A DNA stretch of 64,000 bases. Origin: an uncultured Planctomycetales bacterium (lineage in GTDB: Bacteria; Omnitrophota; Gorgyraeia; Zapsychrales; JAHFFX01). Both the position numbers and the translations under genes were made by a program. This document shows, in pieces, positions 1-64,000 of the stretch. The stretch's first letter is position 1, and each line of letters opens with the position of its first letter. The notes under the pieces were generated by a model. The model did not search any database. It worked only from the letters and a program-made list of their open reading frames with translations, and was not told the DNA's origin. The stretch covers positions 14,376 through 78,375 of the forward strand of contig CAZTCI010000004.1 in the NCBI GenBank assembly GCA_964612665.1, given 5' to 3'.

Positions 1-852
1 TTAACAGCTTTCAGTAAATTTATAGAACGGACTATTTTTTTAATTGTCGCTGTTCTTGGTATCGTTTTTGTCAATATCCGGTTGTTGGCGTTTTCGTTTC
101 CCTTATCAGTTCTCATCACCGGAATTACGGTTTGGTTTTTTATGAAGGATTTTAAAATTAATTTCTACCCGTTTATAAACGTTAATTTTATTAAAGAGGG
201 GTTGATTATTGGATTTTCCAGTATTGCAGCCTCCTTATGCCTTACGATTGATCAGTTCATGATTGAACATTATAAGGGAACTTACCAATTAGGATTATAT
301 TCAGCGGCGACAAAACTTTTTTTTGTTGTTTTAACATTTCTTTGGATTTACGCCTATGCACTTTTCCCCAGGTTATCGAAGGCCTCGGCGGATAAGAAAG
401 AAATCAGACAAATCATGATTAAGCACACGGTCTATCTAGGATCCTTGGGCACAATAACTGTCGGAGTATTAAGTTTTTTTTCCGACATCTTAATTAAGGT
501 TTTTTTTTCCGAAAAGTTTCTGCCTATTGTGTCGGTTTTTAAGACGCTAAACATATTCTTAATCATTGTGTTTTTTAACGCCTTGTTCTCTGACAATTTG
601 AGCGCCTTTGACAGACAGAAAACGAGGTTGAATATAATTCTACAGGGACTTTCTTTAAACGTTGTTGGCAATCTTTTTTTAATACCCCGGTATGGTCTAT
701 TAGGAGCGGTTTATTCCAGTATTATCGCCCAGCTTCTTATATTGATATTAAGTTATTATCAGCTTCGCAAAATGTATCAATTGAGAATTGGTTGGTATAT
801 AACGGGTTTTATTATTGCTAATTTGCTTTTAGTCAAATTAAGTTTCTTATGA
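1..852 (+). CDS. Polysaccharide biosynthesis flippase (Wzx/MOP-superfamily), C-terminal portion; gene is truncated by the 5' window edge
   Basis: The frame of the listed ORF (82..852) stays open back to nt 1 with no stop codon, so the protein continues upstream of the window. The product is multi-pass hydrophobic with the typical C-terminal half of Wzx/polysaccharide-biosynthesis proteins. It overlaps the next gene by 4 nt (ATGA), indicating translational coupling. Confidence 0.55.
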   Translation, partial: LTAFSKFIERTIFLIVAVLGIVFVNIRLLAFSFPLSVLITGITVWFFMKDFKINFYPFINVNFIKEGLIIGFSSIAASLCLTIDQFMIEHYKGTYQLGLYSAATKLFFVVLTFLWIYAYALFPRLSKASADKKEIRQIMIKHTVYLGSLGTITVGVLSFFSDILIKVFFSEKFLPIVSVFKTLNIFLIIVFFNALFSDNLSAFDRQKTRLNIILQGLSLNVVGNLFLIPRYGLLGAVYSSIIAQLLILILSYYQLRKMYQLRIGWYITGFIIANLLLVKLSFL

Positions 853-2276
853 GAATTCTTTTTGCCATCTTATTGTCATATTTTTTTGTTCGCTTTTTTT
901 TGAACGTGAATGATTTTATTTTTTTCGTTTATTCGCTAACAAGTGTATCTTCTTTTCTTCCTTTCCCGATTGTCGCGATTGTTGTTTGGTTAACCTTAAT
1001 TTTAGGATTAATTGCGATTTTAGTGACATTAAAAGATGTAAGAAGAGGAATTGAGTGGGTGATTATTTTTTTACCGATGAGTGCTTTGCCATTTATCTGG
1101 TTGGGTGTGCCCTTAGGGGCGTTAAATAATTTCTTTATTTTTCGATCATTGCTTAATTTATTTGTTTATATCCTTTTTTTTACTTGGTTCTTGCGTTTTG
1201 TCGTCGACAAAAAATATTCTCTGAAATTTCCCTTATGGCCCGCGGTTGGAATGTTGTTATTTGCTTATTTATGCAATGTAAGCTATGTGAAGGAAGAAAT
1301 TCGATTTAATGTGATTTTGTCGTGCATTATTTTAATTTCTTGTGTTTTATTTTTTTATTTGATTATCAATTTTATAAGGGATGAAAACAGACTCATAAGG
1401 ATTGTTGAAATCATGGTTATCGCCTGTGTTGTGCAGGTGTTCTTATCGTCGTTAAGTTTTTTTTACTATTTGATTGTGAAAGGTCGGGCATTTTTTAGGG
1501 TGGAAGGAATGTTGCGTGATTTTGAACTCTTTGCCGAGTATCTAGCGTTACACATTCCGCTTTTTATTTACTTGTTAAGAAATCCAGGTCATTTGATCAA
1601 TCGAACCGCTCTCAAAATATTTATGATAATGACGATTTTTGTCCTGTTAGCAACTGCGACCCGCGGAGCAATCATATCGCTGGCATTTGGATTGGTTTAT
1701 TATGTTATCCAAATTAGGAGCAGGGTCAGTCTCCCAAGAATCGCTTTACAGGCTGCGTTTTGGGGATTTGTTGTGGGAATGTTACTAATTATTCTTTACA
1801 AAGCTCTGCCAGCATCTGCCCAAATCCTAGAACGTTTTGCCGGCACAAATATATCCACACTTGATACGCGGCACTTTGTCTGGCAGAAATTTTGGCGATA
1901 TTTTCAAGACAAGCCAATTGCCGGTTATGGAATGGCTTATAACATGGAGGTCTACTTATTCTTTCCACATAGTACGTACTTTTATTATTTATTAGCCATG
2001 GGGATTCCCGGGTGCCTGGTTTATCTTATTTTATTATTATCGCTTTTTATTAAAGGTCGAGAGAATGTGAACCGAGCGCATTCCGAGGGTAATCTCTTCG
2101 AAATAGCTGCTGCGATTAACACAATGCTCTTAATGTTCGCCATAGACAGCATAAAGATTGAGTATCTTCGCTACCCCAACTACCAGCTTTTTATCTGGCT
2201 TTTATTCGCCCTCATTGTGGTGGTTAACCAACTGCTTTCTTTTAGTCCCAAAGATGAAAATCTTCGTTATCAATAA
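849..2276 (+). CDS. O-antigen ligase / Wzy-like polysaccharide polymerase family integral membrane protein
   Basis: 475 aa and very hydrophobic with more than 10 predicted TM segments. It has a central Arg/Gly-containing loop (…TATRGAIISLAFGLVYY…) typical of the Wzy_C/O-antigen ligase domain. It sits between a flippase and a glycosyltransferase. Confidence 0.55.
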   Translation: MRILFAILLSYFFVRFFLNVNDFIFFVYSLTSVSSFLPFPIVAIVVWLTLILGLIAILVTLKDVRRGIEWVIIFLPMSALPFIWLGVPLGALNNFFIFRSLLNLFVYILFFTWFLRFVVDKKYSLKFPLWPAVGMLLFAYLCNVSYVKEEIRFNVILSCIILISCVLFFYLIINFIRDENRLIRIVEIMVIACVVQVFLSSLSFFYYLIVKGRAFFRVEGMLRDFELFAEYLALHIPLFIYLLRNPGHLINRTALKIFMIMTIFVLLATATRGAIISLAFGLVYYVIQIRSRVSLPRIALQAAFWGFVVGMLLIILYKALPASAQILERFAGTNISTLDTRHFVWQKFWRYFQDKPIAGYGMAYNMEVYLFFPHSTYFYYLLAMGIPGCLVYLILLLSLFIKGRENVNRAHSEGNLFEIAAAINTMLLMFAIDSIKIEYLRYPNYQLFIWLLFALIVVVNQLLSFSPKDENLRYQ

Positions 2277-3489
2277 ATTTTTATATAATCGGGGTGGCGA
2301 CGCTATTGTTGCGTTAAACACTGGCAAACTTCTTAAAGCGCGAGGGCACGAGGTTTTTTATTGGGGAATGAAAGATGTTCGCAATGCGGATTTCCCTCAT
2401 GAAGATTTATTTCTTGATGAAGTGGATTTGAATAAAGGTCATGGCGCTGGTCGCCAACTGCAGATCGCTGCCAACATGTTGTATTCTTTGGAAGCTAAAA
2501 AGAAAATTAAACGACTGATTGATCGTGTTGGTCAACCGGATATTGTTCACCTGCATAATTTTGCTCATCAAATTTCTCCTTCTATCCTTGATGTCTTTAA
2601 CAAATATAAAATACCTTCAGTCATGACTATGCATGATTACAAAATGGTCTGCGCTGCTTACACCCTAATCGCCGACGGGAAAATATGTGAGAGGTGTTCC
2701 GGAGGAAAGTACTTTAATTGTTTTCAGTCCGCCTGCGTCAAGGCATCCAAAGCGAAAAGCTTGCTTAATTCAATTGAAATGTTTTTACATCACAAAATAC
2801 TAAGGATCTATGATCGCATCAGCATTTTTATTTCTCCCAGTGTATTTCTTAAAAACAAAATTAATGAGATGGGGTTTAAAAGACCAGTTGAAGTACTTCC
2901 TAATTTTGTTGACCCGGCGGAATATCAGCCAATTTTTGGTGAAACTCCCAAAACAATTTTTTACCTTGGACGAATTTCTCAAGAGAAAGGCATTTCAACT
3001 CTTATTAATGCTGTGGCTGGCTTGCCGCACATTCAATTAAAAATCATTGGGGATGGACCTTTGCGGGCAGAATTGGAATCATATATTAAAGAGAAAAATC
3101 TAAAGAATATTAAATTTTTAGGTCACTTGTCTGGAAATCATTTAACTCATGAAATAAACGTCTGCCGTTTTATTGTCCTGCCGTCGCAGTGGTATGAAAA
3201 CAATCCGCGTTCGGTTATCGAAGCCTTTGCGCTTGGGAAACCGGTTGTCGGCTCACAAATCGGCGGCATTCCTGAATTAGTGCGAGAAGGAGAGACAGGA
3301 TTTAATTTTGAACCTGGCAATGCGAACGACTTGGCCCAAAAAATTTCAAGTTTAATATCAAACCCCGCACAGTGTTTAGCCATGGGACAGAAAGCTCGTC
3401 GATTGGTTGAGACAGAATTGAATCCAGATAAACATTACCAAGGCCTTATGTCTATTTATAATAAGGCTCTTAGTTCCTCACAGCGGTAA
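2254..3489 (+). CDS. Glycosyltransferase family 4 (GT-B fold, group 1 glycosyltransferase)
   Basis: Conserved GT4 C-terminal core: …FLGRISQEKG…PSQWYENNPRSVIEAFALGKPVVGSQIGGIPELV… (the EX7E-type region). Start chosen at the internal MKIFVINKF…, because the longest ORF (2158) overlaps the upstream gene. Confidence 0.8.
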   Translation: MKIFVINKFLYNRGGDAIVALNTGKLLKARGHEVFYWGMKDVRNADFPHEDLFLDEVDLNKGHGAGRQLQIAANMLYSLEAKKKIKRLIDRVGQPDIVHLHNFAHQISPSILDVFNKYKIPSVMTMHDYKMVCAAYTLIADGKICERCSGGKYFNCFQSACVKASKAKSLLNSIEMFLHHKILRIYDRISIFISPSVFLKNKINEMGFKRPVEVLPNFVDPAEYQPIFGETPKTIFYLGRISQEKGISTLINAVAGLPHIQLKIIGDGPLRAELESYIKEKNLKNIKFLGHLSGNHLTHEINVCRFIVLPSQWYENNPRSVIEAFALGKPVVGSQIGGIPELVREGETGFNFEPGNANDLAQKISSLISNPAQCLAMGQKARRLVETELNPDKHYQGLMSIYNKALSSSQR

Positions 3490-3497
3490 TTTCTCTC

Positions 3498-5681
3498 ATG
3501 AAATTTTTAAGAGCTATAAGTAGAATTGTGATCGCTTTGGCTTTCACCAGCTTTATTTTAGCCGGATTTTATACCATCAAGTCAAAGTTCGGAATTGATA
3601 TTGATCAATCACATCATCTGCGCTATTACTTTTTTCATCCATTGTCCTTAATAAGTTTAGCGATGGACAAAATAAAGTCTTTGCCTCATGGTTCCGATCA
3701 TGCCACTCCTCTGGAATTTTCTCCACCCGAAGCCCATATTGTTGTCTATCCTCATCAGAGCGAGGGAAAAGTTAACCGGAATGTCTTTGGTTTAAATATT
3801 CTTGGGATCCAATCTCCGTGGATGCCGGTTGACGTTTATTCTAATTTTGGCGCCGGACTTTGGAATCCAGCGACTAGGGCGGCGCTTAAAGAACCTTTGG
3901 ATTTGGCAAAAGAAATTGGAGTCAGTACTTTACGATTTCCGGGTGGCGCAGGGACGCGGAGTTACGACTGGAAGAAGGCTGTCGAAGAAAATCGGAGTTC
4001 ATTTTTATTCGGCATCGATGAATTCATGGAAATCGCACGAAGATTGGGCGCCGAACCGGTTTTTACTTTAAGTTACTTTATCGGCGGACCACAGGATGCG
4101 GCGGATTTAGTTGAATATTTAAATTCGACCGCCGACGCCAAGCATCCTTGGGCCATGAAAAGAAAAAGCAAAGGACTCTTGGAAGGTTACGGGGTGAAAT
4201 ATTTTGAACTCGGCAATGAGGTCGATTATGGTAATGATAAAGATAAGAAAGAAGTTTTACCTGAACAGTATGCCTTAAATTTTTTACGATATGCCGAGGC
4301 CATGAAAAAGATTGATCCTAATGTTAAGCTCGGCGCGGATTTTTATAAAAGCGATTGGAATAAAGCAATCATGGAAATCATCGGCGATAAGATTGATTTT
4401 GCCATTGTACATATTTATCCCACACCCACTTGGGGAGAAGAGTTGAAAACAATTCCGGCTAAAACAATTTTTGCTAGCGCTTTGAGTATTCCTTTGACTC
4501 AAACCACTTATGAATTACAAGAACTAAAAACCTTATTAAAAAAATTTGCTGGTAAAGATGTTCCTATTTTTGTAACGGAATATAACGGTGGCTTCGCTCA
4601 AGACCAGCCGGTCCCTTACCGTCACACACTAGGAAATGCGTTGGTCAATGCAGAGCTCATCCGTCTTTTTCTTGAGCCAGCTAACCATATTCAAATGGCG
4701 CATTATTGGAATTTTATAAATGAATACTGGGGAATGATTGCCAATGGCTTTCAAGGCTCTCAAACCGATTTAAGAAATCGGTATTATAAGCGGCCAAATT
4801 TTTATACATTTGAGATTTATCATAAACATTTCGGTGATGAAATTATAGCGACGGATGTGACGGCACCTCAGTATGACGTTGGCCGCGATGGGTTCTATTG
4901 CGATTTTATCGGAAAATATGCGCCGGGAGACAGTGATGGTTCAAATCTTTTAAATACCCCATGGGATATTTTTCCGGTTGAAGGGATTAATGCAAAACAA
5001 CAGAACGGTATTTTATCTTTAAACTTTGGGAACCACAAACAATGGAATTATTATCACTCGGTCATTTATGCAAAAGTTGAACCCGACACTTTTTATCGTT
5101 TGTCCGGCTATATTAAGACAGTTAATTTGCAAGCGGATAGCGGTGTGAGCCTGGAAGTTCAGGATGCTCGCGGCTGGACCACAACCCAGTCGGCTGCTTC
5201 AACGGAAAAATTGAATGGCAATACAGATTGGCGATATGTCGAAATTATTTATCGAACTTTGCCAGATGCGTCGGGCGTTAAAGTATTTGCTCGTCGGGTT
5301 GGTGAAAAAGGTCCATTAAAAGGGGAGGCTTATTTTAAAAATGTAGAGCTTAAGAAATTCATTCCCAGCGTTAGCTCTAAAATCCCTTATTTGTCGGTTA
5401 TAGCGAGTAAAAATTTAAACTCGGATAGAATTTTTCTTTTGGTCATTAACAAAAATTTTGAAAAAGAAATCACCTCAACAATTGAACTGAAAGATTTTAT
5501 GCCTGCTAATTCAGCACAGTCTTGGGTGCTTAACGGTCCAAGTTTGGAATCAACTAACGAAGTCAACCATGGCAATGTCAAAGTCACCCACAAAAGCTTT
5601 TCTGTATCCCATAATCCTTTCCAATTCAGTTTCCAACCGCATTCTTTAACGGTTGTAGAAATTGAAGGTAAGCATATTTAA
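3498..5681 (+). CDS. Membrane-anchored clan GH-A glycoside hydrolase (GH51/GH39/GH79-like TIM barrel) with C-terminal beta-sandwich domain
   Basis: N-terminal TM/signal anchor. 'LRFPGGAGTRSYDW' resembles the GH51-type RFPGG motif. 'FELGNEVDY' is the clan-A acid/base NE motif. 'IFVTEYNGG' is a candidate nucleophile region. The gene lies inside a polysaccharide biosynthesis locus. Confidence 0.6.
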   Translation: MKFLRAISRIVIALAFTSFILAGFYTIKSKFGIDIDQSHHLRYYFFHPLSLISLAMDKIKSLPHGSDHATPLEFSPPEAHIVVYPHQSEGKVNRNVFGLNILGIQSPWMPVDVYSNFGAGLWNPATRAALKEPLDLAKEIGVSTLRFPGGAGTRSYDWKKAVEENRSSFLFGIDEFMEIARRLGAEPVFTLSYFIGGPQDAADLVEYLNSTADAKHPWAMKRKSKGLLEGYGVKYFELGNEVDYGNDKDKKEVLPEQYALNFLRYAEAMKKIDPNVKLGADFYKSDWNKAIMEIIGDKIDFAIVHIYPTPTWGEELKTIPAKTIFASALSIPLTQTTYELQELKTLLKKFAGKDVPIFVTEYNGGFAQDQPVPYRHTLGNALVNAELIRLFLEPANHIQMAHYWNFINEYWGMIANGFQGSQTDLRNRYYKRPNFYTFEIYHKHFGDEIIATDVTAPQYDVGRDGFYCDFIGKYAPGDSDGSNLLNTPWDIFPVEGINAKQQNGILSLNFGNHKQWNYYHSVIYAKVEPDTFYRLSGYIKTVNLQADSGVSLEVQDARGWTTTQSAASTEKLNGNTDWRYVEIIYRTLPDASGVKVFARRVGEKGPLKGEAYFKNVELKKFIPSVSSKIPYLSVIASKNLNSDRIFLLVINKNFEKEITSTIELKDFMPANSAQSWVLNGPSLESTNEVNHGNVKVTHKSFSVSHNPFQFSFQPHSLTVVEIEGKHI

Positions 5682-6170
5682 TAAATTTTTTCCTTAGGGA
5701 ATAAAACGGAAAAAGAAATTTAAACTGTTTATGCACAGATTATCCTCAAATATCAATGCGCAGTCTAAACTTTAATGCGATTTTCATCAAAAACTCACAC
5801 AGAATTTACAATTGACTGATATTTTTTTAGTAAGATAGTTAATAAAAGTGTGCTTAAACAGACAAAACAGTTCTTTGTTAAATCTTCGAGGAAAAATCTA
5901 TACATTAATATATAGTCTCAAAAGTAACTTGAGTTTCGCCTGCCGTTTTTATTTCTTTCCCTGAAAATTTTATTGCTGTCTTTTCTGTTAGAACCTATTG
6001 TTGTATATCCGATTGAGAATATTTTGTCTAAATGTATATGTGCTGTATCTTAAGTCATTTTATTTGTTTAGAATAAAGTTCTTTTAAAGATTTAATGATG
6101 ATCTGTTCGTTGGTTTATAGACTCTAAGTTTCATAGGCTGTGCCCGTCGGTATCTACAAGGAGGAAATTC

Positions 6171-6884
6171 ATGAGACAATTTATTATTATATATTTTCTG
6201 ATGCTGTCTGTTTTTATTTTAGGTCAAAACAATGCGTTTGCTGAATTTGGAGTGGATTGGGGAAAAAGTTTTGATCAAGGACTGACCAATTCGACCGGCG
6301 ATCAAATCCTTGCCCAATGGCTAGTTGATAATGGCTATTACAGTAATCTCACCGACGCTCAAAATTTTGCAAAAACAGGATACATCGGGCAAAATAACGC
6401 TGAAGCTGATCCGTTTTATTGGAATGTAACTCAGCCAACCTTTGAAGTCGTCCAGGAAAACGCCGGCTTTGCTGATAACAACAGCTTGGGCTTTTATACG
6501 GGAGCCCGTGATTCAAAGATGTTGACACAAATTTTTAACGGTACCGAGAATGGGCCTAAGAGTTTGACGATCAATCAGTCGTTTGGCTTATATCTAGAGA
6601 CACCGCAAGACAATGTTTGGTTTACCGATCGAGCAGAAAATAATGATCAGAATGGACCTTTGAAAGCCAGCGGCGGGGTTCCTCAAGCGTTGATTTATGA
6701 ATTGAAGCCCGGTCAACAATGGCTCGTTGCCTGGGAAGATCTTGATGCTACCCAAACGCGTGCGGATAGAGATTACAATGATATGTACGTTAAAGTCACC
6801 GCCGGACCGGAACCCATCGGCAGCGCGTTGTTTCTTATTGGAAGCGGTGTATTGACGGCAGCGAGGATGAGAAAGAAAATCTAA
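6171..6884 (+). CDS. PEP-CTERM sorting-domain secreted protein (exosortase substrate)
   Basis: N-terminal signal peptide. The C-terminus is …VTAGPEPIGSALFLIGSGVLTAARMRKKI, i.e. PEP motif, hydrophobic helix, then basic tail. An Asp/Tyr-rich 'DRDYNDMYVKV' segment precedes it and resembles DUF4114-type regions seen in PEP-CTERM proteins. Confidence 0.8.
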   Translation: MRQFIIIYFLMLSVFILGQNNAFAEFGVDWGKSFDQGLTNSTGDQILAQWLVDNGYYSNLTDAQNFAKTGYIGQNNAEADPFYWNVTQPTFEVVQENAGFADNNSLGFYTGARDSKMLTQIFNGTENGPKSLTINQSFGLYLETPQDNVWFTDRAENNDQNGPLKASGGVPQALIYELKPGQQWLVAWEDLDATQTRADRDYNDMYVKVTAGPEPIGSALFLIGSGVLTAARMRKKI

Positions 6885-6914
6885 AAAGTTTTTAAGCGTA
6901 TTAGTAAAAATTAA

Positions 6915-6950
6915 AAGACTAACCTTGAAAGAGGTTAGTCTTTTTTTATT
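6915..6950 (+). terminator. Rho-independent terminator
   Basis: Hairpin aaagactaacctctttcaaggttagtcttt followed by a T-run (ttttttatttt), directly after the stop of the 6171..6884 gene. Confidence 0.7.
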
Positions 6951-7092
6951 TTTCACAAGAACTTTATACCAACGACATAATTGATTGATAGTTTGCTTCC
7001 GCCATAAGTGAATTTATACAAGTCCTTCAAACACATAAGCCACATAGGCGAAAAGACTAGCACGGTCAGACTAGAAAGGAGCACCTGGTATC

Positions 7093-7815
7093 ATGATTAC
7101 TCTTCAAAGGAAGAATTGCCTCACCATTTTTACATTTGCCTTGTTTTTCAGTTTTTTGCTTTCCTCGACGGCGCATGCTAATAATGTGGTGTTTAATTTT
7201 GACACGCTGTTCAGTGGAAATGCGCCTGGAGAACCTTCTCCTTGGCTGAGAGCAGAATTTAATGATGCTACCGCGGCACCCGGTTGGGACGTCAGGCTTA
7301 CGCTTACGGCATCCAATCTTGTCCCGGGGACTGAAAATGTGGATGAATGGTACTTTAATTTAAATCCAGCTTTAAATTCCATGAATTTAGAATTTAATCC
7401 AGTTGATGTCTCAGCATCAGATCTGTTGAATGGTAAAGGAGATAATGGGATATACAAAGGCATTAATGCTGAAAAGGCCGACGGTGATGGCTATTATGAT
7501 TTTAAATTGAATTTTCCGCCGCCATCAGCGAAAGACTCAGGACAATTTGCAAGCCGGTTTACTAATGGAGAAACAGTTATTCTTGATATTCGTAATTCAG
7601 CATCTCCTCTTAATGCTGAATCATTTAATTTTCGAAGTCTACCTGGTGGAAGCCAAGACACTTTTTTCGGCGCTGCGCATATACAAAATACGCCAGGAGG
7701 AAGTGCGTGGGTAGGAGCTTCTACAGCTGCACCCGAACCTTTATCTGCCGTGCTCGGACTTATTGGTGCGGGAACAATGATTTTACGTCGACGTCTTAAA
7801 GATCCATCTTTGTAA
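7093..7815 (+). CDS. PEP-CTERM sorting-domain secreted protein
   Basis: Signal peptide. C-terminus is …STAAPEPLSAVLGLIGAGTMILRRRLKDPSL (PEP motif, TM helix, Arg cluster). Confidence 0.8.
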   Translation: MITLQRKNCLTIFTFALFFSFLLSSTAHANNVVFNFDTLFSGNAPGEPSPWLRAEFNDATAAPGWDVRLTLTASNLVPGTENVDEWYFNLNPALNSMNLEFNPVDVSASDLLNGKGDNGIYKGINAEKADGDGYYDFKLNFPPPSAKDSGQFASRFTNGETVILDIRNSASPLNAESFNFRSLPGGSQDTFFGAAHIQNTPGGSAWVGASTAAPEPLSAVLGLIGAGTMILRRRLKDPSL

Positions 7816-7824
7816 GCAACCATC

Positions 7825-7862
7825 TCTTTTACTGACTTTTGCATTGCAAAAGTCTAGTACTA
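7825..7862. repeat. 38-bp element containing a perfect 10-bp-stem palindrome (gacttttgca-tt-gcaaaagtc); first of two exact inverted copies in the window
   Basis: tcttttactgacttttgcattgcaaaagtctagtacta. Its exact reverse complement occurs at 52879..52916. Confidence 0.85.
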
Positions 7863-7890
7863 AGATAAAAGAAAAGAAGTTGAAAAGATA

Positions 7891-7925
7891 AAGGACCGGT
7901 TCTTATAAAAAACCGGTCCTTTTTG
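7891..7925. terminator. Bidirectional rho-independent terminator between convergent genes
   Basis: ggaccggtt-cttataaaa-aaccggtcc hairpin followed by ttttt on the + strand, with an A-run on the other side. It lies between the + strand PEP-CTERM gene (stop 7815) and the minus-strand EpsI-like gene (stop 7931). Confidence 0.75.
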
Positions 7926-7930
7926 CGACG

Positions 7931-8569
7931 TTATTTTCCAAACAAATATTCTTTTTCCTCAGCGGTCAAATATCCGTTTAAACTGCTGATAAATTCACGC
8001 CCTAGCGCCAAGTATTTCTTTCCGGATTCTCCGCGCGTTTGGATTTCCAGCCGAACCATCAGTCCCACTTTTTTCTGGTTTAAAAGGGAAGACCAAAGTT
8101 CGGTTATTTTTTGCCCAGTCCAATTGACAATCTTTTTATCAATGCATAACCAGTAAAACATCATGATGCCCTGGTTATGTCTTTGCATATATAACGCGTT
8201 GGCTTTAAAGGCGGCTGTACTCGTCGAGAAATTGACATCGCCTAAATCTTTCACCGAAAAACCTGAACGCGTATAACAGATTTTAGGATTATGGAAATTC
8301 CCGGCATCAAGAATTAGAAACAGAAGTTGATTGCCTTGGCTATTCTTATACAACCGCGCAAAAACATTGCTTATAAAATTATATCGGTCATCTTGCAGAT
8401 TTAATTCTTTCGACAGGTCAATACTTGTCCAGTCTCCGAACTCGGTGGGAATTTTTAATTCGGTTAGAATATTTAAGCTTTGGTACTTTGGTTTGGGCAA
8501 AAGGAAAGAAACGCCCATCGTAATGAAAAGGAGCAAAGATATAACGACGGGTCTTTGTATTCTAGACAT
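7931..8569 (-). CDS. EpsI-family exosortase-associated protein (periplasmic, N-terminal TM anchor)
   Basis: 212 aa with a single N-terminal TM. It sits immediately downstream of the exosortase gene and overlaps it by 8 nt. This matches the exosortase/EpsI pairing of PEP-CTERM systems. Confidence 0.5.
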   Translation of the reverse strand: MSRIQRPVVISLLLFITMGVSFLLPKPKYQSLNILTELKIPTEFGDWTSIDLSKELNLQDDRYNFISNVFARLYKNSQGNQLLFLILDAGNFHNPKICYTRSGFSVKDLGDVNFSTSTAAFKANALYMQRHNQGIMMFYWLCIDKKIVNWTGQKITELWSSLLNQKKVGLMVRLEIQTRGESGKKYLALGREFISSLNGYLTAEEKEYLFGK

Positions 8570-9392
8570 GGTTGAGATTTTTTTGCGGCAGGTTCAGCAG
8601 ATGCTCAAGTCCCAGTAAACAACCGGTCATAACCAGAAAAATAATTCCGCCGCTTATATAGTGGAAGTGTTCCGCAGCCTCGGTTCCAGCATAAAAAGTG
8701 ATCAGGCACATGGTCATGACTCTCATCAAATTGCCGAGAAGGGCAAAAGGAATTCCGGCGATAATAAGCGTGAGTTTTGTTTTGAACCCGCCTTTAATGA
8801 AATAAACGTAAATTACACTAAGCGCAAGCATGGTGATCAGCGAACGAAAACCACTGCAGGGCGCGCCCATAAAAATTTCATGACCGTTTACTGTTAAAAG
8901 AAGACCGCTTCTTTCGATGGGATAATGTAGGGCATGTAACAGATTCTCCGTCGTGACCGATATTCCATAACGCATCGGCAGTGTCAACCGGTCAATGATG
9001 CCTAATGGCGGTGGAATGAGGAAGACCAGATAGAAAATTGGAAATAACAAAATTTTGGCCACTTCTTTGCCATGAAGATATCGCGTCACTCCCCACAAGA
9101 CGGGAATCAATGATAATGAAGAAATAAAAAGATAACCTTGCCGCCAGCCGAATATAAACATTAACAATCCCAAAAAAACTGCCGCAAGACTTCCCACGCC
9201 CGAAGTATTGAACTCCGCTTTCGCAAAAAGATCTCTTAGTATTAATCTTTTGCGCCACACCAGCCATAACGAAACTGGAAGAATAAAGTACGCATGAGTG
9301 TAATCAATGTTTTCCCAACGCGATTGATACAGTTGATAAAAGATAGGTGAATAAAGCGCGGCGACAAAAATCCAGGTTAGAAAATAAATCAT
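8562..9392 (-). CDS. Exosortase (Xrt family transpeptidase, EpsH-like)
   Basis: 276 aa polytopic membrane protein with about 8 TM segments. A conserved Cys lies in a 'GAPCSGFRS' motif and a downstream Arg in 'LGNLMRV', consistent with the Cys/Arg active-site pair of exosortases/archaeosortases. Several PEP-CTERM cargo genes lie nearby. Confidence 0.65.
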   Translation of the reverse strand: MIYFLTWIFVAALYSPIFYQLYQSRWENIDYTHAYFILPVSLWLVWRKRLILRDLFAKAEFNTSGVGSLAAVFLGLLMFIFGWRQGYLFISSLSLIPVLWGVTRYLHGKEVAKILLFPIFYLVFLIPPPLGIIDRLTLPMRYGISVTTENLLHALHYPIERSGLLLTVNGHEIFMGAPCSGFRSLITMLALSVIYVYFIKGGFKTKLTLIIAGIPFALLGNLMRVMTMCLITFYAGTEAAEHFHYISGGIIFLVMTGCLLGLEHLLNLPQKNLNHV

Positions 9393-10058
9393 AAAACTCC
9401 CAATTTTATTTTTAAATCAGCAAAGGATATCAATTCATTGTGAATTTTCTGTGAAGATCATATGAAAATTCTGTATTTATCTTAAACAACGTAGCACGCG
9501 AGTCGAGCTCATTGCGAGGAGCCTGTCTACCGCTAGGCCCGGTGACAAAGCAATCTCAAGGATTGTTTCGTCGCCGGCCTGGCAATGACAGAAAATGGTA
9601 CATCACGTGAAACGGTGCAATTTTAAAACTCGTCGGAATATTGAAGATTTTGTTGTCGGATTTACAAGAATTTCATAAGAACCTTATATAAAAGTCATAA
9701 CAGTCTTGATACAACTGTTGCGCGTTGGGAAAAAAAGATTTTCGATTTTGAAAAAAGCGCCGGCATGAAAGTTAGAAATTTAAATCCATGAAAGCCATGA
9801 AGTTTACAAAATTTTTATATGAACCTTATACAAAAGCAACAACAGGTTGATAAAACTATTTCGCTTAAATGAGAAATTAAATTGTCATTCTTTGGGACTC
9901 CTGCATCATCTTCACCAAGGATGTCACCGAGGAAAACGCAGAAGCGCCCGCTGCGAATAAAATTTGAAAGGAGGTGCAGGAGCTCAAAGAGACAATGTGA
10001 CATAGAAATGACAACACTCGGCAAGTAAGCAAGAGTAAAAAATAGGAGGAAATAAAAG

Positions 10059-11000
10059 ATGAAAGTAAAAATGATGGCAATAACAATAGCAGCGCTGATG
10101 GGGCTGGTGGTCCGGTCAGTTATTGCGTCTGATGCAGTGGGCTATAATCGGATCACGGTCCCTGCAAATTCCGACGTGAGGCTTTCTGTTCCGTTTAATC
10201 AGGATATTGTTGGTACATTCAATGTTAATGGTATTGTTGCAGGCTCCGGGGTTACGGTCACAGATCCACTTACGCCGGGTGCGTTTGCAAATACTTACTA
10301 CGTCCGTTTCATTAGCGGCAATGGGACGGGACTGTGGAGTACCATTTCAAATAATGGAGCGAGTGATTTTGTCTTCGTAGATTTAAACGTGTTGAACTTT
10401 ATCAATGTCGGCGACAAATTCCGCGTTTATAAACATCAAACCTTAAGCAGTGTATTTCCGACCAGTCTTTTAGGCATATCGTATGTTAGCGGGAGCCAAG
10501 TGTTGATTTACGATAATAACATTGCTGCCATGACAACGAACAAATCTGCCGCGAAGGTTGCAGCGTTTACATCCGCCGGCGGAGGCCACTGGGTTGGTTC
10601 AGGTGTCAATGACAATACGATTCTGAAACCTGAGACGCAGTTTATTCTTCGTAATAATTCCGGATCTACCCTTACCATGATTACGCGAGGTCATGTGCCT
10701 GACTATTCTGTCAGCACTCTCATTGCCCCCAACGGTGATTTGGTTATAGGTTCAGGATATCCGTTACCTGTTGTGCTAAAAAATGCCGGATTGAATGCGG
10801 CGTTACGGCAAGTTCTTTTTTATGATAACAGCGCAACGGGTATTAATAAATCCGCGGTAAAAGTTGCGGTATTTAGCGGAAGCAATTGGGTTGGTGCTGG
10901 CGTAACTGGTAATGAGTTAATCAATCCTTCCTCATCGATTACTTTCCGTTTGCCAACGAGTGAAGCAGGGACAAAAGTGACAATCAATAAACCTTACTAA
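10059..11000 (+). CDS. Secreted protein of unknown function with an internal tandem duplication (~120 aa repeat)
   Basis: Signal peptide (MKVKMMAITIAALMGLVVRSVIASDA). RBS aggagg lies 9 nt upstream. Two internal repeats: 'SAAKVAAFTSAGGGHWVGSGVNDNTILKP…' and 'SAVKVAVFSGSNWVGAGVTGNELINP…'. No PEP-CTERM tail. Confidence 0.6.
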   Translation: MKVKMMAITIAALMGLVVRSVIASDAVGYNRITVPANSDVRLSVPFNQDIVGTFNVNGIVAGSGVTVTDPLTPGAFANTYYVRFISGNGTGLWSTISNNGASDFVFVDLNVLNFINVGDKFRVYKHQTLSSVFPTSLLGISYVSGSQVLIYDNNIAAMTTNKSAAKVAAFTSAGGGHWVGSGVNDNTILKPETQFILRNNSGSTLTMITRGHVPDYSVSTLIAPNGDLVIGSGYPLPVVLKNAGLNAALRQVLFYDNSATGINKSAVKVAVFSGSNWVGAGVTGNELINPSSSITFRLPTSEAGTKVTINKPY

Positions 11001-11030
11001 TCTATCTTTTAAGGAAGGAAGGGTACGGTA

Positions 11031-11630
11031 ATGAAAAAATTAGTAATGACGGTAGCGATGGTGGCCATGATTCTAATGGCCGGTTCAGCGCGCGCGGATA
11101 TGACTTACGCGCCATTTTTGTTTAACGGCAATGACCACGCGGGTAATCCAATTCACGACGGAACTTATGAGATGGTTCTGGATCTTAACGGTGATGGATG
11201 GGGCGGAACTTCTTATTTAGCTCAAACTTCAGGTGCAGATAATGCCTCAAACTGGCTTTGGGATAGTAAAGATCTTGTGATGGATCGCGGACAAATTATT
11301 GACGGTCAAGCGACACCATTTAAAAAGATTTCAACCGCAGACATTCCGGCAAGCTATGATGCGAATGTTGATCATTATTATTTACTCTGGTTTGATAAGT
11401 CGTTTAACGCTGGGGGTGCAGGTCCGGGCGGGGGCGTTAGCTATGGCGCCGAAGATCTTGGTACCGTCGGAACAAATCCTGGTGATTACACGCCGTTTGC
11501 CAACGGTGGAAGCGCGACTCTCAAAACTCTGGGAACACAGGCTGTTCCTGAACCCGTCTCGACGGTGTTGTCATTGCTGGGTGGTGGAGCGATGGTATTG
11601 CGTCGCCGTTTCAATAAAGCCAGCATTTAA
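11031..11630 (+). CDS. PEP-CTERM sorting-domain secreted protein (Gly-rich)
   Basis: Signal peptide. C-terminus is …AVPEPVSTVLSLLGGGAMVLRRRFNKASI. Confidence 0.8.
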   Translation: MKKLVMTVAMVAMILMAGSARADMTYAPFLFNGNDHAGNPIHDGTYEMVLDLNGDGWGGTSYLAQTSGADNASNWLWDSKDLVMDRGQIIDGQATPFKKISTADIPASYDANVDHYYLLWFDKSFNAGGAGPGGGVSYGAEDLGTVGTNPGDYTPFANGGSATLKTLGTQAVPEPVSTVLSLLGGGAMVLRRRFNKASI

Positions 11631-11668
11631 GTAGTACATCTTATAAACTCGCAAACGAGAGGTATGTT

Positions 11669-13597
11669 ATGAACAACATAAGAAAGACAATGTTAGGGGT
11701 TATGATGGCCCTCTTTTTGGCGGGCACGGCTAGTGCCGCCAATATTCCAGTAACAAGTAATATCGCGACCTCCACAACTTGGACGTCAGATAATATTTAT
11801 AATCTCGTCGGACAGATTTACGTGCTGCCTGGCGCGACGCTTACTATTCAACCAGGCACGTTAATTAAAAATCATGCTGGTGATCCGCCTCATTGGGACC
11901 CAACGCTTAACGGAGGAAAAGGCGGATGGGTGCCTGGTGCAAATCCTGGTGATCAGGGTAGCTTGGCTGTTTGCCGTGGGGCCAAGATTTTTGCGATGGG
12001 TACTAAAGAAGCTCCCATTATTTTTACCTCGGACTTAGACACAATGACGGCTTGGCATGAAGGAACTAATGAGTGGGGGAACCTGACGCTGATGGGCAAC
12101 GCACTTATTTCAGCGTCATTTAATGGTCCGCCTACGAATCATAATCCAACCGTTATTCATGGAGTTCAAAACCCGTCGATGCCAACAGGCACGGCTCAGA
12201 ATTTCATGGAAGGGTTGATTCCTGCTGATAGTAACGATACAAAGACGCTCTATGGCGGAAACGATGACAACGATTCCAGCGGTGAACTTCACTATGTGTC
12301 ATTGCGTTATGGCGGTAAGGTCGTTGGCTTAGGCAACGAACTTAACGGTTTGTCAATGGGCGGTATTGGCCGCGGGACAAAAGTTGATCATATTGATACT
12401 ATGAACAGCGTCGACGATTATGTAGAAACCTGGGGCGGTACGGTTAACTACAAATACCTCAGTTTGTGGAATGGCGGCGATGATGGTTTCGACACTGATG
12501 AGGGTTGGCGTGGTAAAGCCCAGTTCGGTATTATCGTTCAGGGTTTTAGTAATGATGCGCCCCGCGGTTCTGGTGTCAGTGATAACGGTTTCGAATCGGA
12601 TGGTGCAGAAGATTCCGATGCGCAACCAGTATCGACGAACACACTCTACAATTGGACTCTCGTCGGCCAGCCATTGTCCGGCCATAGTGCAACAGCCTGG
12701 CGTGATAATAACCGCGCACAATATCGCAACATGATTTTTATGGATGTAGGTTCCGATGTTGTTGGCGCTGATAATACCGACGGTGATAACGGTTCAGGTT
12801 ATGGATTTAACGGTACACTGTCATTTGCCGATACCTGGACCACACCGTATACAGTCCATTCAGCTGTTAATGCCATGAGCCCCGCACCTGTCCCGGGTTC
12901 TTTCAATGACCCGAACGTGCTTTATCAAGCTCAAAGCTCGACGGCGGCATGGAACGGAATGCTGGCGGAAATTGTTGACAGCGTTTTTTTCCGTAACATT
13001 GGTACTTCCAGTCATGGTCGGCCTAATGTCTACAGCGAGGCGGATGACCGCGGTGTCACGATCGCCGGCGGTAGCAATCCAGCCAAGCATAATGTCGTTT
13101 CTCCTTATAATTCATCGTCTCCGGATGACAATATGCCAATCAAACTTTTGCAACGGCACTCCCCGGAAACCAAAGGTAGCAAGATTCTTCTTCGTGTCAC
13201 CCGAATCGACCCGCGCGCAGCCCATGATGCTGTCACGAGTGATGCTGTCGCACCAGCCGACGGGTTTTTCACTCAGGCTCCGTTTCGTGGTGCCTTTAGT
13301 CCCAACGTGAACTGGTTGTTGGGTTGGACGGCTGCCGACGCATACGGGTTTTTACAAAATGCTGATGGCAGTGAGCAGACGAATCCTGCTGATCCTGTTC
13401 CAACGATTCAAGTGGATGCTTCCAGTGCGTCGATTTCTTTTCCGACGACAGTGGGAGTTTCCTACGCTGTTGAACAATCGAGCGATATGAAGAATTGGGT
13501 TCCATTGTCAACGGTTACAGGAGATGGGACGGTTAAATCAGTGACAGACACGCTGGCATCTGATTCAACCAAATTCTATCGAGTGTTTGTGTTGTAA
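11669..13597 (+). CDS. Large secreted protein of unknown function (Gly/Asp/Asn-rich, probable beta-rich fold)
   Basis: 642 aa with signal peptide MNNIRKTMLGVMMALFLAGTASAANIP. No recognisable catalytic motif and no PEP-CTERM tail. Co-oriented with the PEP-CTERM genes. Confidence 0.55.
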   Translation: MNNIRKTMLGVMMALFLAGTASAANIPVTSNIATSTTWTSDNIYNLVGQIYVLPGATLTIQPGTLIKNHAGDPPHWDPTLNGGKGGWVPGANPGDQGSLAVCRGAKIFAMGTKEAPIIFTSDLDTMTAWHEGTNEWGNLTLMGNALISASFNGPPTNHNPTVIHGVQNPSMPTGTAQNFMEGLIPADSNDTKTLYGGNDDNDSSGELHYVSLRYGGKVVGLGNELNGLSMGGIGRGTKVDHIDTMNSVDDYVETWGGTVNYKYLSLWNGGDDGFDTDEGWRGKAQFGIIVQGFSNDAPRGSGVSDNGFESDGAEDSDAQPVSTNTLYNWTLVGQPLSGHSATAWRDNNRAQYRNMIFMDVGSDVVGADNTDGDNGSGYGFNGTLSFADTWTTPYTVHSAVNAMSPAPVPGSFNDPNVLYQAQSSTAAWNGMLAEIVDSVFFRNIGTSSHGRPNVYSEADDRGVTIAGGSNPAKHNVVSPYNSSSPDDNMPIKLLQRHSPETKGSKILLRVTRIDPRAAHDAVTSDAVAPADGFFTQAPFRGAFSPNVNWLLGWTAADAYGFLQNADGSEQTNPADPVPTIQVDASSASISFPTTVGVSYAVEQSSDMKNWVPLSTVTGDGTVKSVTDTLASDSTKFYRVFVL

Positions 13598-13627
13598 TTC
13601 TTGAAAAACGTGTCAATAAATACGTCG

Positions 13628-13666
13628 ATGGCAGCGGCCGGAAGCCGCTGCCATCACGTTTTCACT
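13628..13666 (+). terminator. Rho-independent terminator
   Basis: gatggcagcggccggaagccgctgccatc hairpin followed by acgttttcactt, 30 nt after the stop at 13597. Confidence 0.65.
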
Positions 13667-13684
13667 TAAAACTGTGAGTACACA

Positions 13685-14929
13685 ATGAAAAAACAATTGA
13701 TAGCATGTTTTCTATTGACCAGTTGTTCTTTATCCATAGGTGGTTGCAGTCAGCAGGCTAAAGTGAATAACCCGACTGCCGAAAATAAGCCTTGTCCTCT
13801 TACCGATAAACCGCTGACGTCTTTTCAAGACGAATTGCTTAATCTAGCTTTTGATACAGCTACAGCGATCCCTGTTAACCCGCATGGTTATGACCGGTCA
13901 CGAGCACAGCAGAAAGTTATTGATACTTCATTTGAGCTTGACCAGCCGCAACGGGCCATCGGTTATATTGAAAAGATTGCTGATTGGCGTCGGGGCGAAA
14001 GCTATGGCGATTTTGCTATTTATTCTCTACGGCATAGCTGTTCTGATGGAATACAGCAGTATTTGGACCGCGCCCAAAAAATTTCGGATCAAGAAGAAGA
14101 TTGGCAAAGAGATCGTATTAGAGTGAAAATAGCCCAAACACATGTTTTGCTCGGAGAAACGGAAAAGGCCAATTCTTTTGAGAAAGGCGTCGTAGAAGCT
14201 TCTGAGTCAGGTAAAGTCATTGGCGTGAAGGCCATGATTGCCGACGAGGAATCTTTTGATAAGCAGATAAAAGGATTTGATGAGTTAATAGCCTCGGGTA
14301 ATTTTGACATCATGAAAAATGCGCTCGACTCAAGCACTGAGCTTTTTAATCGTTTTTATGACGATGTCAAGAAGCGCTCACTCATCGAAGCAAAAATTAA
14401 AACATCCATGAAAAAAGCCAAGATGCCTGTTTCTATTCAGACCGAACTGTTTATAAAGTTAACGGAATCTGCTTTGAATCATAAAGATCAAGCTCAGGCA
14501 CTTCTTCTGGTTAGCGAAGCGCAGCTTTTAATAGATACGGCTCAATGGAGGACGGCGGAGTTTAAAATTCCATTCGTGGCGAAATTAGCTGGATTGCGTT
14601 TTTTAGCCGGTGATGAGCAAAAGGCCAAAGCCGACGCGGATGCGCTATTAAAATTTTATGATTCCGAATCAAATAAGATCGTAAATATTTACCGGGCTGG
14701 AGTGCTCCGTCCAATAGCAGAGGCTTATCAATCAATGAGCGACACGAAATCTGCGTTAGCAGTTTATAAAAAAGCTCTTGAAGCCGGCGTCGAAAATCCT
14801 AATTCCAGACCGCGTGCTGAAGATCTGTCCGCTACCTGTATTTCATTGGCTTTACACCGCGTTCAACCTGACGATGAACTTTGGAATCGCATACAGCAGA
14901 TCAAGCAAGGATTGGGAGATCCGTGGTAA
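13685..14929 (+). CDS. Lipoprotein of unknown function (alpha-helical, TPR-like C-terminal half)
   Basis: Signal peptide with lipobox LSIGGC (Cys about residue 20). Helical repeat-like composition. Unknown family. Confidence 0.5.
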   Translation: MKKQLIACFLLTSCSLSIGGCSQQAKVNNPTAENKPCPLTDKPLTSFQDELLNLAFDTATAIPVNPHGYDRSRAQQKVIDTSFELDQPQRAIGYIEKIADWRRGESYGDFAIYSLRHSCSDGIQQYLDRAQKISDQEEDWQRDRIRVKIAQTHVLLGETEKANSFEKGVVEASESGKVIGVKAMIADEESFDKQIKGFDELIASGNFDIMKNALDSSTELFNRFYDDVKKRSLIEAKIKTSMKKAKMPVSIQTELFIKLTESALNHKDQAQALLLVSEAQLLIDTAQWRTAEFKIPFVAKLAGLRFLAGDEQKAKADADALLKFYDSESNKIVNIYRAGVLRPIAEAYQSMSDTKSALAVYKKALEAGVENPNSRPRAEDLSATCISLALHRVQPDDELWNRIQQIKQGLGDPW

Positions 14930-14973
14930 AATAATTTATCACGAAAAAAAATCCCCCAAATCCTGAGCATGTT

Positions 14974-16233
14974 ATGAAAAATCTGCTGTTAACTTTTTTT
15001 ATATTTGGAATTTTATTGGCAGTCACAAAAGGATGGAGTGAAGACTCTTTAACTTTTGACAACCCCAATCTTGCGAAGCAATATGATCAGATGTTTATCC
15101 GGGTAACCCCTCAGCAATCTTCCGCTTATAAAAAGCGAAATACCAGAGGGGGAGATTTTGAAGAGGGTTGGGATGCTTTTAATAATAAAGATTATAAAAC
15201 AGCGTTTCAAGAATGGAAACCGCTCGCCGAGAAAGGAAATGCCAAGGCTCAATTTTTGATTGGCGCGATGTATTTCGACGGGCAAGGTGTTGGAAAGGAT
15301 TATAAGGAAGCGGCGCGTTGGTATAAGCTCTCGGCGGAACGCGGCATCGCATTGGCGCAGCACGCGTTGGGAAGTATGTATCAGAAAGGTCAGGGCGTTT
15401 CTCAAGATAACCAAGAAGCTGTTAAATGGTTTCGCAAGTCGGCGGACAAAGGTTATGTTCTCTCACAACACGCTTTAGGTGTTCTGTATGAAAAAGGGCA
15501 AGGCGTTCCTAAAGATCATAAAGAAGCATTGAAGTGGTTTGAACGTGCGGCCGAACAATCATACGCTTCCGCGCAAAATAATTTGGGACTGATGTATTAC
15601 GGCGGCGACGGAGTTTTTCAGGATTATAAGAAAGCGAAAAAGTGGCTCCAGCTCGCCGCGGAAAAAGGAACGCCCGAAGCGCAATTTGTTTTAGGCTGGA
15701 TGTATTACAAAGGCGAAGGGGTTCCTTCAAAGAATTTTAAGGAAGCAGCGAAATGGATCCGCCTCGCCGCTAAGAAAGGTCTCGCCATTGCGCAAACTAA
15801 TTTAGGATTAATGTATATCAAAGGCCAAGGCGTTCCCAAAGATTATAAAGAAGCGGCGCAGTGGTTTAAATTGGCCGCTGATCAATGGGACGGCGTTGCG
15901 CAAACCAATTTAGGATTGCTGTACATTAAAGGTCAAGGCGTTCCTCAAAATGATGAAGAAGCTTTTAAACTTTTTAAACTTGCTGCTGAGCAGGGAATGC
16001 CTGCCGCACAATATAAACTCGGCGTCATGTATGAATTCGGCCGGGCGACAACGCAGGATTATATCTCAGCTTATTTGTGGTACAGCCTTGGCGCATCGCA
16101 AGGCGATAAAACCTCCCAGGAACACCGCGACCGCCTTCAGAAAAAAATGACGCAAGCTCAAATCGATAAAGCCCAACAACTTATTAAAGATTGGCAAGAC
16201 AAACACAGCAATAAAATAACAACCGCCGCTTAA
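14974..16233 (+). CDS. Sel1-like repeat (SLR) protein, secreted
   Basis: Signal peptide followed by about 10 tandem ~36-aa repeats of the Sel1 consensus (…A.KWF.KAAEQG.A.AQ.NLG.MY..GQGV.KDY.EA.KW…). Confidence 0.85.
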   Translation: MKNLLLTFFIFGILLAVTKGWSEDSLTFDNPNLAKQYDQMFIRVTPQQSSAYKKRNTRGGDFEEGWDAFNNKDYKTAFQEWKPLAEKGNAKAQFLIGAMYFDGQGVGKDYKEAARWYKLSAERGIALAQHALGSMYQKGQGVSQDNQEAVKWFRKSADKGYVLSQHALGVLYEKGQGVPKDHKEALKWFERAAEQSYASAQNNLGLMYYGGDGVFQDYKKAKKWLQLAAEKGTPEAQFVLGWMYYKGEGVPSKNFKEAAKWIRLAAKKGLAIAQTNLGLMYIKGQGVPKDYKEAAQWFKLAADQWDGVAQTNLGLLYIKGQGVPQNDEEAFKLFKLAAEQGMPAAQYKLGVMYEFGRATTQDYISAYLWYSLGASQGDKTSQEHRDRLQKKMTQAQIDKAQQLIKDWQDKHSNKITTAA

Positions 16234-16359
16234 TAATCCGCAGTTTTTCCTTCCTTCTTCTATCCCGGGATTTCTTTGTATGTTCATACAATCTTCATAT
16301 TAAATTCATAATCAGATTATAGACTTTAACAGTGCTTAATCTAATCGTTTACTTCCTTC

Positions 16360-19300
16360 GTGATCATGATCTCCCAACGTGTTTATCCATGTCTTAAAGA
16401 AATCATGGTCAGGGCGTTAGGATGTTTAGTTTTCTTTATGACGCTTTTCTTAGCAGTGACAACTTTCGCTGATCAAGTTGGGTCTATCCGCGGTGTCGTG
16501 TATGACAAAGATTTTAACGTCCCCCTTCCGGCCGCAGAAATTTCTATTGCTGAAACCGGCACTAAAGTAACAGCCACTGAAGACGGCAATTATATTTTTA
16601 ACCAAGTACCCGTCGGAAAATACACGCTGATTTTTTCGAAAGAAGGATACGCGCGTCAGGTGGAAGCGAATGTTGTTGTCTCGCCGGGACAGATGACGGA
16701 TGTCGATGTTTCGTTATCCGGTGAATTTACCGAAATGGAAGAAGTTGTTGCGCAGGATTTGCAGATCGCTGGGACAGAAGCTGGTTTATTGATGCTTCGT
16801 ATCGAAAGTCCAGCGCTTTTAGATTCTGTCAGTTCTGAATTGATAAGTAAAGCAGGAGCGAATGACGCGGCCAGTGCGCTTAAATTAGTAACAGGAGCGA
16901 CTGTACAGGACGACAAATATGCCGTCATCCGAGGTTTGCCTGATCGGTATGTCAATTCACAAATGAACGCTGTGCGTCTGCCATCTGCGGATGCGGAAAA
17001 GCGGGCGGTTCAGCTCGATCAATTTCCTTCAGAAATGATTGAAAGCGTTCAGGTCAGTAAAACTTTTACTCCAGACCAGCAGGGTGATGCTTCCGGCGGA
17101 GCCGTGAATATCGTGCTTAAAAGCATTCCAGACAAAGAGATTTTTAAAATTAAAACGGGAACTAATTTCAACACACAGTCAGCGGGGCGCGAAGATTTCT
17201 TAAGCCGAAAAGGCAAGCCAGTAAATTTTTGGGGATTAGATAGCCGCGGCATTCCGTCGGATGGTGATTTTAGAGGTCCCGCTGGTGTCTTCCGTGAAGA
17301 TTCGCCGCTCAATTATAACTGGTCGATAGCTGGTGGTGGCAAGCATACCTTTGATAACCAAATTAAGGTGGGCGGCTTTGCCGACTTTTTTTATAAAAGG
17401 GACAGTTCGTTTTATAACAATGGAGTTAGTAATTCTTATTGGGTCTTGAATCCAGGAGAGCCGTTGACTCCGCAATATCTTCAGGGAACGCCATCACAAG
17501 GAGATTTTAAGACGTCGCTATTTGATGTAAAAAGATCGAGTGAAAAAGTACAATGGGGTAGTTTAACTACAGTGGGTGTAGAAACCGAAAACCATTTGTT
17601 AAATGCATTGTATTTATATACTCATGATGCCAATCAAACCGCCACACTCGCCGAAGACACCCGTGGCAAAGCATATTATTTTCCAGGCTATGACCCAAAC
17701 AATCCGAAGGACCTGGGTAATCAAAATCCGGATGCTGCGCCATATCTTAGAACTGAAACCGTCGATTATACTGAGCGGAGTACTCAAACTTTTCAGTTGA
17801 ACGGACGGCATACCCTGACCACCCCCGCTGTTGCTCTCGATCACGTCATTGAGTTTCTTCCTCTCAAATTGGATTGGACTTTTGCTCGAAGCTCATCGAC
17901 TTTGAACCAACCGGATAAGACCCAGTTCGGCGAGGAGTGGCTTGCGCCAGCTTTTAATGCTGGATTCCCTCCTTTTGTCCCACCGTTTGTAACTCCGGCA
18001 GTGCATCATCAATTCAAACCAGCCGCCAATTTCACGATAGGCAATCTTCAGCTTATTTGGAAAGATATCGCCGAAGACAGCAATCAATATTTTGTGAACC
18101 TGAAATTTCCGTTCAAACAATGGAGTGATACGGAAGGGTATTTTAAATTTGGTGTGTTCGATGACAAGGTCACGCGCACTTATAATCAACAGTCGTTTAG
18201 TAATTTCGGGGAAAATGGTGCTTTTCTAGAAGCGCCTTTTGATGTTCTGTGGAGCGCAATATTCGGTACGGAAAATCATTTAATAACACCTGCTGACATC
18301 GACGTGGATTATAAGGGTGACCAGCGGATTTCTGCATGGTATTACATGGTGGATTTGCCCACAAGTTCATTTTTAGATCTGATTGGTGGTATACGTCACG
18401 AAACCACCAAGCTCGATATCGTCAATAATCCGGAAAAAGATGTAACCTGGATACCACCCGGCAGCAGTTCTCCGGTCACGTTAAAACCCGGGGATGCTGA
18501 TGTCAAGTTTAACCAGCATGATTCCCTTCCTTCCGTCGGGTTTGTGTTAAAGCCTCTTAAGAAAGTTCAAGTGCACAGCAACTACAGTGAAACGGTCGCG
18601 CGGCAGACCTTCAAAGAACTTACCCCTATTCAACAAACCGATTATTTGGGCGGCCCCATTTTCATTGGTAATCCTCAACTGAAAATGAGTTCAGTGAAAA
18701 ATTATGATGTGCGCATTGACTATACACCTTACGAAGGTGGATTAGTTTCAGTTTCAGGGTTTCGTAAAGATATCAAATTTCCTATTGAATACGTGCAAGG
18801 GTTTGCAGGTTTTTCTTATACAACAGCTAAAAATTATCCGAAAGGTGAGTTGAACGGTATCGAAGCTGAAGTACGGCAAAGAATGGACCGGTTTTGGGAA
18901 CCCTTAACGGGTCTTTCATTAGGAGGTAGTGCAACATTTATCAATTCAAAAGTGACGCTCCCTGATGATGAAGCGGCCACTTTTACACGGCCGAATATAC
19001 AGGCCCCTATGCCGACGAGAGACATGACGAATGCGCCTAACCATCTTTATAATATTTTCGGCACGTATTATTTGGAACACATTGGCACAGAAATCGGCGT
19101 CTTTTATATTGTTACCGGTGATACGTTGGTGGAGGGCGCGGCGGCCGGGACGGTGTTGGTTCCGAATGTTTATGCCAAAGAGTACGGCACGCTTAATGTG
19201 AGCGTTTCTAAAAAAATCGGCCAGCATGCCAAAGTCGTTTTTCAGGCCAAAAATTTGCTCAATCCTAAAATTCAGACGGTCTATCGTTCCAAATTTATCG

Positions 19301-19371
19301 ACGGGGACACCGTTAAGACTTCATATACGAAAGGGATTGATTATTCTTTAAGTGTAGGCGTCGAGTGGTGA
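16360..19371 (+). CDS. TonB-dependent outer-membrane receptor, SusC/RagA-like (CarboxypepD_reg N-terminal domain + plug + beta-barrel)
   Basis: N-terminal 'GSIRGVVYDKDFNVPLPAAEISIAETGTKVTATEDGNYIFNQVPVGKYTLIFSKEGYA' is a carboxypeptidase-regulatory-like domain. 'AGANDAASALKLVTGATVQ…IRGLPDRY' is a TonB plug. The ~1000 aa length and terminal aromatic (…VGVEW) fit a TonB-dependent receptor. The true start may be the internal Met at 16405 (signal peptide MVRALGCLVFFMTLFLAVTTFA). Confidence 0.75.
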   Translation: MIMISQRVYPCLKEIMVRALGCLVFFMTLFLAVTTFADQVGSIRGVVYDKDFNVPLPAAEISIAETGTKVTATEDGNYIFNQVPVGKYTLIFSKEGYARQVEANVVVSPGQMTDVDVSLSGEFTEMEEVVAQDLQIAGTEAGLLMLRIESPALLDSVSSELISKAGANDAASALKLVTGATVQDDKYAVIRGLPDRYVNSQMNAVRLPSADAEKRAVQLDQFPSEMIESVQVSKTFTPDQQGDASGGAVNIVLKSIPDKEIFKIKTGTNFNTQSAGREDFLSRKGKPVNFWGLDSRGIPSDGDFRGPAGVFREDSPLNYNWSIAGGGKHTFDNQIKVGGFADFFYKRDSSFYNNGVSNSYWVLNPGEPLTPQYLQGTPSQGDFKTSLFDVKRSSEKVQWGSLTTVGVETENHLLNALYLYTHDANQTATLAEDTRGKAYYFPGYDPNNPKDLGNQNPDAAPYLRTETVDYTERSTQTFQLNGRHTLTTPAVALDHVIEFLPLKLDWTFARSSSTLNQPDKTQFGEEWLAPAFNAGFPPFVPPFVTPAVHHQFKPAANFTIGNLQLIWKDIAEDSNQYFVNLKFPFKQWSDTEGYFKFGVFDDKVTRTYNQQSFSNFGENGAFLEAPFDVLWSAIFGTENHLITPADIDVDYKGDQRISAWYYMVDLPTSSFLDLIGGIRHETTKLDIVNNPEKDVTWIPPGSSSPVTLKPGDADVKFNQHDSLPSVGFVLKPLKKVQVHSNYSETVARQTFKELTPIQQTDYLGGPIFIGNPQLKMSSVKNYDVRIDYTPYEGGLVSVSGFRKDIKFPIEYVQGFAGFSYTTAKNYPKGELNGIEAEVRQRMDRFWEPLTGLSLGGSATFINSKVTLPDDEAATFTRPNIQAPMPTRDMTNAPNHLYNIFGTYYLEHIGTEIGVFYIVTGDTLVEGAAAGTVLVPNVYAKEYGTLNVSVSKKIGQHAKVVFQAKNLLNPKIQTVYRSKFIDGDTVKTSYTKGIDYSLSVGVEW

Positions 19372-19386
19372 AAGGAAGAAGTTATT

Positions 19387-20424
19387 ATGCAAATTAGAAT
19401 CATAGTTTTTTCAGTTTTTATCTTCTCAATTGTTGGTTTACAGCAAGTCTACGCTGATAACCAGTCGAGGGATGCCGAAAGTTTGTCTGGAACTGCTGTT
19501 AAGAAATTAAGTGAACTGGAACTGGCCAGGCAAAGACAGGCTGAGCGCCAAGCTAGCCTGGCGCTTAATACACCGGCTAAAAATGAAAACATTGTTCATT
19601 CATCGACGAAGAAAAGCCCGTCTGTAAATGCTGTTTCAGAAAAAGAAGATTCCCCAAAAGAACCTGCCGAAGCAACGAAGGTTAATATCGCGGAGCAGCA
19701 AAAAGTTGAAAGCGCGCAAAAAGATTCTGAGCCGCCGACACTTGAAGAAACACGTTTGACGATGGACAAATGGATCGAAACTCAGCAAATCATTTCGAAA
19801 GAACGCAAAGACTGGCAGCAAGGTAAAGAAATTTTGCAAAGCCGTTTAGAGTTAGTCAAAAAAGAAATCGCGGCACTCGAAGATAAAATCAAGGAAGCCA
19901 AATCCAGCGTGGTGGAATCCGACAAAAAACGCGATGAGCTCAATGGTCAAAACGACGAATTTAAATCTGCGGGTGATCAATTGACCAAAGCGGTGACTCA
20001 AATGGAAAGCGATGTCCGACGGTTGTTTAAACAACTCCCCGATCCGATTCAATCCAAACTTCAGCCGCTGTTTCAGCGAATTCCAGAAAATCCCGAGAAG
20101 ACCAAAGTCTCAACCGCCGAGCGGTTTCAAAACGTTTTTGGAATCTTAAATGAAGTGAATAAAGCCAACAGCGAAATCACGGTCAATTACGAAGTTCATA
20201 ACCTCTCCGACGGGAAACCAGCTGAAGTTAAAGCCGTTTATATTGGTCTAGGGCAGGCCTATTATCTTGGTGCTGGCGGTGAAGCTGGCATTGGACGTCC
20301 GTCGCCGGATGGTTGGAAATGGGAAGCCTCAAATTCCGGCGGCCGCGATATTTCAACGGCCTTAGAAATCCTAGAAGGAAAACAAAAACCGGCCTTTGTG
20401 CCATTAGCGGTGAAACTTCAATGA
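19387..20424 (+). CDS. Periplasmic coiled-coil protein, DUF3450/TtpB-like component of TonB2-type systems
   Basis: Signal peptide and a long Glu/Lys/Gln-rich coiled-coil region. It sits immediately upstream of, and is translationally coupled (ATGA) to, a large MotA/ExbB-family protein, as in Vibrio TonB2 clusters. Confidence 0.5.
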   Translation: MQIRIIVFSVFIFSIVGLQQVYADNQSRDAESLSGTAVKKLSELELARQRQAERQASLALNTPAKNENIVHSSTKKSPSVNAVSEKEDSPKEPAEATKVNIAEQQKVESAQKDSEPPTLEETRLTMDKWIETQQIISKERKDWQQGKEILQSRLELVKKEIAALEDKIKEAKSSVVESDKKRDELNGQNDEFKSAGDQLTKAVTQMESDVRRLFKQLPDPIQSKLQPLFQRIPENPEKTKVSTAERFQNVFGILNEVNKANSEITVNYEVHNLSDGKPAEVKAVYIGLGQAYYLGAGGEAGIGRPSPDGWKWEASNSGGRDISTALEILEGKQKPAFVPLAVKLQ

Positions 20425-21884
20425 GCAGACTCCCTAAAAATTTTATCGAAACCCTCATGGCTTTATTTTTTCTCTTGTGTTTTAACGTTCTGAGTTTTGC
20501 CGAACAAAACTCGAGCGACACAATGAATCGGCTGTCCAATTCGGCCAAACAAGAACTGGACAAAAGCATTCAAGAACTTAATCAGCTGCGCGACAGAATA
20601 TCGACGGAAAAATTGCCGATGGCCAAAGACCTAACAGCCTCCGAAGATAAGCTTAATCAGTTGCGAAAAGATTATGAAAAAACCACGCGATTGGTGGATG
20701 CCGGCAATCTTGAGTTAACAATGATCAAGGCGGAAATGAAAGCGCGGCAGGATGAATTAACTTACGTCGGGAACTTGCTCGATGAGTACGCCCGCACATT
20801 TGAATCGAAAGTCAACGTGAGTGAACTTCAATATTATGGAAAAGATTTAGACACCGCCAAGCAAGCCGCGGAAAACACAACATTATCAATGGCCGAGAAA
20901 TTTTCGCGGCAAATTGATTTTGCGAATATTTCTATCAAACGTTTATTTGATGTGATCGGCGGCATGCGTTTTCCAGGTACAGCCGTTGACATTCAAGGCC
21001 GCGTTGAAGACGGACAATTTGTGATCGTTGGGCCGGTCGCGTTATTCCATGGCCAAGATGGTGGCGCGGGGCTCGTCATTTCGCAATCTGGTTCCAGCAA
21101 ACCGCTCGTTCGTCCGTTAGAAGGTTCGATGCAAACTGGTTTGATTAATTTGGTGGATAATGGCGAAGGTGTTTTGCCGCTCGACCCGTCGAGAGGTGGA
21201 GCGCTCAAAGCCTTGGTGCAAAAAACAAGTTTGATTAAAATTTTTAAAAAGGGCGGACCGATTATGTGGCCGCTTTTATTCGCCGCCGCTTTGGCGCTGC
21301 TTACTGTTCTCGAACGCCTTTTCTTTTTAATCAATGAACAACGCAAACGGGATCCGCAAGCTATGGACAAATTTTTTGGAGCGGTGGCCGATGGTAATAC
21401 CGATGCGGCGATTGGTATCAGTAAGGCATCGAAGTTTTATGTGGTGCGCGCGCTGAGTTACGCATTGTCACATCGTGAGAAATCTTTGCCGAACGCTTTG
21501 TTATATGCTCAAGAACAGGAGCTCAAACGTTTCCGTCGAGGAATTCCGATTTTAGATACTGTTATTACGCTGGCACCATTACTTGGGTTGCTTGGAACAG
21601 TGACCGGCATGATGGGATCATTTTCGCTTCTCGGCGGAGAATTAAGTTCTCCCGGAGCCATTACAGGCGGCATTGCGGAAGCGCTCATTGCAACCGCGTT
21701 CGGGTTAACCATTGCGATCACCGCGCTTATTCCATTCAATTACCTCAACACGCAAATGGAAGAAGCGCGCATCGAAATGGAATCCGCCGCAGCCCAATTA
21801 GAATTATTAGTGCATCCACCGACGAGCCAGGTTGTTGAAGCGGCCCAAACCATTCAGCATCGTCAATTGATTAAGGAGAAATAA
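20421..21884 (+). CDS. TtpC-like large MotA/TolQ/ExbB-family protein (periplasmic coiled-coil N-domain + ExbB channel domain)
   Basis: Start taken at MSRLPKNF…, which overlaps the upstream stop; the longest ORF begins at 20313. The first ~300 aa are a signal/TM plus a helical periplasmic domain. The C-terminal ~190 aa carry the ExbB core (…PLLGLLGTVTGMMGSFS…GIAEALIATAFGL…) and are near-identical to the ExbB at 23130..24071. Confidence 0.7.
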   Translation: MSRLPKNFIETLMALFFLLCFNVLSFAEQNSSDTMNRLSNSAKQELDKSIQELNQLRDRISTEKLPMAKDLTASEDKLNQLRKDYEKTTRLVDAGNLELTMIKAEMKARQDELTYVGNLLDEYARTFESKVNVSELQYYGKDLDTAKQAAENTTLSMAEKFSRQIDFANISIKRLFDVIGGMRFPGTAVDIQGRVEDGQFVIVGPVALFHGQDGGAGLVISQSGSSKPLVRPLEGSMQTGLINLVDNGEGVLPLDPSRGGALKALVQKTSLIKIFKKGGPIMWPLLFAAALALLTVLERLFFLINEQRKRDPQAMDKFFGAVADGNTDAAIGISKASKFYVVRALSYALSHREKSLPNALLYAQEQELKRFRRGIPILDTVITLAPLLGLLGTVTGMMGSFSLLGGELSSPGAITGGIAEALIATAFGLTIAITALIPFNYLNTQMEEARIEMESAAAQLELLVHPPTSQVVEAAQTIQHRQLIKEK

Positions 21885-21885
21885 C

Positions 21886-22305
21886 ATGCATGGCCCATCC
21901 AGCGGCACACGAAAACGCGCGCGGATTGAAATCATTCCACTCATTGATATCATCTTTTTTCTTTTGGCGACCTTCATCATGGTGTCTTTGTCGATGTCGA
22001 AGAATCAAGGCGTTCAAGTGGCTCTACCGACGGCAAGCACAGCAGCTTCGCTTGGCGATCAACAGGATATAGAAAAAGCGGTGACGCTGAGTGTGACCGC
22101 TAAAGGCGATGTTTTTTATAACAAAGAAAAAATCACAATCGCGCAATTGCCGCTCAAACTCCAGACACTCAAATCCACCTCCAAAGATCCGAAAATTATT
22201 ATTAATAGTGACGCCGGAGCCGATTTTAAATATGTTGTCGCGGTTTTAGATGAGGTACGCAAAATTGGGATCGGAAAAGTCGGCATTAACACGGATAAGA
22301 AATGA
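21886..22305 (+). CDS. exbD: Biopolymer transport protein ExbD/TolR
   Basis: 139 aa. Basic N-terminus and single TM (IPLIDIIFFLLATFIMV) followed by a periplasmic domain, which is canonical ExbD/TolR architecture. Confidence 0.85.
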   Translation: MHGPSSGTRKRARIEIIPLIDIIFFLLATFIMVSLSMSKNQGVQVALPTASTAASLGDQQDIEKAVTLSVTAKGDVFYNKEKITIAQLPLKLQTLKSTSKDPKIIINSDAGADFKYVVAVLDEVRKIGIGKVGINTDKK

Positions 22306-23123
22306 AAATCAATTCTTCCGCACTCGCGCTGTCTACCGATGTTGCTGGACACACCAATGCTTTTTCTTCAAAGGTGTACAAAACCGATTTCCGACGGAAG
22401 AATTCGAAAAAAGGATTCCCGGGTTGGCTTGGTTTATTTTTAGGAATTGTTTGCGCAGTTTTGATTCATCTGGGTTTTCTTTTATTCGGCGGTTCATTAC
22501 TTATTCCTCATAAGAAAGATCAAGGAACGTTGCAGCAGGTGGAACTGCTTAGCGAGAACGATATAAAAGAAAAAAAAGAACCGGAGATTAAAAAAGAAGA
22601 AGAGATCAAACCGGAAGAAGAGAAAGTTCCTGACCCCAGCGAAATCATCAAAAAAATGGAAGAGCCTGCGGTGAATAATGCGCCGGCTTTGGAAGCCGTC
22701 AGTTTAAGTGCCATTGAAGCCGCGTTGAATGGTCAAGGCGGCAGCGGAGATTTTTCCGAGGCGTTGAGTTTTGCATCCGGCGGGCGGATCGGAGGGACAG
22801 GCAAAGGCGGCGTTCTCGACGGTAATCTAGACAATGCTTTTAGTTTATCTGAAATTGATCAGAAGCCTCGCGCTGTTTTTCAATCACCGCCGGTTTATCC
22901 AGCGGGAATGCATGGCCGTAAAAGCGAAGATGTGGTAAGCGTTATTTTTATTGTAGATCCATCCGGCAGAGTCACGAACCCGCGGGTTGAAAAATCAACC
23001 GACGCCGCGTTTGAGAATCCGGCGTTAGATGCGGTTAAGAGGTGGAAATTTGAACCGGCGGTTAAAGGCGGCAAGCGCGTCGCCTGCAAAATGCGCGTGC
23101 CCATCCGGTTCCAACCGAGGTAA
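22302..23123 (+). CDS. tonB: Energy transducer TonB
   Basis: N-terminal TM anchor (…LGLFLGIVCAVLIHLGFLLFGG), a Glu/Lys/Pro-rich spacer (EKKEPEIKKEEEIKPEEEKVPDP), and a C-terminal TonB_C domain (…VVSVIFIVDPSGRVTNPRVEKS…DAVKRWKFEPA…). ATGA-coupled to exbD. Confidence 0.85.
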   Translation: MKINSSALALSTDVAGHTNAFSSKVYKTDFRRKNSKKGFPGWLGLFLGIVCAVLIHLGFLLFGGSLLIPHKKDQGTLQQVELLSENDIKEKKEPEIKKEEEIKPEEEKVPDPSEIIKKMEEPAVNNAPALEAVSLSAIEAALNGQGGSGDFSEALSFASGGRIGGTGKGGVLDGNLDNAFSLSEIDQKPRAVFQSPPVYPAGMHGRKSEDVVSVIFIVDPSGRVTNPRVEKSTDAAFENPALDAVKRWKFEPAVKGGKRVACKMRVPIRFQPR

Positions 23124-23129
23124 CTCAAA

Positions 23130-24071
23130 ATGAAAAGAATTGAACCCATTGAAAAATTTATTCGACCTAAACCTGCCACCCGACGGAGTTGGCGGCGCTC
23201 GCCCGGAATGGTCGCTTTGCTTCCTTGTCTGGTCGTTTTTATTCTGGCCGGCATTTGCCGGGCCAGTAATCAAGCCGCAGTTGTTAATCAGAGCAGTGCA
23301 TCTGAAAATTTAGGAGAAACATTAAAGACGGTTACCGGGAACGCAAGCCTCATTGATGTTTTTAAAAAAGGCGGACCGGTCATGTGGCCGTTATTGTTAG
23401 CGTCGATCCTTGCCCAAGGGACTGTAATTGAACGTATAACTTTTTTAATTAATGAACAGCGTAAACGAGATCCACAGGCTGTAAAAGATTTTTTTAGCGC
23501 GGTTGGTCAGGGTCATTTGCAGCAAGCCATTTTAATCAGCGAGGCATCGGAGTTTTATATTCTGCGTGTGTTGGGCTACGCGCTTACGCATAGTAAAAAG
23601 TCATTAGCCAATGCGCTCGTGTATGCGCAAGAAGAAGAGATGAAACGTTATCGACGAGGAATTTCCATTTTAGATACGGTCATCACCTTGGCGCCGCTTC
23701 TCGGCTTGCTAGGGACGGTGACCGGTATGATGGGATCATTTTCGTTGATCGGTGGAGAATTAAGCGCACCCGGTGCGATTACCGGCGGCATCGCTGAGGC
23801 GCTTATCGCGACAGCCTTCGGCTTAGGTATCGCCATCACCGGTTTAATTCCATTCAATTTACTTAATACAAAGATGGAAGAAGCGCGGCTCGAATTAGAA
23901 TCGGCTTCAACTCAATTAGAAATGCTGATGCAGCCTTTTATGCAACCAGCGCCGGAAACTCCCGCGCCCGTCGCAGAAGTTGTGAGCGTCTCCACCCCGA
24001 TTGCGCTCCGTCCTGTTTTTGATAAACCGGTTTTGAATTCTGTTGAATCGCAGTCTTTGAATTTAAGCTAA
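23130..24071 (+). CDS. exbB: MotA/TolQ/ExbB proton-channel protein
   Basis: The ExbB core is almost identical to the C-terminal half of the 20421..21884 product (GGPVMWPLL…INEQRKRDPQAV…PLLGLLGTVTGMMGSFSLIGGELSAPGAITGGIAEALIATAFGL…). Confidence 0.85.
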   Translation: MKRIEPIEKFIRPKPATRRSWRRSPGMVALLPCLVVFILAGICRASNQAAVVNQSSASENLGETLKTVTGNASLIDVFKKGGPVMWPLLLASILAQGTVIERITFLINEQRKRDPQAVKDFFSAVGQGHLQQAILISEASEFYILRVLGYALTHSKKSLANALVYAQEEEMKRYRRGISILDTVITLAPLLGLLGTVTGMMGSFSLIGGELSAPGAITGGIAEALIATAFGLGIAITGLIPFNLLNTKMEEARLELESASTQLEMLMQPFMQPAPETPAPVAEVVSVSTPIALRPVFDKPVLNSVESQSLNLS

Positions 24072-24083
24072 TGGAAAACAGAT

Positions 24084-25520
24084 ATGCAAAAAGTGCAATT
24101 ATTAAAATTTAACCGAATGACAAGGAAGTTTGTAAGCTTGATTTCAATCTTGGGAATTAGTGTTCTTTTTTCGACGTCAAGCCATGCCACGATCTCGACG
24201 GCATCATCCGTTTCTGAAACGACTCATGCAGATTTAGATAATATCTGGAATGACCCGGTTTTCAAAAAACAATTCATCGGTGCCTACGGTATTAATGCAG
24301 AACTAGAGCCGCGGGTGACACCCGAAGAAGTTGCGATTTTAGAAAAAATTCGGCCAATGATGGCGGAAGATTTGCCGAAGGCGGAGCTTACACTTAAAAA
24401 ACAGATGAAGCCGGATTGTTCGGCGATTCTGGATTTCACATTAGGCGGGATTCAATTTCAGCAAGACAACATGAAGGAAGCACTTGAGAATTATCAGAAG
24501 GCTGCTACAAAATTCCCAAGTTTCCGTCGAGCTTGGCGCAATCTTGGACTGATCCATGTTCGTAATGGGAAGTATGATGATGCGATCAATGCTTTTACCA
24601 AGATGATCGAACTCGGCGGAGGCGATGCGTATTCTTACGGACTTCTTGGATTTGCTTACGCGTCGAAACAAGATTATCAAGCGGCTGAGGCCGCGTATCG
24701 AAACGCGCTTTTGCTTCAGCCGGATAATACCGAATGGCGGCTGGGTTTAACGCGCTGTGTTTTCAAACAGCAAAAGTTTGAAGACGCGGTGACGCTGCTT
24801 GAAGTTTTGATTGACCGCTATCCTGAGAAGACGGATTTTTGGCTGCTGCAGGCGCAGGCTTATTTGGGAATGAAACAACCGTTAAAAGCGGCGCAGGATC
24901 TGCAAGCGATCGATAGTCTCGGCAAATCGACCGTCGATAGTTTAAACACGCTCGGTGATATTTGTTTAAGTGAAAATTTGATGGATTTGGCGGTGGATGC
25001 TTACAAACGGGCGATTGATGCGGATGTTAAAAAGTCGCTCGCACGGCCGTTTCAATCTGCTGACATGTTAGCGAGCCGCGGCGCACTTGCGCAGGCAAAG
25101 CAACTCACCGATCATATCCGCGATGTTTTTAGTAAAGACATGGCTGAAGCTGACCGCCGCAAACTTTTAAAACTCGAAGCGCGTTTAAGCATGGCCGATG
25201 GCGGCGGGACTGCGGAAACCGCCAAGGTCTTGGAAGAAATCTTAAAACTCGATCCGCTCGACGGCGAAACGCTAATGCTTCTTGGCCAATACTATAATAG
25301 TCAGAATGAACCTGACAAAGCAATCTTCTATTATGAACGTGCTGAAAGTTTGGATGCGTATGAAGTCAAAGCTAAACTGCGTCACGCGCAAGTTTTGATC
25401 GGCCTTGGCCGGTATACGGATGCTGTTCCGCTTTTGCGCCGCGCGCAGGAAGTCAAACCCAACGAAGACATCGCCCGTTACATCGAACAAGTCGAACGCA
25501 TCGCCAAAACCCGCCATTGA
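24084..25520 (+). CDS. Secreted TPR-repeat protein (TtpD-position component of the TonB2-type cluster)
   Basis: Signal peptide followed by multiple TPR motifs (…AWRNLGLIHVRNGKYDDAINAFTKMIELGG…AYSYGLLGFAYASKQDYQAAEAAYRNALLLQPDN…). Confidence 0.7.
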   Translation: MQKVQLLKFNRMTRKFVSLISILGISVLFSTSSHATISTASSVSETTHADLDNIWNDPVFKKQFIGAYGINAELEPRVTPEEVAILEKIRPMMAEDLPKAELTLKKQMKPDCSAILDFTLGGIQFQQDNMKEALENYQKAATKFPSFRRAWRNLGLIHVRNGKYDDAINAFTKMIELGGGDAYSYGLLGFAYASKQDYQAAEAAYRNALLLQPDNTEWRLGLTRCVFKQQKFEDAVTLLEVLIDRYPEKTDFWLLQAQAYLGMKQPLKAAQDLQAIDSLGKSTVDSLNTLGDICLSENLMDLAVDAYKRAIDADVKKSLARPFQSADMLASRGALAQAKQLTDHIRDVFSKDMAEADRRKLLKLEARLSMADGGGTAETAKVLEEILKLDPLDGETLMLLGQYYNSQNEPDKAIFYYERAESLDAYEVKAKLRHAQVLIGLGRYTDAVPLLRRAQEVKPNEDIARYIEQVERIAKTRH

Positions 25521-25523
25521 CCT

Positions 25524-25553
25524 GCCCAACCCCGGGGGTTGGGGTGGTGTTCG
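25524..25553 (+). terminator. Stem-loop (possible terminator) after the TPR gene
   Basis: cccaaccccgggggttgggg perfect GC-rich palindrome directly after the stop at 25520. The T-run is weak (…tgttcgccgatttcat), so it is an incomplete intrinsic terminator. Confidence 0.4.
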
Positions 25554-25639
25554 CCGATTTCATAGTATTTTTATATCACCTTCATACAAAACCAACAATC
25601 GCTTGTTAAGCTTCTGTCCATAAAGTTATCAATACTTCT

Positions 25640-26764
25640 ATGGACTTAACCGTTATCTCCACATACCGCTGCAACTCAAAATGCCAGATGTGCTACATTT
25701 GGCAGAACCCAACCGATTCTAGAGAAGAAATTTCCCCCGAGACACTTTCTAAACTTCCCGCAGGCTTTGACAACCTAAATGTTTCCGGTGGTGAACCAAC
25801 GCTGCGTCAAGATTTGCCGGAAATCATCGATATTCTTTATCCGAAGGCGCGGATCATGGAGATCAGCTCTAATGGTCTTTTCCCTGAGCGCCTTCTTCCC
25901 ATTATAAAAAAATATCCCAATATTAAAGTTCGATTTTCCATCGAGGGTGACGAGTTAACTAATAACCACATCCGCGGTGAGGTTGATGGATTTAATATCA
26001 AGGTCAATGGTCTGCGTAAACTTAAAGAAGCGGGCGGGACAGATCTTGGTTTCGCGATGGTCATTCAAGATGAAAATGCTTCGCAGCTCGTCAGCGTCTA
26101 TGAAATGGCCCGGTCGATGGGCGTTGAATTGTCCACCTCGACGCTGCATAACGCTTGGCAATTTCACAAAAACGATAATCACTTTTATAACCGTTTGAAG
26201 GTCGCTAAAAAAGTCGAAAAGTTAATCACCGCTATGTTGAAGACGAACAATATCAAAAATTGGTTCCGGGGCTATTTGAATCTCGGACTCATTAAAAAGA
26301 TTCTTGGTCAAAACCGTCTACTCCTGTGTACGGCCGGAACCAATTTTATGTTTATTGATCCGTGGTCCGATGTGTGGGCCTGTAATGTGCGTACGGATTT
26401 GCCGATGGGAAACCTTAAACATCAAAGCTGGGAAGAAATTGTTTTAAGCGAAACCGCCGAACAAAGCCGCAAGAAAGTCGCACATTGCCAACAAAACTGC
26501 TGGATGGTCACAACCGCCCGCACTGCGATGCGCTCGACGGTATTTCCGATGCTGCCCAAACTCCAGCCGCTTTTGTGGGTCCTTGAAAATAAAATCAAGG
26601 TGAGTTTAGGAATGGACGTCGCCTTTGACCAATACATTAATTATGCGGATGTCAAAGCGAGTCCACAGATTCCGAGAACATCTTTTCTCAATAAATCATT
26701 CAAATCCAGGATCCAGCGAGCCATCGATCCGCATTACATCTTAAAGGAGTTTTACAACCGATGA
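25640..26764 (+). CDS. Radical SAM enzyme with C-terminal SPASM/twitch-type auxiliary Cys cluster
   Basis: CxxxCxxC at residues ~11-18 (YRCNSKCQMCYIW) with a downstream 'VSGGEPTL' glycine-rich SAM motif. The C-terminal cysteines are …LLCTAGTNFMFIDPWSDVWACNVR…AHCQQNCWMV. Translationally coupled (ATGA) to the following glycosyltransferase. Confidence 0.8.
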   Translation: MDLTVISTYRCNSKCQMCYIWQNPTDSREEISPETLSKLPAGFDNLNVSGGEPTLRQDLPEIIDILYPKARIMEISSNGLFPERLLPIIKKYPNIKVRFSIEGDELTNNHIRGEVDGFNIKVNGLRKLKEAGGTDLGFAMVIQDENASQLVSVYEMARSMGVELSTSTLHNAWQFHKNDNHFYNRLKVAKKVEKLITAMLKTNNIKNWFRGYLNLGLIKKILGQNRLLLCTAGTNFMFIDPWSDVWACNVRTDLPMGNLKHQSWEEIVLSETAEQSRKKVAHCQQNCWMVTTARTAMRSTVFPMLPKLQPLLWVLENKIKVSLGMDVAFDQYINYADVKASPQIPRTSFLNKSFKSRIQRAIDPHYILKEFYNR

Positions 26765-27960
26765 AAATCATTGTCCTAGGCACCCGAGGTTTTCCGAACA
26801 TTCAAGGCGGCGTTGAGAAGCATTGTGAAGAGCTTTACCCGAGGCTGGCGGCCCTTGGCTGTGATGTAATAGTGATTGGCCGAGCACCGTACACAGGTTC
26901 CGAATCCTATCAGCATAAAGGCGTTATAATTCTCCCGATTCAGTGTCCAAAACATAAATTTTTGGAAGCATTCCTTCATACCTTTCTGGGAATTTTTAAA
27001 GCCAAACAATTGAAAGCGGACGTTGTGCATATTCATGCGATCGGCCCGTCGCTGTTCGTGCCGCTCGCGCGTTTATTAGGATTGAAAGTGGTTGTAACGC
27101 ATCATGGACCGGATTATGAACGAAAGAAATGGAATAAATTCGCGAAAGCTGTTTTGAAATTTGGTGAACGATTAGGTGCGACATATGCGCATCAAGTCAT
27201 TGCGATTTCCCGCGGGATCGCCGAGTCTTTGCGCCACGAGTTCGGCCGGGAAGCGACCGTGATTCCCAATGGCGTTGTAGTTACTGATCGTTCCAATGAA
27301 GAGAAAATGCTTAAACGCTACGAACTCGAACGGGGAAAATATATTCTTGCCGTCGGGCGTTTTGTTCCCGAAAAAGGATTTAACGAATTGGTCGAAAGCT
27401 TTCATCAATTTTCATCAGCCGATCCCGCGCCGCGCAACCGATGTAAACTGGTCATCGTCGGCGACGCAGATCACGAAGATGAATTTAGCCGGCAACTTAA
27501 AAAAAGGAGCAGCAACATTCCGGACGTCGTTCTGACGGGTTTTCAAAACGGAAAATCGCTGCAAGAACTTTACAGCCATGCCGGCCTTTTTGTTTTGCCG
27601 TCTTTTCACGAAGGACTGCCGATTGTCTTATTAGAAGCGATGAGTTATGGCTCGTCGTGTTTGGTTTCGGATATTCCGGCCAATCGTGAAGTTGCGTTGG
27701 AAGAGTCGAGGTATTTTAAACCTGGCGATATTAATCTGATGAGTCAGAAGTTCAAAGAATTTTTGAATCAACCCACGACGGAAGAAATCCGTCAAAAACA
27801 AATTCAGCATATTAACGATAAGTACAACTGGACACAGATCACTAAAAAAACTTTGGAAGTGTATGAAACCACCTTATTACAATCGCGTAACAGCTTTTTA
27901 GCAAAATTGCTAAAAGAAAAACTATTTTTGATCAAGACCATTCCATTAAAGTCTTCTTGA
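26761..27960 (+). CDS. Glycosyltransferase family 4 (GT-B)
   Basis: The N-terminal MKIIVLGTRGFPNIQGGVEKHCEELY is the GT4 N-domain. The C-domain carries …LVIVGD…FVLPSFHEGLPIVLLEAMSYGSSCLVSDIPANREV… (E-X7-E type). Confidence 0.8.
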   Translation: MKIIVLGTRGFPNIQGGVEKHCEELYPRLAALGCDVIVIGRAPYTGSESYQHKGVIILPIQCPKHKFLEAFLHTFLGIFKAKQLKADVVHIHAIGPSLFVPLARLLGLKVVVTHHGPDYERKKWNKFAKAVLKFGERLGATYAHQVIAISRGIAESLRHEFGREATVIPNGVVVTDRSNEEKMLKRYELERGKYILAVGRFVPEKGFNELVESFHQFSSADPAPRNRCKLVIVGDADHEDEFSRQLKKRSSNIPDVVLTGFQNGKSLQELYSHAGLFVLPSFHEGLPIVLLEAMSYGSSCLVSDIPANREVALEESRYFKPGDINLMSQKFKEFLNQPTTEEIRQKQIQHINDKYNWTQITKKTLEVYETTLLQSRNSFLAKLLKEKLFLIKTIPLKSS

Positions 27961-28315
27961 AATATTTTTAGACCTATCCAACCTCTTCACGAAATTCTTC
28001 ACATCCGCATTATGTTTTTCTCATTCTAATTTAACCAACATTTAAAATAGAATTAACCTGCCGCATAATAAATTTTAACAACCCCGTTTTACATTTCCGT
28101 ATGATCATTTATTCTTTAAAAGCATTTCCCGTCGTTGAAGATGTGTTTTAATAAAATTTATTCAGGATTTTTAAAGTTTAAACGGGCTGGCCTTTATCAT
28201 CCAACTAACGCCCATCGCTGATCCCGGTCGTTTCTTTACAGAAGCAAATTCCGAACCAAAGTTAAGTTACTATAATCCTAATTAAGTAGGAAAGACGGCT
28301 GTCTTCCTCAAGTCT

Positions 28316-28352
28316 AAAAAACCCTGACCAGTTGGCTGATCAGGGTTTTTTG
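28316..28352. terminator. Bidirectional rho-independent terminator
   Basis: aaaaaa-ccctgaccag-ttgg-ctgatcaggg-tttttt. The A-run and T-run flanks allow function on both strands. It lies between the + GT4 gene and the convergent minus-strand paralog 1 (stop 28373). Confidence 0.75.
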
Positions 28353-28372
28353 ACGGGCATTAGAGAATATTT

Positions 28373-30930
28373 TTAGTGCAGATTCATATCAAGGGTACGC
28401 TGAATAGTTCCGCCAGGCCCGGTGCAGGTAAGCACATAAGATGCTGTTGTACTGACTGAACCGAGACTCGCTGTGCCGTTGACCGGTTCTGCTCCAGTCC
28501 ATCCGCCGGAAGCGGTGCAGGTGGTGGCGTTGGTTGTCATCCAGGTCAAAATGGGAGCAGCAGTTAAGTTTAAAGTCGGTGGAATACTGATTGTGAAAGT
28601 GGCGCTGGCGACGGGGCTGTTGGTCATGCCGCTTTTGACAGCGATGGCTTTAATGGTTGAAGTTGATGAAACAGTGATAGGAGCTGAATAAAGTGTCGAA
28701 CTTGTTGAAGGTGTTGAGCCGTTGGTTGTGTAATAAATGGAAGCGCCGGAGGCCGCACTTAAAGTGACAGAAACAGGAGCAGAGAAAGTTCCACCGTTAG
28801 GAGAAATTGAAGGCGGTGAAAGAACCGAAGGGGAATTGCAGTAATTAACCTCGGTGATCCAGAAAACAGTTGTGTAACCAGGATTACCCAGATTGGCCGG
28901 TTGAAAGAAACGAATCTTGGAAGTAGTCACAGGAGCAAAAGTGACAGTTGAAGAAGCGACATCGCCGGAATAAGTGGTTGAAGCCAAAGTGACCCAAGCG
29001 GTGCCGTTCCAGGATTGAACATCAACGCGTTGAGATGTCATGTATTTATTTTGAAGAGGGTTAAAGGCCCAAGAAATGGTCGCGGAGTTGAGTTGTATTT
29101 TTTGAGAGCCGAAATCAATTTGGATCCAATGATCGAGAGTGTTATCAGACGAAGCCCAGGTCGTGGCAGTGCCGCCGGAGGCGTTGATGACTTCATCGTC
29201 GATGGGATTAGTGGAGTAGCCTGAGTAAGTACTGTCGACGGAAACAACGCGATTGCCGTATTCAACTTCAGTCACCCAAAAAACAGTTGTATAGCTGGGA
29301 TTACCAAGATTCGCTGGTTGCAAGAAGCGTAGTTGAGACGTGGTGACAGCAGGAAAGTTAATTGAAGAACTGGCGACATCACCGGAATAAGTCATGGAAC
29401 CTAAAGTAACCCACGCCGAACCATTCCAAGATTGAACATCAACGCGTTGGGCGGTCATATATTTATTTTGAGAAGTGTTAAAAGCCCAGAAGATAGAAGC
29501 GGTGTTGATTTGTTGAGGAGAGTTAAAGTTTACTTGAATCCAATGATCAAGAGTATTATCAGCCGAAGCCCAGGTGCTTGTTGTTCCGCCGGAGGCATTG
29601 ATTACACCATCATCGATGGGAGTTGTTGTATATCCAGAGTAAGTACTGTCGACGGAAACGCCGGACGAGGGCGGAGGAGTGGTCCCACCGTATTCATACG
29701 CACCAATATCGAAGGCCGCTCCTTGAGGACGAGATTTTCCCTCTAGGTCGGTTGTGACGCCGGCGCTTGTTGCATCCATTCCTTTATCAATAGCCGCCGA
29801 GCCGCTTTGAAGGTGATAATCATTAGCGCTGGCATTAACGAATTTCGGATCAACGCTAAGGTTGTTGCTCGCACTAAAATATAATCCTCCCGAGTTTTGA
29901 ACCGTATCGCCGCTACCGCCATTTTGCCAGCAAACATTGTTATTGATAACAGAATTGTCAGAACCAGTAAGGTTCATAATACAGCCATAGGGATTCGCAA
30001 CCACTGTATTATTATCGACGACGGTATAGGTCGCCCCATTCATCAGAATGGCAGGAACATGGTAGACATTGTAAGTACCGTTATTCCAAAATATATTGTT
30101 AATGACTTTGTTATTAGTTCCCACAGTCAGGATAATGCCACCTTGCCGGTTATCGTGAATGCTGTTATTTCGGTAGATATTGTTATTGACATCAGAAGCG
30201 GAATCCTGTTCATTTTTTATTCCATAACCGCCCGCATGATGAATCCGGTTCCCATCGATTAAACAGTCACGAGCGGTTATATAAACGGCATGTTCATATC
30301 CGCTTGGCGCGCTCGTCGGGTCGCTAGGATTCCAACCGCAGTTGTAAATGTCGTTGTTGATATAGTTGATATGATCGTTGGGATTGGACGCGACACTTAT
30401 AGGACGTTGAGTATAGAAACAGCTGTTGTGGTACGCATTTTTGATTGTGCTGTTTTGAACAGTGACATAATGAGTGAAAGGATTTCCGGGTGTATTGCCG
30501 CCGGTGCGGACAGCAACAGCAGGTACGTTGGAAGCGTCAATGGTGACATTATCAATAGTAATGTAGCTGCGATCGTAGATGGAGATGACATCGCCGGCAT
30601 TATTTCCGCCGGATGGTTTGATAATAACCTGTTCATTGGGCGCTCCCTTAATTACTGTGGGTTGTGAAGGAGAAACGCCCGAGGGGATTCCGGGAACCGT
30701 GCTAATGGATTCCGCATAAGTTCCGGAATGGATAATCAGCATATCGCCGGCAGATAATTTGCTTATTCCTTTATTAATAGTCAAACAAGGACTGGTCTGG
30801 GAACAGAGATTGGTGGTATCACTTCCGGTTGTGGCGACATAATAAGTATTGCCAGCGGCTGACGCGGAGGTAGCTGCAGTTAAAAAAATAATAACGGAGA
30901 AAACGATCTTCTTAATGGGGCGCATCATCA
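28373..30930 (-). CDS. Paralog 1 of a secreted right-handed beta-helix / carbohydrate-binding protein family (beta-helix type B + 2x discoidin-like + CHB_HEX_C-like + C-terminal Ig-like Cys domain)
   Basis: The conserved start MMMRPIKKIVFSVIIFLTAATSASAA (signal peptide) is used; the longest ORF extends to 30961. Parallel beta-helix repeats (…NNIYRNNSIHDNRQGGIILTVGTNNKVINNIFWNNG…). Two ~140-aa repeats (…DHWIQVNF…ASIFWAF…KYMTAQRVDVQSWNGSAWVTLGS…LRFLQPANLGNP…WVTEVEYGN) are assigned to the F5/8-type-C/discoidin class. 'GGTFSAPVSVTLSAASGASIYYTTNGSTP…IKAIAVKSGMTNSPVASATF' matches the chitobiase/beta-hexosaminidase C-terminal-type domain. The final ~70 aa form a Cys-containing domain. Confidence 0.75.
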
Positions 30931-31023
30931 TGAAGTCCTTTCTTAGTATTGTTCTATTCATTTTTGTGTGTCTTTGATATTTTTCATATTCGATTTATTC
31001 CAGAATTGAATGGCAAATATAAT

Positions 31024-31055
31024 CCCTGAACCGCTCATAAAGCGGTTCAGGGAAA
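31024..31055 (-). terminator. Stem-loop terminator between paralogs 2 and 1
   Basis: ccctgaaccgctcataaagcggttcaggg hairpin 9 nt downstream (minus strand) of the paralog-2 stop (31064). The U-tract is weak. Confidence 0.45.
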
Positions 31056-31063
31056 GTGAAAAT

Positions 31064-33478
31064 TTACTGTACATTGACCGTCACAGTTTTCTGAGTAGTG
31101 CCGCCAGATCCAGTACAAGTCAATACGAAAGAAGCCGTGGTGCTGACCGAACCAAGACTGGAAGTGCCACTAATAGGTTCTGTCCCGTTCCAACTGCCCG
31201 ACGCTGTGCAAGTGGTGGCGTTGGCTGCCGTCCAGGTCAAAATAGGAGCGGCGGTTAAGTTTAAAGTCGGTGGAATACTAATTGTGAAAGTGGCGCTGGC
31301 GACGGGGCTGTTGGTCATGCCGGTTTTGACAGCGATGGCTTTGATTGTTGAAGTAGCGGAAACAGTAATTGGACCGGAATAAAGAGTGGATGAAGTCGTC
31401 GGGGTAGAACCGTTGGTTGTGTAATAAATGGAAGCGCCGGAGGCCGCGGTTACAGTAACAGAAACAGGAGCGGAAAAAGTCCCGCCATTGGGTGAAAAAA
31501 CAGGAGCAGGCAGGATTGGATTATTAGAGTAATCAACTTCCGTGACCCATAACACACCCGTGTAAGCAGGATTGCCCAGGTTAGCGGGCTGAAATAAGCG
31601 GATACGCGAAGTAGTGACGGCCGGAAAACAGATTGAAGAAAGGGCAACATCAGAGGAACGGACTAGCGAACCAAGTGTGATCCAAGCCGCGCCATTCCAA
31701 GATTGCACGTCGAGACGTTGAGAAGTCATGTATTTATTTTGAGCATTATCAAAAGCCCAGGAAACCGTGGTTGAGTTAATTTGTTTTTGAGAACCGAAAT
31801 CAATTTGAATCCAGTGATCAAGGGTGCTATCAGCGGAGGCCCAGGTCGAGGCAGTGCCGCCAGAGGCATTAATGACTTCATCGTCAATGGGAGCGGTGGT
31901 GTAATTGGGATAAGTGCTGTCGACGGAAATAACCCGATTACCGTATTCCACTTCAGTGACCCACAAGATGTTAGTGTAATTGGGATTGCCTTTACTGGCT
32001 GGCTGAAAGAACCGTAGTTGAGAGGTAGTGACAGTCGGGAAATTGATCGAAGAAGTTGCGACATCGCCCGAATACATCATTGAACCTAATGTGACCCAAG
32101 CCGAACCATTCCAGGACTGCACATCGACACGTTGGGAGGTCATGTATTTATTTTGAGCATTGTCAAAAGCCCAGAAAATGGAAGCCGTGTTTATTGGTTG
32201 AGGAGAAGTGAAATTGATTTGAATCCAGTGATCGAGCAAATTATCGGCCGAAGCCCAGGTTGTCGCCGTGCTTCCGGTGGCATTAATGATGCCATCATCA
32301 ATGGGATTAGTTGTGTATCCTGGATAACTGCTGTCGACGGAAATTGATCCGTTTCCGTCGGGCGGAGGCGTTGCCCCGTATTCATACGGTCCAATGTCGT
32401 AACTAGAGCCTACCGGCCGACCGTTACCATCAAAGTCGGTAGGGACTTGAGAAAGTGTTATTCCGGCATTAATGGCGGGAGAGGTTGCTTTTAAATGAAA
32501 ATCGCCTGAGCCGTCTGCACTGTAGTTGATAAATTGTGGATCGGCAGCAATCGTTCCAGTTATATTTACCGGAACCCGAAGATCATTTAGATATGTCGCT
32601 CCATAATCTATATTATTTTGATAGGTATTCCCACTGGCTGAGCTCGATTCATAAATGTTATAAGTATTTTTGTAGAAAATATTATTTTTCATAAAGCACC
32701 CATTACAGTAAGACGTGATCCCGGTGTTTGATCCAAAAAGCACATTATTGGCAATTAATATACTGCCTGTCGGCCCTGGATAGATCTGAAGTGCGGCATG
32801 CTTAGCGTTTCCCAAAATGTTATTCGCAAGTGTGCCAGCCCCATATCCATAGTAAACGGCATGCGCTCCTGGTTGTATGTTGCACAACAGGCCAATGCGT
32901 ACGATTTTATTGCCGATGATATCGTTGTTGGTTGAAGCAGGATTTGTTTGGAGAATACCTGCGCCGCCATATTGATCGCATACTAATCCCGACGTAATAT
33001 CATGGATATAGTTACCAATCATCCGCACATTCGATGCATAATTTACAATGCCTATAGTGCCATCGCCGCTCATATCAAATCCCTGAATATCTACGTAACT
33101 GCCGTTCTGAGTCCCAGGATCGCCATTCCACCAAACCCTCCGCAGGCCGTTTGTTACAAGTTTTGCCCCCCATGGTGTCTGAGAAATAAACCGAATCCGC
33201 GCGGATGCTGTTCCGCTTACATTGTTTTTTATGCCATATTCCGTCGTTCCTGAGGTGCTCGGAGACAGGGAGTATATTCCTGGCAACACCATTACCGTAT
33301 CCCCGGCACTTACCGAATTAGCGGCCTTTTGAATTGTTTGAAATGGCTGTGTCTGGGTTCCGGGATTGCTATCAGATCCCGACGGAGAAACGTAATAAGT
33401 GGCCGCGGAGGCCGAAGTGGTTGCAGCTAAAAGAATGATTACGGAGAAAACGATCTTCTTAATGGGGCGCATCATCAT
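31064..33478 (-). CDS. Paralog 2 (beta-helix type A + 2x discoidin-like + CHB_HEX_C-like + C-terminal Ig-like Cys domain)
   Basis: Starts MMMRPIKKIVFSVIILLAATTSASAATYYVSPSGSD…. Its N-terminal beta-helix module differs from paralogs 1 and 3 and matches paralog 4. The downstream discoidin-like pair and C-terminal modules are near-identical to paralogs 1 and 4. Confidence 0.75.
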   Translation of the reverse strand: MMMRPIKKIVFSVIILLAATTSASAATYYVSPSGSDSNPGTQTQPFQTIQKAANSVSAGDTVMVLPGIYSLSPSTSGTTEYGIKNNVSGTASARIRFISQTPWGAKLVTNGLRRVWWNGDPGTQNGSYVDIQGFDMSGDGTIGIVNYASNVRMIGNYIHDITSGLVCDQYGGAGILQTNPASTNNDIIGNKIVRIGLLCNIQPGAHAVYYGYGAGTLANNILGNAKHAALQIYPGPTGSILIANNVLFGSNTGITSYCNGCFMKNNIFYKNTYNIYESSSASGNTYQNNIDYGATYLNDLRVPVNITGTIAADPQFINYSADGSGDFHLKATSPAINAGITLSQVPTDFDGNGRPVGSSYDIGPYEYGATPPPDGNGSISVDSSYPGYTTNPIDDGIINATGSTATTWASADNLLDHWIQINFTSPQPINTASIFWAFDNAQNKYMTSQRVDVQSWNGSAWVTLGSMMYSGDVATSSINFPTVTTSQLRFFQPASKGNPNYTNILWVTEVEYGNRVISVDSTYPNYTTAPIDDEVINASGGTASTWASADSTLDHWIQIDFGSQKQINSTTVSWAFDNAQNKYMTSQRLDVQSWNGAAWITLGSLVRSSDVALSSICFPAVTTSRIRLFQPANLGNPAYTGVLWVTEVDYSNNPILPAPVFSPNGGTFSAPVSVTVTAASGASIYYTTNGSTPTTSSTLYSGPITVSATSTIKAIAVKTGMTNSPVASATFTISIPPTLNLTAAPILTWTAANATTCTASGSWNGTEPISGTSSLGSVSTTASFVLTCTGSGGTTQKTVTVNVQ

Positions 33479-33633
33479 GAAGTCCTTTCTTAATTGATTA
33501 ACATGAAGGAACGATTCTTATGTTATGAATACGGTTCGTTTTAATGAATAAAAAAATCCATTCTTCATTGTTGGCTTTTTTTGTATTTTCGAATAGTTCA
33601 TGTTTGATCTATTTCGGTCCGTCCTTTTCAAAT

Positions 33634-36600
33634 TTATGGATAATCAATAGTAAGCGTAGCGCGTCCTTGCTTTGTTCCTGCAGGCCCGGTGCAGGTGAGC
33701 ACATAAGAAGCGGTTGTGCTGACTGAGCCAAGACTCGCCGTGCCGCTGAGAGGTTCAGTCCCAGTCCAGCTGCCCGACGCTGTGCAAGAGGTGGCGTTGG
33801 TGGTAGACCAGGTTAGAATCGGGGCCGCGCTTAAGACTATGGTCGTCGGCGGCAGATTGATTGTGAAACTTGCGCTAGCGACGGTACTGTTAAGCATCCC
33901 GTTTTTGACAGCAATGGCTTTAAGAGTTGTGGTGGAGCTTAAAGTCATTGGTGCTGTATATAAAGATGAAGAAGTCGTCGGAGTTGAGCCGTTGGTTGTG
34001 TAGTAAATGGAAGCTCCGACGGGTGCGCTTAAAGTGACCGATACAGGTGCAGTGAATGTTCCTCCATTAGGTGACATGGTTGGGGCGGCCACTTGAATGG
34101 GTGTCGAATAAAGCGATTGGATCTCAGCTGCTGACAGCGCGCGGCTGTAAAGACGCAGATCGTCGATGGCGCCATCAAAAGTACGATCAAGACTTGGAGC
34201 ATTACCAATGACGATAGGGTTGGTTGTAAATTTAAGAGTGCCGGTGAGAGGGTTTTGAGATTGATAAGCGGTCTCGACACCGTTGACAAAGAGGTGAAGC
34301 TGGCGGTCGCCTTTATCATCGTAGGTGACAGCGACGTGGTTCCAGGAGTTAAGAGAAATCGCGGAAGTAGCTGATACTGAAATGAAAGTCGTGCCCGCCG
34401 AATTTGTGACGGAAGCACAGAGAGTGTTCCCGGGATTAACGAGGAAATAAAAGTCATCAAATTTAGCAGATGATTCCCGTGAGACGATACGGCCATAACT
34501 AGCTTCGCCGAGGCTGTTGGGTTTAATCCAGGCAGAATAAGTAAAGGAAGAAAGATTTTGGGTGCTCGTAGTCAATGGGATGGTGGCAATATCATCGACT
34601 CCGTCGAAAGAAAGAGCAGCGCCAAACTTTCCAATGGCTAAACGCGCGGGATCAAAGGATTCTACAGTATTGTTGAATCCCAGAATACCGTTGTTGCTTC
34701 CATTAGAACTAGAAATTGTCTGACCGGATGATTCATCGAAATTCCAAGTGTCAATAATGGAGTAGGGCGGAGAGTTAAAAACATTTGAAATCTCGCTGGC
34801 GCTTAAAGCGCGATTGTAAACGTTGACCTCATCGATGGCCCCATCAAAAGTACGATCAAGACTTGGCGTGTTACCAATGAGAATGGGATTATTTGTAAAT
34901 TTCAGAGTTCCGGTGACGGGAGGTTGAGCTTGATAAGTGGTTTCAACACCGTTAACAAAAAGATGAAGTTTACGGTCGCCTTTATCATCGTAAGTGACAG
35001 CGACGTGATTCCAGGCGTTGAGAGAAATGGAAGAAGCAACCGCGTATGAAATGAACGTTGTGCCCGCCGAATTTGTGATGGAAGCACTGATAGTATTTCC
35101 AGGATTAACGAGTAAATAAAAGTCATCATATTTGACAGAAGATTCCCGTGAGACGATGCGGCCGTAACTAGCTTCACCGAGGCTGTTGGGTTTAATCCAG
35201 GCAGAATAAGTAAAAGAAGAAAGATTTTGGGTGCTCGTAGTCAATGGGACGGTCGCAACATCATCGACTCCGTCGAAAGAAAGGGCTGATCCGTATTTTC
35301 CTAAGACGCGGGCAGGATCCGAGGATTCCGCGGCCGTGCTTAATCCTAAAAAGCCATGGTTAGCTGCAACTCTGTCGACAATCGTTTGACCTGAACCTTC
35401 ATCCAGATTCCAGGAAGCAGCGGCAACGGGAAGGGGAGCGCCAGGCGGAGGCGGCGCAACTGTTCCACCATATTCATAGGCGCCGATGTCGTATCCAGAA
35501 CCTTGAGGGCGGGATTTTCCCTCGAAGTCAGTTGTAATGCCAACTGATGAAAGATTGGCGCCGGCATCTATCGCCGCAGAACCAGCCTGCAAGTGGAAGT
35601 CAGTGGCAGAAACAAATTTGGGATCCGTAAACAGATTATTGGAAATAACATTGCCTATGCCAATCGCAGCATCATCAATAATATTATTGGCGTTCTGCCA
35701 ACAGATATTATTTTTAATTATGCTGTTTGTGTCATGATTGTTACCGGAGACACAGTTTCCTCCATTGCCGACCATGGTGTTGTTAAATACTTGATTACCA
35801 GTACCGCCCCAAGCAAGATGTACTGCCGAATAGCTGGTATTATTATAAATCAGGTTATTGGCCACAAGATTGTTATCTCCTACATTGATCATAACGCCGC
35901 CGTCAACACAATCATGAATCCTATTGTTACGATAGATATTGTTGTTTAGCCCACTACCACCGCTCCAATATTGTTGAATGCACCAGCCACCGGGAGATCC
36001 GTAGATATCGTTGTTTTCAAAAAGACTATTGCGGGCGGAATTATATAAGACATGATTGTATCGACTGGATACTAGCACAGTATGCAGGCTCGAATTGCGT
36101 ACAGTTATGTTGTAAACATCTAGTGGGTCCCAAGTCTCAAACACGCCAGATTGACCATTACGCATTTCACATTTATCAAAAATAATATCGTGAGCATTAC
36201 CTCCGACGATAATATTGTTTCCTGCATACTGGTCTACGCCTCCCGGCATATTGCTGCCATCAATAGTCAATCCAATAAATTTAAGATATTGGTTGTTACG
36301 TATACTGAAAGCCGCATTATAATTTCCCCCGTCGAGAGGTTCTATCAGCACAGTTTCTCCGTTAGCAGCCTGAATCGTGGTATAGGCACTCGCACTTCCA
36401 GCGGGAATAATCGGCGAACCTTTACTGATTTCACTGATAAGATCGGTGTATGTTCCGGCTTTGATCGTAAGCGTATCGCCGCCCGTCATACAACCTATGC
36501 CGGCGAGAATGGTTAACTTAGGGGCAGAAAGACTTTGAGCCTGAGCGCAGGAATATGAATCACTGCCGGTCTTTGCCACATAATACGTGGCCGCCGAGGC

Positions 36601-36666
36601 GCAGGAGGTTGCAGTTAAAAACATGATTACGGAGAAAACGATCTTCTTAATGGGGCGCATCATCAT
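33634..36666 (-). CDS. Paralog 3 (beta-helix type B + 2x LamG/ConA-like lectin domains + CHB_HEX_C-like + C-terminal Ig-like Cys domain)
   Basis: Starts MMMRPIKKIVFSVIMFLTATSCASAATYYVAKTGSD…. Two ~190-aa repeats carry the LamG-type signature (…ALSFDGVDD.ATVPLTTSTQNLSSFTYSAWIKPNSLGEASYGRIVSRES…WNHVAVTYDDKGDR.LHLFVNGVET…) and replace the discoidin pair of the other paralogs. Confidence 0.75.
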   Translation of the reverse strand: MMMRPIKKIVFSVIMFLTATSCASAATYYVAKTGSDSYSCAQAQSLSAPKLTILAGIGCMTGGDTLTIKAGTYTDLISEISKGSPIIPAGSASAYTTIQAANGETVLIEPLDGGNYNAAFSIRNNQYLKFIGLTIDGSNMPGGVDQYAGNNIIVGGNAHDIIFDKCEMRNGQSGVFETWDPLDVYNITVRNSSLHTVLVSSRYNHVLYNSARNSLFENNDIYGSPGGWCIQQYWSGGSGLNNNIYRNNRIHDCVDGGVMINVGDNNLVANNLIYNNTSYSAVHLAWGGTGNQVFNNTMVGNGGNCVSGNNHDTNSIIKNNICWQNANNIIDDAAIGIGNVISNNLFTDPKFVSATDFHLQAGSAAIDAGANLSSVGITTDFEGKSRPQGSGYDIGAYEYGGTVAPPPPGAPLPVAAASWNLDEGSGQTIVDRVAANHGFLGLSTAAESSDPARVLGKYGSALSFDGVDDVATVPLTTSTQNLSSFTYSAWIKPNSLGEASYGRIVSRESSVKYDDFYLLVNPGNTISASITNSAGTTFISYAVASSISLNAWNHVAVTYDDKGDRKLHLFVNGVETTYQAQPPVTGTLKFTNNPILIGNTPSLDRTFDGAIDEVNVYNRALSASEISNVFNSPPYSIIDTWNFDESSGQTISSSNGSNNGILGFNNTVESFDPARLAIGKFGAALSFDGVDDIATIPLTTSTQNLSSFTYSAWIKPNSLGEASYGRIVSRESSAKFDDFYFLVNPGNTLCASVTNSAGTTFISVSATSAISLNSWNHVAVTYDDKGDRQLHLFVNGVETAYQSQNPLTGTLKFTTNPIVIGNAPSLDRTFDGAIDDLRLYSRALSAAEIQSLYSTPIQVAAPTMSPNGGTFTAPVSVTLSAPVGASIYYTTNGSTPTTSSSLYTAPMTLSSTTTLKAIAVKNGMLNSTVASASFTINLPPTTIVLSAAPILTWSTTNATSCTASGSWTGTEPLSGTASLGSVSTTASYVLTCTGPAGTKQGRATLTIDYP

Positions 36667-36744
36667 GAAGTCCTTTCTTAATTGGTAATATATTGGAAGA
36701 TTTTTGATTCTTTTTTCTTTTTTAGGATTGTTGTCATGTTCAAT

Positions 36745-39201
36745 TTAATGAGGAATTAAATCCCAAGATTTCTGCACGGTGCCGCCAGGGCCGGTGCAGG
36801 TTAAGGTTAAAGTTTGAGAAGAATTCATCGTCCCTAAACTTGCGGTGCCGTTGATGGGTTCTGGTCCAGTCCATCCGCCGGAAGCGGTGCAAGTGGTCAT
36901 GTTGGTTGTAGACCAGGTGAGAACGGGAGCCACACTTAAGTTGAGTGTTCCTGGAATATTGACCGTAAAAGTGGCGCTGGCCACCGGACTAGTAGTCATG
37001 CCGGTTTTAACAGCAATGGCTTTAAGTGTTGTGGTGGAAGTTAAAGTTATAGGACTAACATATAAAGATGAAGAACTCGTTGGAATAGAACCGTCAGTTG
37101 TGTAATAAATCGAAGCGCCAGAGCTCGCGCTTAATGTAACAGAGACTGGTGCAGAAAAAGTACCGCCGTTGGGAGAAAAAGAAGGCGGAGAAAGAACTGA
37201 AGGCGAATTTTTGTAATCGACTTCAGTAACCCAGAAGATACCTGTGTAAGTAGGATTACCCATGTTAGCTGGTTGAAAGAATCTGATTCGGGAAGTGGTG
37301 ACCGCTGGAAAAGTGACTGAAGAACTGGCAACATCGCCGGAATAAGTAGTTGAGCCCAAAGTGATCCAGGCTGTTCCATTCCAAGACTGAACATCGACGC
37401 GCTGGGAGGTCATGTATTTATTTTGAGACGTATTAAAAGCCCAAGAAATAGTAGCGGAGTTGAGTTGTGTTTTTTGAGAACCAAAATCAATTTGAATCCA
37501 ATGATCGAGGCTGTTATCAGAGGAAGCCCAGGTGGTTGCCGTGCCGCCGGAGGCGTTGATGACTTCATCGTCGATGGGATTCGTTGTGTAACCTGAATAG
37601 GTACTGTCGACGGAGACAGCGCGGTTGCCATATTCAACCTCGGTGACCCAGAAGACGGTGTTGTAAGTGGGATTACCAAGGTTAGCGGGTTGAAAGAAAC
37701 GTAATTGAGAAGTCGTGACGGCTGGAAAATTAATTGAAGAACTGGCGATATCGCCGGAGTAAGTCATAGAACCTAAAGTGACCCAAGCCGAACCATTCCA
37801 AGATTGAACATCAACCCGCTGAGAGGTCATGTATTTATTCTGGGCAGTGTTAAAAGCCCAGAAGATGGAAGCGGTATTGATTTGTTGAGGAGAAGTAAAA
37901 TTGAATTGAATCCAATGAGCGAGCGTATTGTCAGCCGAAGCCCATGTAGAAGTTGTGCCGCCGGAGGCATTGATAACGCCATCGTCAATGGGCGTGAGGG
38001 TATATCCAGAGAAAGTACTGTCGACGGAAACTGAAGCTCCAGAAGGAGGAGGTGTAGCGCCCCCATATTCATAAGCACCGATATCAAAGGCGGCTCCTTG
38101 AGGACGCGGGGCGTTGTCGAAATCCGTTGAAATTTTTGAATAACTAATGCCTTTATCAATGGCAGGACTTGTGGACTTGAGATGATAATCTCCGCTGCCA
38201 TTGGCTTGGTAGTTTACAAATTGAGGATCAGATTGAACATCTCCGGCGATTGTTACTAAACTCGCAGCACCGCCGTACAGATAGTCGTATGGCTTAGTAT
38301 TGTTGTAGAGAAGATTGTTCATGTAACTTATATTTGAAGAGCCTGAGCCAAGGCCATACATCATAATACCGGGGCCTGTATTACCATAGAAGATGTTATT
38401 GGCGACATAGATGTCGTGTATGGTGTTTCCCCCATCTGAACCCATAATTAATCCTGCACTGCCGCTGTTGAAAACAAGATTATTGACCACATCCACATTG
38501 TATGGATGATGATACAAATGAATCGGGTAAGAATTGACTCGATAAATAATGTTGTTGGCGATAACGCCACTGCCGTAGCCCTGATAAATACCGTGCTGCC
38601 CAGGGATGCCCGGCACAGAAGGACAAGCAAACGAAAGATCGTGCACTGAATTACCGATAATGTCGTTATCCGTAGCGTCTCGGGGACTGACGTTACCTGA
38701 TCCAGCCGTGTCAATTGCAGAACCCATGTCCCCTGTCCCGTATGTGCCGCAGTCAGCGCGGCCGAGATCATGAACGTGATTTCCTAAAATTTTGGTGTGA
38801 GACGCATAGTTTAAGATGCCGATGATGGCGTCGCCTGAAATATCAAACCCTTCGATGTTTATGTAATCCACATAGTTCGTCCAAATATAGGTCGATCCTG
38901 ACGTCCGTATTTTTGCTCCCCACGGTTGCTGAGAAACAAAACGAACGCGTCCCGCGGTGGAGTTCCCACCCCGGCTGGTACTTATGGATCCGTTGTAAGT
39001 TCCCGGCATAACCATAACAACATCACCTGCATTTACTATATTGGCTGCCTTTTGAATTGTTTGAAATGGCGCGGTTGATGAACCGCAGGTGCTGCAATCT
39101 GAACCCGTCGGAGAGACGTAGTAGGTTGCCGCTGAGGCGGAGATTACAGTTGTGAAAAAAAAGACAAAGGTGAAAATGCAATTTTTAAATAGATATGACA
39201 T
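36745..39201 (-). CDS. Paralog 4 (beta-helix type A + 2x discoidin-like + CHB_HEX_C-like + C-terminal Ig-like Cys domain) with a replaced N-terminus
   Basis: Starts MSYLFKNCIFTFVFFFTTVISASAATYYVSPTGSD…. The first ~20 codons differ from the family leader but are still signal-peptide-like. An aagga RBS lies upstream. The remainder is collinear with paralog 2. Confidence 0.7.
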   Translation of the reverse strand: MSYLFKNCIFTFVFFFTTVISASAATYYVSPTGSDCSTCGSSTAPFQTIQKAANIVNAGDVVMVMPGTYNGSISTSRGGNSTAGRVRFVSQQPWGAKIRTSGSTYIWTNYVDYINIEGFDISGDAIIGILNYASHTKILGNHVHDLGRADCGTYGTGDMGSAIDTAGSGNVSPRDATDNDIIGNSVHDLSFACPSVPGIPGQHGIYQGYGSGVIANNIIYRVNSYPIHLYHHPYNVDVVNNLVFNSGSAGLIMGSDGGNTIHDIYVANNIFYGNTGPGIMMYGLGSGSSNISYMNNLLYNNTKPYDYLYGGAASLVTIAGDVQSDPQFVNYQANGSGDYHLKSTSPAIDKGISYSKISTDFDNAPRPQGAAFDIGAYEYGGATPPPSGASVSVDSTFSGYTLTPIDDGVINASGGTTSTWASADNTLAHWIQFNFTSPQQINTASIFWAFNTAQNKYMTSQRVDVQSWNGSAWVTLGSMTYSGDIASSSINFPAVTTSQLRFFQPANLGNPTYNTVFWVTEVEYGNRAVSVDSTYSGYTTNPIDDEVINASGGTATTWASSDNSLDHWIQIDFGSQKTQLNSATISWAFNTSQNKYMTSQRVDVQSWNGTAWITLGSTTYSGDVASSSVTFPAVTTSRIRFFQPANMGNPTYTGIFWVTEVDYKNSPSVLSPPSFSPNGGTFSAPVSVTLSASSGASIYYTTDGSIPTSSSSLYVSPITLTSTTTLKAIAVKTGMTTSPVASATFTVNIPGTLNLSVAPVLTWSTTNMTTCTASGGWTGPEPINGTASLGTMNSSQTLTLTCTGPGGTVQKSWDLIPH

Positions 39202-39571
39202 TGAAGTTCCTTTTCTTGCTAGAGGAATAATAGTATAAAAACATTTCAGAATATCGCTTTGTTCGTTCCTCGAATGATTGTAATGTTTTATAAATATGGG
39301 AATGAAATCCCAATATGTTTTCTGAACCGTTCTTTACAGAGCGGGACAGGATAAGATGTAATTTATGAAATGAGTTGAGAGTCTCTTTGTTTATCTGGGA
39401 GTAAGAGACTTGGTAAGTAATTACGGGAATAGTGCAGAGGGTAATTAAAAAAAAGCTGGCAGCAAACCAGCAATAAGCGGTGTGGCTATTTCTGGCCGCA
39501 AAAGCGGAAGTAATAGTCGTAAGAAAAACGATTAGACTGAGGACGATCTCCTTAATGGGGCGCATCATCAA
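39185..39571 (-). pseudogene. Stranded 5' fragment of the paralog family (conserved leader and signal peptide, then unrelated frame)
   Basis: Encodes (TTG)MMRPIKEIVLSLIVFLTTITSAFAA…, which matches the MMMRPIKK signal peptides of paralogs 1-3. It then diverges into low-complexity sequence and terminates where paralog 4 starts. The upstream nucleotide block …ggacgatctccttaatggggcgcatcatca… matches the 5' leader of the other copies. Confidence 0.55.
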
Positions 39572-40167
39572 GAAGTCCTTTCATTCAAAACTTATCTAAA
39601 GATAATTTATGGTGTCCCCTCTATATTGGTTCCTCTGTTATTTAAGGGTAGGCTTTCCCTTAAATTGGAGTCATGGACTCCCAGGTTTCGAACCCTTGTT
39701 GAAGCAAGAATAATCTTGCCAAAAACAAAAAAATCCATTCTGCATGTTAGAAGAATGGATTTATAAAAGCTGGGGCGAGCTTTTGGGTTCATGTTTTGCT
39801 TTTCCTTAGAATGGCTTAATTACAAAATGTATATCATGGAATGCAAAGAAATACAAGGCGTAGGCGCTGTTTCGCGGAAAACGTTTTTTTAAATTTAAGG
39901 ATAATAGCTGTGATATTAGTTATTTGTTTTCAAGAGTATATGATTTATTTATTTGAGTCTCATTCTTAACCAAAAAAAATTTAAAAGAATTTTAATATTT
40001 GTGGTTTAATAAACACAGATTTTTTGGATAATAGAAGACCGAAGATTATTCTAAATCCATTCACACTGATCCCTTCAGTGGTTTTATTCAAATAATTTTC
40101 AATAATGAGTTACCTCTTTACACGTACGCTATAATATAACCAACATTTTTAAAACAAGGAGTTAATA

Positions 40168-40926
40168 ATGAAGATGATCAATCTGCGCCGCCTCCCTATA
40201 ATCTGCAGCATTGTGTTTTTCAATTATTTAATGGGAGTTGTTTATGCCGCTGATGTGCAAACGAATATGGTGTCTTATCGTCCGGCGCCGCCAGCCATGG
40301 GAGATTTGACTCTCTGGCAAATGTTAGTGGCGGGCGGGGTCGTCATGATTTTTATCGGTCTTTTATCGATTCTGGCACTGTCCATCATTGCCTATGAATT
40401 TATGACGCTGCGGGCGGAAAAATTGGCGCCGCGCGAATTTTTTGAAGATATCGCCACCAAACTTGAAACTGCAAAAATTGATGAAGCCAGGGAATTATGT
40501 CTTAATGAAAATAATATCCTGGCTAAAATTGTTTTAGCGGGCTTGGACCGGGGTGAAAGGCATAACGGCGATATGTCTTCAATGAGAGAAGCGATGGAGC
40601 ATCGTGCACGTATAGAGGTCGGTAAACTTTGGCAGAACCTTAATTATTTATCTGACATCGTCGCGGTTGCGCCTCTTTTAGGATTATTAGGAACGGTTTT
40701 GGGAATGATCCAGGCTTTTCATGCCGTTCCCTTACAATCGGCTGGCGCAAAAGTTGCGATGCTCTCGGCGGGTATTTCAAAAGCAATGATTGCCACCGCT
40801 TCAGGTTTGATTATCGCGATTCCTGTCTTGATGGCTTATTCTTATTTTCGTGGGAAAGTTCAAGAAGTCACATCGGATATTGAAAGTTACAGTACGGACC
40901 TTATTAAAGTTATGGAAAATGCTTAA
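40168..40926 (+). CDS. MotA/TolQ/ExbB-family proton channel with N-terminal signal peptide
   Basis: N-terminal signal peptide (MKMINLRRLPIICSIVFFNYLMGVVYAADV). The ExbB core is …VAPLLGLLGTVLGMIQAF…GISKAMIATASGLIIAIPVLMAYSYF…. Confidence 0.8.
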   Translation: MKMINLRRLPIICSIVFFNYLMGVVYAADVQTNMVSYRPAPPAMGDLTLWQMLVAGGVVMIFIGLLSILALSIIAYEFMTLRAEKLAPREFFEDIATKLETAKIDEARELCLNENNILAKIVLAGLDRGERHNGDMSSMREAMEHRARIEVGKLWQNLNYLSDIVAVAPLLGLLGTVLGMIQAFHAVPLQSAGAKVAMLSAGISKAMIATASGLIIAIPVLMAYSYFRGKVQEVTSDIESYSTDLIKVMENA

Positions 40927-41027
40927 TGAGCGCATTACCCGCCTTAAAAGCTTTCAGGCGGGGTAGAAGCGCGAATTAACCCTGCGTTTTTTGCGGAGTT
41001 AAGAATTCAAAATTACTAGGAGCGGCT

Positions 41028-41450
41028 ATGTCCAAATTCGACATTTCAGAAAATTTCAAGCAAAGACCAGTTATTCAACTCGCGCCCTTGGTCGATATTG
41101 CTTTTTGGGCGCTGATTTTTTTTATGATCATTGCCATTTACAGTAAGATGGAATCTGAACTCGATATTACTGTTCCCAAATCAACCGCATCGATCGAGTC
41201 AGCCCCGAACGCTGGAAAAATGGTCATTAATATTTCCCGCGACGGACGGTTTATCGTTAATGACAAAGAAATGGATGCCGCGGCGCTTGATGACATGATG
41301 AAAAAAGTTTCGAACTTATTTCCTAACCAACAGGTGATTATCCGCGCGGATGAATTGGCCTACCATAAATACGTAGTTCAAGCCTTAGACGCTTGTATGC
41401 ACGCCAACATTTCGGATGTTTCCTTTTCAACCATTAAAGAAGAAAAATAA
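41028..41450 (+). CDS. ExbD/TolR-family protein
   Basis: 140 aa with a single TM (LAPLVDIAFWALIFFMIIAIY) followed by a periplasmic domain, as in ExbD/TolR. Confidence 0.8.
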   Translation: MSKFDISENFKQRPVIQLAPLVDIAFWALIFFMIIAIYSKMESELDITVPKSTASIESAPNAGKMVINISRDGRFIVNDKEMDAAALDDMMKKVSNLFPNQQVIIRADELAYHKYVVQALDACMHANISDVSFSTIKEEK

Positions 41451-43795
41451 TGAATCGCAAAACCATTATTGCTATTCTTTTGGTTTTCTGTTCATTGGTT
41501 TTCAGGTGTAATGTTTTTGCGCAAAGCGTTCCTGAAAAAGAAACAGAAGACCTGGATTTTGCCCAAGGACTTTTAAGCCGCGGTCTTTATGATATGGCGG
41601 CCAATGAATATCAGAAATTTATTGCCAACCATCCGCAAAGCACTTATCTTCAAGAAGCTAACCTTGCCGTCGGAGAATGCTATTTTTTGCTGCAAGACAA
41701 CGCCAAGGCCATTGACGCCTTTAATCATTTTAAACAACTCTATCCTAATTCTGAAAAAACGCCGACCGCTACTTTACGTTTAGGGCAGATCTATATTGAG
41801 CAAGGACGGTTCGATGATGCCATCAAGGAATTGACTTCAGCCGATCCCGCTCAGTTAAAAGCAGAAACGCTGCAGTCATTTTATTTTTATATTGGCAAAG
41901 CTTACCGCGGTAAAAATGACGCGGCTTCAGCGCTTAAGTTTTTGCAAAAGGCCTCAGAAGTGACTGGCGTGCAAGCGCAGACGCCTTACGCCTTTCAAGA
42001 GCTCGCCGAAGTTCATGTTCAAAATAAAGAATATAAAGAGGCGGTTGAGGCTTACACGAAAGCCCTCCAAGCGACTCAAGAAGATAGTTTAAAAGGTTAT
42101 CTTCTCTACAAACTCGGCGAGGCACAATTTTTATCCGAAAATTACGCCGAGGCTATTAATCAATTCAACCAAGTTCTCACTCAGTATCCCAATCTTGAAA
42201 TAACCAAAGACGCTCTTACAAATTTATTGCTGGCGCATTTTAATTTGGCGCAATATGACCAGCTGATGACAGCGTATCAGAACAACGCCAAGCTCATTAA
42301 AGAAGACGGCGCCTACACGCCAGTTTTTTTAACGGTTGCGAAAGCTTTGGCCGCGCTTAAAAAATTTGACGAAGCAATCGCCCTTTTAGATAAGACGGCC
42401 GCTTTGCCGAATTCAAAAGATGAAGATAAACGAAAAGTTGCTTTGAAAAAAGCTGAAATCTTAATTAACGCCAAAAAATATCAAGACGGTCTAGCTATTT
42501 TAGAGGGGCCTCTTCCCGCCGGAGACGGCGCGGGTGCTGATGAGATTTCATTCTTAAAAGCACAAGCGCATTACGGGCTTGGTCAATTTGATAAGGCGTC
42601 TGAATCTTTTCAAGAAGTCAAAAACAGCAATGCCGATTCCAATTATGCTCATGCTTCACTTTTAGGCATGGCGCATGCTTTTCAAGAATCAAAAAATTAT
42701 AAAGAAGCGGACGCGCGGTTTCTCGAATACTACGCCAGTGAAAAAGACGACAATCTCAAAAGCGAGGCGCTTTATGATGCCGCTTTAATGGAAGTTAAAT
42801 TAAACGCCAATGACCAAGCCGTTGCTCATGCGCAAGAATATTTGGACAAATTTTCGACGGGAAGCCGTTATGAACAAAGTCTTTTGATGCTTGGAGATCT
42901 TTACTCGAAAACGAATCAGTTTGAGAAAGCCGTCAACTTGCTGCAGGATTATTTGACTAAGGCCAAACAAATTCAACGGTTGGATTCAGTTGAATTTCTT
43001 TTAGGCTACAATCTTCAACTTTTAGCGCGCGGCAATGAAGCCATCGCAACGTACAGCAAAGTTCCATTAAATAAAGATGACCCGCAATTTTTTGTCTCCG
43101 CCATGAAAAATACAGCGGCCATTTATATCGGTGAGAAAAAAGAAGCGGAAGCTGCCGCGGCGTTTGATCAGTTAATTTCAGCCGTCGATAAAAATGTTCT
43201 TGAAGTCAAAACTTATCTTTGGGTCTGCGAACAATATTTAAAACAGAAAAAGTTTAACGACATTTTGCGGATCACGGATAAGGCGCAAAAGTTTTTCCCT
43301 AATGATAGTGTACAGGAGACTGCTTATTTTAGGGCCGAAGCTTCCCGTGAACTAAAAGATTTCGATAACGCCGCTAAATTGTATGACGTTGTTTTAACGT
43401 CGACGGCAAAGAGCATGTATACGGGCGGCGCGCACATTGGCAAAGGTTTGATTTTGATCGAAGCCAAGAAATTTGATGAGGCCAAGGCGGAATTTCAAAA
43501 AGCCATCGATGAAAACGCGGATGATCATACAATTACGCTTCGTGCCCGTTATGAAATGGCGAACATCGCCAGTGCGCAAAATAATCCGGAAGAAGCTCTC
43601 AAATTTTATTTGCTTGTTGGAACAATCTATGACGACGACACCTATTGCCCGGATAGTCTTTTGCGCGCGGGAAAAATTCTTGAAACATTAAACCGCAAAG
43701 AAGAAGCCGTCAAGCTTTACCAAGAAATCCAAGACAGATATAAAGACAGCCCAGCCGCTCATGAATGTCAGGAAAGGATTAGTGCTTCAAAGTGA
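41450..43795 (+). CDS. Large secreted TPR-repeat protein (781 aa)
   Basis: Signal peptide followed by more than 15 TPR-like units (…AIDAFNHFKQLYPNSEKTPTATLRLGQIYIEQGRFDDAIKEL…). Start overlaps the exbD-like stop (taATGa). Confidence 0.75.
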   Translation: MNRKTIIAILLVFCSLVFRCNVFAQSVPEKETEDLDFAQGLLSRGLYDMAANEYQKFIANHPQSTYLQEANLAVGECYFLLQDNAKAIDAFNHFKQLYPNSEKTPTATLRLGQIYIEQGRFDDAIKELTSADPAQLKAETLQSFYFYIGKAYRGKNDAASALKFLQKASEVTGVQAQTPYAFQELAEVHVQNKEYKEAVEAYTKALQATQEDSLKGYLLYKLGEAQFLSENYAEAINQFNQVLTQYPNLEITKDALTNLLLAHFNLAQYDQLMTAYQNNAKLIKEDGAYTPVFLTVAKALAALKKFDEAIALLDKTAALPNSKDEDKRKVALKKAEILINAKKYQDGLAILEGPLPAGDGAGADEISFLKAQAHYGLGQFDKASESFQEVKNSNADSNYAHASLLGMAHAFQESKNYKEADARFLEYYASEKDDNLKSEALYDAALMEVKLNANDQAVAHAQEYLDKFSTGSRYEQSLLMLGDLYSKTNQFEKAVNLLQDYLTKAKQIQRLDSVEFLLGYNLQLLARGNEAIATYSKVPLNKDDPQFFVSAMKNTAAIYIGEKKEAEAAAAFDQLISAVDKNVLEVKTYLWVCEQYLKQKKFNDILRITDKAQKFFPNDSVQETAYFRAEASRELKDFDNAAKLYDVVLTSTAKSMYTGGAHIGKGLILIEAKKFDEAKAEFQKAIDENADDHTITLRARYEMANIASAQNNPEEALKFYLLVGTIYDDDTYCPDSLLRAGKILETLNRKEEAVKLYQEIQDRYKDSPAAHECQERISASK

Positions 43796-45522
43796 CAGTG
43801 CCAGAAATTATTAAAAAAAGAATTTTCCAGTCAATCTTAATCTCGCTTTTAATCCATTTGGGATTTTTGATCTGGAGTTTTTTTGTTAAATTGGTGCCAT
43901 ACAGCGGTCTCGTCAACAAACCGGACAAGACATTGCATATTAAAATGGCGAAGGAGGAAAAGCTCGGCGGACGGGAAACAACCCAAAGCAGCGACAATCG
44001 TACTTCTGAAAAATCGTTGCACCCAGAAGATCCTTCCACTCAAGCGGCTTTGGAAACTCAGCCTGAATCGCCCGAAGTTGTGCGCGATAAAATCGCAGCA
44101 GCGGTTCCAAACCATAATGAAGCGCTGGTACCAGCAGCGCCGCAGAAGAATTTTTATAAGCCCCAAAAAAATGATGTGATGGTGACCAAAAAAGTCCGAC
44201 GGGCGACCCGCAAGAATTTAGTCGATGTCGGCGAAATTCCGCAGGCAGATTTTGCTTCGGGCTCACCGGTCATTGTTTCGGGCGAAGATATTTCGCAAAA
44301 TTTTCTGGATAAAGGTTACTTGGCGGTTAAAGCCGGTCCATCTTCACCCATGCAGGTGGCCAACGGACCTGACCAGTTTCAAGTGATGCAAAAAAGCTCG
44401 GCGGGCTTAAGCCGGAAATTAAAAGCTGCAGATTTAGGAACAACATTAATTTATGAACTGACCAAGTATCAGGACCCTAAATCAGGTCAAAAGTATTTTA
44501 AGTTGGTGGTTAAAGTAAAGGACGCGACGGCTAACTTCCCTGTCGTTCCAAAAGAAATCATTTTTCTAGTTGATGCTTCCGAAAGTATTGGTGAGGTACG
44601 TTTAAAGCAGTTTCAGGAAGGTCTTAACTACAGTTTAAATCATCTAAATCCCGACGACCGTTTCAACATTTTAATTTTTAAAGATAAAACGATTCCGTTT
44701 AGCCCGCAGTCGCTTAAACCGGAACCGGACAACATCAAAAAAGCCATCCAATTCTTGGAAGATTTAAAATCCGGCTCCCGGACGGATGTTTACGATGCAT
44801 TACAGACGAGTATGGATTTTCAAAATTCCTTCGAACCGTCTTATCGGGTTTTATTAAGCGATGGATTTCCGACAAAAGGGGTCACTAATTCTCGTCAGGT
44901 TATCAATGAGATTTCAGACATGAATAATGGAAAGTTCAGCGTTTTTAGTTTTGGCGGAGGTGTTAACATAAGCCAATATATGCTGGATTTTCTCGCCTAT
45001 AAAAACCGCGGATGGTCGCAGACGGTTGATCGTGAATACTTAATTGGCAAAGAGTTTGCCAAATTGTCGGACCGCATTAAAGATCCGCTGCTTTTACATC
45101 TGCGCTACCGGATTAACGGTCTTAATGAAAAGGAAGTGTTTCCACAAATTCTTCCGGACTTTTTTAAAGGTTCGGAGTTTGTAATTTATGGTACTTTTAA
45201 AGATGAAAATAAATTTGTCGTCCAGGTTTTAGGAAACGCTTTGGGTGAAACAAAAGAATTTATTGTCAATGCCGCGCTGGATGACGCTGCCGCCGGCAAT
45301 AAAGATATCGCTAGGCAATGGGCCTTCCACAAAGTTTATCATTTGATCAGTGAATTGAAATTTAACGAAGATAACCAAGCGCTTATTAAAGAAATTGATG
45401 ACTTGTGCGCGAAGTTTGAGATTGTAACGCCGTATTCTCGAAACTTCCGGGAGTCCCATAAATCAAAAAAAGCACCGGCAGTTAAAGACGCTCCAAAACC
45501 AGAGCCTGCTCCTTCCAAGTAA
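43792..45522 (+). CDS. Membrane-anchored von Willebrand factor type A (vWA) protein with TonB/TolA-like SxxxH transmembrane anchor
   Basis: GTG start overlapping the TPR stop (gtGA). The single N-terminal TM helix …FQSILISLLIHLGFLIWSFFV… contains S-x3-H, as in TonB/TolA anchors. A charged/Pro-rich linker follows. The vWA domain has the MIDAS motif 'FLVDASESIG' plus …ILIFKDK…VLLSDGFPTKG…. Confidence 0.7.
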   Translation: MTVPEIIKKRIFQSILISLLIHLGFLIWSFFVKLVPYSGLVNKPDKTLHIKMAKEEKLGGRETTQSSDNRTSEKSLHPEDPSTQAALETQPESPEVVRDKIAAAVPNHNEALVPAAPQKNFYKPQKNDVMVTKKVRRATRKNLVDVGEIPQADFASGSPVIVSGEDISQNFLDKGYLAVKAGPSSPMQVANGPDQFQVMQKSSAGLSRKLKAADLGTTLIYELTKYQDPKSGQKYFKLVVKVKDATANFPVVPKEIIFLVDASESIGEVRLKQFQEGLNYSLNHLNPDDRFNILIFKDKTIPFSPQSLKPEPDNIKKAIQFLEDLKSGSRTDVYDALQTSMDFQNSFEPSYRVLLSDGFPTKGVTNSRQVINEISDMNNGKFSVFSFGGGVNISQYMLDFLAYKNRGWSQTVDREYLIGKEFAKLSDRIKDPLLLHLRYRINGLNEKEVFPQILPDFFKGSEFVIYGTFKDENKFVVQVLGNALGETKEFIVNAALDDAAAGNKDIARQWAFHKVYHLISELKFNEDNQALIKEIDDLCAKFEIVTPYSRNFRESHKSKKAPAVKDAPKPEPAPSK

Positions 45523-45667
45523 TTTTCTTTAGAGCGAGATCGCTCGACGAATCATTAACATTAAACAACTTCCTTTGATTTTTGTTTCAAAAGAGCTGGT
45601 AAAAAAAGTGGGACATTTTTCTGCAGGAAATGTACTATATAAAAATAAACCTTGCGGAGGATCATGT

Positions 45668-46318
45668 ATGCCTAAAGTTAAGAATGAAACCATCATGAAA
45701 CAGCTCAACTGGCGTTACGCGACACAAAAATTTGATCCTAAAAAAAAGATTTCAGCCGAAGATTGGCATACGCTTGAAGAATCTTTAAGGCTGACGCCTT
45801 CCTCCTACGGTTTGCAGCCGTGGCATTTTCTTGTTGTTCAGTCGCCGCAGATCCGTAAAAAATTAACGCCCGCATCATGGAACCAGCCGCAGATTGAAAC
45901 CTGCTCACATTTGCTCATCGTGACACACTTGAAAATGATGACGAAAGAATATGTTGAAATTTATATCCAAACAATTTCTAAAATCCGCGGGGTTGCGGAA
46001 AAAGACCTTAAGAGGTTTAGAGATGTTTTGGTGAATGATGTTGTCGAAGGAACGGGCGTGAGTGATCAATCGCATTGGGCCGCTTTACAGGCTTATCTTG
46101 CCATGGGCGTTTTTATGACGGTTGCGGCGCTTTTAAATATCGATGTTTGTCCGATGGAAGGCATTATTCCCAAACAATACGATGATATTTTGGGGCTCAA
46201 AGATTCCCGTTACACGACATTGGCGGTCTTGGCCGCGGGTTACCGTGCCGCCGACGATCAATTACAGCATGCCAAGAAAGTCCGGTTTGAACGCAACCAT
46301 GTGATCCAAGTGATCTAA
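45668..46318 (+). CDS. Nitroreductase-family NAD(P)H-dependent flavin oxidoreductase
   Basis: Start at MPKVKNE… with a ggagga RBS 8 nt upstream; the longer ORF (45575) lacks support. Family motifs are …RYATQKFDPKK…SSYGLQPWHFLVVQSP…. Confidence 0.75.
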   Translation: MPKVKNETIMKQLNWRYATQKFDPKKKISAEDWHTLEESLRLTPSSYGLQPWHFLVVQSPQIRKKLTPASWNQPQIETCSHLLIVTHLKMMTKEYVEIYIQTISKIRGVAEKDLKRFRDVLVNDVVEGTGVSDQSHWAALQAYLAMGVFMTVAALLNIDVCPMEGIIPKQYDDILGLKDSRYTTLAVLAAGYRAADDQLQHAKKVRFERNHVIQVI

Positions 46319-46417
46319 TTTAGAATCCATTAGATTCCGATACTCAATAATTTTGGACAAAATTAGATTTATAGAGTATCCTTTCCTATTTACAAATTCA
46401 CTATAAAGAAAAGAGAG

Positions 46418-47629
46418 ATGTTTTGTATGTATAAACAATTTATGCAGCAACGACCTTTTTTATTCACTCATCGGCTGGTTTTCCTAATAATAGGGCTTTT
46501 AATGTTAGTGTCTTTGGCGGGTTGTGGACATAAACAAGATCAAGCGCATAAAGGTGAGATGCCGCCGGCGGAAGTTGGTGTTGTCACGGTGACAGCGGAG
46601 GCTGTGCCGTTGACCGCGGAATTGCCGGGACGGATTGATGCGATTCGAGTGGCCGAAGTCCGGGCGAGAGCGACGGGAATTTTGCTTCAGCGTTTATTTA
46701 AAGAAGGTGCGGATGTCAAAGCCGGTGATATTCTTTTTCAAATTGATCCCGCACCCTTAAAAGCCAATTATAATAATGTGAAGGCCAATTTAGCTAAAGC
46801 CGAAGCGAATTTGAAAGCAACGCAGTCTAAAGCTGAACGTTATAAGACGCTGGTTGAAATTAACGCGGTCAGTAAACAAGATTATGACGATGCCGCGGCT
46901 GCTTTGCTTCAAGCCCAAGCCGAAATCCAGTCAGCGCAAGCGGCTGTAGAAACAGCCACGTTAAATCTCGGTTACGCGACAGTGACCGCGCCAATTTCAG
47001 GCCGGATCGGTCCAGCCAAAGTAACCGAAGGTGCGCTCGTTAACCAGAATGAAGCAACCCCGCTTGCCGTTATCCAACAATTAGATCCTATCTATTTTGA
47101 TTTTACCCAATCCAGTACCGAAGTGTTGCGCATGAAACGGACTTTAGCTCAAGGCCAGCTTGAAAGTGTGGCGCCAGGAGAAGCTAAAGTCACCTTGCTG
47201 CTTGAAGATGGTACGACTTACCAGCAATTTGGTAAACTTTTATTTTCAGATACAACCGTTGATCAATCGACGGACATGATAACGTTGCGCGCAGAGTTTC
47301 CTAATCCCGACGGGCTTTTGTTGCCTGGAATGTTTGCTCGCGGCAAGTTGGTGCAAGCCGTTAATACAAAAGCAATTTTAGCGCCGCAGCGTGGCGTTGC
47401 ACGTGACCCAAGCGGAACAGCAACTGTCATGGTGGCAACACCCGATAATAAAGTTGAAGCAAAAACAGTTAAGACCGGCCCGGCGATTGGTGATAAATGG
47501 GTCATCACAGAAGGTCTTTCCGCCGGAGATCAGGTTATCGTCGAAGGATTGCAAAAAATTCGGCCTGGCGCGACTGTTAAACCAGTACCGTTTACATCTT
47601 CCGCCGATAAAGTATCTTCAAAACAGTAG
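46418..47629 (+). CDS. RND efflux periplasmic adaptor subunit (MexA/AcrA family lipoprotein)
   Basis: Lipobox LAGCG. It has the lipoyl/beta-barrel adaptor signature (…VTAPISGRIG…) and a coiled-coil hairpin region (…ANLAKAEANLKATQSKAERYKTL…DYDDAAAALLQAQAEIQSAQAAVETATLNLGYATVTAP…). Confidence 0.85.
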   Translation: MFCMYKQFMQQRPFLFTHRLVFLIIGLLMLVSLAGCGHKQDQAHKGEMPPAEVGVVTVTAEAVPLTAELPGRIDAIRVAEVRARATGILLQRLFKEGADVKAGDILFQIDPAPLKANYNNVKANLAKAEANLKATQSKAERYKTLVEINAVSKQDYDDAAAALLQAQAEIQSAQAAVETATLNLGYATVTAPISGRIGPAKVTEGALVNQNEATPLAVIQQLDPIYFDFTQSSTEVLRMKRTLAQGQLESVAPGEAKVTLLLEDGTTYQQFGKLLFSDTTVDQSTDMITLRAEFPNPDGLLLPGMFARGKLVQAVNTKAILAPQRGVARDPSGTATVMVATPDNKVEAKTVKTGPAIGDKWVITEGLSAGDQVIVEGLQKIRPGATVKPVPFTSSADKVSSKQ

Positions 47630-47636
47630 CGAGGAG

Positions 47637-47686
47637 AGAGTAGAAAGTAGAGAGTGCGGTGAAATAGCTGACTCTCTACTTTCTGC
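47637..47686 (+). other. Long intercistronic stem-loop between RND adaptor and pump genes
   Basis: gagagtagaaagtagagagt-gcggtgaaatagctg-actctctactttctgc forms a ~16-bp stem with a 15-nt loop. No run of T residues follows the hairpin, and the pump start codon is 28 nt downstream. Confidence 0.6.
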
Positions 47687-47714
47687 TTTAATGATACAGT
47701 ATTAAGAAAGAAGT

Positions 47715-50700
47715 ATGGCTAAATTTTTTATTGATCGTCCCATTTTTGCGTGGGTCGTTTCTCTTCTTATTATGTTGCTGGGAATTTTGGCGATTACCAA
47801 ATTGCCTGTCGCTCAATATCCCAGCGTCGCGCCGCCTGCGATTTCCGTTTCAGCACTTTACGCCGGAGCGTCCGCAGAAACTTTGCAAAACACCGTTACA
47901 TCTGTCATCGAACAACAGATGAACGGTATTGATAATCTGCTTTATATTTCTTCCAGTAGCAATGCAAGCGGCCAATCGACGGTGACTTTATACTTCCAAC
48001 CTGGAACCAATCCTGACATCGCCCAAGTTCAAGTCCAAAACAAAGTTCAATTAGCTATTCCCAATCTACCTCAAACTGTCCAACAGCAAGGTGTCAGTGT
48101 TGCCAAAACAACGCGTAATTATCTGATGTTTTTTACATTGTCTTCGACCGACGGGCGGATGGATGAAATTGCTTTGGGGAATTATATTGCCTCAAGCGTT
48201 CTTGATTCGATCCGTCGTGTCTCCGGTGTCGGGCAAGCCGATATGTTTGGCACCGAATATGCCATGCGGATCTGGTTGAATCCCGAGAAGCTGACAAGTT
48301 TTAATTTAACAACAAACGATATCATTAACGCCATTCAAACCCAAAATGTTCAAATCGCCGTCGGGCAGCTAGGCGCCCGGCCGGCTGTCTCAGGTCAGGA
48401 GTTGAATGTGACTTTGCAGGGACGAAGCACCTTGCAGACGGTCGAAGATTTTCAAAATATTTTGCTTCGAGTCAACGCAGATGGATCTCGTGTTCTTATG
48501 CGCGATGTGGCGCGCGTTGCTCTTGAGGGTCAGGATTATACGACGCAAGCCCGCGTGAATGGACGTCCGGCGGCAGCCGTTGCTATTCGGCTTTCTCCAT
48601 CGGCCAACGCGATTGCTACAGCAGACGCTGTGCGGGCGAAAGTGAATGACCTTTCAAAATTCTTCCCACCTGGCATTCGGGTTGATTATCCTTTCGATGG
48701 ATCGAGCTTTGTTCATATTTCAATAGAAGAAGTTGTAAAGACCTTAGTCATTGCAATCTTTCTTGTCTTTTTAGTTATTTATCTATTTTTACAAAACATC
48801 AGAACAACAATCATTCCAACGATCGTTGTTCCTGTCGCGTTATTGGGGACTTTTGCGGTTATGAAGGCGTTGGGATTTTCCATTAATGTTTTAACCATGT
48901 TTGGATTGGTCTTGGCTATTGGAATTCTCGTCGATGATGCGATTGTGGTTGTTGAAAACGTAGAACGGATCATGCATGAAGAGGGCTTAGGCCCGAAAGA
49001 AGCCAGCCGAAAGGCCATGGAACAAATCACCGGGGCCTTGATCGGGATTAGTCTCGTGTTGACCGCCGTTTTTATTCCGATGGCCTTTTTCGGCGGATCG
49101 GTCGGCGCTATCTATCGACAATTTTCACTTTCTCTTATTGCATCGATGTTGTTTTCAATCTTTCTCGCGATGTCTCTGACACCCGCTTTATGTGCCACAT
49201 TATTAAAACCCGTCGAGCAAGGAAACCATCAGCGTAAAAAAGGTTTCTTCGGTTGGTTTAACCGCTCATTTACTGCAGGCACACAAAAATATCAAACAAC
49301 CGTGGGCCAATTGCTTAACAAAACAGCCATTTGTTTGATTATTTATATTGTTATTGTGGCCGCTGTTGTTTGGCTTTATACCCGTTTGCCTTCAGCCTTT
49401 CTTCCAGACGAGGACCAAGGCTATTTTATGACGAGCATACAATTGCCCGTCGGCGCGACGCAACAGCGCACACTTGAAGTTCTTAAACAAGTCGAGGCTT
49501 ATTATTTGAAACAACCTGAGATCGACAGCATCATTACTGTTGCGGGTTTTAGTTTTAACGGCCGCGCTCAAAATTCTGCGTTTGGTTTTATACGTTTAAA
49601 AGATTGGAATGAGCGTCGCGGAGCTCAGCATAAAGTTCAAGCGATTGTGGGGCGCGCTTTTATGAATTTGGCCGGCATTAAAGACGCTATTATTTATCCT
49701 ATTAATCCGCCGCCGATTTTTGAACTTGGAACTTCATCGGGTTTTGATTTTCAACTGCAAGATTTGAGTGGTTTAGGTCACGAAAATTTTATGAAGGCGA
49801 GAAACGAACTTTTAGCCAAAGCAACGAAAAACCTTAATCTCGTCGGTGTCCGTATCCAAGGATTGGAAGATGCTGCGCAGCTTAAGATTGATATCGACGA
49901 CAACAAGGCCAGCGCTTTGGGCGTTTCGTTAAATGATATTAATACTACTCTTCAAGCAAACTTGGGATCGCAGTATGTTAATAATTTTGTGAATGGAAAC
50001 CGGGTTCAGCGCGTCCTTGTTCAGTTGGATGCGCCGTACCGGATGCTGCCTGAGGATATTGGAAAAGTTTTTGTGCGCAATGTTGCTGGGAAAATGGTCC
50101 CATTGTCGACGATTGTTAATTTGCGCTGGACTTATGGCTCGCCTCAGCTTCAACGTTACAACGGTTTTCCATCGATTGAATTTTTAGGCCAAGCGGGCCC
50201 TGGAAAAAGTACCGGCCAAGCGATGAAGGCGATGGAAGATATGGCCAAAGAATTGCCGGCTGGCGTTGGCTACGAATGGACCGGCCAGTCTTATGAGGAA
50301 CGTCTCTCCGGCGCTCAAGCGCCGATTCTTTATACGCTGTCACTCATCGTCGTGTTTTTGTGTTTAGCGGCGCTTTATGAAAGCTGGTCGATTCCATTTG
50401 CGGTTATGCTGGTTGTTCCGTTGGGGATTTTGGGCGCGTTGTTATCCTCGACTCTGCGCGGCTTGCCTAACGATGTTTATTTTAAAGTCGGGTTGTTGGC
50501 CATCATTGGGTTGTCGACGAAGAATGCCATTCTTATTATCGAATTCGCCAAAGATTTGCAGGCGAAGGGAAAAGGTTTAATTGAAGCGACATTGGAAGCC
50601 GTGCATTTGCGGTTACGTCCGATATTAATGACGTCACTCGCGTTTATTTTAGGTGTTCTCCCTTTGGCGCTCAGCCAAGGTGCGGGCTCGGCGAGTCAGC

Positions 50701-50882
50701 ACGCGATTGGGACTGGAGTTGCGGGTGGAATGTTTTCGGCGACAATACTCGCGATCTTTTTTGTGCCGGTCTTTTTTGTTACTGTCCGCCGTATATTTAA
50801 AGGTGAGATCCGCCGGCATGATTCCAATATTCCAACGGAGCCGCGCATTATTGTTGAGAAGGATGAATCTCGCCATGAATAG
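47715..50882 (+). CDS. RND multidrug efflux pump, inner-membrane permease (AcrB/MexB/HAE1 family)
   Basis: 1055 aa. Canonical N-terminus [27 protein letters not shown] and 12-TM RND topology. Conserved TM4 region …[20 protein letters not shown]…. Confidence 0.9.
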
Positions 50883-52299
50883 ACAACTCGAATTGATTCT
50901 CATCTTGATTGCATTGAACGGATGTTCGCTTATTCCAAAATACGAACGCCCCGCCGCACCGGTTTCAAGCCAATGGCCCGATGCTGAAGATAATAAAAAT
51001 TCAGAAGGAAAGACAGCCTCGGATATCGGCTGGCGTGAATTTTTTAGCGATCCGCGTTTACAGAAATTAATTGAACTGGCGCTTGCCAACAATCGCGATC
51101 TACGCATCGCGGTTTTAAACGTCGAAGAATTGCAGTCGCAATACCGCATTTTACAGTATGCACTATTACCCACTTTCGATATCAGCGCAACGGGCGAACG
51201 CCAACGCGACGTTTTATCCGACGGAAGGCATCTGACAACCACTAAATACAAAGTCACTTTAAATACGGCGTACGAAGTTGATCTTTTTGGAAGGATCAGA
51301 AGTTTAAAGAAACAGGTGCTTGAACAATATTTTGCAACCGCCGAAACGCGCCGCAGTGCGCAGATCACGCTGATGGCTCAGGTGGCCATTCAATATCTAA
51401 CCGAGCGCGCGCTCGATGAGCAACTGGCTCAATTAGAACATACCTTAGAATCTGTTGAAGCTTACTATCAGTTAATAAAGAAAAGTTATGAATTAGGAAA
51501 TACATCTGAACTTGACTTGCGTTCCGTCGAGGCTCAGGTCCAAACGGTGCGCGCGGATATTACCGATTATAAACGTCAACGCTTACAAACTGAAAATGCT
51601 CTAGTGTTGTTGATTGGTGAACCGTTGCCGGATGATTTACCGCTGCCGCAGCCTTTAGGTACTCAGCATTTATTAAGTGATTTACCGGCGGGAATTCCTT
51701 CCGATCTTTTAGAGAGGCGTCCGGATATATTGGCGGCCGAACATCAGTTAAAGGCGGCGAATGCGAATATTGGCGCGGTCCGTGCCGCATTTTTTCCGCA
51801 AATAACGTTGACGACGACATCAGGTTCGGCGAGCGTGCAATTGGCGAAACTTTTTACCAAGGGTTCGGAAGTTTGGAATTTTACTCCCGAAATACTTTTG
51901 CCGATTTTTAACCAAAACACCAATGCAGCGAATTTGAAGGTTGCTAACGTGCGTAAGCGGATCGAAATTACAAATTATGAAAAAGCCATCCAAACGGCTT
52001 TTAGTGAAGTGGCCGACGCACTGGCCGCTCGTTCAACTTTTACGGAACAATTGTCTGCGCAAGATGCCTTGACCAAGACGCAGGAAGCTCGTTATAAGTT
52101 GGCGGGCGCGCGTTATCGTAACGGCGTCGACAGTTATCTTACCGTGCTTACCGCTCAGCAAGATCTTTATCGCGCCGAGCAGGCCTTAATCCAAGTTCAG
52201 TTTTTGAGGCTTTCTAATCTGGTCAATCTCTATAAAGCGCTTGGCGGGGGATGGGAAGAATATTCTTCGGCGGAAACCACCACCAACCGCGGGAATTGA
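50875..52299 (+). CDS. RND efflux outer-membrane factor lipoprotein (OprM/NodT family)
   Basis: Start at [18 protein letters not shown] (lipobox), overlapping the pump stop by 8 nt. The ORF-track 5' extension to 50653 lies inside the pump gene and is rejected. Two OEP repeats; C-terminal …LYKALGGGW. Confidence 0.85.
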
Positions 52300-52303
52300 A
52301 CGC

Positions 52304-52771
52304 TCATTCAACCTCCGCGGTTGAATTGGGAGAACGCAACGCGATTTCCTTTTCAGAATATCGTTTAAATCTCCGTAAATCTTCTTCTATTCTTTCTTCT
52401 GGATTATCAAAAAGATGCGCCAATGCGTCGCCTAATTTTCCAGCCGGAGGAACATAGTGCAACGTTACGGTAACTTCTGTCTCGCAATGATCTAACTCAT
52501 TAAAGGTTACCATCCCGCTTGTCTTTAAATCTCCGTCGAGGCTATTCCTGGCAATGCGCTTGTTCTCTTGTAAGTCCGTAATCTGAGCGTCCCATTCTAA
52601 ATCTTTGCCCATCGCGCCTTCCATAATCCAATGACTTGTCCGGCTGCTGGTTTTATTCACGGTTTTTATATTTTTCATAAAAAACGGAAAATTATCAAAA
52701 TTGATCCACAGCTTAAAAATGTCTGCAACATTTCCTTTTACAATTATGGTTTTAGTAATCGTGTCTGACAT
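52304..52771 (-). CDS. SRPBCC-superfamily protein (polyketide cyclase/dehydrase-like, Bet v1 fold)
   Basis: ~155 aa of alternating beta/alpha pattern (…TIIVKGNVADIFKLWINFDNFPFFMKNIKTV…) typical of SRPBCC ligand-binding proteins. Start taken at MSDTITK; an alternative start is 52783. Convergent with the outer-membrane-factor gene. Confidence 0.5.
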   Translation of the reverse strand: MSDTITKTIIVKGNVADIFKLWINFDNFPFFMKNIKTVNKTSSRTSHWIMEGAMGKDLEWDAQITDLQENKRIARNSLDGDLKTSGMVTFNELDHCETEVTVTLHYVPPAGKLGDALAHLFDNPEERIEEDLRRFKRYSEKEIALRSPNSTAEVE

Positions 52772-52878
52772 GACCGCCTCCATAACTTAAATTGTAAAAA
52801 AGAGCAGATTAAAAAGACGTTACTGGCCTTTTCTCTCCCCAAGATAAGGTTGTTCTATCATTCTCAGGGAGAAAAGGC

Positions 52879-52916
52879 CTAGTACTAGACTTTTGCAATG
52901 CAAAAGTCAGTAAAAG
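52879..52916. repeat. Second, inverted exact copy of the 38-bp palindrome-containing element
   Basis: tagtactagacttttgcaatgcaaaagtcagtaaaaga is the reverse complement of 7825..7862. It lies in the divergent promoter region between the SRPBCC and Ada-like genes and is preceded by an additional long hairpin (52826..52880). Confidence 0.85.
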
Positions 52917-53010
52917 AAAATTAAAAAACTTCATCGCAAGAATCGGGTGGCGGAGCTTTTGAGGGCGAGTATAATAAAACTCGCAAAGAAGGAAAATCAG
53001 GAGAGTCACG

Positions 53011-53874
53011 ATGAACGATTTGAAACAATTCTCAAAAGATTATTATCGAATTGAGAAGGCGATTTGCTTTATCGACGAGAATTTTAAAAATCAGCCGACA
53101 TTGAAAGAAATGGCCGAAGCCGCCGGCATCAGCCGTTTTCATTTTCAGCGTATTTTTCAGCGCTGGGCCGGCATCAGCCCCAAAAAATTCTTACAGTTTT
53201 TAACCAAAGAATATGCCAAGCAATTATTAAAAGAATCAAATTTATTAGAGACAAGTTACGAAGCTGGGTTATCTGGTCCCGGCCGTTTGCACGATTTGTT
53301 CGTCACCTGTGAAGGAATGAGTCCGGGTGAATATAAGGACGGAGGTCAGGGATTAAAAATTGATTATGGATTTCATCCGACGCCTTTTGGAGAAGCTTTT
53401 ATGGCGTTAACTGATCGAGGCATTTGCGGCCTTTCATTTATAAATGAACCCGACGCAGAAAAAACAATTAAAAAGTTTCAGCAAGATTGGTCTAAAGCGA
53501 AATTGAATTTCAATCAAGCGAGAGTTAAAGATCATATAGAAAGTATATTCCCGTCCGCAATAAAATCTAAAAAGACTTCTATAAAGCTTTTATGCCGGGG
53601 AACAAATTTTCAGATTAAAGTCTGGGAAGCGCTTTTAAGAATTCCGTCCGGATGCGTTGTTACTTACAAAACAGTGGCCGAGGGAATTCAGTGTCCCAAA
53701 GCCGTCCGCGCCGTCGGGAATGCCATTGGCCGAAATCCGATCGCCTATTTAATTCCTTGTCACCGCGTCATTCGCGGTGCTGGTCATTTTGGCGGCTATC
53801 GCTGGGGGATGAGCCGCAAAAAAGCAATATTGGCTTTAGAAGCTAAAAAGCACAACGCGGGGACAGTTGATTAA
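53011..53874 (+). CDS. Ada-like bifunctional regulator: AraC-family HTH domain fused to O6-methylguanine-DNA methyltransferase domain
   Basis: AraC HTH (…LKEMAEAAGISRFHFQRIFQRWAGISPKKFLQ…). C-terminal MGMT active site 'IPCHRVI' (…NPIAYLIPCHRVIRGAGHFGGYRWG…). Confidence 0.85.
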   Translation: MNDLKQFSKDYYRIEKAICFIDENFKNQPTLKEMAEAAGISRFHFQRIFQRWAGISPKKFLQFLTKEYAKQLLKESNLLETSYEAGLSGPGRLHDLFVTCEGMSPGEYKDGGQGLKIDYGFHPTPFGEAFMALTDRGICGLSFINEPDAEKTIKKFQQDWSKAKLNFNQARVKDHIESIFPSAIKSKKTSIKLLCRGTNFQIKVWEALLRIPSGCVVTYKTVAEGIQCPKAVRAVGNAIGRNPIAYLIPCHRVIRGAGHFGGYRWGMSRKKAILALEAKKHNAGTVD

Positions 53875-53959
53875 GAAGAATTAATATTAAATTAACCTGC
53901 CATTAAGGTCGTCAATGTTATCGTACTTGTGAAAATTTTAAAAAACGAGGAGATAACAA

Positions 53960-54079
53960 ATGCAGATCAAAAATAAAATAAAAAGTAAAAAGGGAAAAAT
54001 CGGCTGGGCGATTCTATGGTTGTTGGGTGTGCCGCTTCCGATATTGTTTCTTTTATTTCTAATAAGAGGCTGCACTTAA
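53960..54079 (+). CDS. Small (39 aa) basic membrane peptide, not in the supplied ORF track
   Basis: ATG at 53960 preceded by gaggag 8 nt upstream. Encodes MQIKNKIKSKKGKIGWAILWLLGVPLPILFLLFLIRGCT (Lys-rich N-tail plus one TM). A hairpin with T-run (aggtcagatgaattttcgtctggcctttttt, ~54127..54166) follows. Confidence 0.45.
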   Translation: MQIKNKIKSKKGKIGWAILWLLGVPLPILFLLFLIRGCT

Positions 54080-54181
54080 ATATAGAGAAAGATGTTTTAT
54101 TAATTTGTTCGGACAGATTACAAAGGTCAGATGAATTTTCGTCTGGCCTTTTTTATGCTTAAGTTCAAATGCGTCAAATTT

Positions 54182-54209
54182 TTGACAAAAGGGAAGCGTT
54201 CTTTATAAT
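54182..54209 (+). promoter_or_regulatory. Sigma-70-type promoter (-35 TTGACA / 16-nt spacer / -10 TATAAT) upstream of the 54318 gene
   Basis: ttgaca at 54182..54187 and tataat at 54204..54209 are perfect consensus hexamers. An ~110-nt leader precedes the GTG start at 54318. Confidence 0.55.
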
Positions 54210-54317
54210 ACGGATTTGGCGGTTAAAATTTAAGCGGAAATTAAAGGAACTTTCGCATAGACCCCGCTGTCTAAAGGATCGAAAGCAGCTAAGATTCTAA
54301 ACTAATGAGGAGGTCAT

Positions 54318-54962
54318 GTGCTTAAGATCAAGAATTTTATTAAAAGCTCAGTAATTCTTTCAGCTCTTCTCTTATTATTCTCACCCGCCAAATCCTACGC
54401 GTGGTGGGGCGACCATCACTACCATTCTTATCGCCACTATGACCATCCTCACGTCGGTTTTGAAGTATCATTCTTACCACACGATTGTTTTTCATTCTAT
54501 ATAGGAAGTTCGAGATATTATTACGACGACGATGTTTATTATCTTCGCCGGGGTCCGGAGTATGTTGTTGTTGCTCCCCCGGTAGGCGCTGTTGTCAGAA
54601 CGATTCCATCTTATTATGAACTCGTTATGATAAATGGGGTTCCTTATTATACGAATGGCGGTGTTTACTATGTATATACGCGGCGCGGTTATCAAATTGT
54701 TCCGGCGCCGGTCACAGTTGTTGCCGCTGCCCCGGTTACACCAACGCCAACCCCGCCTATCATAGTGACTCAGCCAACTTCGCCGCCCGTCGGAAATGTT
54801 TCATCCGATGATGCGTTCACAATCAATGTTCCAAAAAGTAACGGCCAGGGCTATACTTCGGTAACGATTAAAAGATCTGGCCAAGGTTTTGTCGGCCCGC
54901 AGGGAGAATTTTATTCAGAGTTTCCTAAAGTTGAACAATTGCGGGTTATGTACGGTAAATAA
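54318..54962 (+). CDS. Secreted His/Tyr-rich protein of unknown function
   Basis: GTG start with aggagg 5 nt upstream. Signal peptide. 'WWGDHHYHSYRHYDHPH' His-rich segment. YY/VYY-rich middle (…YYYDDDVYYLRRGPEYVVVAPP…GVPYYTNGGVYYVY…). Pro/Thr linker. Confidence 0.5.
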   Translation: MLKIKNFIKSSVILSALLLLFSPAKSYAWWGDHHYHSYRHYDHPHVGFEVSFLPHDCFSFYIGSSRYYYDDDVYYLRRGPEYVVVAPPVGAVVRTIPSYYELVMINGVPYYTNGGVYYVYTRRGYQIVPAPVTVVAAAPVTPTPTPPIIVTQPTSPPVGNVSSDDAFTINVPKSNGQGYTSVTIKRSGQGFVGPQGEFYSEFPKVEQLRVMYGK

Positions 54963-55022
54963 AAATAAATGAATTTAATTGGGCGCCCAAGGCTCGATTA
55001 TATAAATTTGAAAAGAAGCGAA

Positions 55023-55577
55023 ATGCAAGATATATCCGACGAGGTTTTGATAAAAGCAGCGCAGGGCGATTTGGAAGCTTTTGATCAAGTCTATAAAGCG
55101 GCCTGCGTCTTTGTGTATAACGTGGCGTACCGGGTCGTTCAGCATAAAGAGGAGGCCCAAGAAGTGACCCAAGAAGTTTTTATAACCTTACATAAAAAAT
55201 TAAAAGACTTTCGTTTTCAGTCATCTTTTAAAACCTGGGTTTATCGGGTTACAACCAATTGCGCCATTAATCATGTAAAAAAGATTTCCAAAGAAAGAAA
55301 CCGCCGGGTCGATTACGACGATAATTTGGAAATCCCAACGGCTGAGGTTGAAATGGACATAGACAAAGAAGATCGTAAAGAACGTATTAATGAATTATTA
55401 AAAGTCCTTAATCCTGAACAGCGGGCCTGTATCGTTCTTAGAAATATTGAAGGCCTTAGTTATGAAGAAATCGCCCGGGCCCTTGAAATTAATATCAATA
55501 CCGTCCGTTCAAGATTAAAAAGAGCCAGAGAAAAATTATTGGCTCTTGGAAAGAAGGTCGCTTATGAAGACGTGTGA
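55023..55577 (+). CDS. RNA polymerase ECF sigma factor (sigma-70 group IV)
   Basis: Region 2 (…VYNVAYRVVQHKEEAQEVTQEVFITLHKKLKDFRFQSSFKTWVYRVTTNCAINHVKK) and region 4 (…EQRACIVLRNIEGLSYEEIARALEININTVRSRLKRAREKL). Start chosen at MQDISDEVLIKAAQGD; the longest ORF starts at 54969. Confidence 0.85.
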   Translation: MQDISDEVLIKAAQGDLEAFDQVYKAACVFVYNVAYRVVQHKEEAQEVTQEVFITLHKKLKDFRFQSSFKTWVYRVTTNCAINHVKKISKERNRRVDYDDNLEIPTAEVEMDIDKEDRKERINELLKVLNPEQRACIVLRNIEGLSYEEIARALEININTVRSRLKRAREKLLALGKKVAYEDV

Positions 55578-56034
55578 AAAATTTAGAGATTTAATCCTGA
55601 CGGATTATGTCGACGAGGAATTAGAGGTCACTGCCAAGCAAGAGGTGGAGGCGCATTTACTCGTGTGCTCAGAATGTCGGCAGCTGGCGGATGAAGTTCG
55701 GCGGGATTTGATTCAACCATTTCAGCAAGCCCCGCGCCAGGAAATTCCAGATCAGGTTTGGTCATCGATCCGTAACAAGATAACCGAGGCCGCAACCGAG
55801 AAGAGTTTACTTGATCGGTTAATTGAACTTCTTTTTCCTAAAGCGGCTGTGGCTTTGGGAAGTCTTGCCGTTTTAATTTTAATGAGCACGTTTCTCTTTA
55901 ATAATTGGCAAAAGCAGCAGGCGAAGGAAAAAGACCAGGGTGAATATCTGGCTTATCTTTTGGAATCACCAAGTGCATCTGCAGAAACTGAAAGCAACGG
56001 GTTAAGTACATCGATTGAAACGTATTTTTTATAA
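55564..56034 (+). CDS. Anti-sigma factor (zf-HC2/ChrR-RsrA-type zinc finger + single TM)
   Basis: ATG overlaps the sigma stop (cttATGAagac). 'HLLVCSECRQ' H-x3-C-x2-C zinc-binding motif. TM helix …AVALGSLAVLILMSTFLF…. Immediately downstream of the ECF sigma gene. Confidence 0.75.
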   Translation: MKTCEKFRDLILTDYVDEELEVTAKQEVEAHLLVCSECRQLADEVRRDLIQPFQQAPRQEIPDQVWSSIRNKITEAATEKSLLDRLIELLFPKAAVALGSLAVLILMSTFLFNNWQKQQAKEKDQGEYLAYLLESPSASAETESNGLSTSIETYFL

Positions 56035-56047
56035 GAGGAGGATTTCA

Positions 56048-56530
56048 ATGAAAGTTCATCAAAAGTTAATGATCATCTTGTTTTGCGTGTGTAGCCTCTC
56101 GGCTTTACCAGCTGTTTATGCCGACGACGCTCAGAATTCTTCTGATGACAGATTAAGCAGCCCGGATAAACGGCGTGAATGGATGGATAAAAAGATACAG
56201 GAAATTTATGGCCAGCTTAATCTAAATGAAGATCAGAAAAAACAACTCGATGTCAACAAAGCGCAGCACCGCGACAAGATGAAAGGTGTTTTTGATAGGA
56301 TGCGTTCTGCTAGAAATCAGCTTAATCAAGAGCTAATGAAATCGGATTTGGATATGACTAAGGTTAACGAAATCCAAACGCAGATTAAATCACTTCAAGC
56401 TGAAATGTCCGACGACCGCTTGAGCTCCATCCTTGAAGTCAAAAAAATATTGACGCCAGAACAGTTTGGCCAGTTTATTTCCTTGATAGGAAAACACAGA
56501 GCAGAAGACCAATCGATGAAAGATAAGTAA
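56048..56530 (+). CDS. Periplasmic LTXXQ-motif protein (CpxP/Spy/ZraP family)
   Basis: Signal peptide MKVHQKLMIILFCVCSLSALPAVYA; RBS gaggagga. Helical Gln/Lys-rich body with 'KKILTPEQFGQF' LTxxQ motif. Confidence 0.65.
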   Translation: MKVHQKLMIILFCVCSLSALPAVYADDAQNSSDDRLSSPDKRREWMDKKIQEIYGQLNLNEDQKKQLDVNKAQHRDKMKGVFDRMRSARNQLNQELMKSDLDMTKVNEIQTQIKSLQAEMSDDRLSSILEVKKILTPEQFGQFISLIGKHRAEDQSMKDK

Positions 56531-56574
56531 ACGTCTTTTGCTGCGTCAAAGTTTTTTTAAAGATAGGGGAGTGT

Positions 56575-57840
56575 ATGTCGAAGTGGTTAGGTTCTTTTAT
56601 AGGCATACTGTTTTTTCTGATAAGTGTCACGTCGGTTTGGCCCGCCGAAGAATTGACATGGCAAGACTGTTTACGTGAAGCGGCCCACAATCACCCTGAT
56701 TTGATTGCGGCCCAGGAAGAAGTCATTCAGGACCAAGCCGCCAAAACGGTTACAGCCAGTATTTTATATCCTCAAGTCACCGCCGATCTTAACGCCTCCA
56801 ATTCCAAATCCAATCAGACAGGTTCAAGTAATTCCTTTAATTATGGTCTCTCCGGTACATTTCTTTTATTTGATGGATTCAAAACGATTAATAATGTTCA
56901 CGCCGCCGGAGAAACCGTTAAAGCGGCCCGCGAAAATTTTAAATTCACTTCTGCGACTGTCCGTTTTCGTTTGCGCACGGCTTTTATTGATCTTTTAAAA
57001 GCCCAGCAACTCGTCGAGCTTTCCCAGGAAATTTATAAAATACGAAAAAGCAATTTGGAACTCATTTCATTACGCTATCAGTCTGGCACCGAACATAAAG
57101 GGGCTTTATTGACGGCGCAAGCGAATTTATCGGAAGCCACTTACGAAATTAATCAAGCGAAACGCGCTGTTGAAGTTGCCCAACGGCAATTGGTGAAGGA
57201 GTTGGGCCGCGCTCATTTTTCACCGCTGACAGCCAAAGGCAGTTTCGATGTCAGTGCGCCTGATTCTACGACCCCCAACTTTGAAAGTATCACCCAGAAA
57301 AATTCATCTCTTTTAAAAATTAGCGCTCAAAAGAATGCGGCCGCTTTTGATACGAAAGCGAGTGAAGGTGATTTTTGGCCGACTATTTCCGTCGACGGAG
57401 ACGTTAATAAATCCGGCAGCCGCTGGCCGCCTGGCGAACATGAAACATCCGCCGGCGTTCGCGTTTCGTTACCTTTATTTGAAGGCGGCGCGCGATTGGC
57501 CCAAGTCGCAAAAGCCAAAAGTTTTTACCGGCAGTTAGAGCAGCAAGAACGCAGCACGAAAGACGGAATCATTTTAAGTCTTCAGCAAGACTGGAACAAT
57601 TGGCAGGATGCGGTTGAACAAGTAACAGTACAGCAGAATTTTTTGAACGCCGCCGAGGAACGCTCAAAAATCGCCCAACAGCAATATTCCGTCGGGCTCA
57701 TCTCGTTTGATAACTGGACGATTATTGAAGATGATCTGGTTAGAAATAAAAATGCCTTTTTAGATGCTCAAGCAAACGCGTTTTTAGCTGAGGCCAATTG
57801 GATTCAAGTTAAGGGGGAGACAATAGAGTATGAAAATTAA
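56575..57840 (+). CDS. TolC-family outer-membrane efflux protein
   Basis: Signal peptide. Two outer-membrane-efflux-protein repeats (…LTWQDCLREAAHNHPDLIAAQEEV…; …LISLRYQSGTEHKGALLTAQANLSEATYEINQAKRAVEVAQRQL…). Confidence 0.8.
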   Translation: MSKWLGSFIGILFFLISVTSVWPAEELTWQDCLREAAHNHPDLIAAQEEVIQDQAAKTVTASILYPQVTADLNASNSKSNQTGSSNSFNYGLSGTFLLFDGFKTINNVHAAGETVKAARENFKFTSATVRFRLRTAFIDLLKAQQLVELSQEIYKIRKSNLELISLRYQSGTEHKGALLTAQANLSEATYEINQAKRAVEVAQRQLVKELGRAHFSPLTAKGSFDVSAPDSTTPNFESITQKNSSLLKISAQKNAAAFDTKASEGDFWPTISVDGDVNKSGSRWPPGEHETSAGVRVSLPLFEGGARLAQVAKAKSFYRQLEQQERSTKDGIILSLQQDWNNWQDAVEQVTVQQNFLNAAEERSKIAQQQYSVGLISFDNWTIIEDDLVRNKNAFLDAQANAFLAEANWIQVKGETIEYEN

Positions 57841-58795
57841 TATAAAACGAGTGATTATTGCTGTCATCGTAGGCGCATTGCTTATTGGTGCATGGTTTAA
57901 ATTAAAGCCCCGCACGAAGGATGGAACGGTCAAGATCATTCACGCGCGTATAGGTAATATTCAGTCCGTTGTCTCGACGACGGGAACAGTGCTGCCTAAA
58001 AACCGTTTGGAAATTAAACCTCCGGTTAACGGTCGGATTGAACAGATCATGGTTAAAGAAGGAGATCCAGTTAAAACCGGGCAGACAATTGCTTGGATGA
58101 GTTCAACTGACCGCGCGGCTCTTTTAGATGCTGCACGAGGCCAGAACGAAGAAGCAATCAAATATTGGCAGGAAGTTTATAAACCTATTCCATTGATCGC
58201 GCCGATCGACGGGCAAGTCATTGTTGGCACCACACAACCCGGTCAGACGGTAACCGCCAGCGATGACGTTATTGTTTTATCCGACCGTCTTATTGTGCGT
58301 GCACAGGTCGATGAAACAGATATCGGTAAAATCAAACAGGGCCAGGATGCGCTTGTTTCTCTGGATGCTTATCCTGATACAAAAATCCACGCCGTCGTTG
58401 ATCATATTTATTATGAATCAAAAACAGTGAACAATGTGACCATTTATTCAGTTGATTTAGTTCCTGACAATGTTCCAGACTTTTTCCGCTCAGGAATGAA
58501 CGCCAATATTGATTTTATTCAGGAAAGTAAAAAAGACGTGCTCGTTCTGCCGCTGAACGCGGTTCAAAAAGAAGAAGGTGAAGCATTTGTTCTGGTTCAA
58601 TCTGAAAATGACAAAAAGTCTATTAAGCGCCCGGTAACTCTTGGTTTATCTGACGACAAAAAAGTCGAAATCGTTTCTGGTATAACCGAGGACGACAATA
58701 TTATTTTAAAGACACGAAAGTATTCTCTTCCCAAGCAAGCCAGCGGCGGCAGTAATCCGTTTATGCCTTCGCGGGGAGGCGGACGAAACAGGTAA
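57830..58795 (+). CDS. Periplasmic adaptor (HlyD/MacA-type membrane fusion protein)
   Basis: N-terminal TM and biotinyl/lipoyl-like motifs (…GTVLPKNRLEIKPPVNGRIEQIMVKEGDPVKTGQTIA…APIDGQVIV…). Overlaps the tolC-like stop and precedes the macB-like gene. Confidence 0.8.
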   Translation: MKINIKRVIIAVIVGALLIGAWFKLKPRTKDGTVKIIHARIGNIQSVVSTTGTVLPKNRLEIKPPVNGRIEQIMVKEGDPVKTGQTIAWMSSTDRAALLDAARGQNEEAIKYWQEVYKPIPLIAPIDGQVIVGTTQPGQTVTASDDVIVLSDRLIVRAQVDETDIGKIKQGQDALVSLDAYPDTKIHAVVDHIYYESKTVNNVTIYSVDLVPDNVPDFFRSGMNANIDFIQESKKDVLVLPLNAVQKEEGEAFVLVQSENDKKSIKRPVTLGLSDDKKVEIVSGITEDDNIILKTRKYSLPKQASGGSNPFMPSRGGGRNR

Positions 58796-58799
58796 TCCA

Positions 58800-60776
58800 A
58801 TGATTGAATTTAGAAATGTTTCTAAAATCTATAAAACCGGAACTGAAGAGGTCAAAGCGGTTGATTGTGTGTCGCTCAAGATTTCTGCCGGCGAGTTTGT
58901 GGCGATTATGGGCGCTTCGGGTTCGGGAAAATCAACCATGATGCATATTATGGGGCTTTTGGACCGTCCAGATTCGGGAAGTTATCTTTTGGCTGGTAAA
59001 GACACGACTGGTTTGTCCGACGAGCAATTGGCGGCGCTCCGTAATCGTTTTATCGGTTTTGTTTTTCAGCAATTTCATTTGTTGGCCAGAATGACTGCTT
59101 TAGAGAATGCTGAACTTCCCTTGATTTACGCTGGCCGGCGGAAGATGCAGGAAAAAGTCCGTCAAGCTTTGACCTCGGTTGGGTTGGCCCAACGTACGAC
59201 ACACCGGCCAAATGAACTTTCCGGCGGGCAGCAGCAGCGCGTTGCGATTGCCCGCGCACTGGTCAACGATCCTTTTATTATTATGGCGGATGAACCGACG
59301 GGAAATCTGGATACCAAAAGCAAGGACGAAATTATCGCCATCCTAAAAGAATTAAATGCTCAAGGAAAGACAATCATTATGGTCACGCATGAACCGGATA
59401 TGGCTTCTCACGCCACGCGTGTGGTTCAGATGCGCGACGGTAAAATTTTTTCAGATGAAACAAAAACAAAAACGGCCACAATAGCGGAAAAAAGAAATCA
59501 ATCGGCTGTCGTCGAAGAAGCCGTTATGTTTTCACCGAAACCATATGAGTTGGCTAAATTTCTTGATTCTGTCCGGCAAGCCATTTATGCCATGATCACG
59601 CACAAATTACGCTCGTTCTTATCTATCTTGGGGATTTTGATTGGCGTCGGTGCGGTCATTACTATGTTAGCTTTAGGCCGGGGCGCGCAAGAATCGATTC
59701 AAACACAATTGGCTTCGTTAGGATCTAATTTGTTGATGGTGAGGCCGGGGCAAACCCGCGTGCAAGGCGTTGCGTTGGAGGCTGGATCGGTAACGCGATT
59801 AAACTTTCCCGATATGAATGCTATCAGTCAATTGCCTTCTGTCCGACGGGTAAGTGCTTCAGTAACAGGGCGGGTGCAAGCCGTTTACAGCAGTAAGAAT
59901 TGGAATACGCAATTAGAAGGAGTGAATGTTGATTACGCACCAATGCGAGCATCGGTGCCAACCGTGGGACGTTTTTTTACCGAGGAGGAATTGCGCAGCC
60001 GTGCCAAATTGGTCATTTTAGGACCAACGGTCGCGCAACAATTATTCGGTCAAGCTAATCCCATTGGCGAAACAATTAAAATCAACTTAATTAATTTTAA
60101 CGTGATTGGCATTCTCCCGGCGAAAGGCGCAAGTTCATGGCGCGACCAAGACGACACAATTCTTGTCCCTGTTACGACGGCCATGTACCGTTTATTGGGT
60201 AAGGAATATATTGATTCCATCTATGTCGAAGTTACTTCTCCCGAGGAAATGGATACAGCCCAACAAGCCATCTTGGATGTTTTAATGAAGCGTCATCATA
60301 TTAATAAGATAAGCGAAAATGACAACGACGAGGCTTTTCAAATCCGAAATATGGCGGACATTAAAGCGGCCTTAGAAACGACGACGAAAACCATGGCGAT
60401 GCTTTTAGGATCAATTGCGGCGATTTCACTTTTAGTTGGAGGCATTGGGATTATGAATATCATGTTGGTTTCAGTCACAGAGCGTACACGTGAAATCGGT
60501 TTACGAAAAGCGATCGGCGCAACCCGTCGTGACATTATGATGCAATTTTTAGTGGAAGCTGTTTTAATGGCCTGCATTGGTGGAGTCGCCGGAATAATTT
60601 TAGGTACAGGTGCTTCTTTTTTGATGGTTCTTTTTTCCGGCTGGACGATTAAAATTGCCGCGTCCTCAATTATTTTATCAACGACATTTTCTTTTGGTGT
60701 GGGCATGATTTTTGGACTTTGGCCGGCTCATCAAGCATCATTATTAAAACCAATTGAAGCATTGCGTTACGAATAG
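58800..60776 (+). CDS. macB: MacB-type ABC transporter (fused ATPase + FtsX-like permease)
   Basis: Walker [13 protein letters not shown] signature [15 protein letters not shown]. Walker [13 protein letters not shown]. Four-TM FtsX-like permease with a large periplasmic domain. Confidence 0.85.
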
Positions 60777-60892
60777 AAATTATATTTTATGTGCTCAAAA
60801 TTCAGTCAAAATAATTTATTGACAAAGTTCCTAAAATAAGCGATATTTAAACCGCAAATAGCACGGCAACAGTGAATGTAGATGAGAAACCT

Positions 60893-60936
60893 TTATCCGC
60901 AGGATAGTTACCGTTCAAATCTTGCGGATTTTTTAT
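60893..60936 (+). terminator. Rho-independent terminator of the macAB-tolC operon
   Basis: atccgcagga-…-cttgcggat hairpin followed by tttttt. Confidence 0.65.
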
Positions 60937-61064
60937 AAACACAATGTGCCAATTTTGAAAAAAATTGTGAGAAATTTGCACACAGCGTTTATAAGGTAAA
61001 GTTATCCGCTCCGTTGTTGAAGGTGGCGGAAGTTAAGACACAGTAAAAGGAGGAAGTAAAGAAA

Positions 61065-61265
61065 ATGGCTAAAGGTACAGTAAAATGGTTCAGCAACCAA
61101 AAGGGTTACGGGTTTATTACTCCAGAATCAGGCCGCGATGTTTTTGTTCATCACAGCGCGATTACAGGTGAAGGGTATAAATCGTTGGACGAAGGCCAGA
61201 AGGTTGAATTTGAAATCCAGCAAGGCCCCAAAGGCGAACAAGCGGTTAATGTTGTAAAACTTTAA
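61065..61265 (+). CDS. cspA: Cold-shock protein, CspA family
   Basis: 66 aa. [33 protein letters not shown]… carries the RNP1/RNP2 motifs (KGYGFI, VFVHH). RBS aaaggagg. Confidence 0.9.
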
Positions 61266-61278
61266 TCCGAAAAAATAA

Positions 61279-61316
61279 AAGGCCGTTCCGCATTAAGTGG
61301 AACGGCCTTTTTTTAA
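61279..61316 (+). terminator. Rho-independent terminator
   Basis: aaaggccgttccgcattaagtggaacggcc followed by ttttttt. Confidence 0.8.
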
Positions 61317-61411
61317 TTTCTCGGTTTTACAATCTTCTAAAAAAATGATATAAAATTTCACTCCATTTTGTCATGATGAATTTATTAATTTGATTCCCGT
61401 AAAATTTTTCT

Positions 61412-62878
61412 ATGAAATCACACTCGCCCATTGATCTTCACAATATTGCCTATCAGGCTATGATTGAACGAGGGTTCTTGCCGAAATTTTCGCCGCAGGT
61501 CATTAAAGAAATACAAAATCTGGCCAATGATCAGAATCACTTAAACTCAAGTACTTCAACCAAGGATTTGCGCCAATTACTCTGGTCTTCAATTGATAAT
61601 CCAGATTCGTTAGATCTTGATCAAATTGAATTCTGTGAAGAAAAATCCAACGGAGCCATTCGGATTTTAATTGGCATTGCTGATGTCGATTCGATGGTGA
61701 CAAAACATTCGGCTATCGACGAACATGCGTATCATAATACGACGTCCGTTTATACCGGTGTTCAGACATTTCCTATGCTTCCAGAAAAATTATCCAATGA
61801 ATTAACCTCGCTTATGGAAGATGCTGACCGTTTAGCCATCGTGATTGAATTTACAATTGATGGCCGCGGGCAAGTTCAAGCGAGCGACGTTTATCAGGCG
61901 CAAGTACGTAATTATGCCAAGCTGGACTACGAATCGGTTGGCGCTTGGTTAGCTGGCGAAGGACCTATGCCAGAGAAGATAAGCAAAGTTAATGGATTAG
62001 AAGATCAAGTGCGTTTGCAAAATAAAGCAGCTGGACTTTTGGCAAATCTCAGCCGGGCTAACGGCGCTTTGGATTTAGAAACAATAGAACCTAAGGTTGT
62101 TTTTGAGAATGGCCAAATTGTTGACTTAGTCCACCGGGAAAAAAATCTAGCCCGGCAGATTATTGAAAATTTCATGATAACAGCTAACGGGGTTATGAGT
62201 TTATTTTTAGAGGCGAAAGGTGTAGCGCGTTTGCAAAGGATTGTGCGCCGTCCAAAACGCTGGGACCGTATTCGCCAGCTGGTGAACACGTTAGGTTCAA
62301 CATTACCCAAAGAGCCGGATGTGAAGGCGCTATCTAATTTTTTAATTGAGCAGCGCCAAAAAGATCCGCAGCGTTTTCCTGATTTATCATTGGCGATTAT
62401 TAAACTTTTAGGAGCGGGTGAATATGCGGCGGTTAAACCTGAGCAAAAGTATGAAGGCCATTTCGGTCTTGCCGTCGAGGATTATACTCATTCAACCGCG
62501 CCTAACCGGCGGTATCCTGATTTAATTATGCAGCGGTTGGTTAAGGCGATGCTTAATAAAACTGATACACCGTACCAATTTTCTCAGCTTAAAGATATTG
62601 CCGATCATTGCACCGAGCGCGAACAAGCCGCCAAGAAAGTCGAACGGTTTATGCGCAAGGTCGCTGCGGCCGTTTTACTGGAAGATCGTATCGGACAGAT
62701 TTTTGATGCAATTGTGACGGGCGTTAACGATTCCGGCACTTATGTTCGTTTGGTTCGGCCGCCGGCTGAAGGGCGGTTGATGGTAGGCGAAGCCGGCATC
62801 GATGTTGGCGATAAAATTAGAGTGCGGTTACTTTCAGTTGATCCGCTTAAAGGGTATATTGATTTCGCGCGGGCTTAG
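61412..62878 (+). CDS. Short RNase II/R-family (RNB-domain) 3'-5' exoribonuclease with C-terminal S1-like domain; catalytic Asp cluster partly substituted
   Basis: RNB motifs: 'SIDNPDSLDLDQIEF' (cf. IDDASTEDMDDALF of RNase II), 'ILIGIADVDSMV' (cf. VHIADVSHYV), 'TSVYTGVQTFPMLPEKLSNELTSL' (cf. RGTSVYFPDRVIPMLPE.LSN.LCSL). C-terminal …YVRLVRPPAEGRLMVGEAGIDVGDKIRVRLLSVD… is S1-like. Confidence 0.55.
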   Translation: MKSHSPIDLHNIAYQAMIERGFLPKFSPQVIKEIQNLANDQNHLNSSTSTKDLRQLLWSSIDNPDSLDLDQIEFCEEKSNGAIRILIGIADVDSMVTKHSAIDEHAYHNTTSVYTGVQTFPMLPEKLSNELTSLMEDADRLAIVIEFTIDGRGQVQASDVYQAQVRNYAKLDYESVGAWLAGEGPMPEKISKVNGLEDQVRLQNKAAGLLANLSRANGALDLETIEPKVVFENGQIVDLVHREKNLARQIIENFMITANGVMSLFLEAKGVARLQRIVRRPKRWDRIRQLVNTLGSTLPKEPDVKALSNFLIEQRQKDPQRFPDLSLAIIKLLGAGEYAAVKPEQKYEGHFGLAVEDYTHSTAPNRRYPDLIMQRLVKAMLNKTDTPYQFSQLKDIADHCTEREQAAKKVERFMRKVAAAVLLEDRIGQIFDAIVTGVNDSGTYVRLVRPPAEGRLMVGEAGIDVGDKIRVRLLSVDPLKGYIDFARA

Positions 62879-62884
62879 AAAAAT

Positions 62885-63232
62885 ATGACAAAGAATCCGG
62901 TTTATCATCCTCTGTGGCGACGGGCATTTTTTTCTTTTTCTTTAATTGTAACTGTGATGGCAGTTGGCACACTGGGCATGCAAGCTATTGAGAGAATTTC
63001 TTTGCTCGATGCTTTTTATTTTATGAGTATGCTGGCGACCTCGCAAGGCCCGACATACATTCCGCAAACAGCTTTAGGAAAAATTTTCGCGTCGTTTATG
63101 GCTTTTATTTCGGTCGGTGCTGTTGTGGCATCCGTGGGGTTTCTTTTTGGACCATTTTTGGGAGAGCTGTGGCATGTGGGTGTTAAACGGTTCGAGGAAA
63201 GAATAAGTGCGCGTAAATCTAACCAAAAATGA
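62885..63232 (+). CDS. Small two-TM pore-loop (K+-channel-like, Ion_trans_2) protein with non-canonical selectivity filter
   Basis: 115 aa: M1 helix, pore helix 'LDAFYFMSMLA', filter 'TSQGPTY' in place of TVGYGD, M2 helix. Confidence 0.45.
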   Translation: MTKNPVYHPLWRRAFFSFSLIVTVMAVGTLGMQAIERISLLDAFYFMSMLATSQGPTYIPQTALGKIFASFMAFISVGAVVASVGFLFGPFLGELWHVGVKRFEERISARKSNQK

Positions 63233-63234
63233 TT

Positions 63235-64000
63235 TTATTTGGGAATAGTCTGAAAAACGGCGGCATTGTGTAGAAATTGCATGTGGGTTAGATTCGCTTT
63301 TAGCGCGGGGTTGTTAGGTTGTAAAACTAAGCCCTGTTTCAAATAAACTTCAGCGCCGGCAAAATCTTTTTGCTCATAGGCGATCTGCGCCAAAAGATCT
63401 AAAATATCGACGGGGTTTTCGCTGTGTTCAATATAGCGCTCCAAAACCTCACGCGCCTTTCCATATTCTTTAAGGTCTAAATAAAGCCGTGATAAAGACC
63501 GGTAGGAAAAAACAAAACCGGGATTTAACTGCAGTGCTTTTTCAAAACTTTGAATCGCAAGCTGTGTGCGCCCAGTGTCACGAAATGTTCCAGCTAAGTT
63601 ATGGTAAGCGACAGGATTTGTTGGGTCTAAATCAATCGCCCGTTTGTAAATGTTTTCTGCTTTATCATATTGTTGACGGTCCGCATACATCATTCCTAAA
63701 TTATTAATCACCCGATAACTTTTAGGCGCGTAGTTTAAAAGGTTTTCATAAAAAATAACAGCGTCTTTCCAATCAGCATTACGTATCACTGTCCGGACGC
63801 AAAAAAACAAAATATAAGCGGCCAATAATCCGACCGATATTTCCTTCATTTTAAAGAGATCAATCCATTTAATTAACCAATAACTAAAAATTAAAAAAAC
63901 GCCCATCATTGGCATATAAAGGAAATGTTCATACAAAAGCGAATTGATGGGGATAATAAGATTGGATGAAGGGAAGAGACCTATAAAAAACCACGCCACA
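63235..64000 (-). CDS. TPR-repeat membrane protein, partial (5' end beyond window)
   Basis: Minus-strand ORF open to the window edge. Hydrophobic N-terminal region followed by ≥5 TPR units (…YHNLAGTFRDTGRTQLAIQSFEKALQLNPGF…). Confidence 0.6.
   Translation of the reverse strand, partial: VAWFFIGLFPSSNLIIPINSLLYEHFLYMPMMGVFLIFSYWLIKWIDLFKMKEISVGLLAAYILFFCVRTVIRNADWKDAVIFYENLLNYAPKSYRVINNLGMMYADRQQYDKAENIYKRAIDLDPTNPVAYHNLAGTFRDTGRTQLAIQSFEKALQLNPGFVFSYRSLSRLYLDLKEYGKAREVLERYIEHSENPVDILDLLAQIAYEQKDFAGAEVYLKQGLVLQPNNPALKANLTHMQFLHNAAVFQTIPK

Follow-up and report, generated by a model that had tools for sequence, protein, structure and literature searches.

The window, the stretch of 64,000 nucleotides that was analysed, contains four consecutive intact open reading frames (ORFs) on its minus strand, G1 to G4 (862, 804, 1010, and 818 aa), located and sized as the first-pass annotation of this DNA had reported. 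The start of G1 is most likely the ATG of the MMMRPIKK leader at 30931, which gives 852 aa rather than the longer 862-aa ORF, because the conserved ribosome-binding site (RBS) falls inside that longer frame. The genes, their modules, and two terminator-like hairpins are as follows:

28316 to 28351, no strand assigned: palindromic hairpin resembling a bidirectional terminator (AAAAAACCCTGACCAG/CTGATCAGGGTTTTTT), immediately past the stop of G1, where this gene and GT4 converge
28373 to 30931, minus strand: G1, 852 aa when counted from the conserved ATG, within an ORF reaching to 30961; signal peptide 30854-30931, type-B beta-helix with choice-of-anchor-Q 29687-30853, discoidin D1 29267-29665, discoidin D2 28832-29266, CHB_HEX_C 28577-28816, two-Cys Ig-like C-terminal domain (CT) 28376-28576
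31023 to 31053, minus strand: terminator-like hairpin (14-bp stem) in the gap that separates G2 from G1
31064 to 33478, minus strand: G2, 804 aa; signal peptide 33404-33478, type-A beta-helix 32375-33403, D1 31952-32350, D2 31523-31951, CHB_HEX_C 31268-31507, CT 31067-31267
33634 to 36666, minus strand: G3, 1010 aa; signal peptide 36592-36666, type-B beta-helix 35467-36591, LamG-1 34762-35430, LamG-2 34093-34761, CHB_HEX_C 33844-34086, CT 33637-33843
36745 to 39201, minus strand: G4, 818 aa; its own, different signal peptide 39130-39201, type-A beta-helix 38062-39129, D1 37639-38037, D2 37204-37638, CHB_HEX_C 36949-37188, CT 36748-36948

The hairpin between G2 and G1 suggests that G4-G3-G2 and G1 form separate transcription units. 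A promoter consensus scan returned 25 matches against 22.8 expected in shuffled sequence, not above expectation, and no Rfam family was found in the window. Inverted repeats around the array, sought as signs of an invertible promoter, amounted to terminator hairpins and short AT-rich pairs of a chance-like kind. Logan contigs from the assemblies of four sequencing runs were 100% identical at the array edges, and these edges are not an assembly artefact. The contigs end at repeats; the interior from 28620 to 37540 rests on one assembly, and G2, G3, and G4 were not on record in the contig index.

From the N-terminus onward, each protein is predicted to carry a cleavable signal peptide (cut after SASAA) and a right-handed parallel beta-helix whose end bears a choice-of-anchor-Q motif (RPQGxxxDIGAYEYGG). 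A Pro-rich linker then leads to a pair of glycan-binding modules, LamG in G3 and discoidin/CBM32-like in the others, followed by a CHB_HEX_C beta-sandwich and a two-Cys Ig-like repeat. Pfam searches returned Beta_helix/Pel9A-like matches in G1-G4 and agreed with the remaining domain content proposed from the letters alone: CHB_HEX_C_1 in all four (E ~1e-22), and two Laminin_G_3 domains in G3 where G1, G2, and G4 have two F5_F8_type_C domains. The proposed Cys-containing C-terminal domain of ~70 aa was likewise present in all four, as a 67-aa domain with two Cys; it had no Pfam match even at E ≤ 10 and is an Ig-like repeat that occurs in 6-13 tandem copies in other proteins. The discoidin modules of G1, G2, and G4 scored 58-61 bits with PF00754 and PF22633 (gathering score 28), in two stretches each, and matched the chitosan-binding DD1/DD2 modules 4zy9 and 2rv9 in phmmer searches (E 2e-4 to 1e-3). 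In G3, Laminin_G_3 scored 219 bits over two stretches (gathering score 27.6), 4qvs was matched at E 1e-8, and LamG-1 and LamG-2 were 73% identical in amino acids and 84% in nucleotides.

The helix ends scored 49.4, 42.2, 52.7, and 51.5 bits with the choice-of-anchor-Q model NF041518 (cutoff 25), and G2 and G4 also matched PF22842 and PF07602. By these scores all four fall among the choice-of-anchor-Q/DUF1565/“Pel9A-like” proteins (NF041518, PF07602, PF22842, PF13229). Members of this group are usually stand-alone or multi-helix proteins with a C-terminal sorting signal, whereas G1-G4 lack such a signal and join the helix to two carbohydrate-binding modules (CBMs), CHB_HEX_C, and the Ig-like repeat. 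Their C-termini (TLDMNLH, VTVNVQ, LTIDYP, and WDLIPH) had no NCBIfam or Pfam match to a sorting or anchor signal (PEP-CTERM, T9SS CTD, LPXTG, or GlyGly-CTERM) and no PEP motif, TM helix, and basic tail. G1-G4 are predicted to be Sec-secreted modular proteins, for which no export route beyond Sec was found. We know of no member of this helix family with an established function, and a literature search for DUF1565 with beta-helix found no paper.

By fold, the right-handed parallel beta-helices of G1-G4 were nearest to Pel9A, at 16-18% identity. We take the Ca2+-binding aspartates of Pel9A to be Asp209, Asp233, Asp234, and Asp237, with which chain positions 184/208/209/212 plus 25 are consistent. 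Their counterparts were read by hmmalign in a profile alignment, not a structural superposition, built on the type-B profile because the type-A profile could not place the Pel9A catalytic region. The Asp209 column held His in all four proteins (H214 in G1); the Asp233 column held Gly in G1 (G235) and G3, His in G2, and Ser in G4; the Asp234 column held Tyr in G1 (Y236) and G4, Trp in G3, and Ala in G2; and the Asp237 column held Lys in G1 (K239), Gln in G2 and G3, and His in G4. In the column of the catalytic base Lys273, G1 and G4 had Ile, G3 had Met, and G2 had Thr. With the Ca2+-site aspartates and Lys273 replaced in all four, these proteins are not PL9 lyases, and Pel9A itself (PDB 1ru4, 5olq) lacks the discoidin/LamG/CHB_HEX_C tail. 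The nucleophile Asp382 of the GH120 enzyme XylC (3vst) lay opposite the consensus Gly of “Giilgsgd”, a non-acidic position that reads, via the adjacent Pel9A column, as Thr in G1 and Asn in G3; Glu405 fell outside the aligned stretch. Judged from these residues, the catalytic chemistry of the helices is not that of PL9 nor, at the nucleophile position, that of GH120. Family A does retain a set of His, Asp, Tyr, and Glu residues that is strongly conserved and resembles an active site (H159, 98%; Y209, 100%; H206, H234, and E277), in which His234 is replaced by Pro in G2 and Glu277 by Met in G4. The family-conserved residues are H214 and Y217 in G1 and, in G2, W103, W116, Y128, D135, H159, D160, H206, Y209, and E277. 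Because catalytic residues could not be assigned, the helices may be binding modules only.

Two other beta-helix systems were compared with the array. RbmB of Vibrio cholerae (PDB 9ozd) is a beta-helix lyase that cuts the cell's own biofilm polysaccharide VPS (PMC11637428, PMC12993940); it has only the fold in common with G1-G4, with no detectable sequence relationship, and is a single gene without a CBM tail. Phage tailspike and capsule depolymerases matched G1-G4 more weakly than PL9 did. A phage depolymerase identity was rejected because the phage context is missing: there were no phage genes among the 48 window proteins scanned, the N-termini are of the Sec type, and there is no particle-binding N-domain.

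The array was said to adjoin an exopolysaccharide (EPS)/PEP-CTERM locus. Those genes do lie within the window, but 17-20 kb away, and the direct neighbours are GT4, a radical-SAM/SPASM gene, and TonB/ExbBD systems. The relevant surroundings are as follows:

6171 to 6884, 7093 to 7815, and 11031 to 11630: three PEP-CTERM-signal proteins, beside the exosortase
8562 to 9392: exosortase, beside the PEP-CTERM proteins
16360 to 19371: TonB-dependent transporter (TBDT) of TonB-Xanth-Caul type
19387 to 25520: DUF3450-ExbB-ExbD-TonB-ExbB-TPR
40168 to 43795: second ExbB-ExbD-TPR set, directly flanking the array

The EPS locus has its own GH39-like gene. The TBDT and both ExbBD sets border the array. Neither catabolic enzymes nor a SusD-like gene nor a dedicated regulator turned up in the window. 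The named AcrB relatives were all from Verrucomicrobiota, which makes this phylum the likely host, as judged from a single, transferable gene.

A word-indexed protein search returned the array's own paralogues and then relatives at 41-42% identity. At E ≤ 1e-3 the type-A module matched 20,711 cluster representatives, with identities typically of 40-45%, and among CPR bacteria and Elusimicrobiota the helix family was abundant in the form of very large, multi-helix proteins of the surface. Tandem clusters were common (at least two family members in 24 of 81 related loci), and relatives repeatedly adjoined glycosyltransferase clusters; one relative stood in a phage-like context. Clusters of the same helix design were found in metagenome-assembled genomes of a gammaproteobacterium (L054), a member of the Kiritimatiellae (L007), and a parcubacterium (L052). 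The first, like G1-G4, combines the beta-helix and choice-of-anchor-Q motif with varied CBMs (discoidin, LamG, other), as five same-strand tandem genes with a common leader, swapped CBMs, and a common C-tail. Unlike in G1-G4, the C-tail of these clusters is dockerin-like rather than CHB_HEX_C plus Ig-like; at 25-35% identity, they are independent expansions. The array is probably an ordinary case of lineage-specific expansion among secreted proteins that act on or bind glycans.

A near-identical signal peptide had been ascribed to all four genes. This holds for G1-G3, which alone have the MMMRPIKK signal peptide in common, but not for G4, whose signal peptide is different (MSYLFKNCIFTF...SASAA). 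The start of the leader belongs to a 40-nt 5' cassette that also occurs in an orphan ORF upstream of the array:

30903 to 30942, minus strand: cassette copy 1 (G1), 40 nt, GAAAGGACTTCATGATGATGCGCCCCATTAAGAAGATCGT, comprising the RBS and first 10 codons
33450 to 33489, minus strand: copy 2 (G2), identical to those of G1 and G3
36638 to 36677, minus strand: copy 3 (G3), identical to those of G1 and G2
39543 to 39582, minus strand: copy 4 (orphan ORF), with two mismatches (ATG to TTG, AAG to GAG)
39185 to 39571, minus strand: orphan ORF, 128 aa, with the family RBS and a fourth copy of the signal peptide (MMRPIK)

The orphan ORF is closed by a stop codon and, in a different reading frame, overlaps the start of G4. 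Beyond the signal peptide it consists of unrelated AT-rich sequence (GC 35%) with a terminator-like hairpin at 39455-39471, and an independent Logan assembly has it in the same form. It probably represents a 5' remnant of a gene start that was lost or displaced. A search of the metagenome collection for the leader cassette gave no matches.

Two N-terminal beta-helix types had been proposed, and the alignments bore this out. The types alternate along the array (type B in G1 and G3, type A in G2 and G4); amino acid identity was 45% for G1-G3 and 50% for G2-G4 against ~35% across types, quartet sites split 33:5:1, and the types were separable by HMM scores. The remaining modules grouped otherwise. 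In the middle region, G1 and G4 were 89% identical in amino acids vs. 75-78% for other pairs, and in CHB_HEX_C, G1 and G2 were 89% identical vs. ~75%; by quartet sites, tree topology was not the same between modules, with the tails grouping differently from the helices. Synonymous differences were also unequal: pS was saturated at ~0.8 in the helices, against 0.41-0.66 in the tails and 0.14-0.44 in the leader. Global nucleotide alignments of non-homologous modules (BH, and MID with G3) inflated identity, and blastn and codon alignments were used instead. Because module topologies differ and synonymous divergence is unequal between modules, whole-module exchange among G1-G4 is real. Helix lineages A and B diverged anciently and alternate in the array. 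The leader and C-terminal block are younger than the helices and passed from gene to gene through recombination at the conserved motif of the helix-end/linker junction. The transfer was most probably from a B-type gene to the A-type genes: B-type helices with two discoidin or two LamG modules occur in other organisms, and A-type with discoidin was absent from the 150 best A-type relatives.

How recently this happened was the other part of the earlier proposal, which described long, almost identical nucleotide tracts and repeated antisense ORFs as signs of recent duplication with ongoing conversion or shuffling. The long tracts did not hold up: shared parts were 72-85% identical in nucleotides (72-80% by blastn, with windows up to ~90%), exact matches between genes reached 44 nt at most, and near-identical pieces were limited to the 40-nt 5' cassette and one 92-nt tract shared by G1 and G2:

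28560 to 28651, minus strand: G1 arm of the tract, at the CHB_HEX_C end and CT start, 89/92 nt identical to G2 31251-31342
31251 to 31342, minus strand: G2 arm, partner of G1 28560-28651

The antisense ORFs of the LNINALRCHVFIL type are present at 29018, 29435, and 37807, but a single gene, G1, contains two of them (in D1 and D2), and they mirror the conserved discoidin peptide KYMTSQRVDVQ rather than identical DNA. Shared-domain dS was ~0.9-1.4 (0.6-1.6 at the widest) with dN/dS ~0.1, values that point to purifying selection on all copies. The paralogues are ancient, yet their divergence is uneven and modules have been swapped, so that the earlier proposal is half refuted: module swaps stand, and recency does not. 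We regard old duplications with whole-domain swaps, a pattern common in environmental bacteria, rather than a recently shuffling cassette system, as a probable part of the best explanation. The spread of the leader and C-terminal block is itself old (dS ~1), with only two short tracts homogenised afterwards.

A system of cassette shuffling or gene conversion that is now diversifying surface proteins would account for the module-level incongruence, the identical leader cassette in three genes with its orphan copy, the low leader dS of G2/G3 (0.16), and the 92-nt, 97% identical tract. The last is a candidate short gene-conversion tract, and the permutation test found this one conversion-like tract only (p ~0.003-0.005 before correction for six pairs). 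Still, such a system is very improbable given the high dS of the shared domains and the absence of any exact match above 44 nt. Recombinase, invertase, and a silent-cassette store are all absent nearby; the assemblies of the four runs agree fully (100% identity) at either edge of the array, orphan included; the leader has no copy in the metagenome collection; and selection on the translation-initiation region can explain the leader identity. We give equally little credence to the idea that the cassette, the orphan copy with its terminator, and the helix-end junction are recombination handles of a programmed helix/tail re-assortment of which the present copies are a frozen snapshot; if true, it would vary the secreted or surface repertoire of a Verrucomicrobiota lineage.

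Taken as a whole, the explanation that we favour, and consider rather likely, is an old lineage-specific tandem family of Sec-secreted modular proteins that act on or bind glycans. The exported proteins would dock on polysaccharide via their lectin-like modules, with binding or cleavage taking place in the helix groove, and differing helices and CBM sets would confer differing specificities. Because relatives adjoin glycosyltransferase clusters and the array abuts GT4 with an exosortase/EPS locus in the window, we tentatively prefer the cell's own extracellular or surface glycan as the target; foraging on foreign glycans is nearly as likely. In a CUT/PUL-like locus of that kind, foreign polysaccharide would be cut outside the cell and the fragments imported via the TBDT, energised by ExbB/ExbD/TonB, as the flanking transporter genes, the nearness in fold to polysaccharide lyases and hydrolases, and the CBM32-like modules typical of glycan degraders would fit. 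Verrucomicrobiota, the probable host phylum, are known as polysaccharide degraders. However, the window lacks cytoplasmic or periplasmic sugar-catabolism genes, a sugar-responsive regulator, and a SusD-like gene, the array and both transporter operons lie on opposite strands, the catalytic residues known from the nearest enzyme families are missing, and relatives adjoin genes of glycan synthesis rather than catabolism. As an account of the whole array foraging is unlikely, and as a matter of function alone it is a doubtful but somewhat better candidate. Non-catalytic surface adhesins or matrix scaffolds, in which the helix is a rigid stalk or binding surface and paralogues differ in specificity, seem less likely still. 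Beta-helices serve as stalks or binding surfaces in PfbA of Streptococcus pneumoniae and the chlamydial Pmp family, and an adhesin role is consistent with the missing PL9 and GH120 residues in all four proteins, the loss of a different family-conserved polar residue in each of G2 and G4, the abundance of the family among multi-helix surface proteins of CPR bacteria and Elusimicrobiota, and a choice-of-anchor-Q domain that, by its name, marks surface-anchored proteins. By contrast, G1-G4 have no anchor or sorting signal, the active site-like set of family A is strongly conserved, and strong purifying selection fits enzymes equally.

The locus itself is ordinary, but it offers a clean example of how secreted proteins that act on or bind carbohydrates diversify, through whole-module exchange at a conserved junction motif with each copy under purifying selection. 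More than 20,000 cluster representatives of its helix module are spread across bacteria, CPR bacteria, Elusimicrobiota, and Verrucomicrobiota among them, and the module is homologous to PL9 end to end while lacking the PL9 calcium site and catalytic lysine and having its own conserved His/Tyr/Asp set. If one member proved to be an enzyme, it would found a new carbohydrate-active family and give a function to thousands of unannotated surface proteins. If non-catalytic, these helices would rank among the most widespread scaffolds for glycan binding or adhesion in bacteria.

Four intact minus-strand genes for secreted modular beta-helix proteins form a head-to-tail row, with a short orphan ORF at the G4 start:

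28373-30961 (-), G1, 862 aa
31064-33478 (-), G2, 804 aa
33634-36666 (-), G3, 1010 aa
36745-39201 (-), G4, 818 aa
39185-39571 (-), orphan ORF, 128 aa, separate from G4
39455-39471, terminator-like hairpin within the orphan ORF

A 40-nt string comprising the ribosome-binding site and first ten codons, GAAAGGACTTCATGATGATGCGCCCCATTAAGAAGATCGT, is identical upstream of G1, G2, and G3. Because it falls within the longer G1 ORF, the true G1 start is most likely 30931, giving a product of 852 aa. A fourth copy with two mismatches (39543-39582) heads the orphan, together with the signal peptide. The first-pass annotation described a near-identical signal peptide in all four genes, but since the fourth cassette is not G4's and the G4 peptide differs (MSYLFKNCIFTF...SASAA), this applies to G1-G3 and the orphan. 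Past its signal peptide, the orphan is unrelated AT-rich sequence (GC 35%), and it resembles a 5′ end left stranded when a gene was lost, or what was once the start of G4. Gene calling on an independent Logan assembly predicted this ORF too, at 127 aa.

All four proteins begin with a Beta_helix/Pel9A-like/DUF1565 region (Pfam), with a choice-of-anchor-Q domain (NCBIfam) ending every helix, and all four carry CHB_HEX_C_1/Fn3_assoc. G1, G2, and G4 each have two F5_F8_type_C modules (discoidin, CBM32-like), in place of which G3 has two Laminin_G_3 modules. The latter (34093-35430) are an internal duplication, 73% identical in amino acids and 84% in nucleotides, with a dS of ~0.78, which makes them a little younger than most comparisons between genes; one 48-aa stretch is identical but for two V/I changes, SFDGVDD[V/I]AT[V/I]PLTTSTQNLSSFTYSAWIKPNSLGEASYGRIVSRESS. 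The final 67 residues contain two conserved cysteines and matched nothing in Pfam, even at E 10. Because an HMM of this unit found tandem runs of it in two unrelated large proteins (6 and 13 copies), it is a generic Ig-like repeat rather than a sorting signal. PEP-CTERM, T9SS, or other anchors were absent from G1-G4.

Amino acid identity between beta-helices was 45% for G1-G3 (type B), 50% for G2-G4 (type A), and ~35% across types, so that helix types alternate along the array. Other modules paired differently: the discoidin block was 89% identical between G1 and G4 (75-78% with G2), and CHB_HEX_C was 89% identical between G1 and G2 (~75% in other pairs). The topology from quartet-informative sites also differed from module to module, favoring (G1,G3)|(G2,G4) for the helix (33:5:1), (G1,G2)|(G3,G4) for CHB_HEX_C (14:7:4), and (G1,G4)|(G2,G3) for the last domain (12:7:5). 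Synonymous divergence (pS) was ~0.8 and saturated in helices, 0.41-0.66 in the tails that follow them, and lowest in the leader (0.14-0.44), and the identity step sits at a conserved ...RPQGxxxDIGAYEYGG motif and Pro-rich linker. Exchange of modules among the four genes is thus real. In other genomes, B-type helices occur with two discoidins (P0003, P0004) and with two LamG modules (P0057), and no A-type helix with discoidins was found among the 150 best A-type relatives. In the simplest history, the tail would have passed from a B-type gene onto A-type genes within this lineage.

The annotation attributed this mosaic to recent duplication with ongoing gene conversion or cassette shuffling, citing long near-identical tracts. 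By blastn, however, shared parts were 72-80% identical, and the longest exact match in any gene pair was 44 nt. In a GENECONV-like permutation test, only one tract stood out (G1/G2, 28560-28651 vs 31251-31342; 89 of 92 positions identical; p ~0.003-0.005, uncorrected for six pairs). Because of this single tract, the short matches, and a dS of ~0.9-1.4 with dN/dS of ~0.1 in shared domains, we read G1-G4 as old paralogues retained by selection, not as an array that duplicated recently or is actively undergoing conversion. The repeated antisense ORFs do occur, but they are the reverse reading of a peptide conserved in the discoidins (KYMTSQRVDVQ), and one gene holds two of the three. The original observation was thus largely right although overstated, and its interpretation was half right, since the module swaps did happen but are old.

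AlphaFold models were confident for the G1 (pLDDT 87) and G2 (pLDDT 93) helices. Next-ranked fold matches were BT_1002, PL6 and PL31 alginate lyases, and mannuronan epimerases, together with RbmB (a Vibrio matrix lyase), PfbA (an adhesin), and numerous phage tailspikes; viral structures were the poorer matches. Since these matches were found, the proposed beta-helix and CBM folds stand. The type-B family profile aligned to Pel9A over its full length (E 1.2e-27), and as well to GH120, GH136, PL31, PL6, and epimerase helices. In that alignment, the PL9 calcium ligands and catalytic lysine are replaced in all four proteins:

Asp209: His in G1, G3, G2, and G4
Asp233: Gly in G1 and G3, His in G2, Ser in G4
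Asp234: Tyr in G1, Trp in G3, Ala in G2, Tyr in G4
Asp237: Lys in G1, Gln in G3 and G2, His in G4
Lys273: Ile in G1, Met in G3, Thr in G2, Ile in G4

The Pel9A and XylC residue numbers, which we take to be those of the literature, agree with the chain sequences. Because G1-G4 lack these hallmarks of PL9, membership fails on its defining features. The position of the GH120 nucleophile is likewise non-acidic. Each of the two families conserves a polar set of its own, in family A one (H159 98%, Y209 100%, H206 82%, H234 86%, E277 82%) of which G2 lacks His234 and G4 lacks Glu277, and both families have an H..Y motif at the Asp209 position. The helices may have a different catalytic site or a purely binding role.

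The window also carries transport and exopolysaccharide genes:

82-5681, flippase, Wzy-like gene, GT4, and GH39-like gene, upstream of the exosortase/PEP-CTERM genes
6171-6884, 7093-7815, and 11031-11630, three PEP-CTERM proteins
7931-8569 (-), EpsI-like DUF3485 gene
8562-9392 (-), exosortase
16360-25520, first TonB-type set: TBDT (CarboxypepD_reg + Plug), DUF3450, ExbB, ExbD, TonB, ExbB, TPR
25640-27960, radical-SAM/SPASM gene and GT4, overlapping by 4 nt, the GT4 abutting the array
40168-45522, second TonB-type set: ExbB, ExbD, TPR, VWA

One flank thus holds the radical-SAM/SPASM gene and GT4, then the TonB-dependent transporter operon, and the other flank the second ExbB-ExbD-TPR-VWA set, so that two separate energizing sets bracket G1-G4. 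No precursor-peptide ORF was evident near the radical-SAM/SPASM gene. At 128 bits against a cutoff of 552, the VWA protein is a partial match to the "marine proteobacterial sortase target" model. The GH39-like gene within the EPS/exosortase/PEP-CTERM locus (0.1-11.6 kb) recalls PslG of the Psl operon. Two secreted proteins beside a PEP-CTERM gene (10059-11000, 313 aa; 11669-13597, 642 aa) had no Pfam match at E<=1e-4. For an AcrB-type pump (47715-50882), the named closest relatives (73-79% identity) were all Verrucomicrobiota, the one clue to taxonomy. Every window protein looked up stood alone in its cluster at 90% identity; sampling of the lineage is thus poor.

In four independent runs, the contigs agreed 100% with the window, orphan included, as far as the first repeats at either edge. 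One short-read Logan contig ends at 28619 (G1 3′ end) and another starts at 37541, in the second G4 discoidin, both within repeated regions; this latter break (~G4 nt 1661) coincides with the point where an exact match of 41 nt between G1 and G4, at G4 nt 1621, ends. The array shows that paralogues merely 75-85% identical still fragment k-mer assemblies.

At E<=1e-3, the type-A module was found in 20,711 cluster representatives. At least two family members lay within ~20 kb in 24 of 81 loci from other genomes, and five in 3 of the 81. An uncultured Gammaproteobacteria MAG (CAZYTL010000005.1, 2028-13502) has five genes of this helix family in tandem that follow the same plan as G1-G4, with a common leader, a helix, swapped CBMs (discoidin, LamG, others), and a common C-tail, here dockerin-like (GDGxxDGKVNSWDW...). 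This is an independent case of the same modular design, and the arrangement is a common type. Of the four contexts examined, three placed relatives beside glycosyltransferase clusters; the fourth was a phage-like contig (Logan SRR29078260) with a helix relative at 3016-5496 (31% identical). Its neighbors are ParB_N, DNA ligase, and Pyr_excise genes and many small ORFs. Because of this phage-like context, the family appears to be used by phages too.

The most likely function of G1-G4 is polysaccharide docking plus processing or binding: the proteins would dock on a polysaccharide and process or bind it. Their target may be a glycan of the cell itself, in its matrix or on its surface, or else foreign glycans, which would feed the adjacent transporter.

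Follow-up and report, generated by a model that had tools for sequence, protein, structure and literature searches.

The region described here lies within a stretch of DNA of 64,000 nucleotides (hereafter, the window), in which a first-pass annotation had described four plus-strand genes in the order ExbB-ExbD-TPR-vWA. All four open reading frames were found, and their positions are collected in Table 1 with those of the features discussed below. The annotation had also regarded the four genes as translationally coupled, which holds for the ExbD/TPR junction (a 1-nt overlap, TAATG) and the TPR/vWA junction (a 4-nt overlap), but not for ExbB and ExbD, which are 101 nt apart. This gap is a family outlier, since 85 of 106 loci have at most 20 nt between the two genes, and across the family the gene junctions are overlapping or short.

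Table 1. Genes of the cassette and features of the vWA protein, with positions in the window.
Feature	Position	Strand	Basis
ExbB/TolQ-like motor subunit, 252 aa	40168..40926	+	ORF, Pfam/NCBIfam, alignment to solved structures
ExbD/TolR-like motor subunit, 140 aa	41028..41450	+	Pfam ExbD, TM Asp D23
Secreted non-lipoprotein TPR protein, 781 aa	41450..43795	+	TPR Pfam families, TIGR02795
vWA protein (putative transducer), 576 aa, GTG start overlapping TPR stop	43792..45522	+	Pfam VWA, AF2
N-terminal TM anchor, residues 5-34	43804..43893	+	AF2 helix, conservation profile
Candidate motor box, residues 45-54, core L48-H49-I50-K51	43924..43953	+	Conservation at His+26
Disordered periplasmic linker, residues 35-214	43894..44433	+	Low pLDDT, composition
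Globular head, residues 215-556, ITIH-like	44434..45459	+	AF2, Foldseek, NCBIfam
MIDAS motif D261-A-S263-E-S265 (+ T331, D357)	44572..44586	+	Invariance in alignments

The first gene had been read as an ExbB/TolQ homologue with a signal peptide, and its product indeed carries a signal-peptide-like N-terminal segment and matched Pfam MotA_ExbB (PF01618; 3e-32, 111.5 bits, cut-off 22.9). On the NCBIfam models it scored 111 bits for tolQ (TIGR02796) and 60 bits for exbB (TIGR02797), below the respective cut-offs of 221 and 206. The protein has an N-terminal amphipathic helix (DLTLWQM), a TM1 containing S72-I73-x2-Y76, and the residues P169, K205 and P219, together with the Thr-ring pair T176 and T210. 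P169, T176, T210 and K205 were present in 61/61 ExbBs of the Omnitrophota family, and the TM3 Pro was kept in 56 of these. In alignment to solved ExbB and TolQ, S72 and Y76 fall at the positions of TolQ S28 and W32; position 72 is A, S, T or G in the family, mostly Ala, and Y76 is found in 54 of the 61 members. The cassette ExbB thereby retains a small residue and an aromatic at these two sites. K205 aligns to the conserved Glu of 'GIAEAL' in solved ExbB and TolQ. Hydrogenedentota ExbBs have Q, K, M or T at the equivalent position, and the Glu is kept in the two other ExbB paralogues of the window. Assignment of the second gene to the ExbD/TolR family was borne out by a match to Pfam ExbD (PF02472; 2.9e-22, 79.5 bits, cut-off 25.4) and by alignment to solved ExbD, whose TM Asp is matched by D23 in the 'PFIDVMLVLLIIFM' motif. 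The pattern P-[LM]-[IV]-D was found in 54 of 56 family ExbDs, the others being one truncated sequence and one that reads SMIDIM and still has the Asp.

The description of the third product as a secreted, all-TPR protein also held, since TPR Pfam families cover residues 2-780 and the signal peptide is of the SPase-I type; a lipobox is absent in 65 of 67 family members. The NCBIfam YbgF/CpoB model (TIGR02795) scored 177 bits over 7 stretches. The mature protein starts with a conserved 'E-x-LDFA-x-GL' motif and is all-alpha with ∼40 helices, the single-sequence AF2 model being all-helical at low confidence (pLDDT 61.6).

A protein 100% identical to the fourth product is found in public data (P0001), and its homologues are labelled 'VWA domain-containing protein [Candidatus Omnitrophica bacterium]'. 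The S-x3-H motif (ISLLIH) that had been noticed in a single TM helix was located at S18-x3-H22, inside the AF2 helix 5-34 (pLDDT >90), with K8-K9-R10 on the cytoplasmic side. Conservation of the anchor and of the residues beyond it was profiled in 77 Omnitrophota sequences, that of the MIDAS and linker in an alignment of 78 (A2), and that of the Hydrogenedentota proteins in a separate alignment (A3). One face of the anchor helix is conserved, formed by S14 (-8), S18 (-4), H22 (0), F25 (+3) and S29 (+7), and TM positions outside this face vary. The His was present in 77/77 homologues and position -4 had 70 Ser and 7 Ala, unlike what a BatA-type protein lacking SxxxH conservation would show; the remaining positions are A/S/P (-8), F/L (+3) and S/A (+7). 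The SHLS motif of TonB reads S-x3-H-x6-L-x3-S (PMC12905483); the vWA anchor keeps the S and H, has S/A rather than Leu at +7, and is variable at +11. By cryo-EM, TonB S16/H20 contact ExbB S34/W38, and TolA S18/H22 contact TolQ S28/I29/W32 (PMC12215075). In Hydrogenedentota, Tyr replaces the anchor His in ∼40% of proteins and Asn does so once, with at least 9 switches, indicating that the His itself is not indispensable. In this phylum the H/Y state and the ExbB column matching TolQ I29 vary together (the column ranks 2nd of 228 by mutual information), a weak and phylogeny-confounded signal, and two recent H-to-Y switches are accompanied by an unchanged ExbB TM1.

Beyond the anchor, the conserved pattern F-[RH]-[VIL]-K spans His+26 to +29, and its F is present in 58 of the 77 sequences. 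This candidate box starts 13 residues past the TM helix, at a position that matches those of the TonB D-box and TolA R-box (PMC12905483), and its +26 offset is identical in 69 Hydrogenedentota proteins. In the AF2 model it forms a short strand (50-52) of low pLDDT. The spacer that follows had been called charged and Pro-rich; with 26% charged residues and 8% Pro over residues 35-214 it is charged but not Pro-rich. It also contains 24% S/T/Q/N and is best described as polar and disordered, with pLDDT <50 across residues 52-213. Two conserved linear motifs stand out in the linker, KKVRRxxRxNLV-x-GE-x-P around R140/P150 and SG-x-PV-x2-SGEDIS, and R140 and P150 are each conserved in at least 90% of the 78 sequences.

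The missing TM3 Glu, replaced by K205 throughout the Omnitrophota family, could mean that motor activity is altered, which would suit a static arrangement in which the vWA and TPR proteins passively link inner membrane and periplasm, as a bridge or protein-interaction hub, and the sole part of ExbB/ExbD is in assembly or stability, without force transduction. We consider this very unlikely, since the ExbD Asp, the TM2 Pro and both Thr-ring residues of ExbB are invariant and most members keep the TM3 Pro, a pattern that argues for an active motor, and since conservation of a strand resembling the D-box and R-box would be hard to explain if ExbD were not engaged.

Pfam matches in the 576-aa protein were to VWA families only (VWA_3, 2e-10; VWA, 2.5e-8; VWA_2, 2e-7). 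When Pfam was scanned with E values up to 0.1, TonB_C (PF03544) was not found in it; the same scan does detect TonB_C in the window's true TonB, and neither Pfam nor NCBIfam gave a match to TolA domain III or TolA_bind. The MIDAS motif (DASES), which the annotation had judged to be intact, was confirmed by invariance of D261-x-S263-x-S265, T331 and D357 in the 78 sequences, and is equally invariant in the Hydrogenedentota alignment (D296/S298/S300/T366/D393). In the AF2 model, the head (pLDDT mostly >90) consists of a beta-hairpin (219-242), the vWA domain (255-429), a beta-sandwich (432-495) and a helical bundle (505-556), and a Lys/Pro-rich tail lies at the C-terminus of the protein. The best PDB match by Foldseek was ITIH1, an inter-alpha-inhibitor heavy chain (6fpy; E 1.9e-25, 343 columns, rmsd 3.8). 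NCBIfam TIGR03788 matched residues 226-549 (3e-37; 128 bits against a cut-off of 552), and secreted VIT-vWA proteins were the next relatives in the profile search.

Gene neighbourhoods were then compared across related loci. The order ExbB-ExbD-TPR-vWA was found in 62 of the 63 Omnitrophota loci with sufficient upstream DNA, and the cassette is also present in Hydrogenedentota loci, so that the vWA gene is co-conserved with ExbB/ExbD and TPR, as the annotation had anticipated. The same order occurs in loci L081, L084 and L085. Because it is shared by loci with vWA proteins just ∼30-66% identical to that of the window, the arrangement is not one of chance. In one locus, L062, TPR-vWA lacks neighbouring ExbB/ExbD genes. 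Of the 82 sequence sets, which comprise 81 loci and the window, 80 have the TPR gene beside the vWA gene. Each cassette has a single ExbD-like ORF, and the conserved unit is limited to these four genes, with flanking genes that vary from locus to locus. No gene for an outer-membrane conduit, beta-barrel or lipoprotein, and no TolB- or Pal-like gene, was found among the conserved neighbours, and no TonB-dependent receptor was found in the cassette.

These neighbourhoods bear on the possibility that ExbB/ExbD drive a TonB or TolA encoded elsewhere, with TPR-vWA as a co-transcribed Bat-like passenger whose TM helix is a mere anchor. A canonical TonB is encoded in the same window (22302-23123; TonB_C 5.5e-18), and its anchor, 'LIHLGFL', reads like that of the vWA protein; in ∼9 related loci, Bat-typical MoxR (AAA_3) and DUF58 genes are found downstream of the cassette, a few genes away from it; and locus L062 keeps TPR-vWA without the motor genes. 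However, the window's TonB belongs to a separate, complete Ton cluster (16360-25520), and it and the canonical TonB of locus L022 each have their own ExbB/ExbD and receptor. Rather than a canonical TonB regularly accompanying the cassette, a TonB_C ORF was found within 10 kb of it in just 1 of 80 loci, as part of a separate TBDR-ExbB-ExbD-TonB unit. The four-gene unit spans two phyla, whereas only one subclade has MoxR/DUF58 close to the cassette, and neither gene was found beside it in the window. A mere anchor would also not be expected to keep the His, the Ser/Ala at -4 and the +26 box across proteins that are ∼30% identical. In BatA-type proteins the vWA domain begins directly after the TM segments, a layout unlike that of the vWA protein with its ∼180-residue linker. 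We therefore regard this explanation as unlikely.

The annotation had proposed a module energised by the proton-motive force (PMF), with the vWA protein as transducer, and this is supported by the comparison of synteny, anchor and box and by the lack of a TonB or TolA in the cassette. We estimate a probability of about 70% that the cassette encodes a self-contained, PMF-driven envelope machine of the Ton/Tol type, with the vWA protein as its third subunit. By homology, ExbB, presumably a pentamer, and an ExbD dimer carrying D23 would form a 5:2 inner-membrane motor, and conservation and synteny suggest that the vWA protein takes the role of TonB or TolA. Its TM helix would dock outside ExbB TM1 via the S18/H22 face, and the strand L48-H49-I50-K51 would bind the periplasmic ExbD dimer in the fashion of a D-box or R-box. 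The ∼180-residue disordered linker could then allow the head to span the periplasm, where the MIDAS might use a metal ion to grip an acidic residue on a partner, and motor action might pull, move or release the bound partner. The soluble periplasmic TPR protein is probably an obligate fourth component, most likely an adaptor or scaffold for the linear motifs of the linker or for the target. In outline, we infer delivery of the vWA domain to a periplasmic or outer-membrane partner, with scaffolding by the TPR protein.

Several observations weigh against coupling of the vWA protein to the motor, namely loss of the Leu and second Ser of SHLS, an ExbB TM1 with Tyr and mostly Ala, replacement of the TM3 Glu by K205, low AF2 confidence for the box, and the existence of locus L062. 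Since the host phyla are essentially uncultured, study of the cassette would require heterologous reconstitution. Handles for testing are provided by the S/H helix face, the box at His+26, the natural His/Tyr/Asn anchor variants, the motor subtype that lacks the Glu, and the invariant MIDAS, which could be mutated to trap or lose the ligand.

As to function, the cassette might be a minimal analogue of Agl-Glt, with a TolQR-type motor, a vWA adhesin and a Glt-like TPR scaffold used for surface movement or for attachment to prey or host. The Myxococcus vWA adhesin CglB is reported to be coupled to a TolQR-like motor (PMC9946355), gliding has been suggested for other vWA transducers (PMC12204202), and an intact MIDAS suits adhesion. 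Such a role nevertheless seems quite unlikely, given that a linker of ∼180 residues ties the head to the inner membrane, that no conserved gene for an outer-membrane conduit adjoins the cassette, and that other Glt-like components were not found in the conserved unit. Motility or adhesion would be a downstream function, compatible with coupling of the vWA protein to ExbB/ExbD. A core envelope or outer-membrane role, such as Tol-like tethering or remodelling, is favoured over a niche one, because the unit is conserved in two phyla while its neighbours vary.

To our knowledge, Ton and Tol were long the sole known systems in which a 5:2 proton motor of the inner membrane transmits a pull to the outer membrane via a TonB/TolA-type protein. 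The cassette shares with Ton a presumed 5:2 motor that has the ExbD Asp and the ExbB Thr ring, and an N-in third subunit with a single S-x3-H TM helix, a box ∼13 residues past it and a long flexible linker. It differs from Ton in the lack of TonB_C and of a receptor, in the Lys and Tyr that replace the ExbB TM3 Glu and TM1 Trp, and in its obligatory TPR partner. Likeness to Tol-Pal is seen in the higher score of the cassette ExbB for TolQ than for ExbB and in the CpoB/YbgF-type TPR repeats, CpoB being the TPR partner of the Tol system, although the cassette protein is ∼3 times as long as CpoB (263 model positions, PRK10803). The S18/H22 numbering of the anchor is the same as in E. coli TolA (PMC12215075). 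In contrast to Tol-Pal, no TolA domain III, TolB or Pal is encoded in or beside the cassette, and the scores remain under the equivalog cut-offs. The Bat (Bacteroides aerotolerance) operon is made up of MoxR-DUF58-BatA/BatB(vWA)-BatC(TPR)-BatD. With Bat, the cassette has in common a membrane-anchored vWA protein encoded with a TPR protein and, in ∼9 related loci, nearby MoxR/DUF58; it differs in ExbB/ExbD, the long linker and the S-x3-H anchor, in the absence of adjacent MoxR/DUF58 in the window, and in a TPR protein that scores 25 bits on the BatC model against a cut-off of 175. A search with PADLOC defence models (E up to 0.01) gave zero matches for all four proteins, which separates the cassette from Zorya, and the distinction drawn in the annotation from canonical Ton, Tol-Pal, Bat and Zorya was thus upheld. 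The closest relative of the head in structure and sequence is ITIH1/VIT-vWA, with which it shares the hairpin, the MIDAS vWA, the beta-sandwich and the helices. The vWA protein differs from ITIH/VIT-vWA proteins in its TonB/TolA-type anchor and linker, and from the VIT-vWA sortase targets of TIGR03788 in having no VIT match, signal peptide or sortase signal.

The idea of a vWA-headed transducer is not original to this study. "vWA force transducers", encoded beside tolQ/tolR and TPR genes, have been proposed as a third kind of PMF-driven transducer, from few lineages and with AF3 models of the complexes (Mol Biol Evol 2025;42:msaf138; PMC12204202). The transducers of Tichowtungia share with the window's protein an S-x3-H TM helix, a disordered linker that includes a motor box, and a C-terminus of vWA fold, and both are encoded adjacent to tolQ-like, tolR-like and TPR genes. 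On sequence comparison, the cassette lineage appears distinct from the Tichowtungia type: in an hhalign comparison, the Omnitrophota profile matched Tichowtungia transducer 2 (473 of its 474 residues) at 37% probability and E 3.5e-4, over the vWA core only. The Tichowtungia transducer has no Pfam VWA match and reads 'FILDANK', whereas the window protein matches three VWA models and has D-x-S-x-S and an ITIH-like head. The cassette has one TolR and one transducer, in contrast to the paired heterologous TolRs of the PVC group and the two transducers in Tichowtungia (PMC12204202). The published WebFlaGs search was based on homology to the Tichowtungia transducers; Omnitrophota have 0 occurrences as carriers in the main text of that paper, and Hydrogenedentota are absent from its list of carrier phyla. 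The cassette thus extends the design to two further phyla as a strict four-gene unit, strengthens the case that vWA-headed machines are real and widespread, and, with its distinct MIDAS-competent head, points to convergent evolution. More tentatively, and with somewhat less than even odds, two unrelated vWA lineages may have been recruited independently onto TonB/TolA anchors. The Omnitrophota/Hydrogenedentota cassette would then be a third, phylum-wide class of PMF machine, with a motor marked by TM3 Lys/Gln and TM1 Tyr, an obligatory TPR protein, a MIDAS-competent, ITIH-like head that grips its target under load via a metal-ion bond, and a core envelope function, which possibly replaces or complements Tol-Pal in these phyla.

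The four plus-strand reading frames of the cassette, as placed by the first-pass annotation, were confirmed by ORF coordinates and domain matches (see table). The ExbD stop codon and the TPR start overlap by 1 base, and the TPR stop overlaps the GTG start of the vWA gene by 4 bases, so that the translational coupling proposed for all four genes holds for ExbD, TPR and vWA, and not for ExbB, because 101 nt separate it from ExbD. This gap is ≤20 nt in 85/106 family loci, and the window is the sole outlier above 100 nt. The G+C content of the cassette (∼42%) is that of its surroundings. Promoter and terminator scans of the operon performed no better than on shuffled sequences, an Rfam scan of window positions 39000-46500 returned no match, and a tRNA search found none within the window.

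Positions of the cassette and of its neighbors in the window
Feature	Position	Strand	Remarks
Exopolysaccharide genes, then DUF3485 and exosortase EpsH	82-9392		Polysacc_synt, Wzy_C, GT4, GH39-like hydrolase; last two genes on minus strand
TBDR with CarboxypepD_reg and Plug	16360-19371	+	Ton cluster
DUF3450	19387-20424	+	Ton cluster
Long MotA_ExbB	20313-21884	+	Ton cluster; 523 aa
ExbD-like ORF	21886-22305	+	Ton cluster
TonB with TonB_C	22302-23123	+	Ton cluster; anchor 'CAVLIHLGF'
Second MotA_ExbB	23130-24071	+	Ton cluster
TPR protein	24084-25520	+	Ton cluster
Four paralogous secreted proteins	28373-39201	-	804-1010 aa; beta-helix etc.
128-aa ORF	39185-39571	-	Adjoins cassette upstream; near-identical signal peptide start 'MMMRPIKEIV'
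ExbB-like	40168-40926	+	Cassette; 252 aa; Pfam MotA_ExbB 3e-32
ExbD-like	41028-41450	+	Cassette; 140 aa; Pfam ExbD 2.9e-22
TPR protein	41450-43795	+	Cassette; 781 aa; TPR families end to end; NCBIfam YbgF/CpoB TIGR02795 177 bits, seven stretches
vWA protein	43792-45522	+	Cassette; 576 aa, GTG start; VWA_3, VWA and VWA_2 above cut-offs
RND pump (MFP, AcrB-type, OEP)	46418-52299	+	Downstream of cassette
Ada-like AraC-MGMT fusion	53011-53874		
OEP-HlyD-MacB ABC pump	54969-60776	+	Preceded by ECF sigma factor, zf-HC2 anti-sigma factor and LTXXQ/CpxP-like protein

To evaluate co-conservation of the four genes, one genome per species was scanned, yielding 169 loci that encode a relative, and the best 80 of these 169 were analyzed. 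All 80 were from Omnitrophota MAGs, some filed under Planctomycetes names, and the source-named homologues were assigned to Candidatus Omnitrophica or Omnitrophota. When the ORFs of the 80 loci were searched with the four window proteins, the order ExbB-ExbD-TPR-vWA was found at 62/80 loci, and at 17 of the 18 loci without ExbB the contig breaks off within 3.5 kb of the vWA gene on its upstream side. The vWA gene is thus co-conserved with the ExbB/ExbD pair, as the transducer proposal had implied. After clustering of all flanking ORFs, only the four cassette genes were conserved across loci, with the next neighbor family present at 15 loci. The one real exception was L062, an Omnitrophota locus where TPR-vWA has neither ExbB nor ExbD upstream; a giant ORF of at least 2380 aa with multi-pass membrane character (155-7297) lies directly upstream of its TPR-vWA pair.

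A motor that serves a TonB or TolA encoded elsewhere, with TPR and vWA proteins of a Bat-like kind as passengers, would be slightly favored by the arrangement at L062, and also by MoxR-type AAA_3 ATPase and DUF58 genes that follow the cassette at a distance of a few genes at ∼9 loci of one Omnitrophota subclade (for example L072, L075 at 13047-16111, and L078). MoxR and DUF58 genes are typical of Bat-like operons. However, every canonical TonB seen here comes with its own ExbBD, and the anchor face and box described below are conserved, so a passenger role is disfavored. A TonB_C-type ORF was present within 10 kb at only 1 of the 80 loci, as part of a separate TBDR-ExbB-ExbD-TonB-btuFCD unit with its own motor; the cassettes themselves carry no canonical TonB or TolA. 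In the window itself, a canonical Ton cluster resembling that of Vibrio TonB2/Ttp is present in full (16360-25520, plus strand), separate from the cassette. Canonical TonB systems of this genome are therefore served by motors of their own, and another motor belongs to the vWA cassette.

Catalytic motor residues are retained in the cassette. ExbD D23 aligns with the essential transmembrane Asp of solved ExbD, and the motif P-[LM]-[IV]-D around it is present in 54/56 family members, the other two being one truncated sequence and one with SMIDIM, in which the Asp is kept. ExbB scored higher with the NCBIfam TolQ model (111 bits) than with the ExbB model (60 bits), both under their equivalog cut-offs. 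Its residue equivalences were taken from alignment to solved ExbB and TolQ, and were counted over 61 Omnitrophota cassette ExbBs. P169 and the Thr-ring residues T176 and T210 are present in 61/61, and P219 in 56/61. Of the TM1 positions that contact the transducer, the one matching TolQ S28 is occupied by small residues (A 42, S 10, T 5, G 3), and the one matching TolQ W32 by Tyr in 54/61. A static tether, in which the motor proteins would do no work, is disfavored by the invariance of the motor residues. The Glu of the TM3 motif 'GIAEAL' is replaced by Lys (K205, 40780-40782; 'GISKAM') in 61/61 Omnitrophota cassette ExbBs, and by Gln, Lys, Met or Thr in those of Hydrogenedentota, whereas the window's other two ExbB paralogues retain it.

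The first-pass annotation had pointed to an S-x3-H motif in the N-terminal helix of the vWA protein, and this was borne out in the form [S/A]-x3-H in all 77 full-length homologues from the 80 Omnitrophota loci (His 77; Ser 70, Ala 7). In the His-aligned information profile of these 77 sequences, the His carries 4.3 bits and the Ser/Ala at -4 carries 3.9 bits; A/S/P at -8, F/L at +3 and S/A at +7 are also conserved within the helix. These positions share one helix face, and the remaining transmembrane positions are free to vary. In E. coli cryo-EM structures, TonB S16/H20 contact ExbB S34/W38, and TolA S18/H22 contact TolQ S28/I29/W32 (PMC12215075). A second conserved element, unnoticed in the first pass, is a box, F-[RH]-[VIL]-K, at His+26 to +29 (L48-H49-I50-K51 in the window protein), 13 residues past the helix end. 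The TonB D-box and TolA R-box lie 10-15 residues from the TM helix, and add a strand to the periplasmic dimer of ExbD or TolR (2026 review, PMC12905483). K8-K9-R10 precede the helix and, by the positive-inside rule, we infer that the N-terminus is cytoplasmic and the head periplasmic.

The Hydrogenedentota clade came to light only with an exhaustive profile search; a word-index profile search with the 78-sequence alignment of the vWA protein recovered almost only proteins of the first search and nothing outside Omnitrophota. Among 1.84 billion representative proteins, 5959 matched at E ≤ 1e-30, and the 142 that were new relative to earlier searches fell into three groups: 86 proteins of standard length whose helix carries [SAGT]-x3-H, 32 long secreted VIT-vWA proteins, and proteins of ∼585 aa from Candidatus Hydrogenedentes with an N-terminal helix lacking the His. 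Genes of the third group lie in the same ExbB-ExbD-TPR-vWA cassette (loci L084 and L085), as does the vWA gene of the distant metagenome locus L081. At L081 (1-4063), murC, an ftsQ-like gene (POTRA_1), ftsZ and a T2SSE-type ATPase gene are directly upstream of the operon, and such adjacency to division genes was seen at none of the Omnitrophota loci. At L085 two ORFs make up the TPR gene (6619-8984), one of 132 aa for its N-terminal part and one of 656 aa, owing to a frameshift or else to faulty assembly; the 132-aa ORF was considered as a second TolR and rejected as this split N-terminus.

Among metagenome loci of the Hydrogenedentota type (L084-L163), 36 have His at the anchor position, 25 of 63 have Tyr and one (L121) has Asn; S/A/T is kept at -4, and the box does not move from +26. 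A neighbor-joining tree of the head domain requires at least 9 changes among His, Tyr and Asn, with His as the inferred root state. The anchors of the closely related L154 (His) and L105 (Tyr) are otherwise near-identical, and ExbB TM1 is the same at both loci. Given these repeated changes, the anchor position calls for a polar side chain capable of hydrogen bonding, and not strictly for His; the argument from His alone is thereby weakened, but the helix face and the box still stand. For 38 distinct Hydrogenedentota ExbB sequences, we also ranked the ExbB columns by how well they track the His/Tyr state of the anchor. Rank 2 of 228 fell to the column of TolQ I29, a residue in contact with TolA H22 by cryo-EM (PMC12215075), in a comparison confounded by phylogeny. 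Its residue is M 18, W 3, L 1 at His-type loci and L 13, M 2 at Tyr-type loci. This is the kind of signal that a direct contact would give, but it is suggestive only, since the comparison was post hoc and made over non-independent clades, and ExbB TM1 stayed unchanged in two recent switches (L105 vs L154, and L104).

An AlphaFold2 model of the vWA protein, built on 78 homologues, has a confident TM helix (residues 5-34), a disordered stretch (52-213, pLDDT <50) and a confident globular head, which comprises a beta-hairpin (219-242), a vWA fold (255-429), a beta-sandwich (432-495) and helices (505-556). Among solved structures, 6fpy (inter-alpha-inhibitor heavy chain 1) was the top match, with E 1.9e-25, 343 aligned columns and an rmsd of 3.8 Å, consistent with a match to NCBIfam TIGR03788 (3e-37, residues 226-549) that is far under the model cut-off. 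The MIDAS, described as intact (DASES) from the sequence, is so in the whole alignment, with D261, S263, S265, T331 and D357 invariant in 78 sequences. The spacer between helix and head had been called charged and Pro-rich; it is present and 26% charged (residues 35-214), but with 8% Pro and 24% S/T/Q/N it is better described as polar and disordered. It contains linear motifs conserved in the family, with R140 and P150 found in at least 90% of the 78 sequences. The TPR partner is a secreted non-lipoprotein, 65/67 homologues having no lipobox. Its single-sequence AlphaFold2 model was of low confidence (pLDDT 61.6, pTM 0.33), and secondary structure alone was used from it.

The surroundings of the cassette are varied. 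Each of the four paralogous secreted proteins encoded on the minus strand has a right-handed beta-helix, an F5/8 type C or Laminin_G_3 domain, and a CHB_HEX_C_1/Fn3_assoc module, and those that were translated begin with similar N-terminal signal peptides ('MMMRPIKKIV' for 33634-36666); the 128-aa ORF looks like the remnant of a fifth copy. Minus-strand DUF3485 and exosortase EpsH genes lie 3' of the exopolysaccharide genes. Gliding or adhesion, suggested in a 2025 paper (PMC12204202), would concern the output of the machine rather than its coupling, and the conserved neighbors give it no support. Because the four-gene unit is kept across two phyla while its neighbors vary, we would favor a core role at the envelope or outer membrane over one tied to a niche.

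Taken as comparative evidence, co-conservation, anchor, box and motor residues support the proposed interpretation of the cassette as a putative force transducer with a vWA head. The catalytic motor residues are conserved, the transducer has a TonB/TolA-like anchor face, a box at the right distance and a long disordered linker, and its head is predicted to be ITIH-like and MIDAS-competent. In such a machine, ExbB and ExbD would assemble as ExbB5-ExbD2, the anchor would dock on ExbB TM1 and the box on ExbD, and the proton-motive force would drive pulling on whatever the MIDAS holds. The TPR protein may serve as an adaptor, possibly via the conserved linker motifs.

A class of vWA-headed transducers was already proposed in 2025 (Mol Biol Evol 2025;42(6):msaf138; PMC12204202), with AF3 models that show the helix bound to the motor by way of a conserved His, and with the function stated as unknown and no deletion phenotype reported. 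Since the same design was published there, the first-pass interpretation re-derives a computational hypothesis already in print, and the concept is not new. The carrier phyla named were Proteobacteria, Planctomycetes, Verrucomicrobia, Bacteroidetes and Rhodothermaeota; Omnitrophota are absent from the main text and appear in the supplement only within its Tol-Pal catalogue (PMC12204202). Added here are a sequence-distinct lineage of vWA transducers with an intact MIDAS, a strict four-gene unit conserved across Omnitrophota and also present in Hydrogenedentota, a defined box, an anchor position that varies naturally between His, Tyr and Asn, and a motor subtype without the conserved TM3 Glu.

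The Tichowtungia transducers of that study were compared using sequences from its supplement (PMC12204202), re-typed from a machine-read table with one residue missing. In this form, profile-profile comparison with the Omnitrophota alignment gave 37% probability (E 3.5e-4), over the vWA core only, and the Tichowtungia protein had no Pfam VWA match at E ≤ 1, whereas three VWA models match both the window protein and a homologue from Hydrogenedentota. At the place of the MIDAS it has 'FILDANK', in contrast to the invariant D-x-S-x-S of the window family, and its locus encodes a pair of transducers along with two TolR-like proteins, where the window cassette has one of each. The two groups thus appear to have a design in common and no recognizable recent ancestor. 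Other families considered for the cassette were rejected: Bat operons, with MoxR/DUF58 near only the ∼9 related cassettes and missing from the window; Zorya and known defense systems, with no PADLOC match; VIT-vWA sortase targets, for which the TIGR03788 score is too low; and the Vibrio TonB2/Ttp system. The family half retains the SHLS motif, its Leu and second Ser being unconserved; the anchor face, and a box at the distance of the D-box and R-box, liken the cassette to Ton and Tol.
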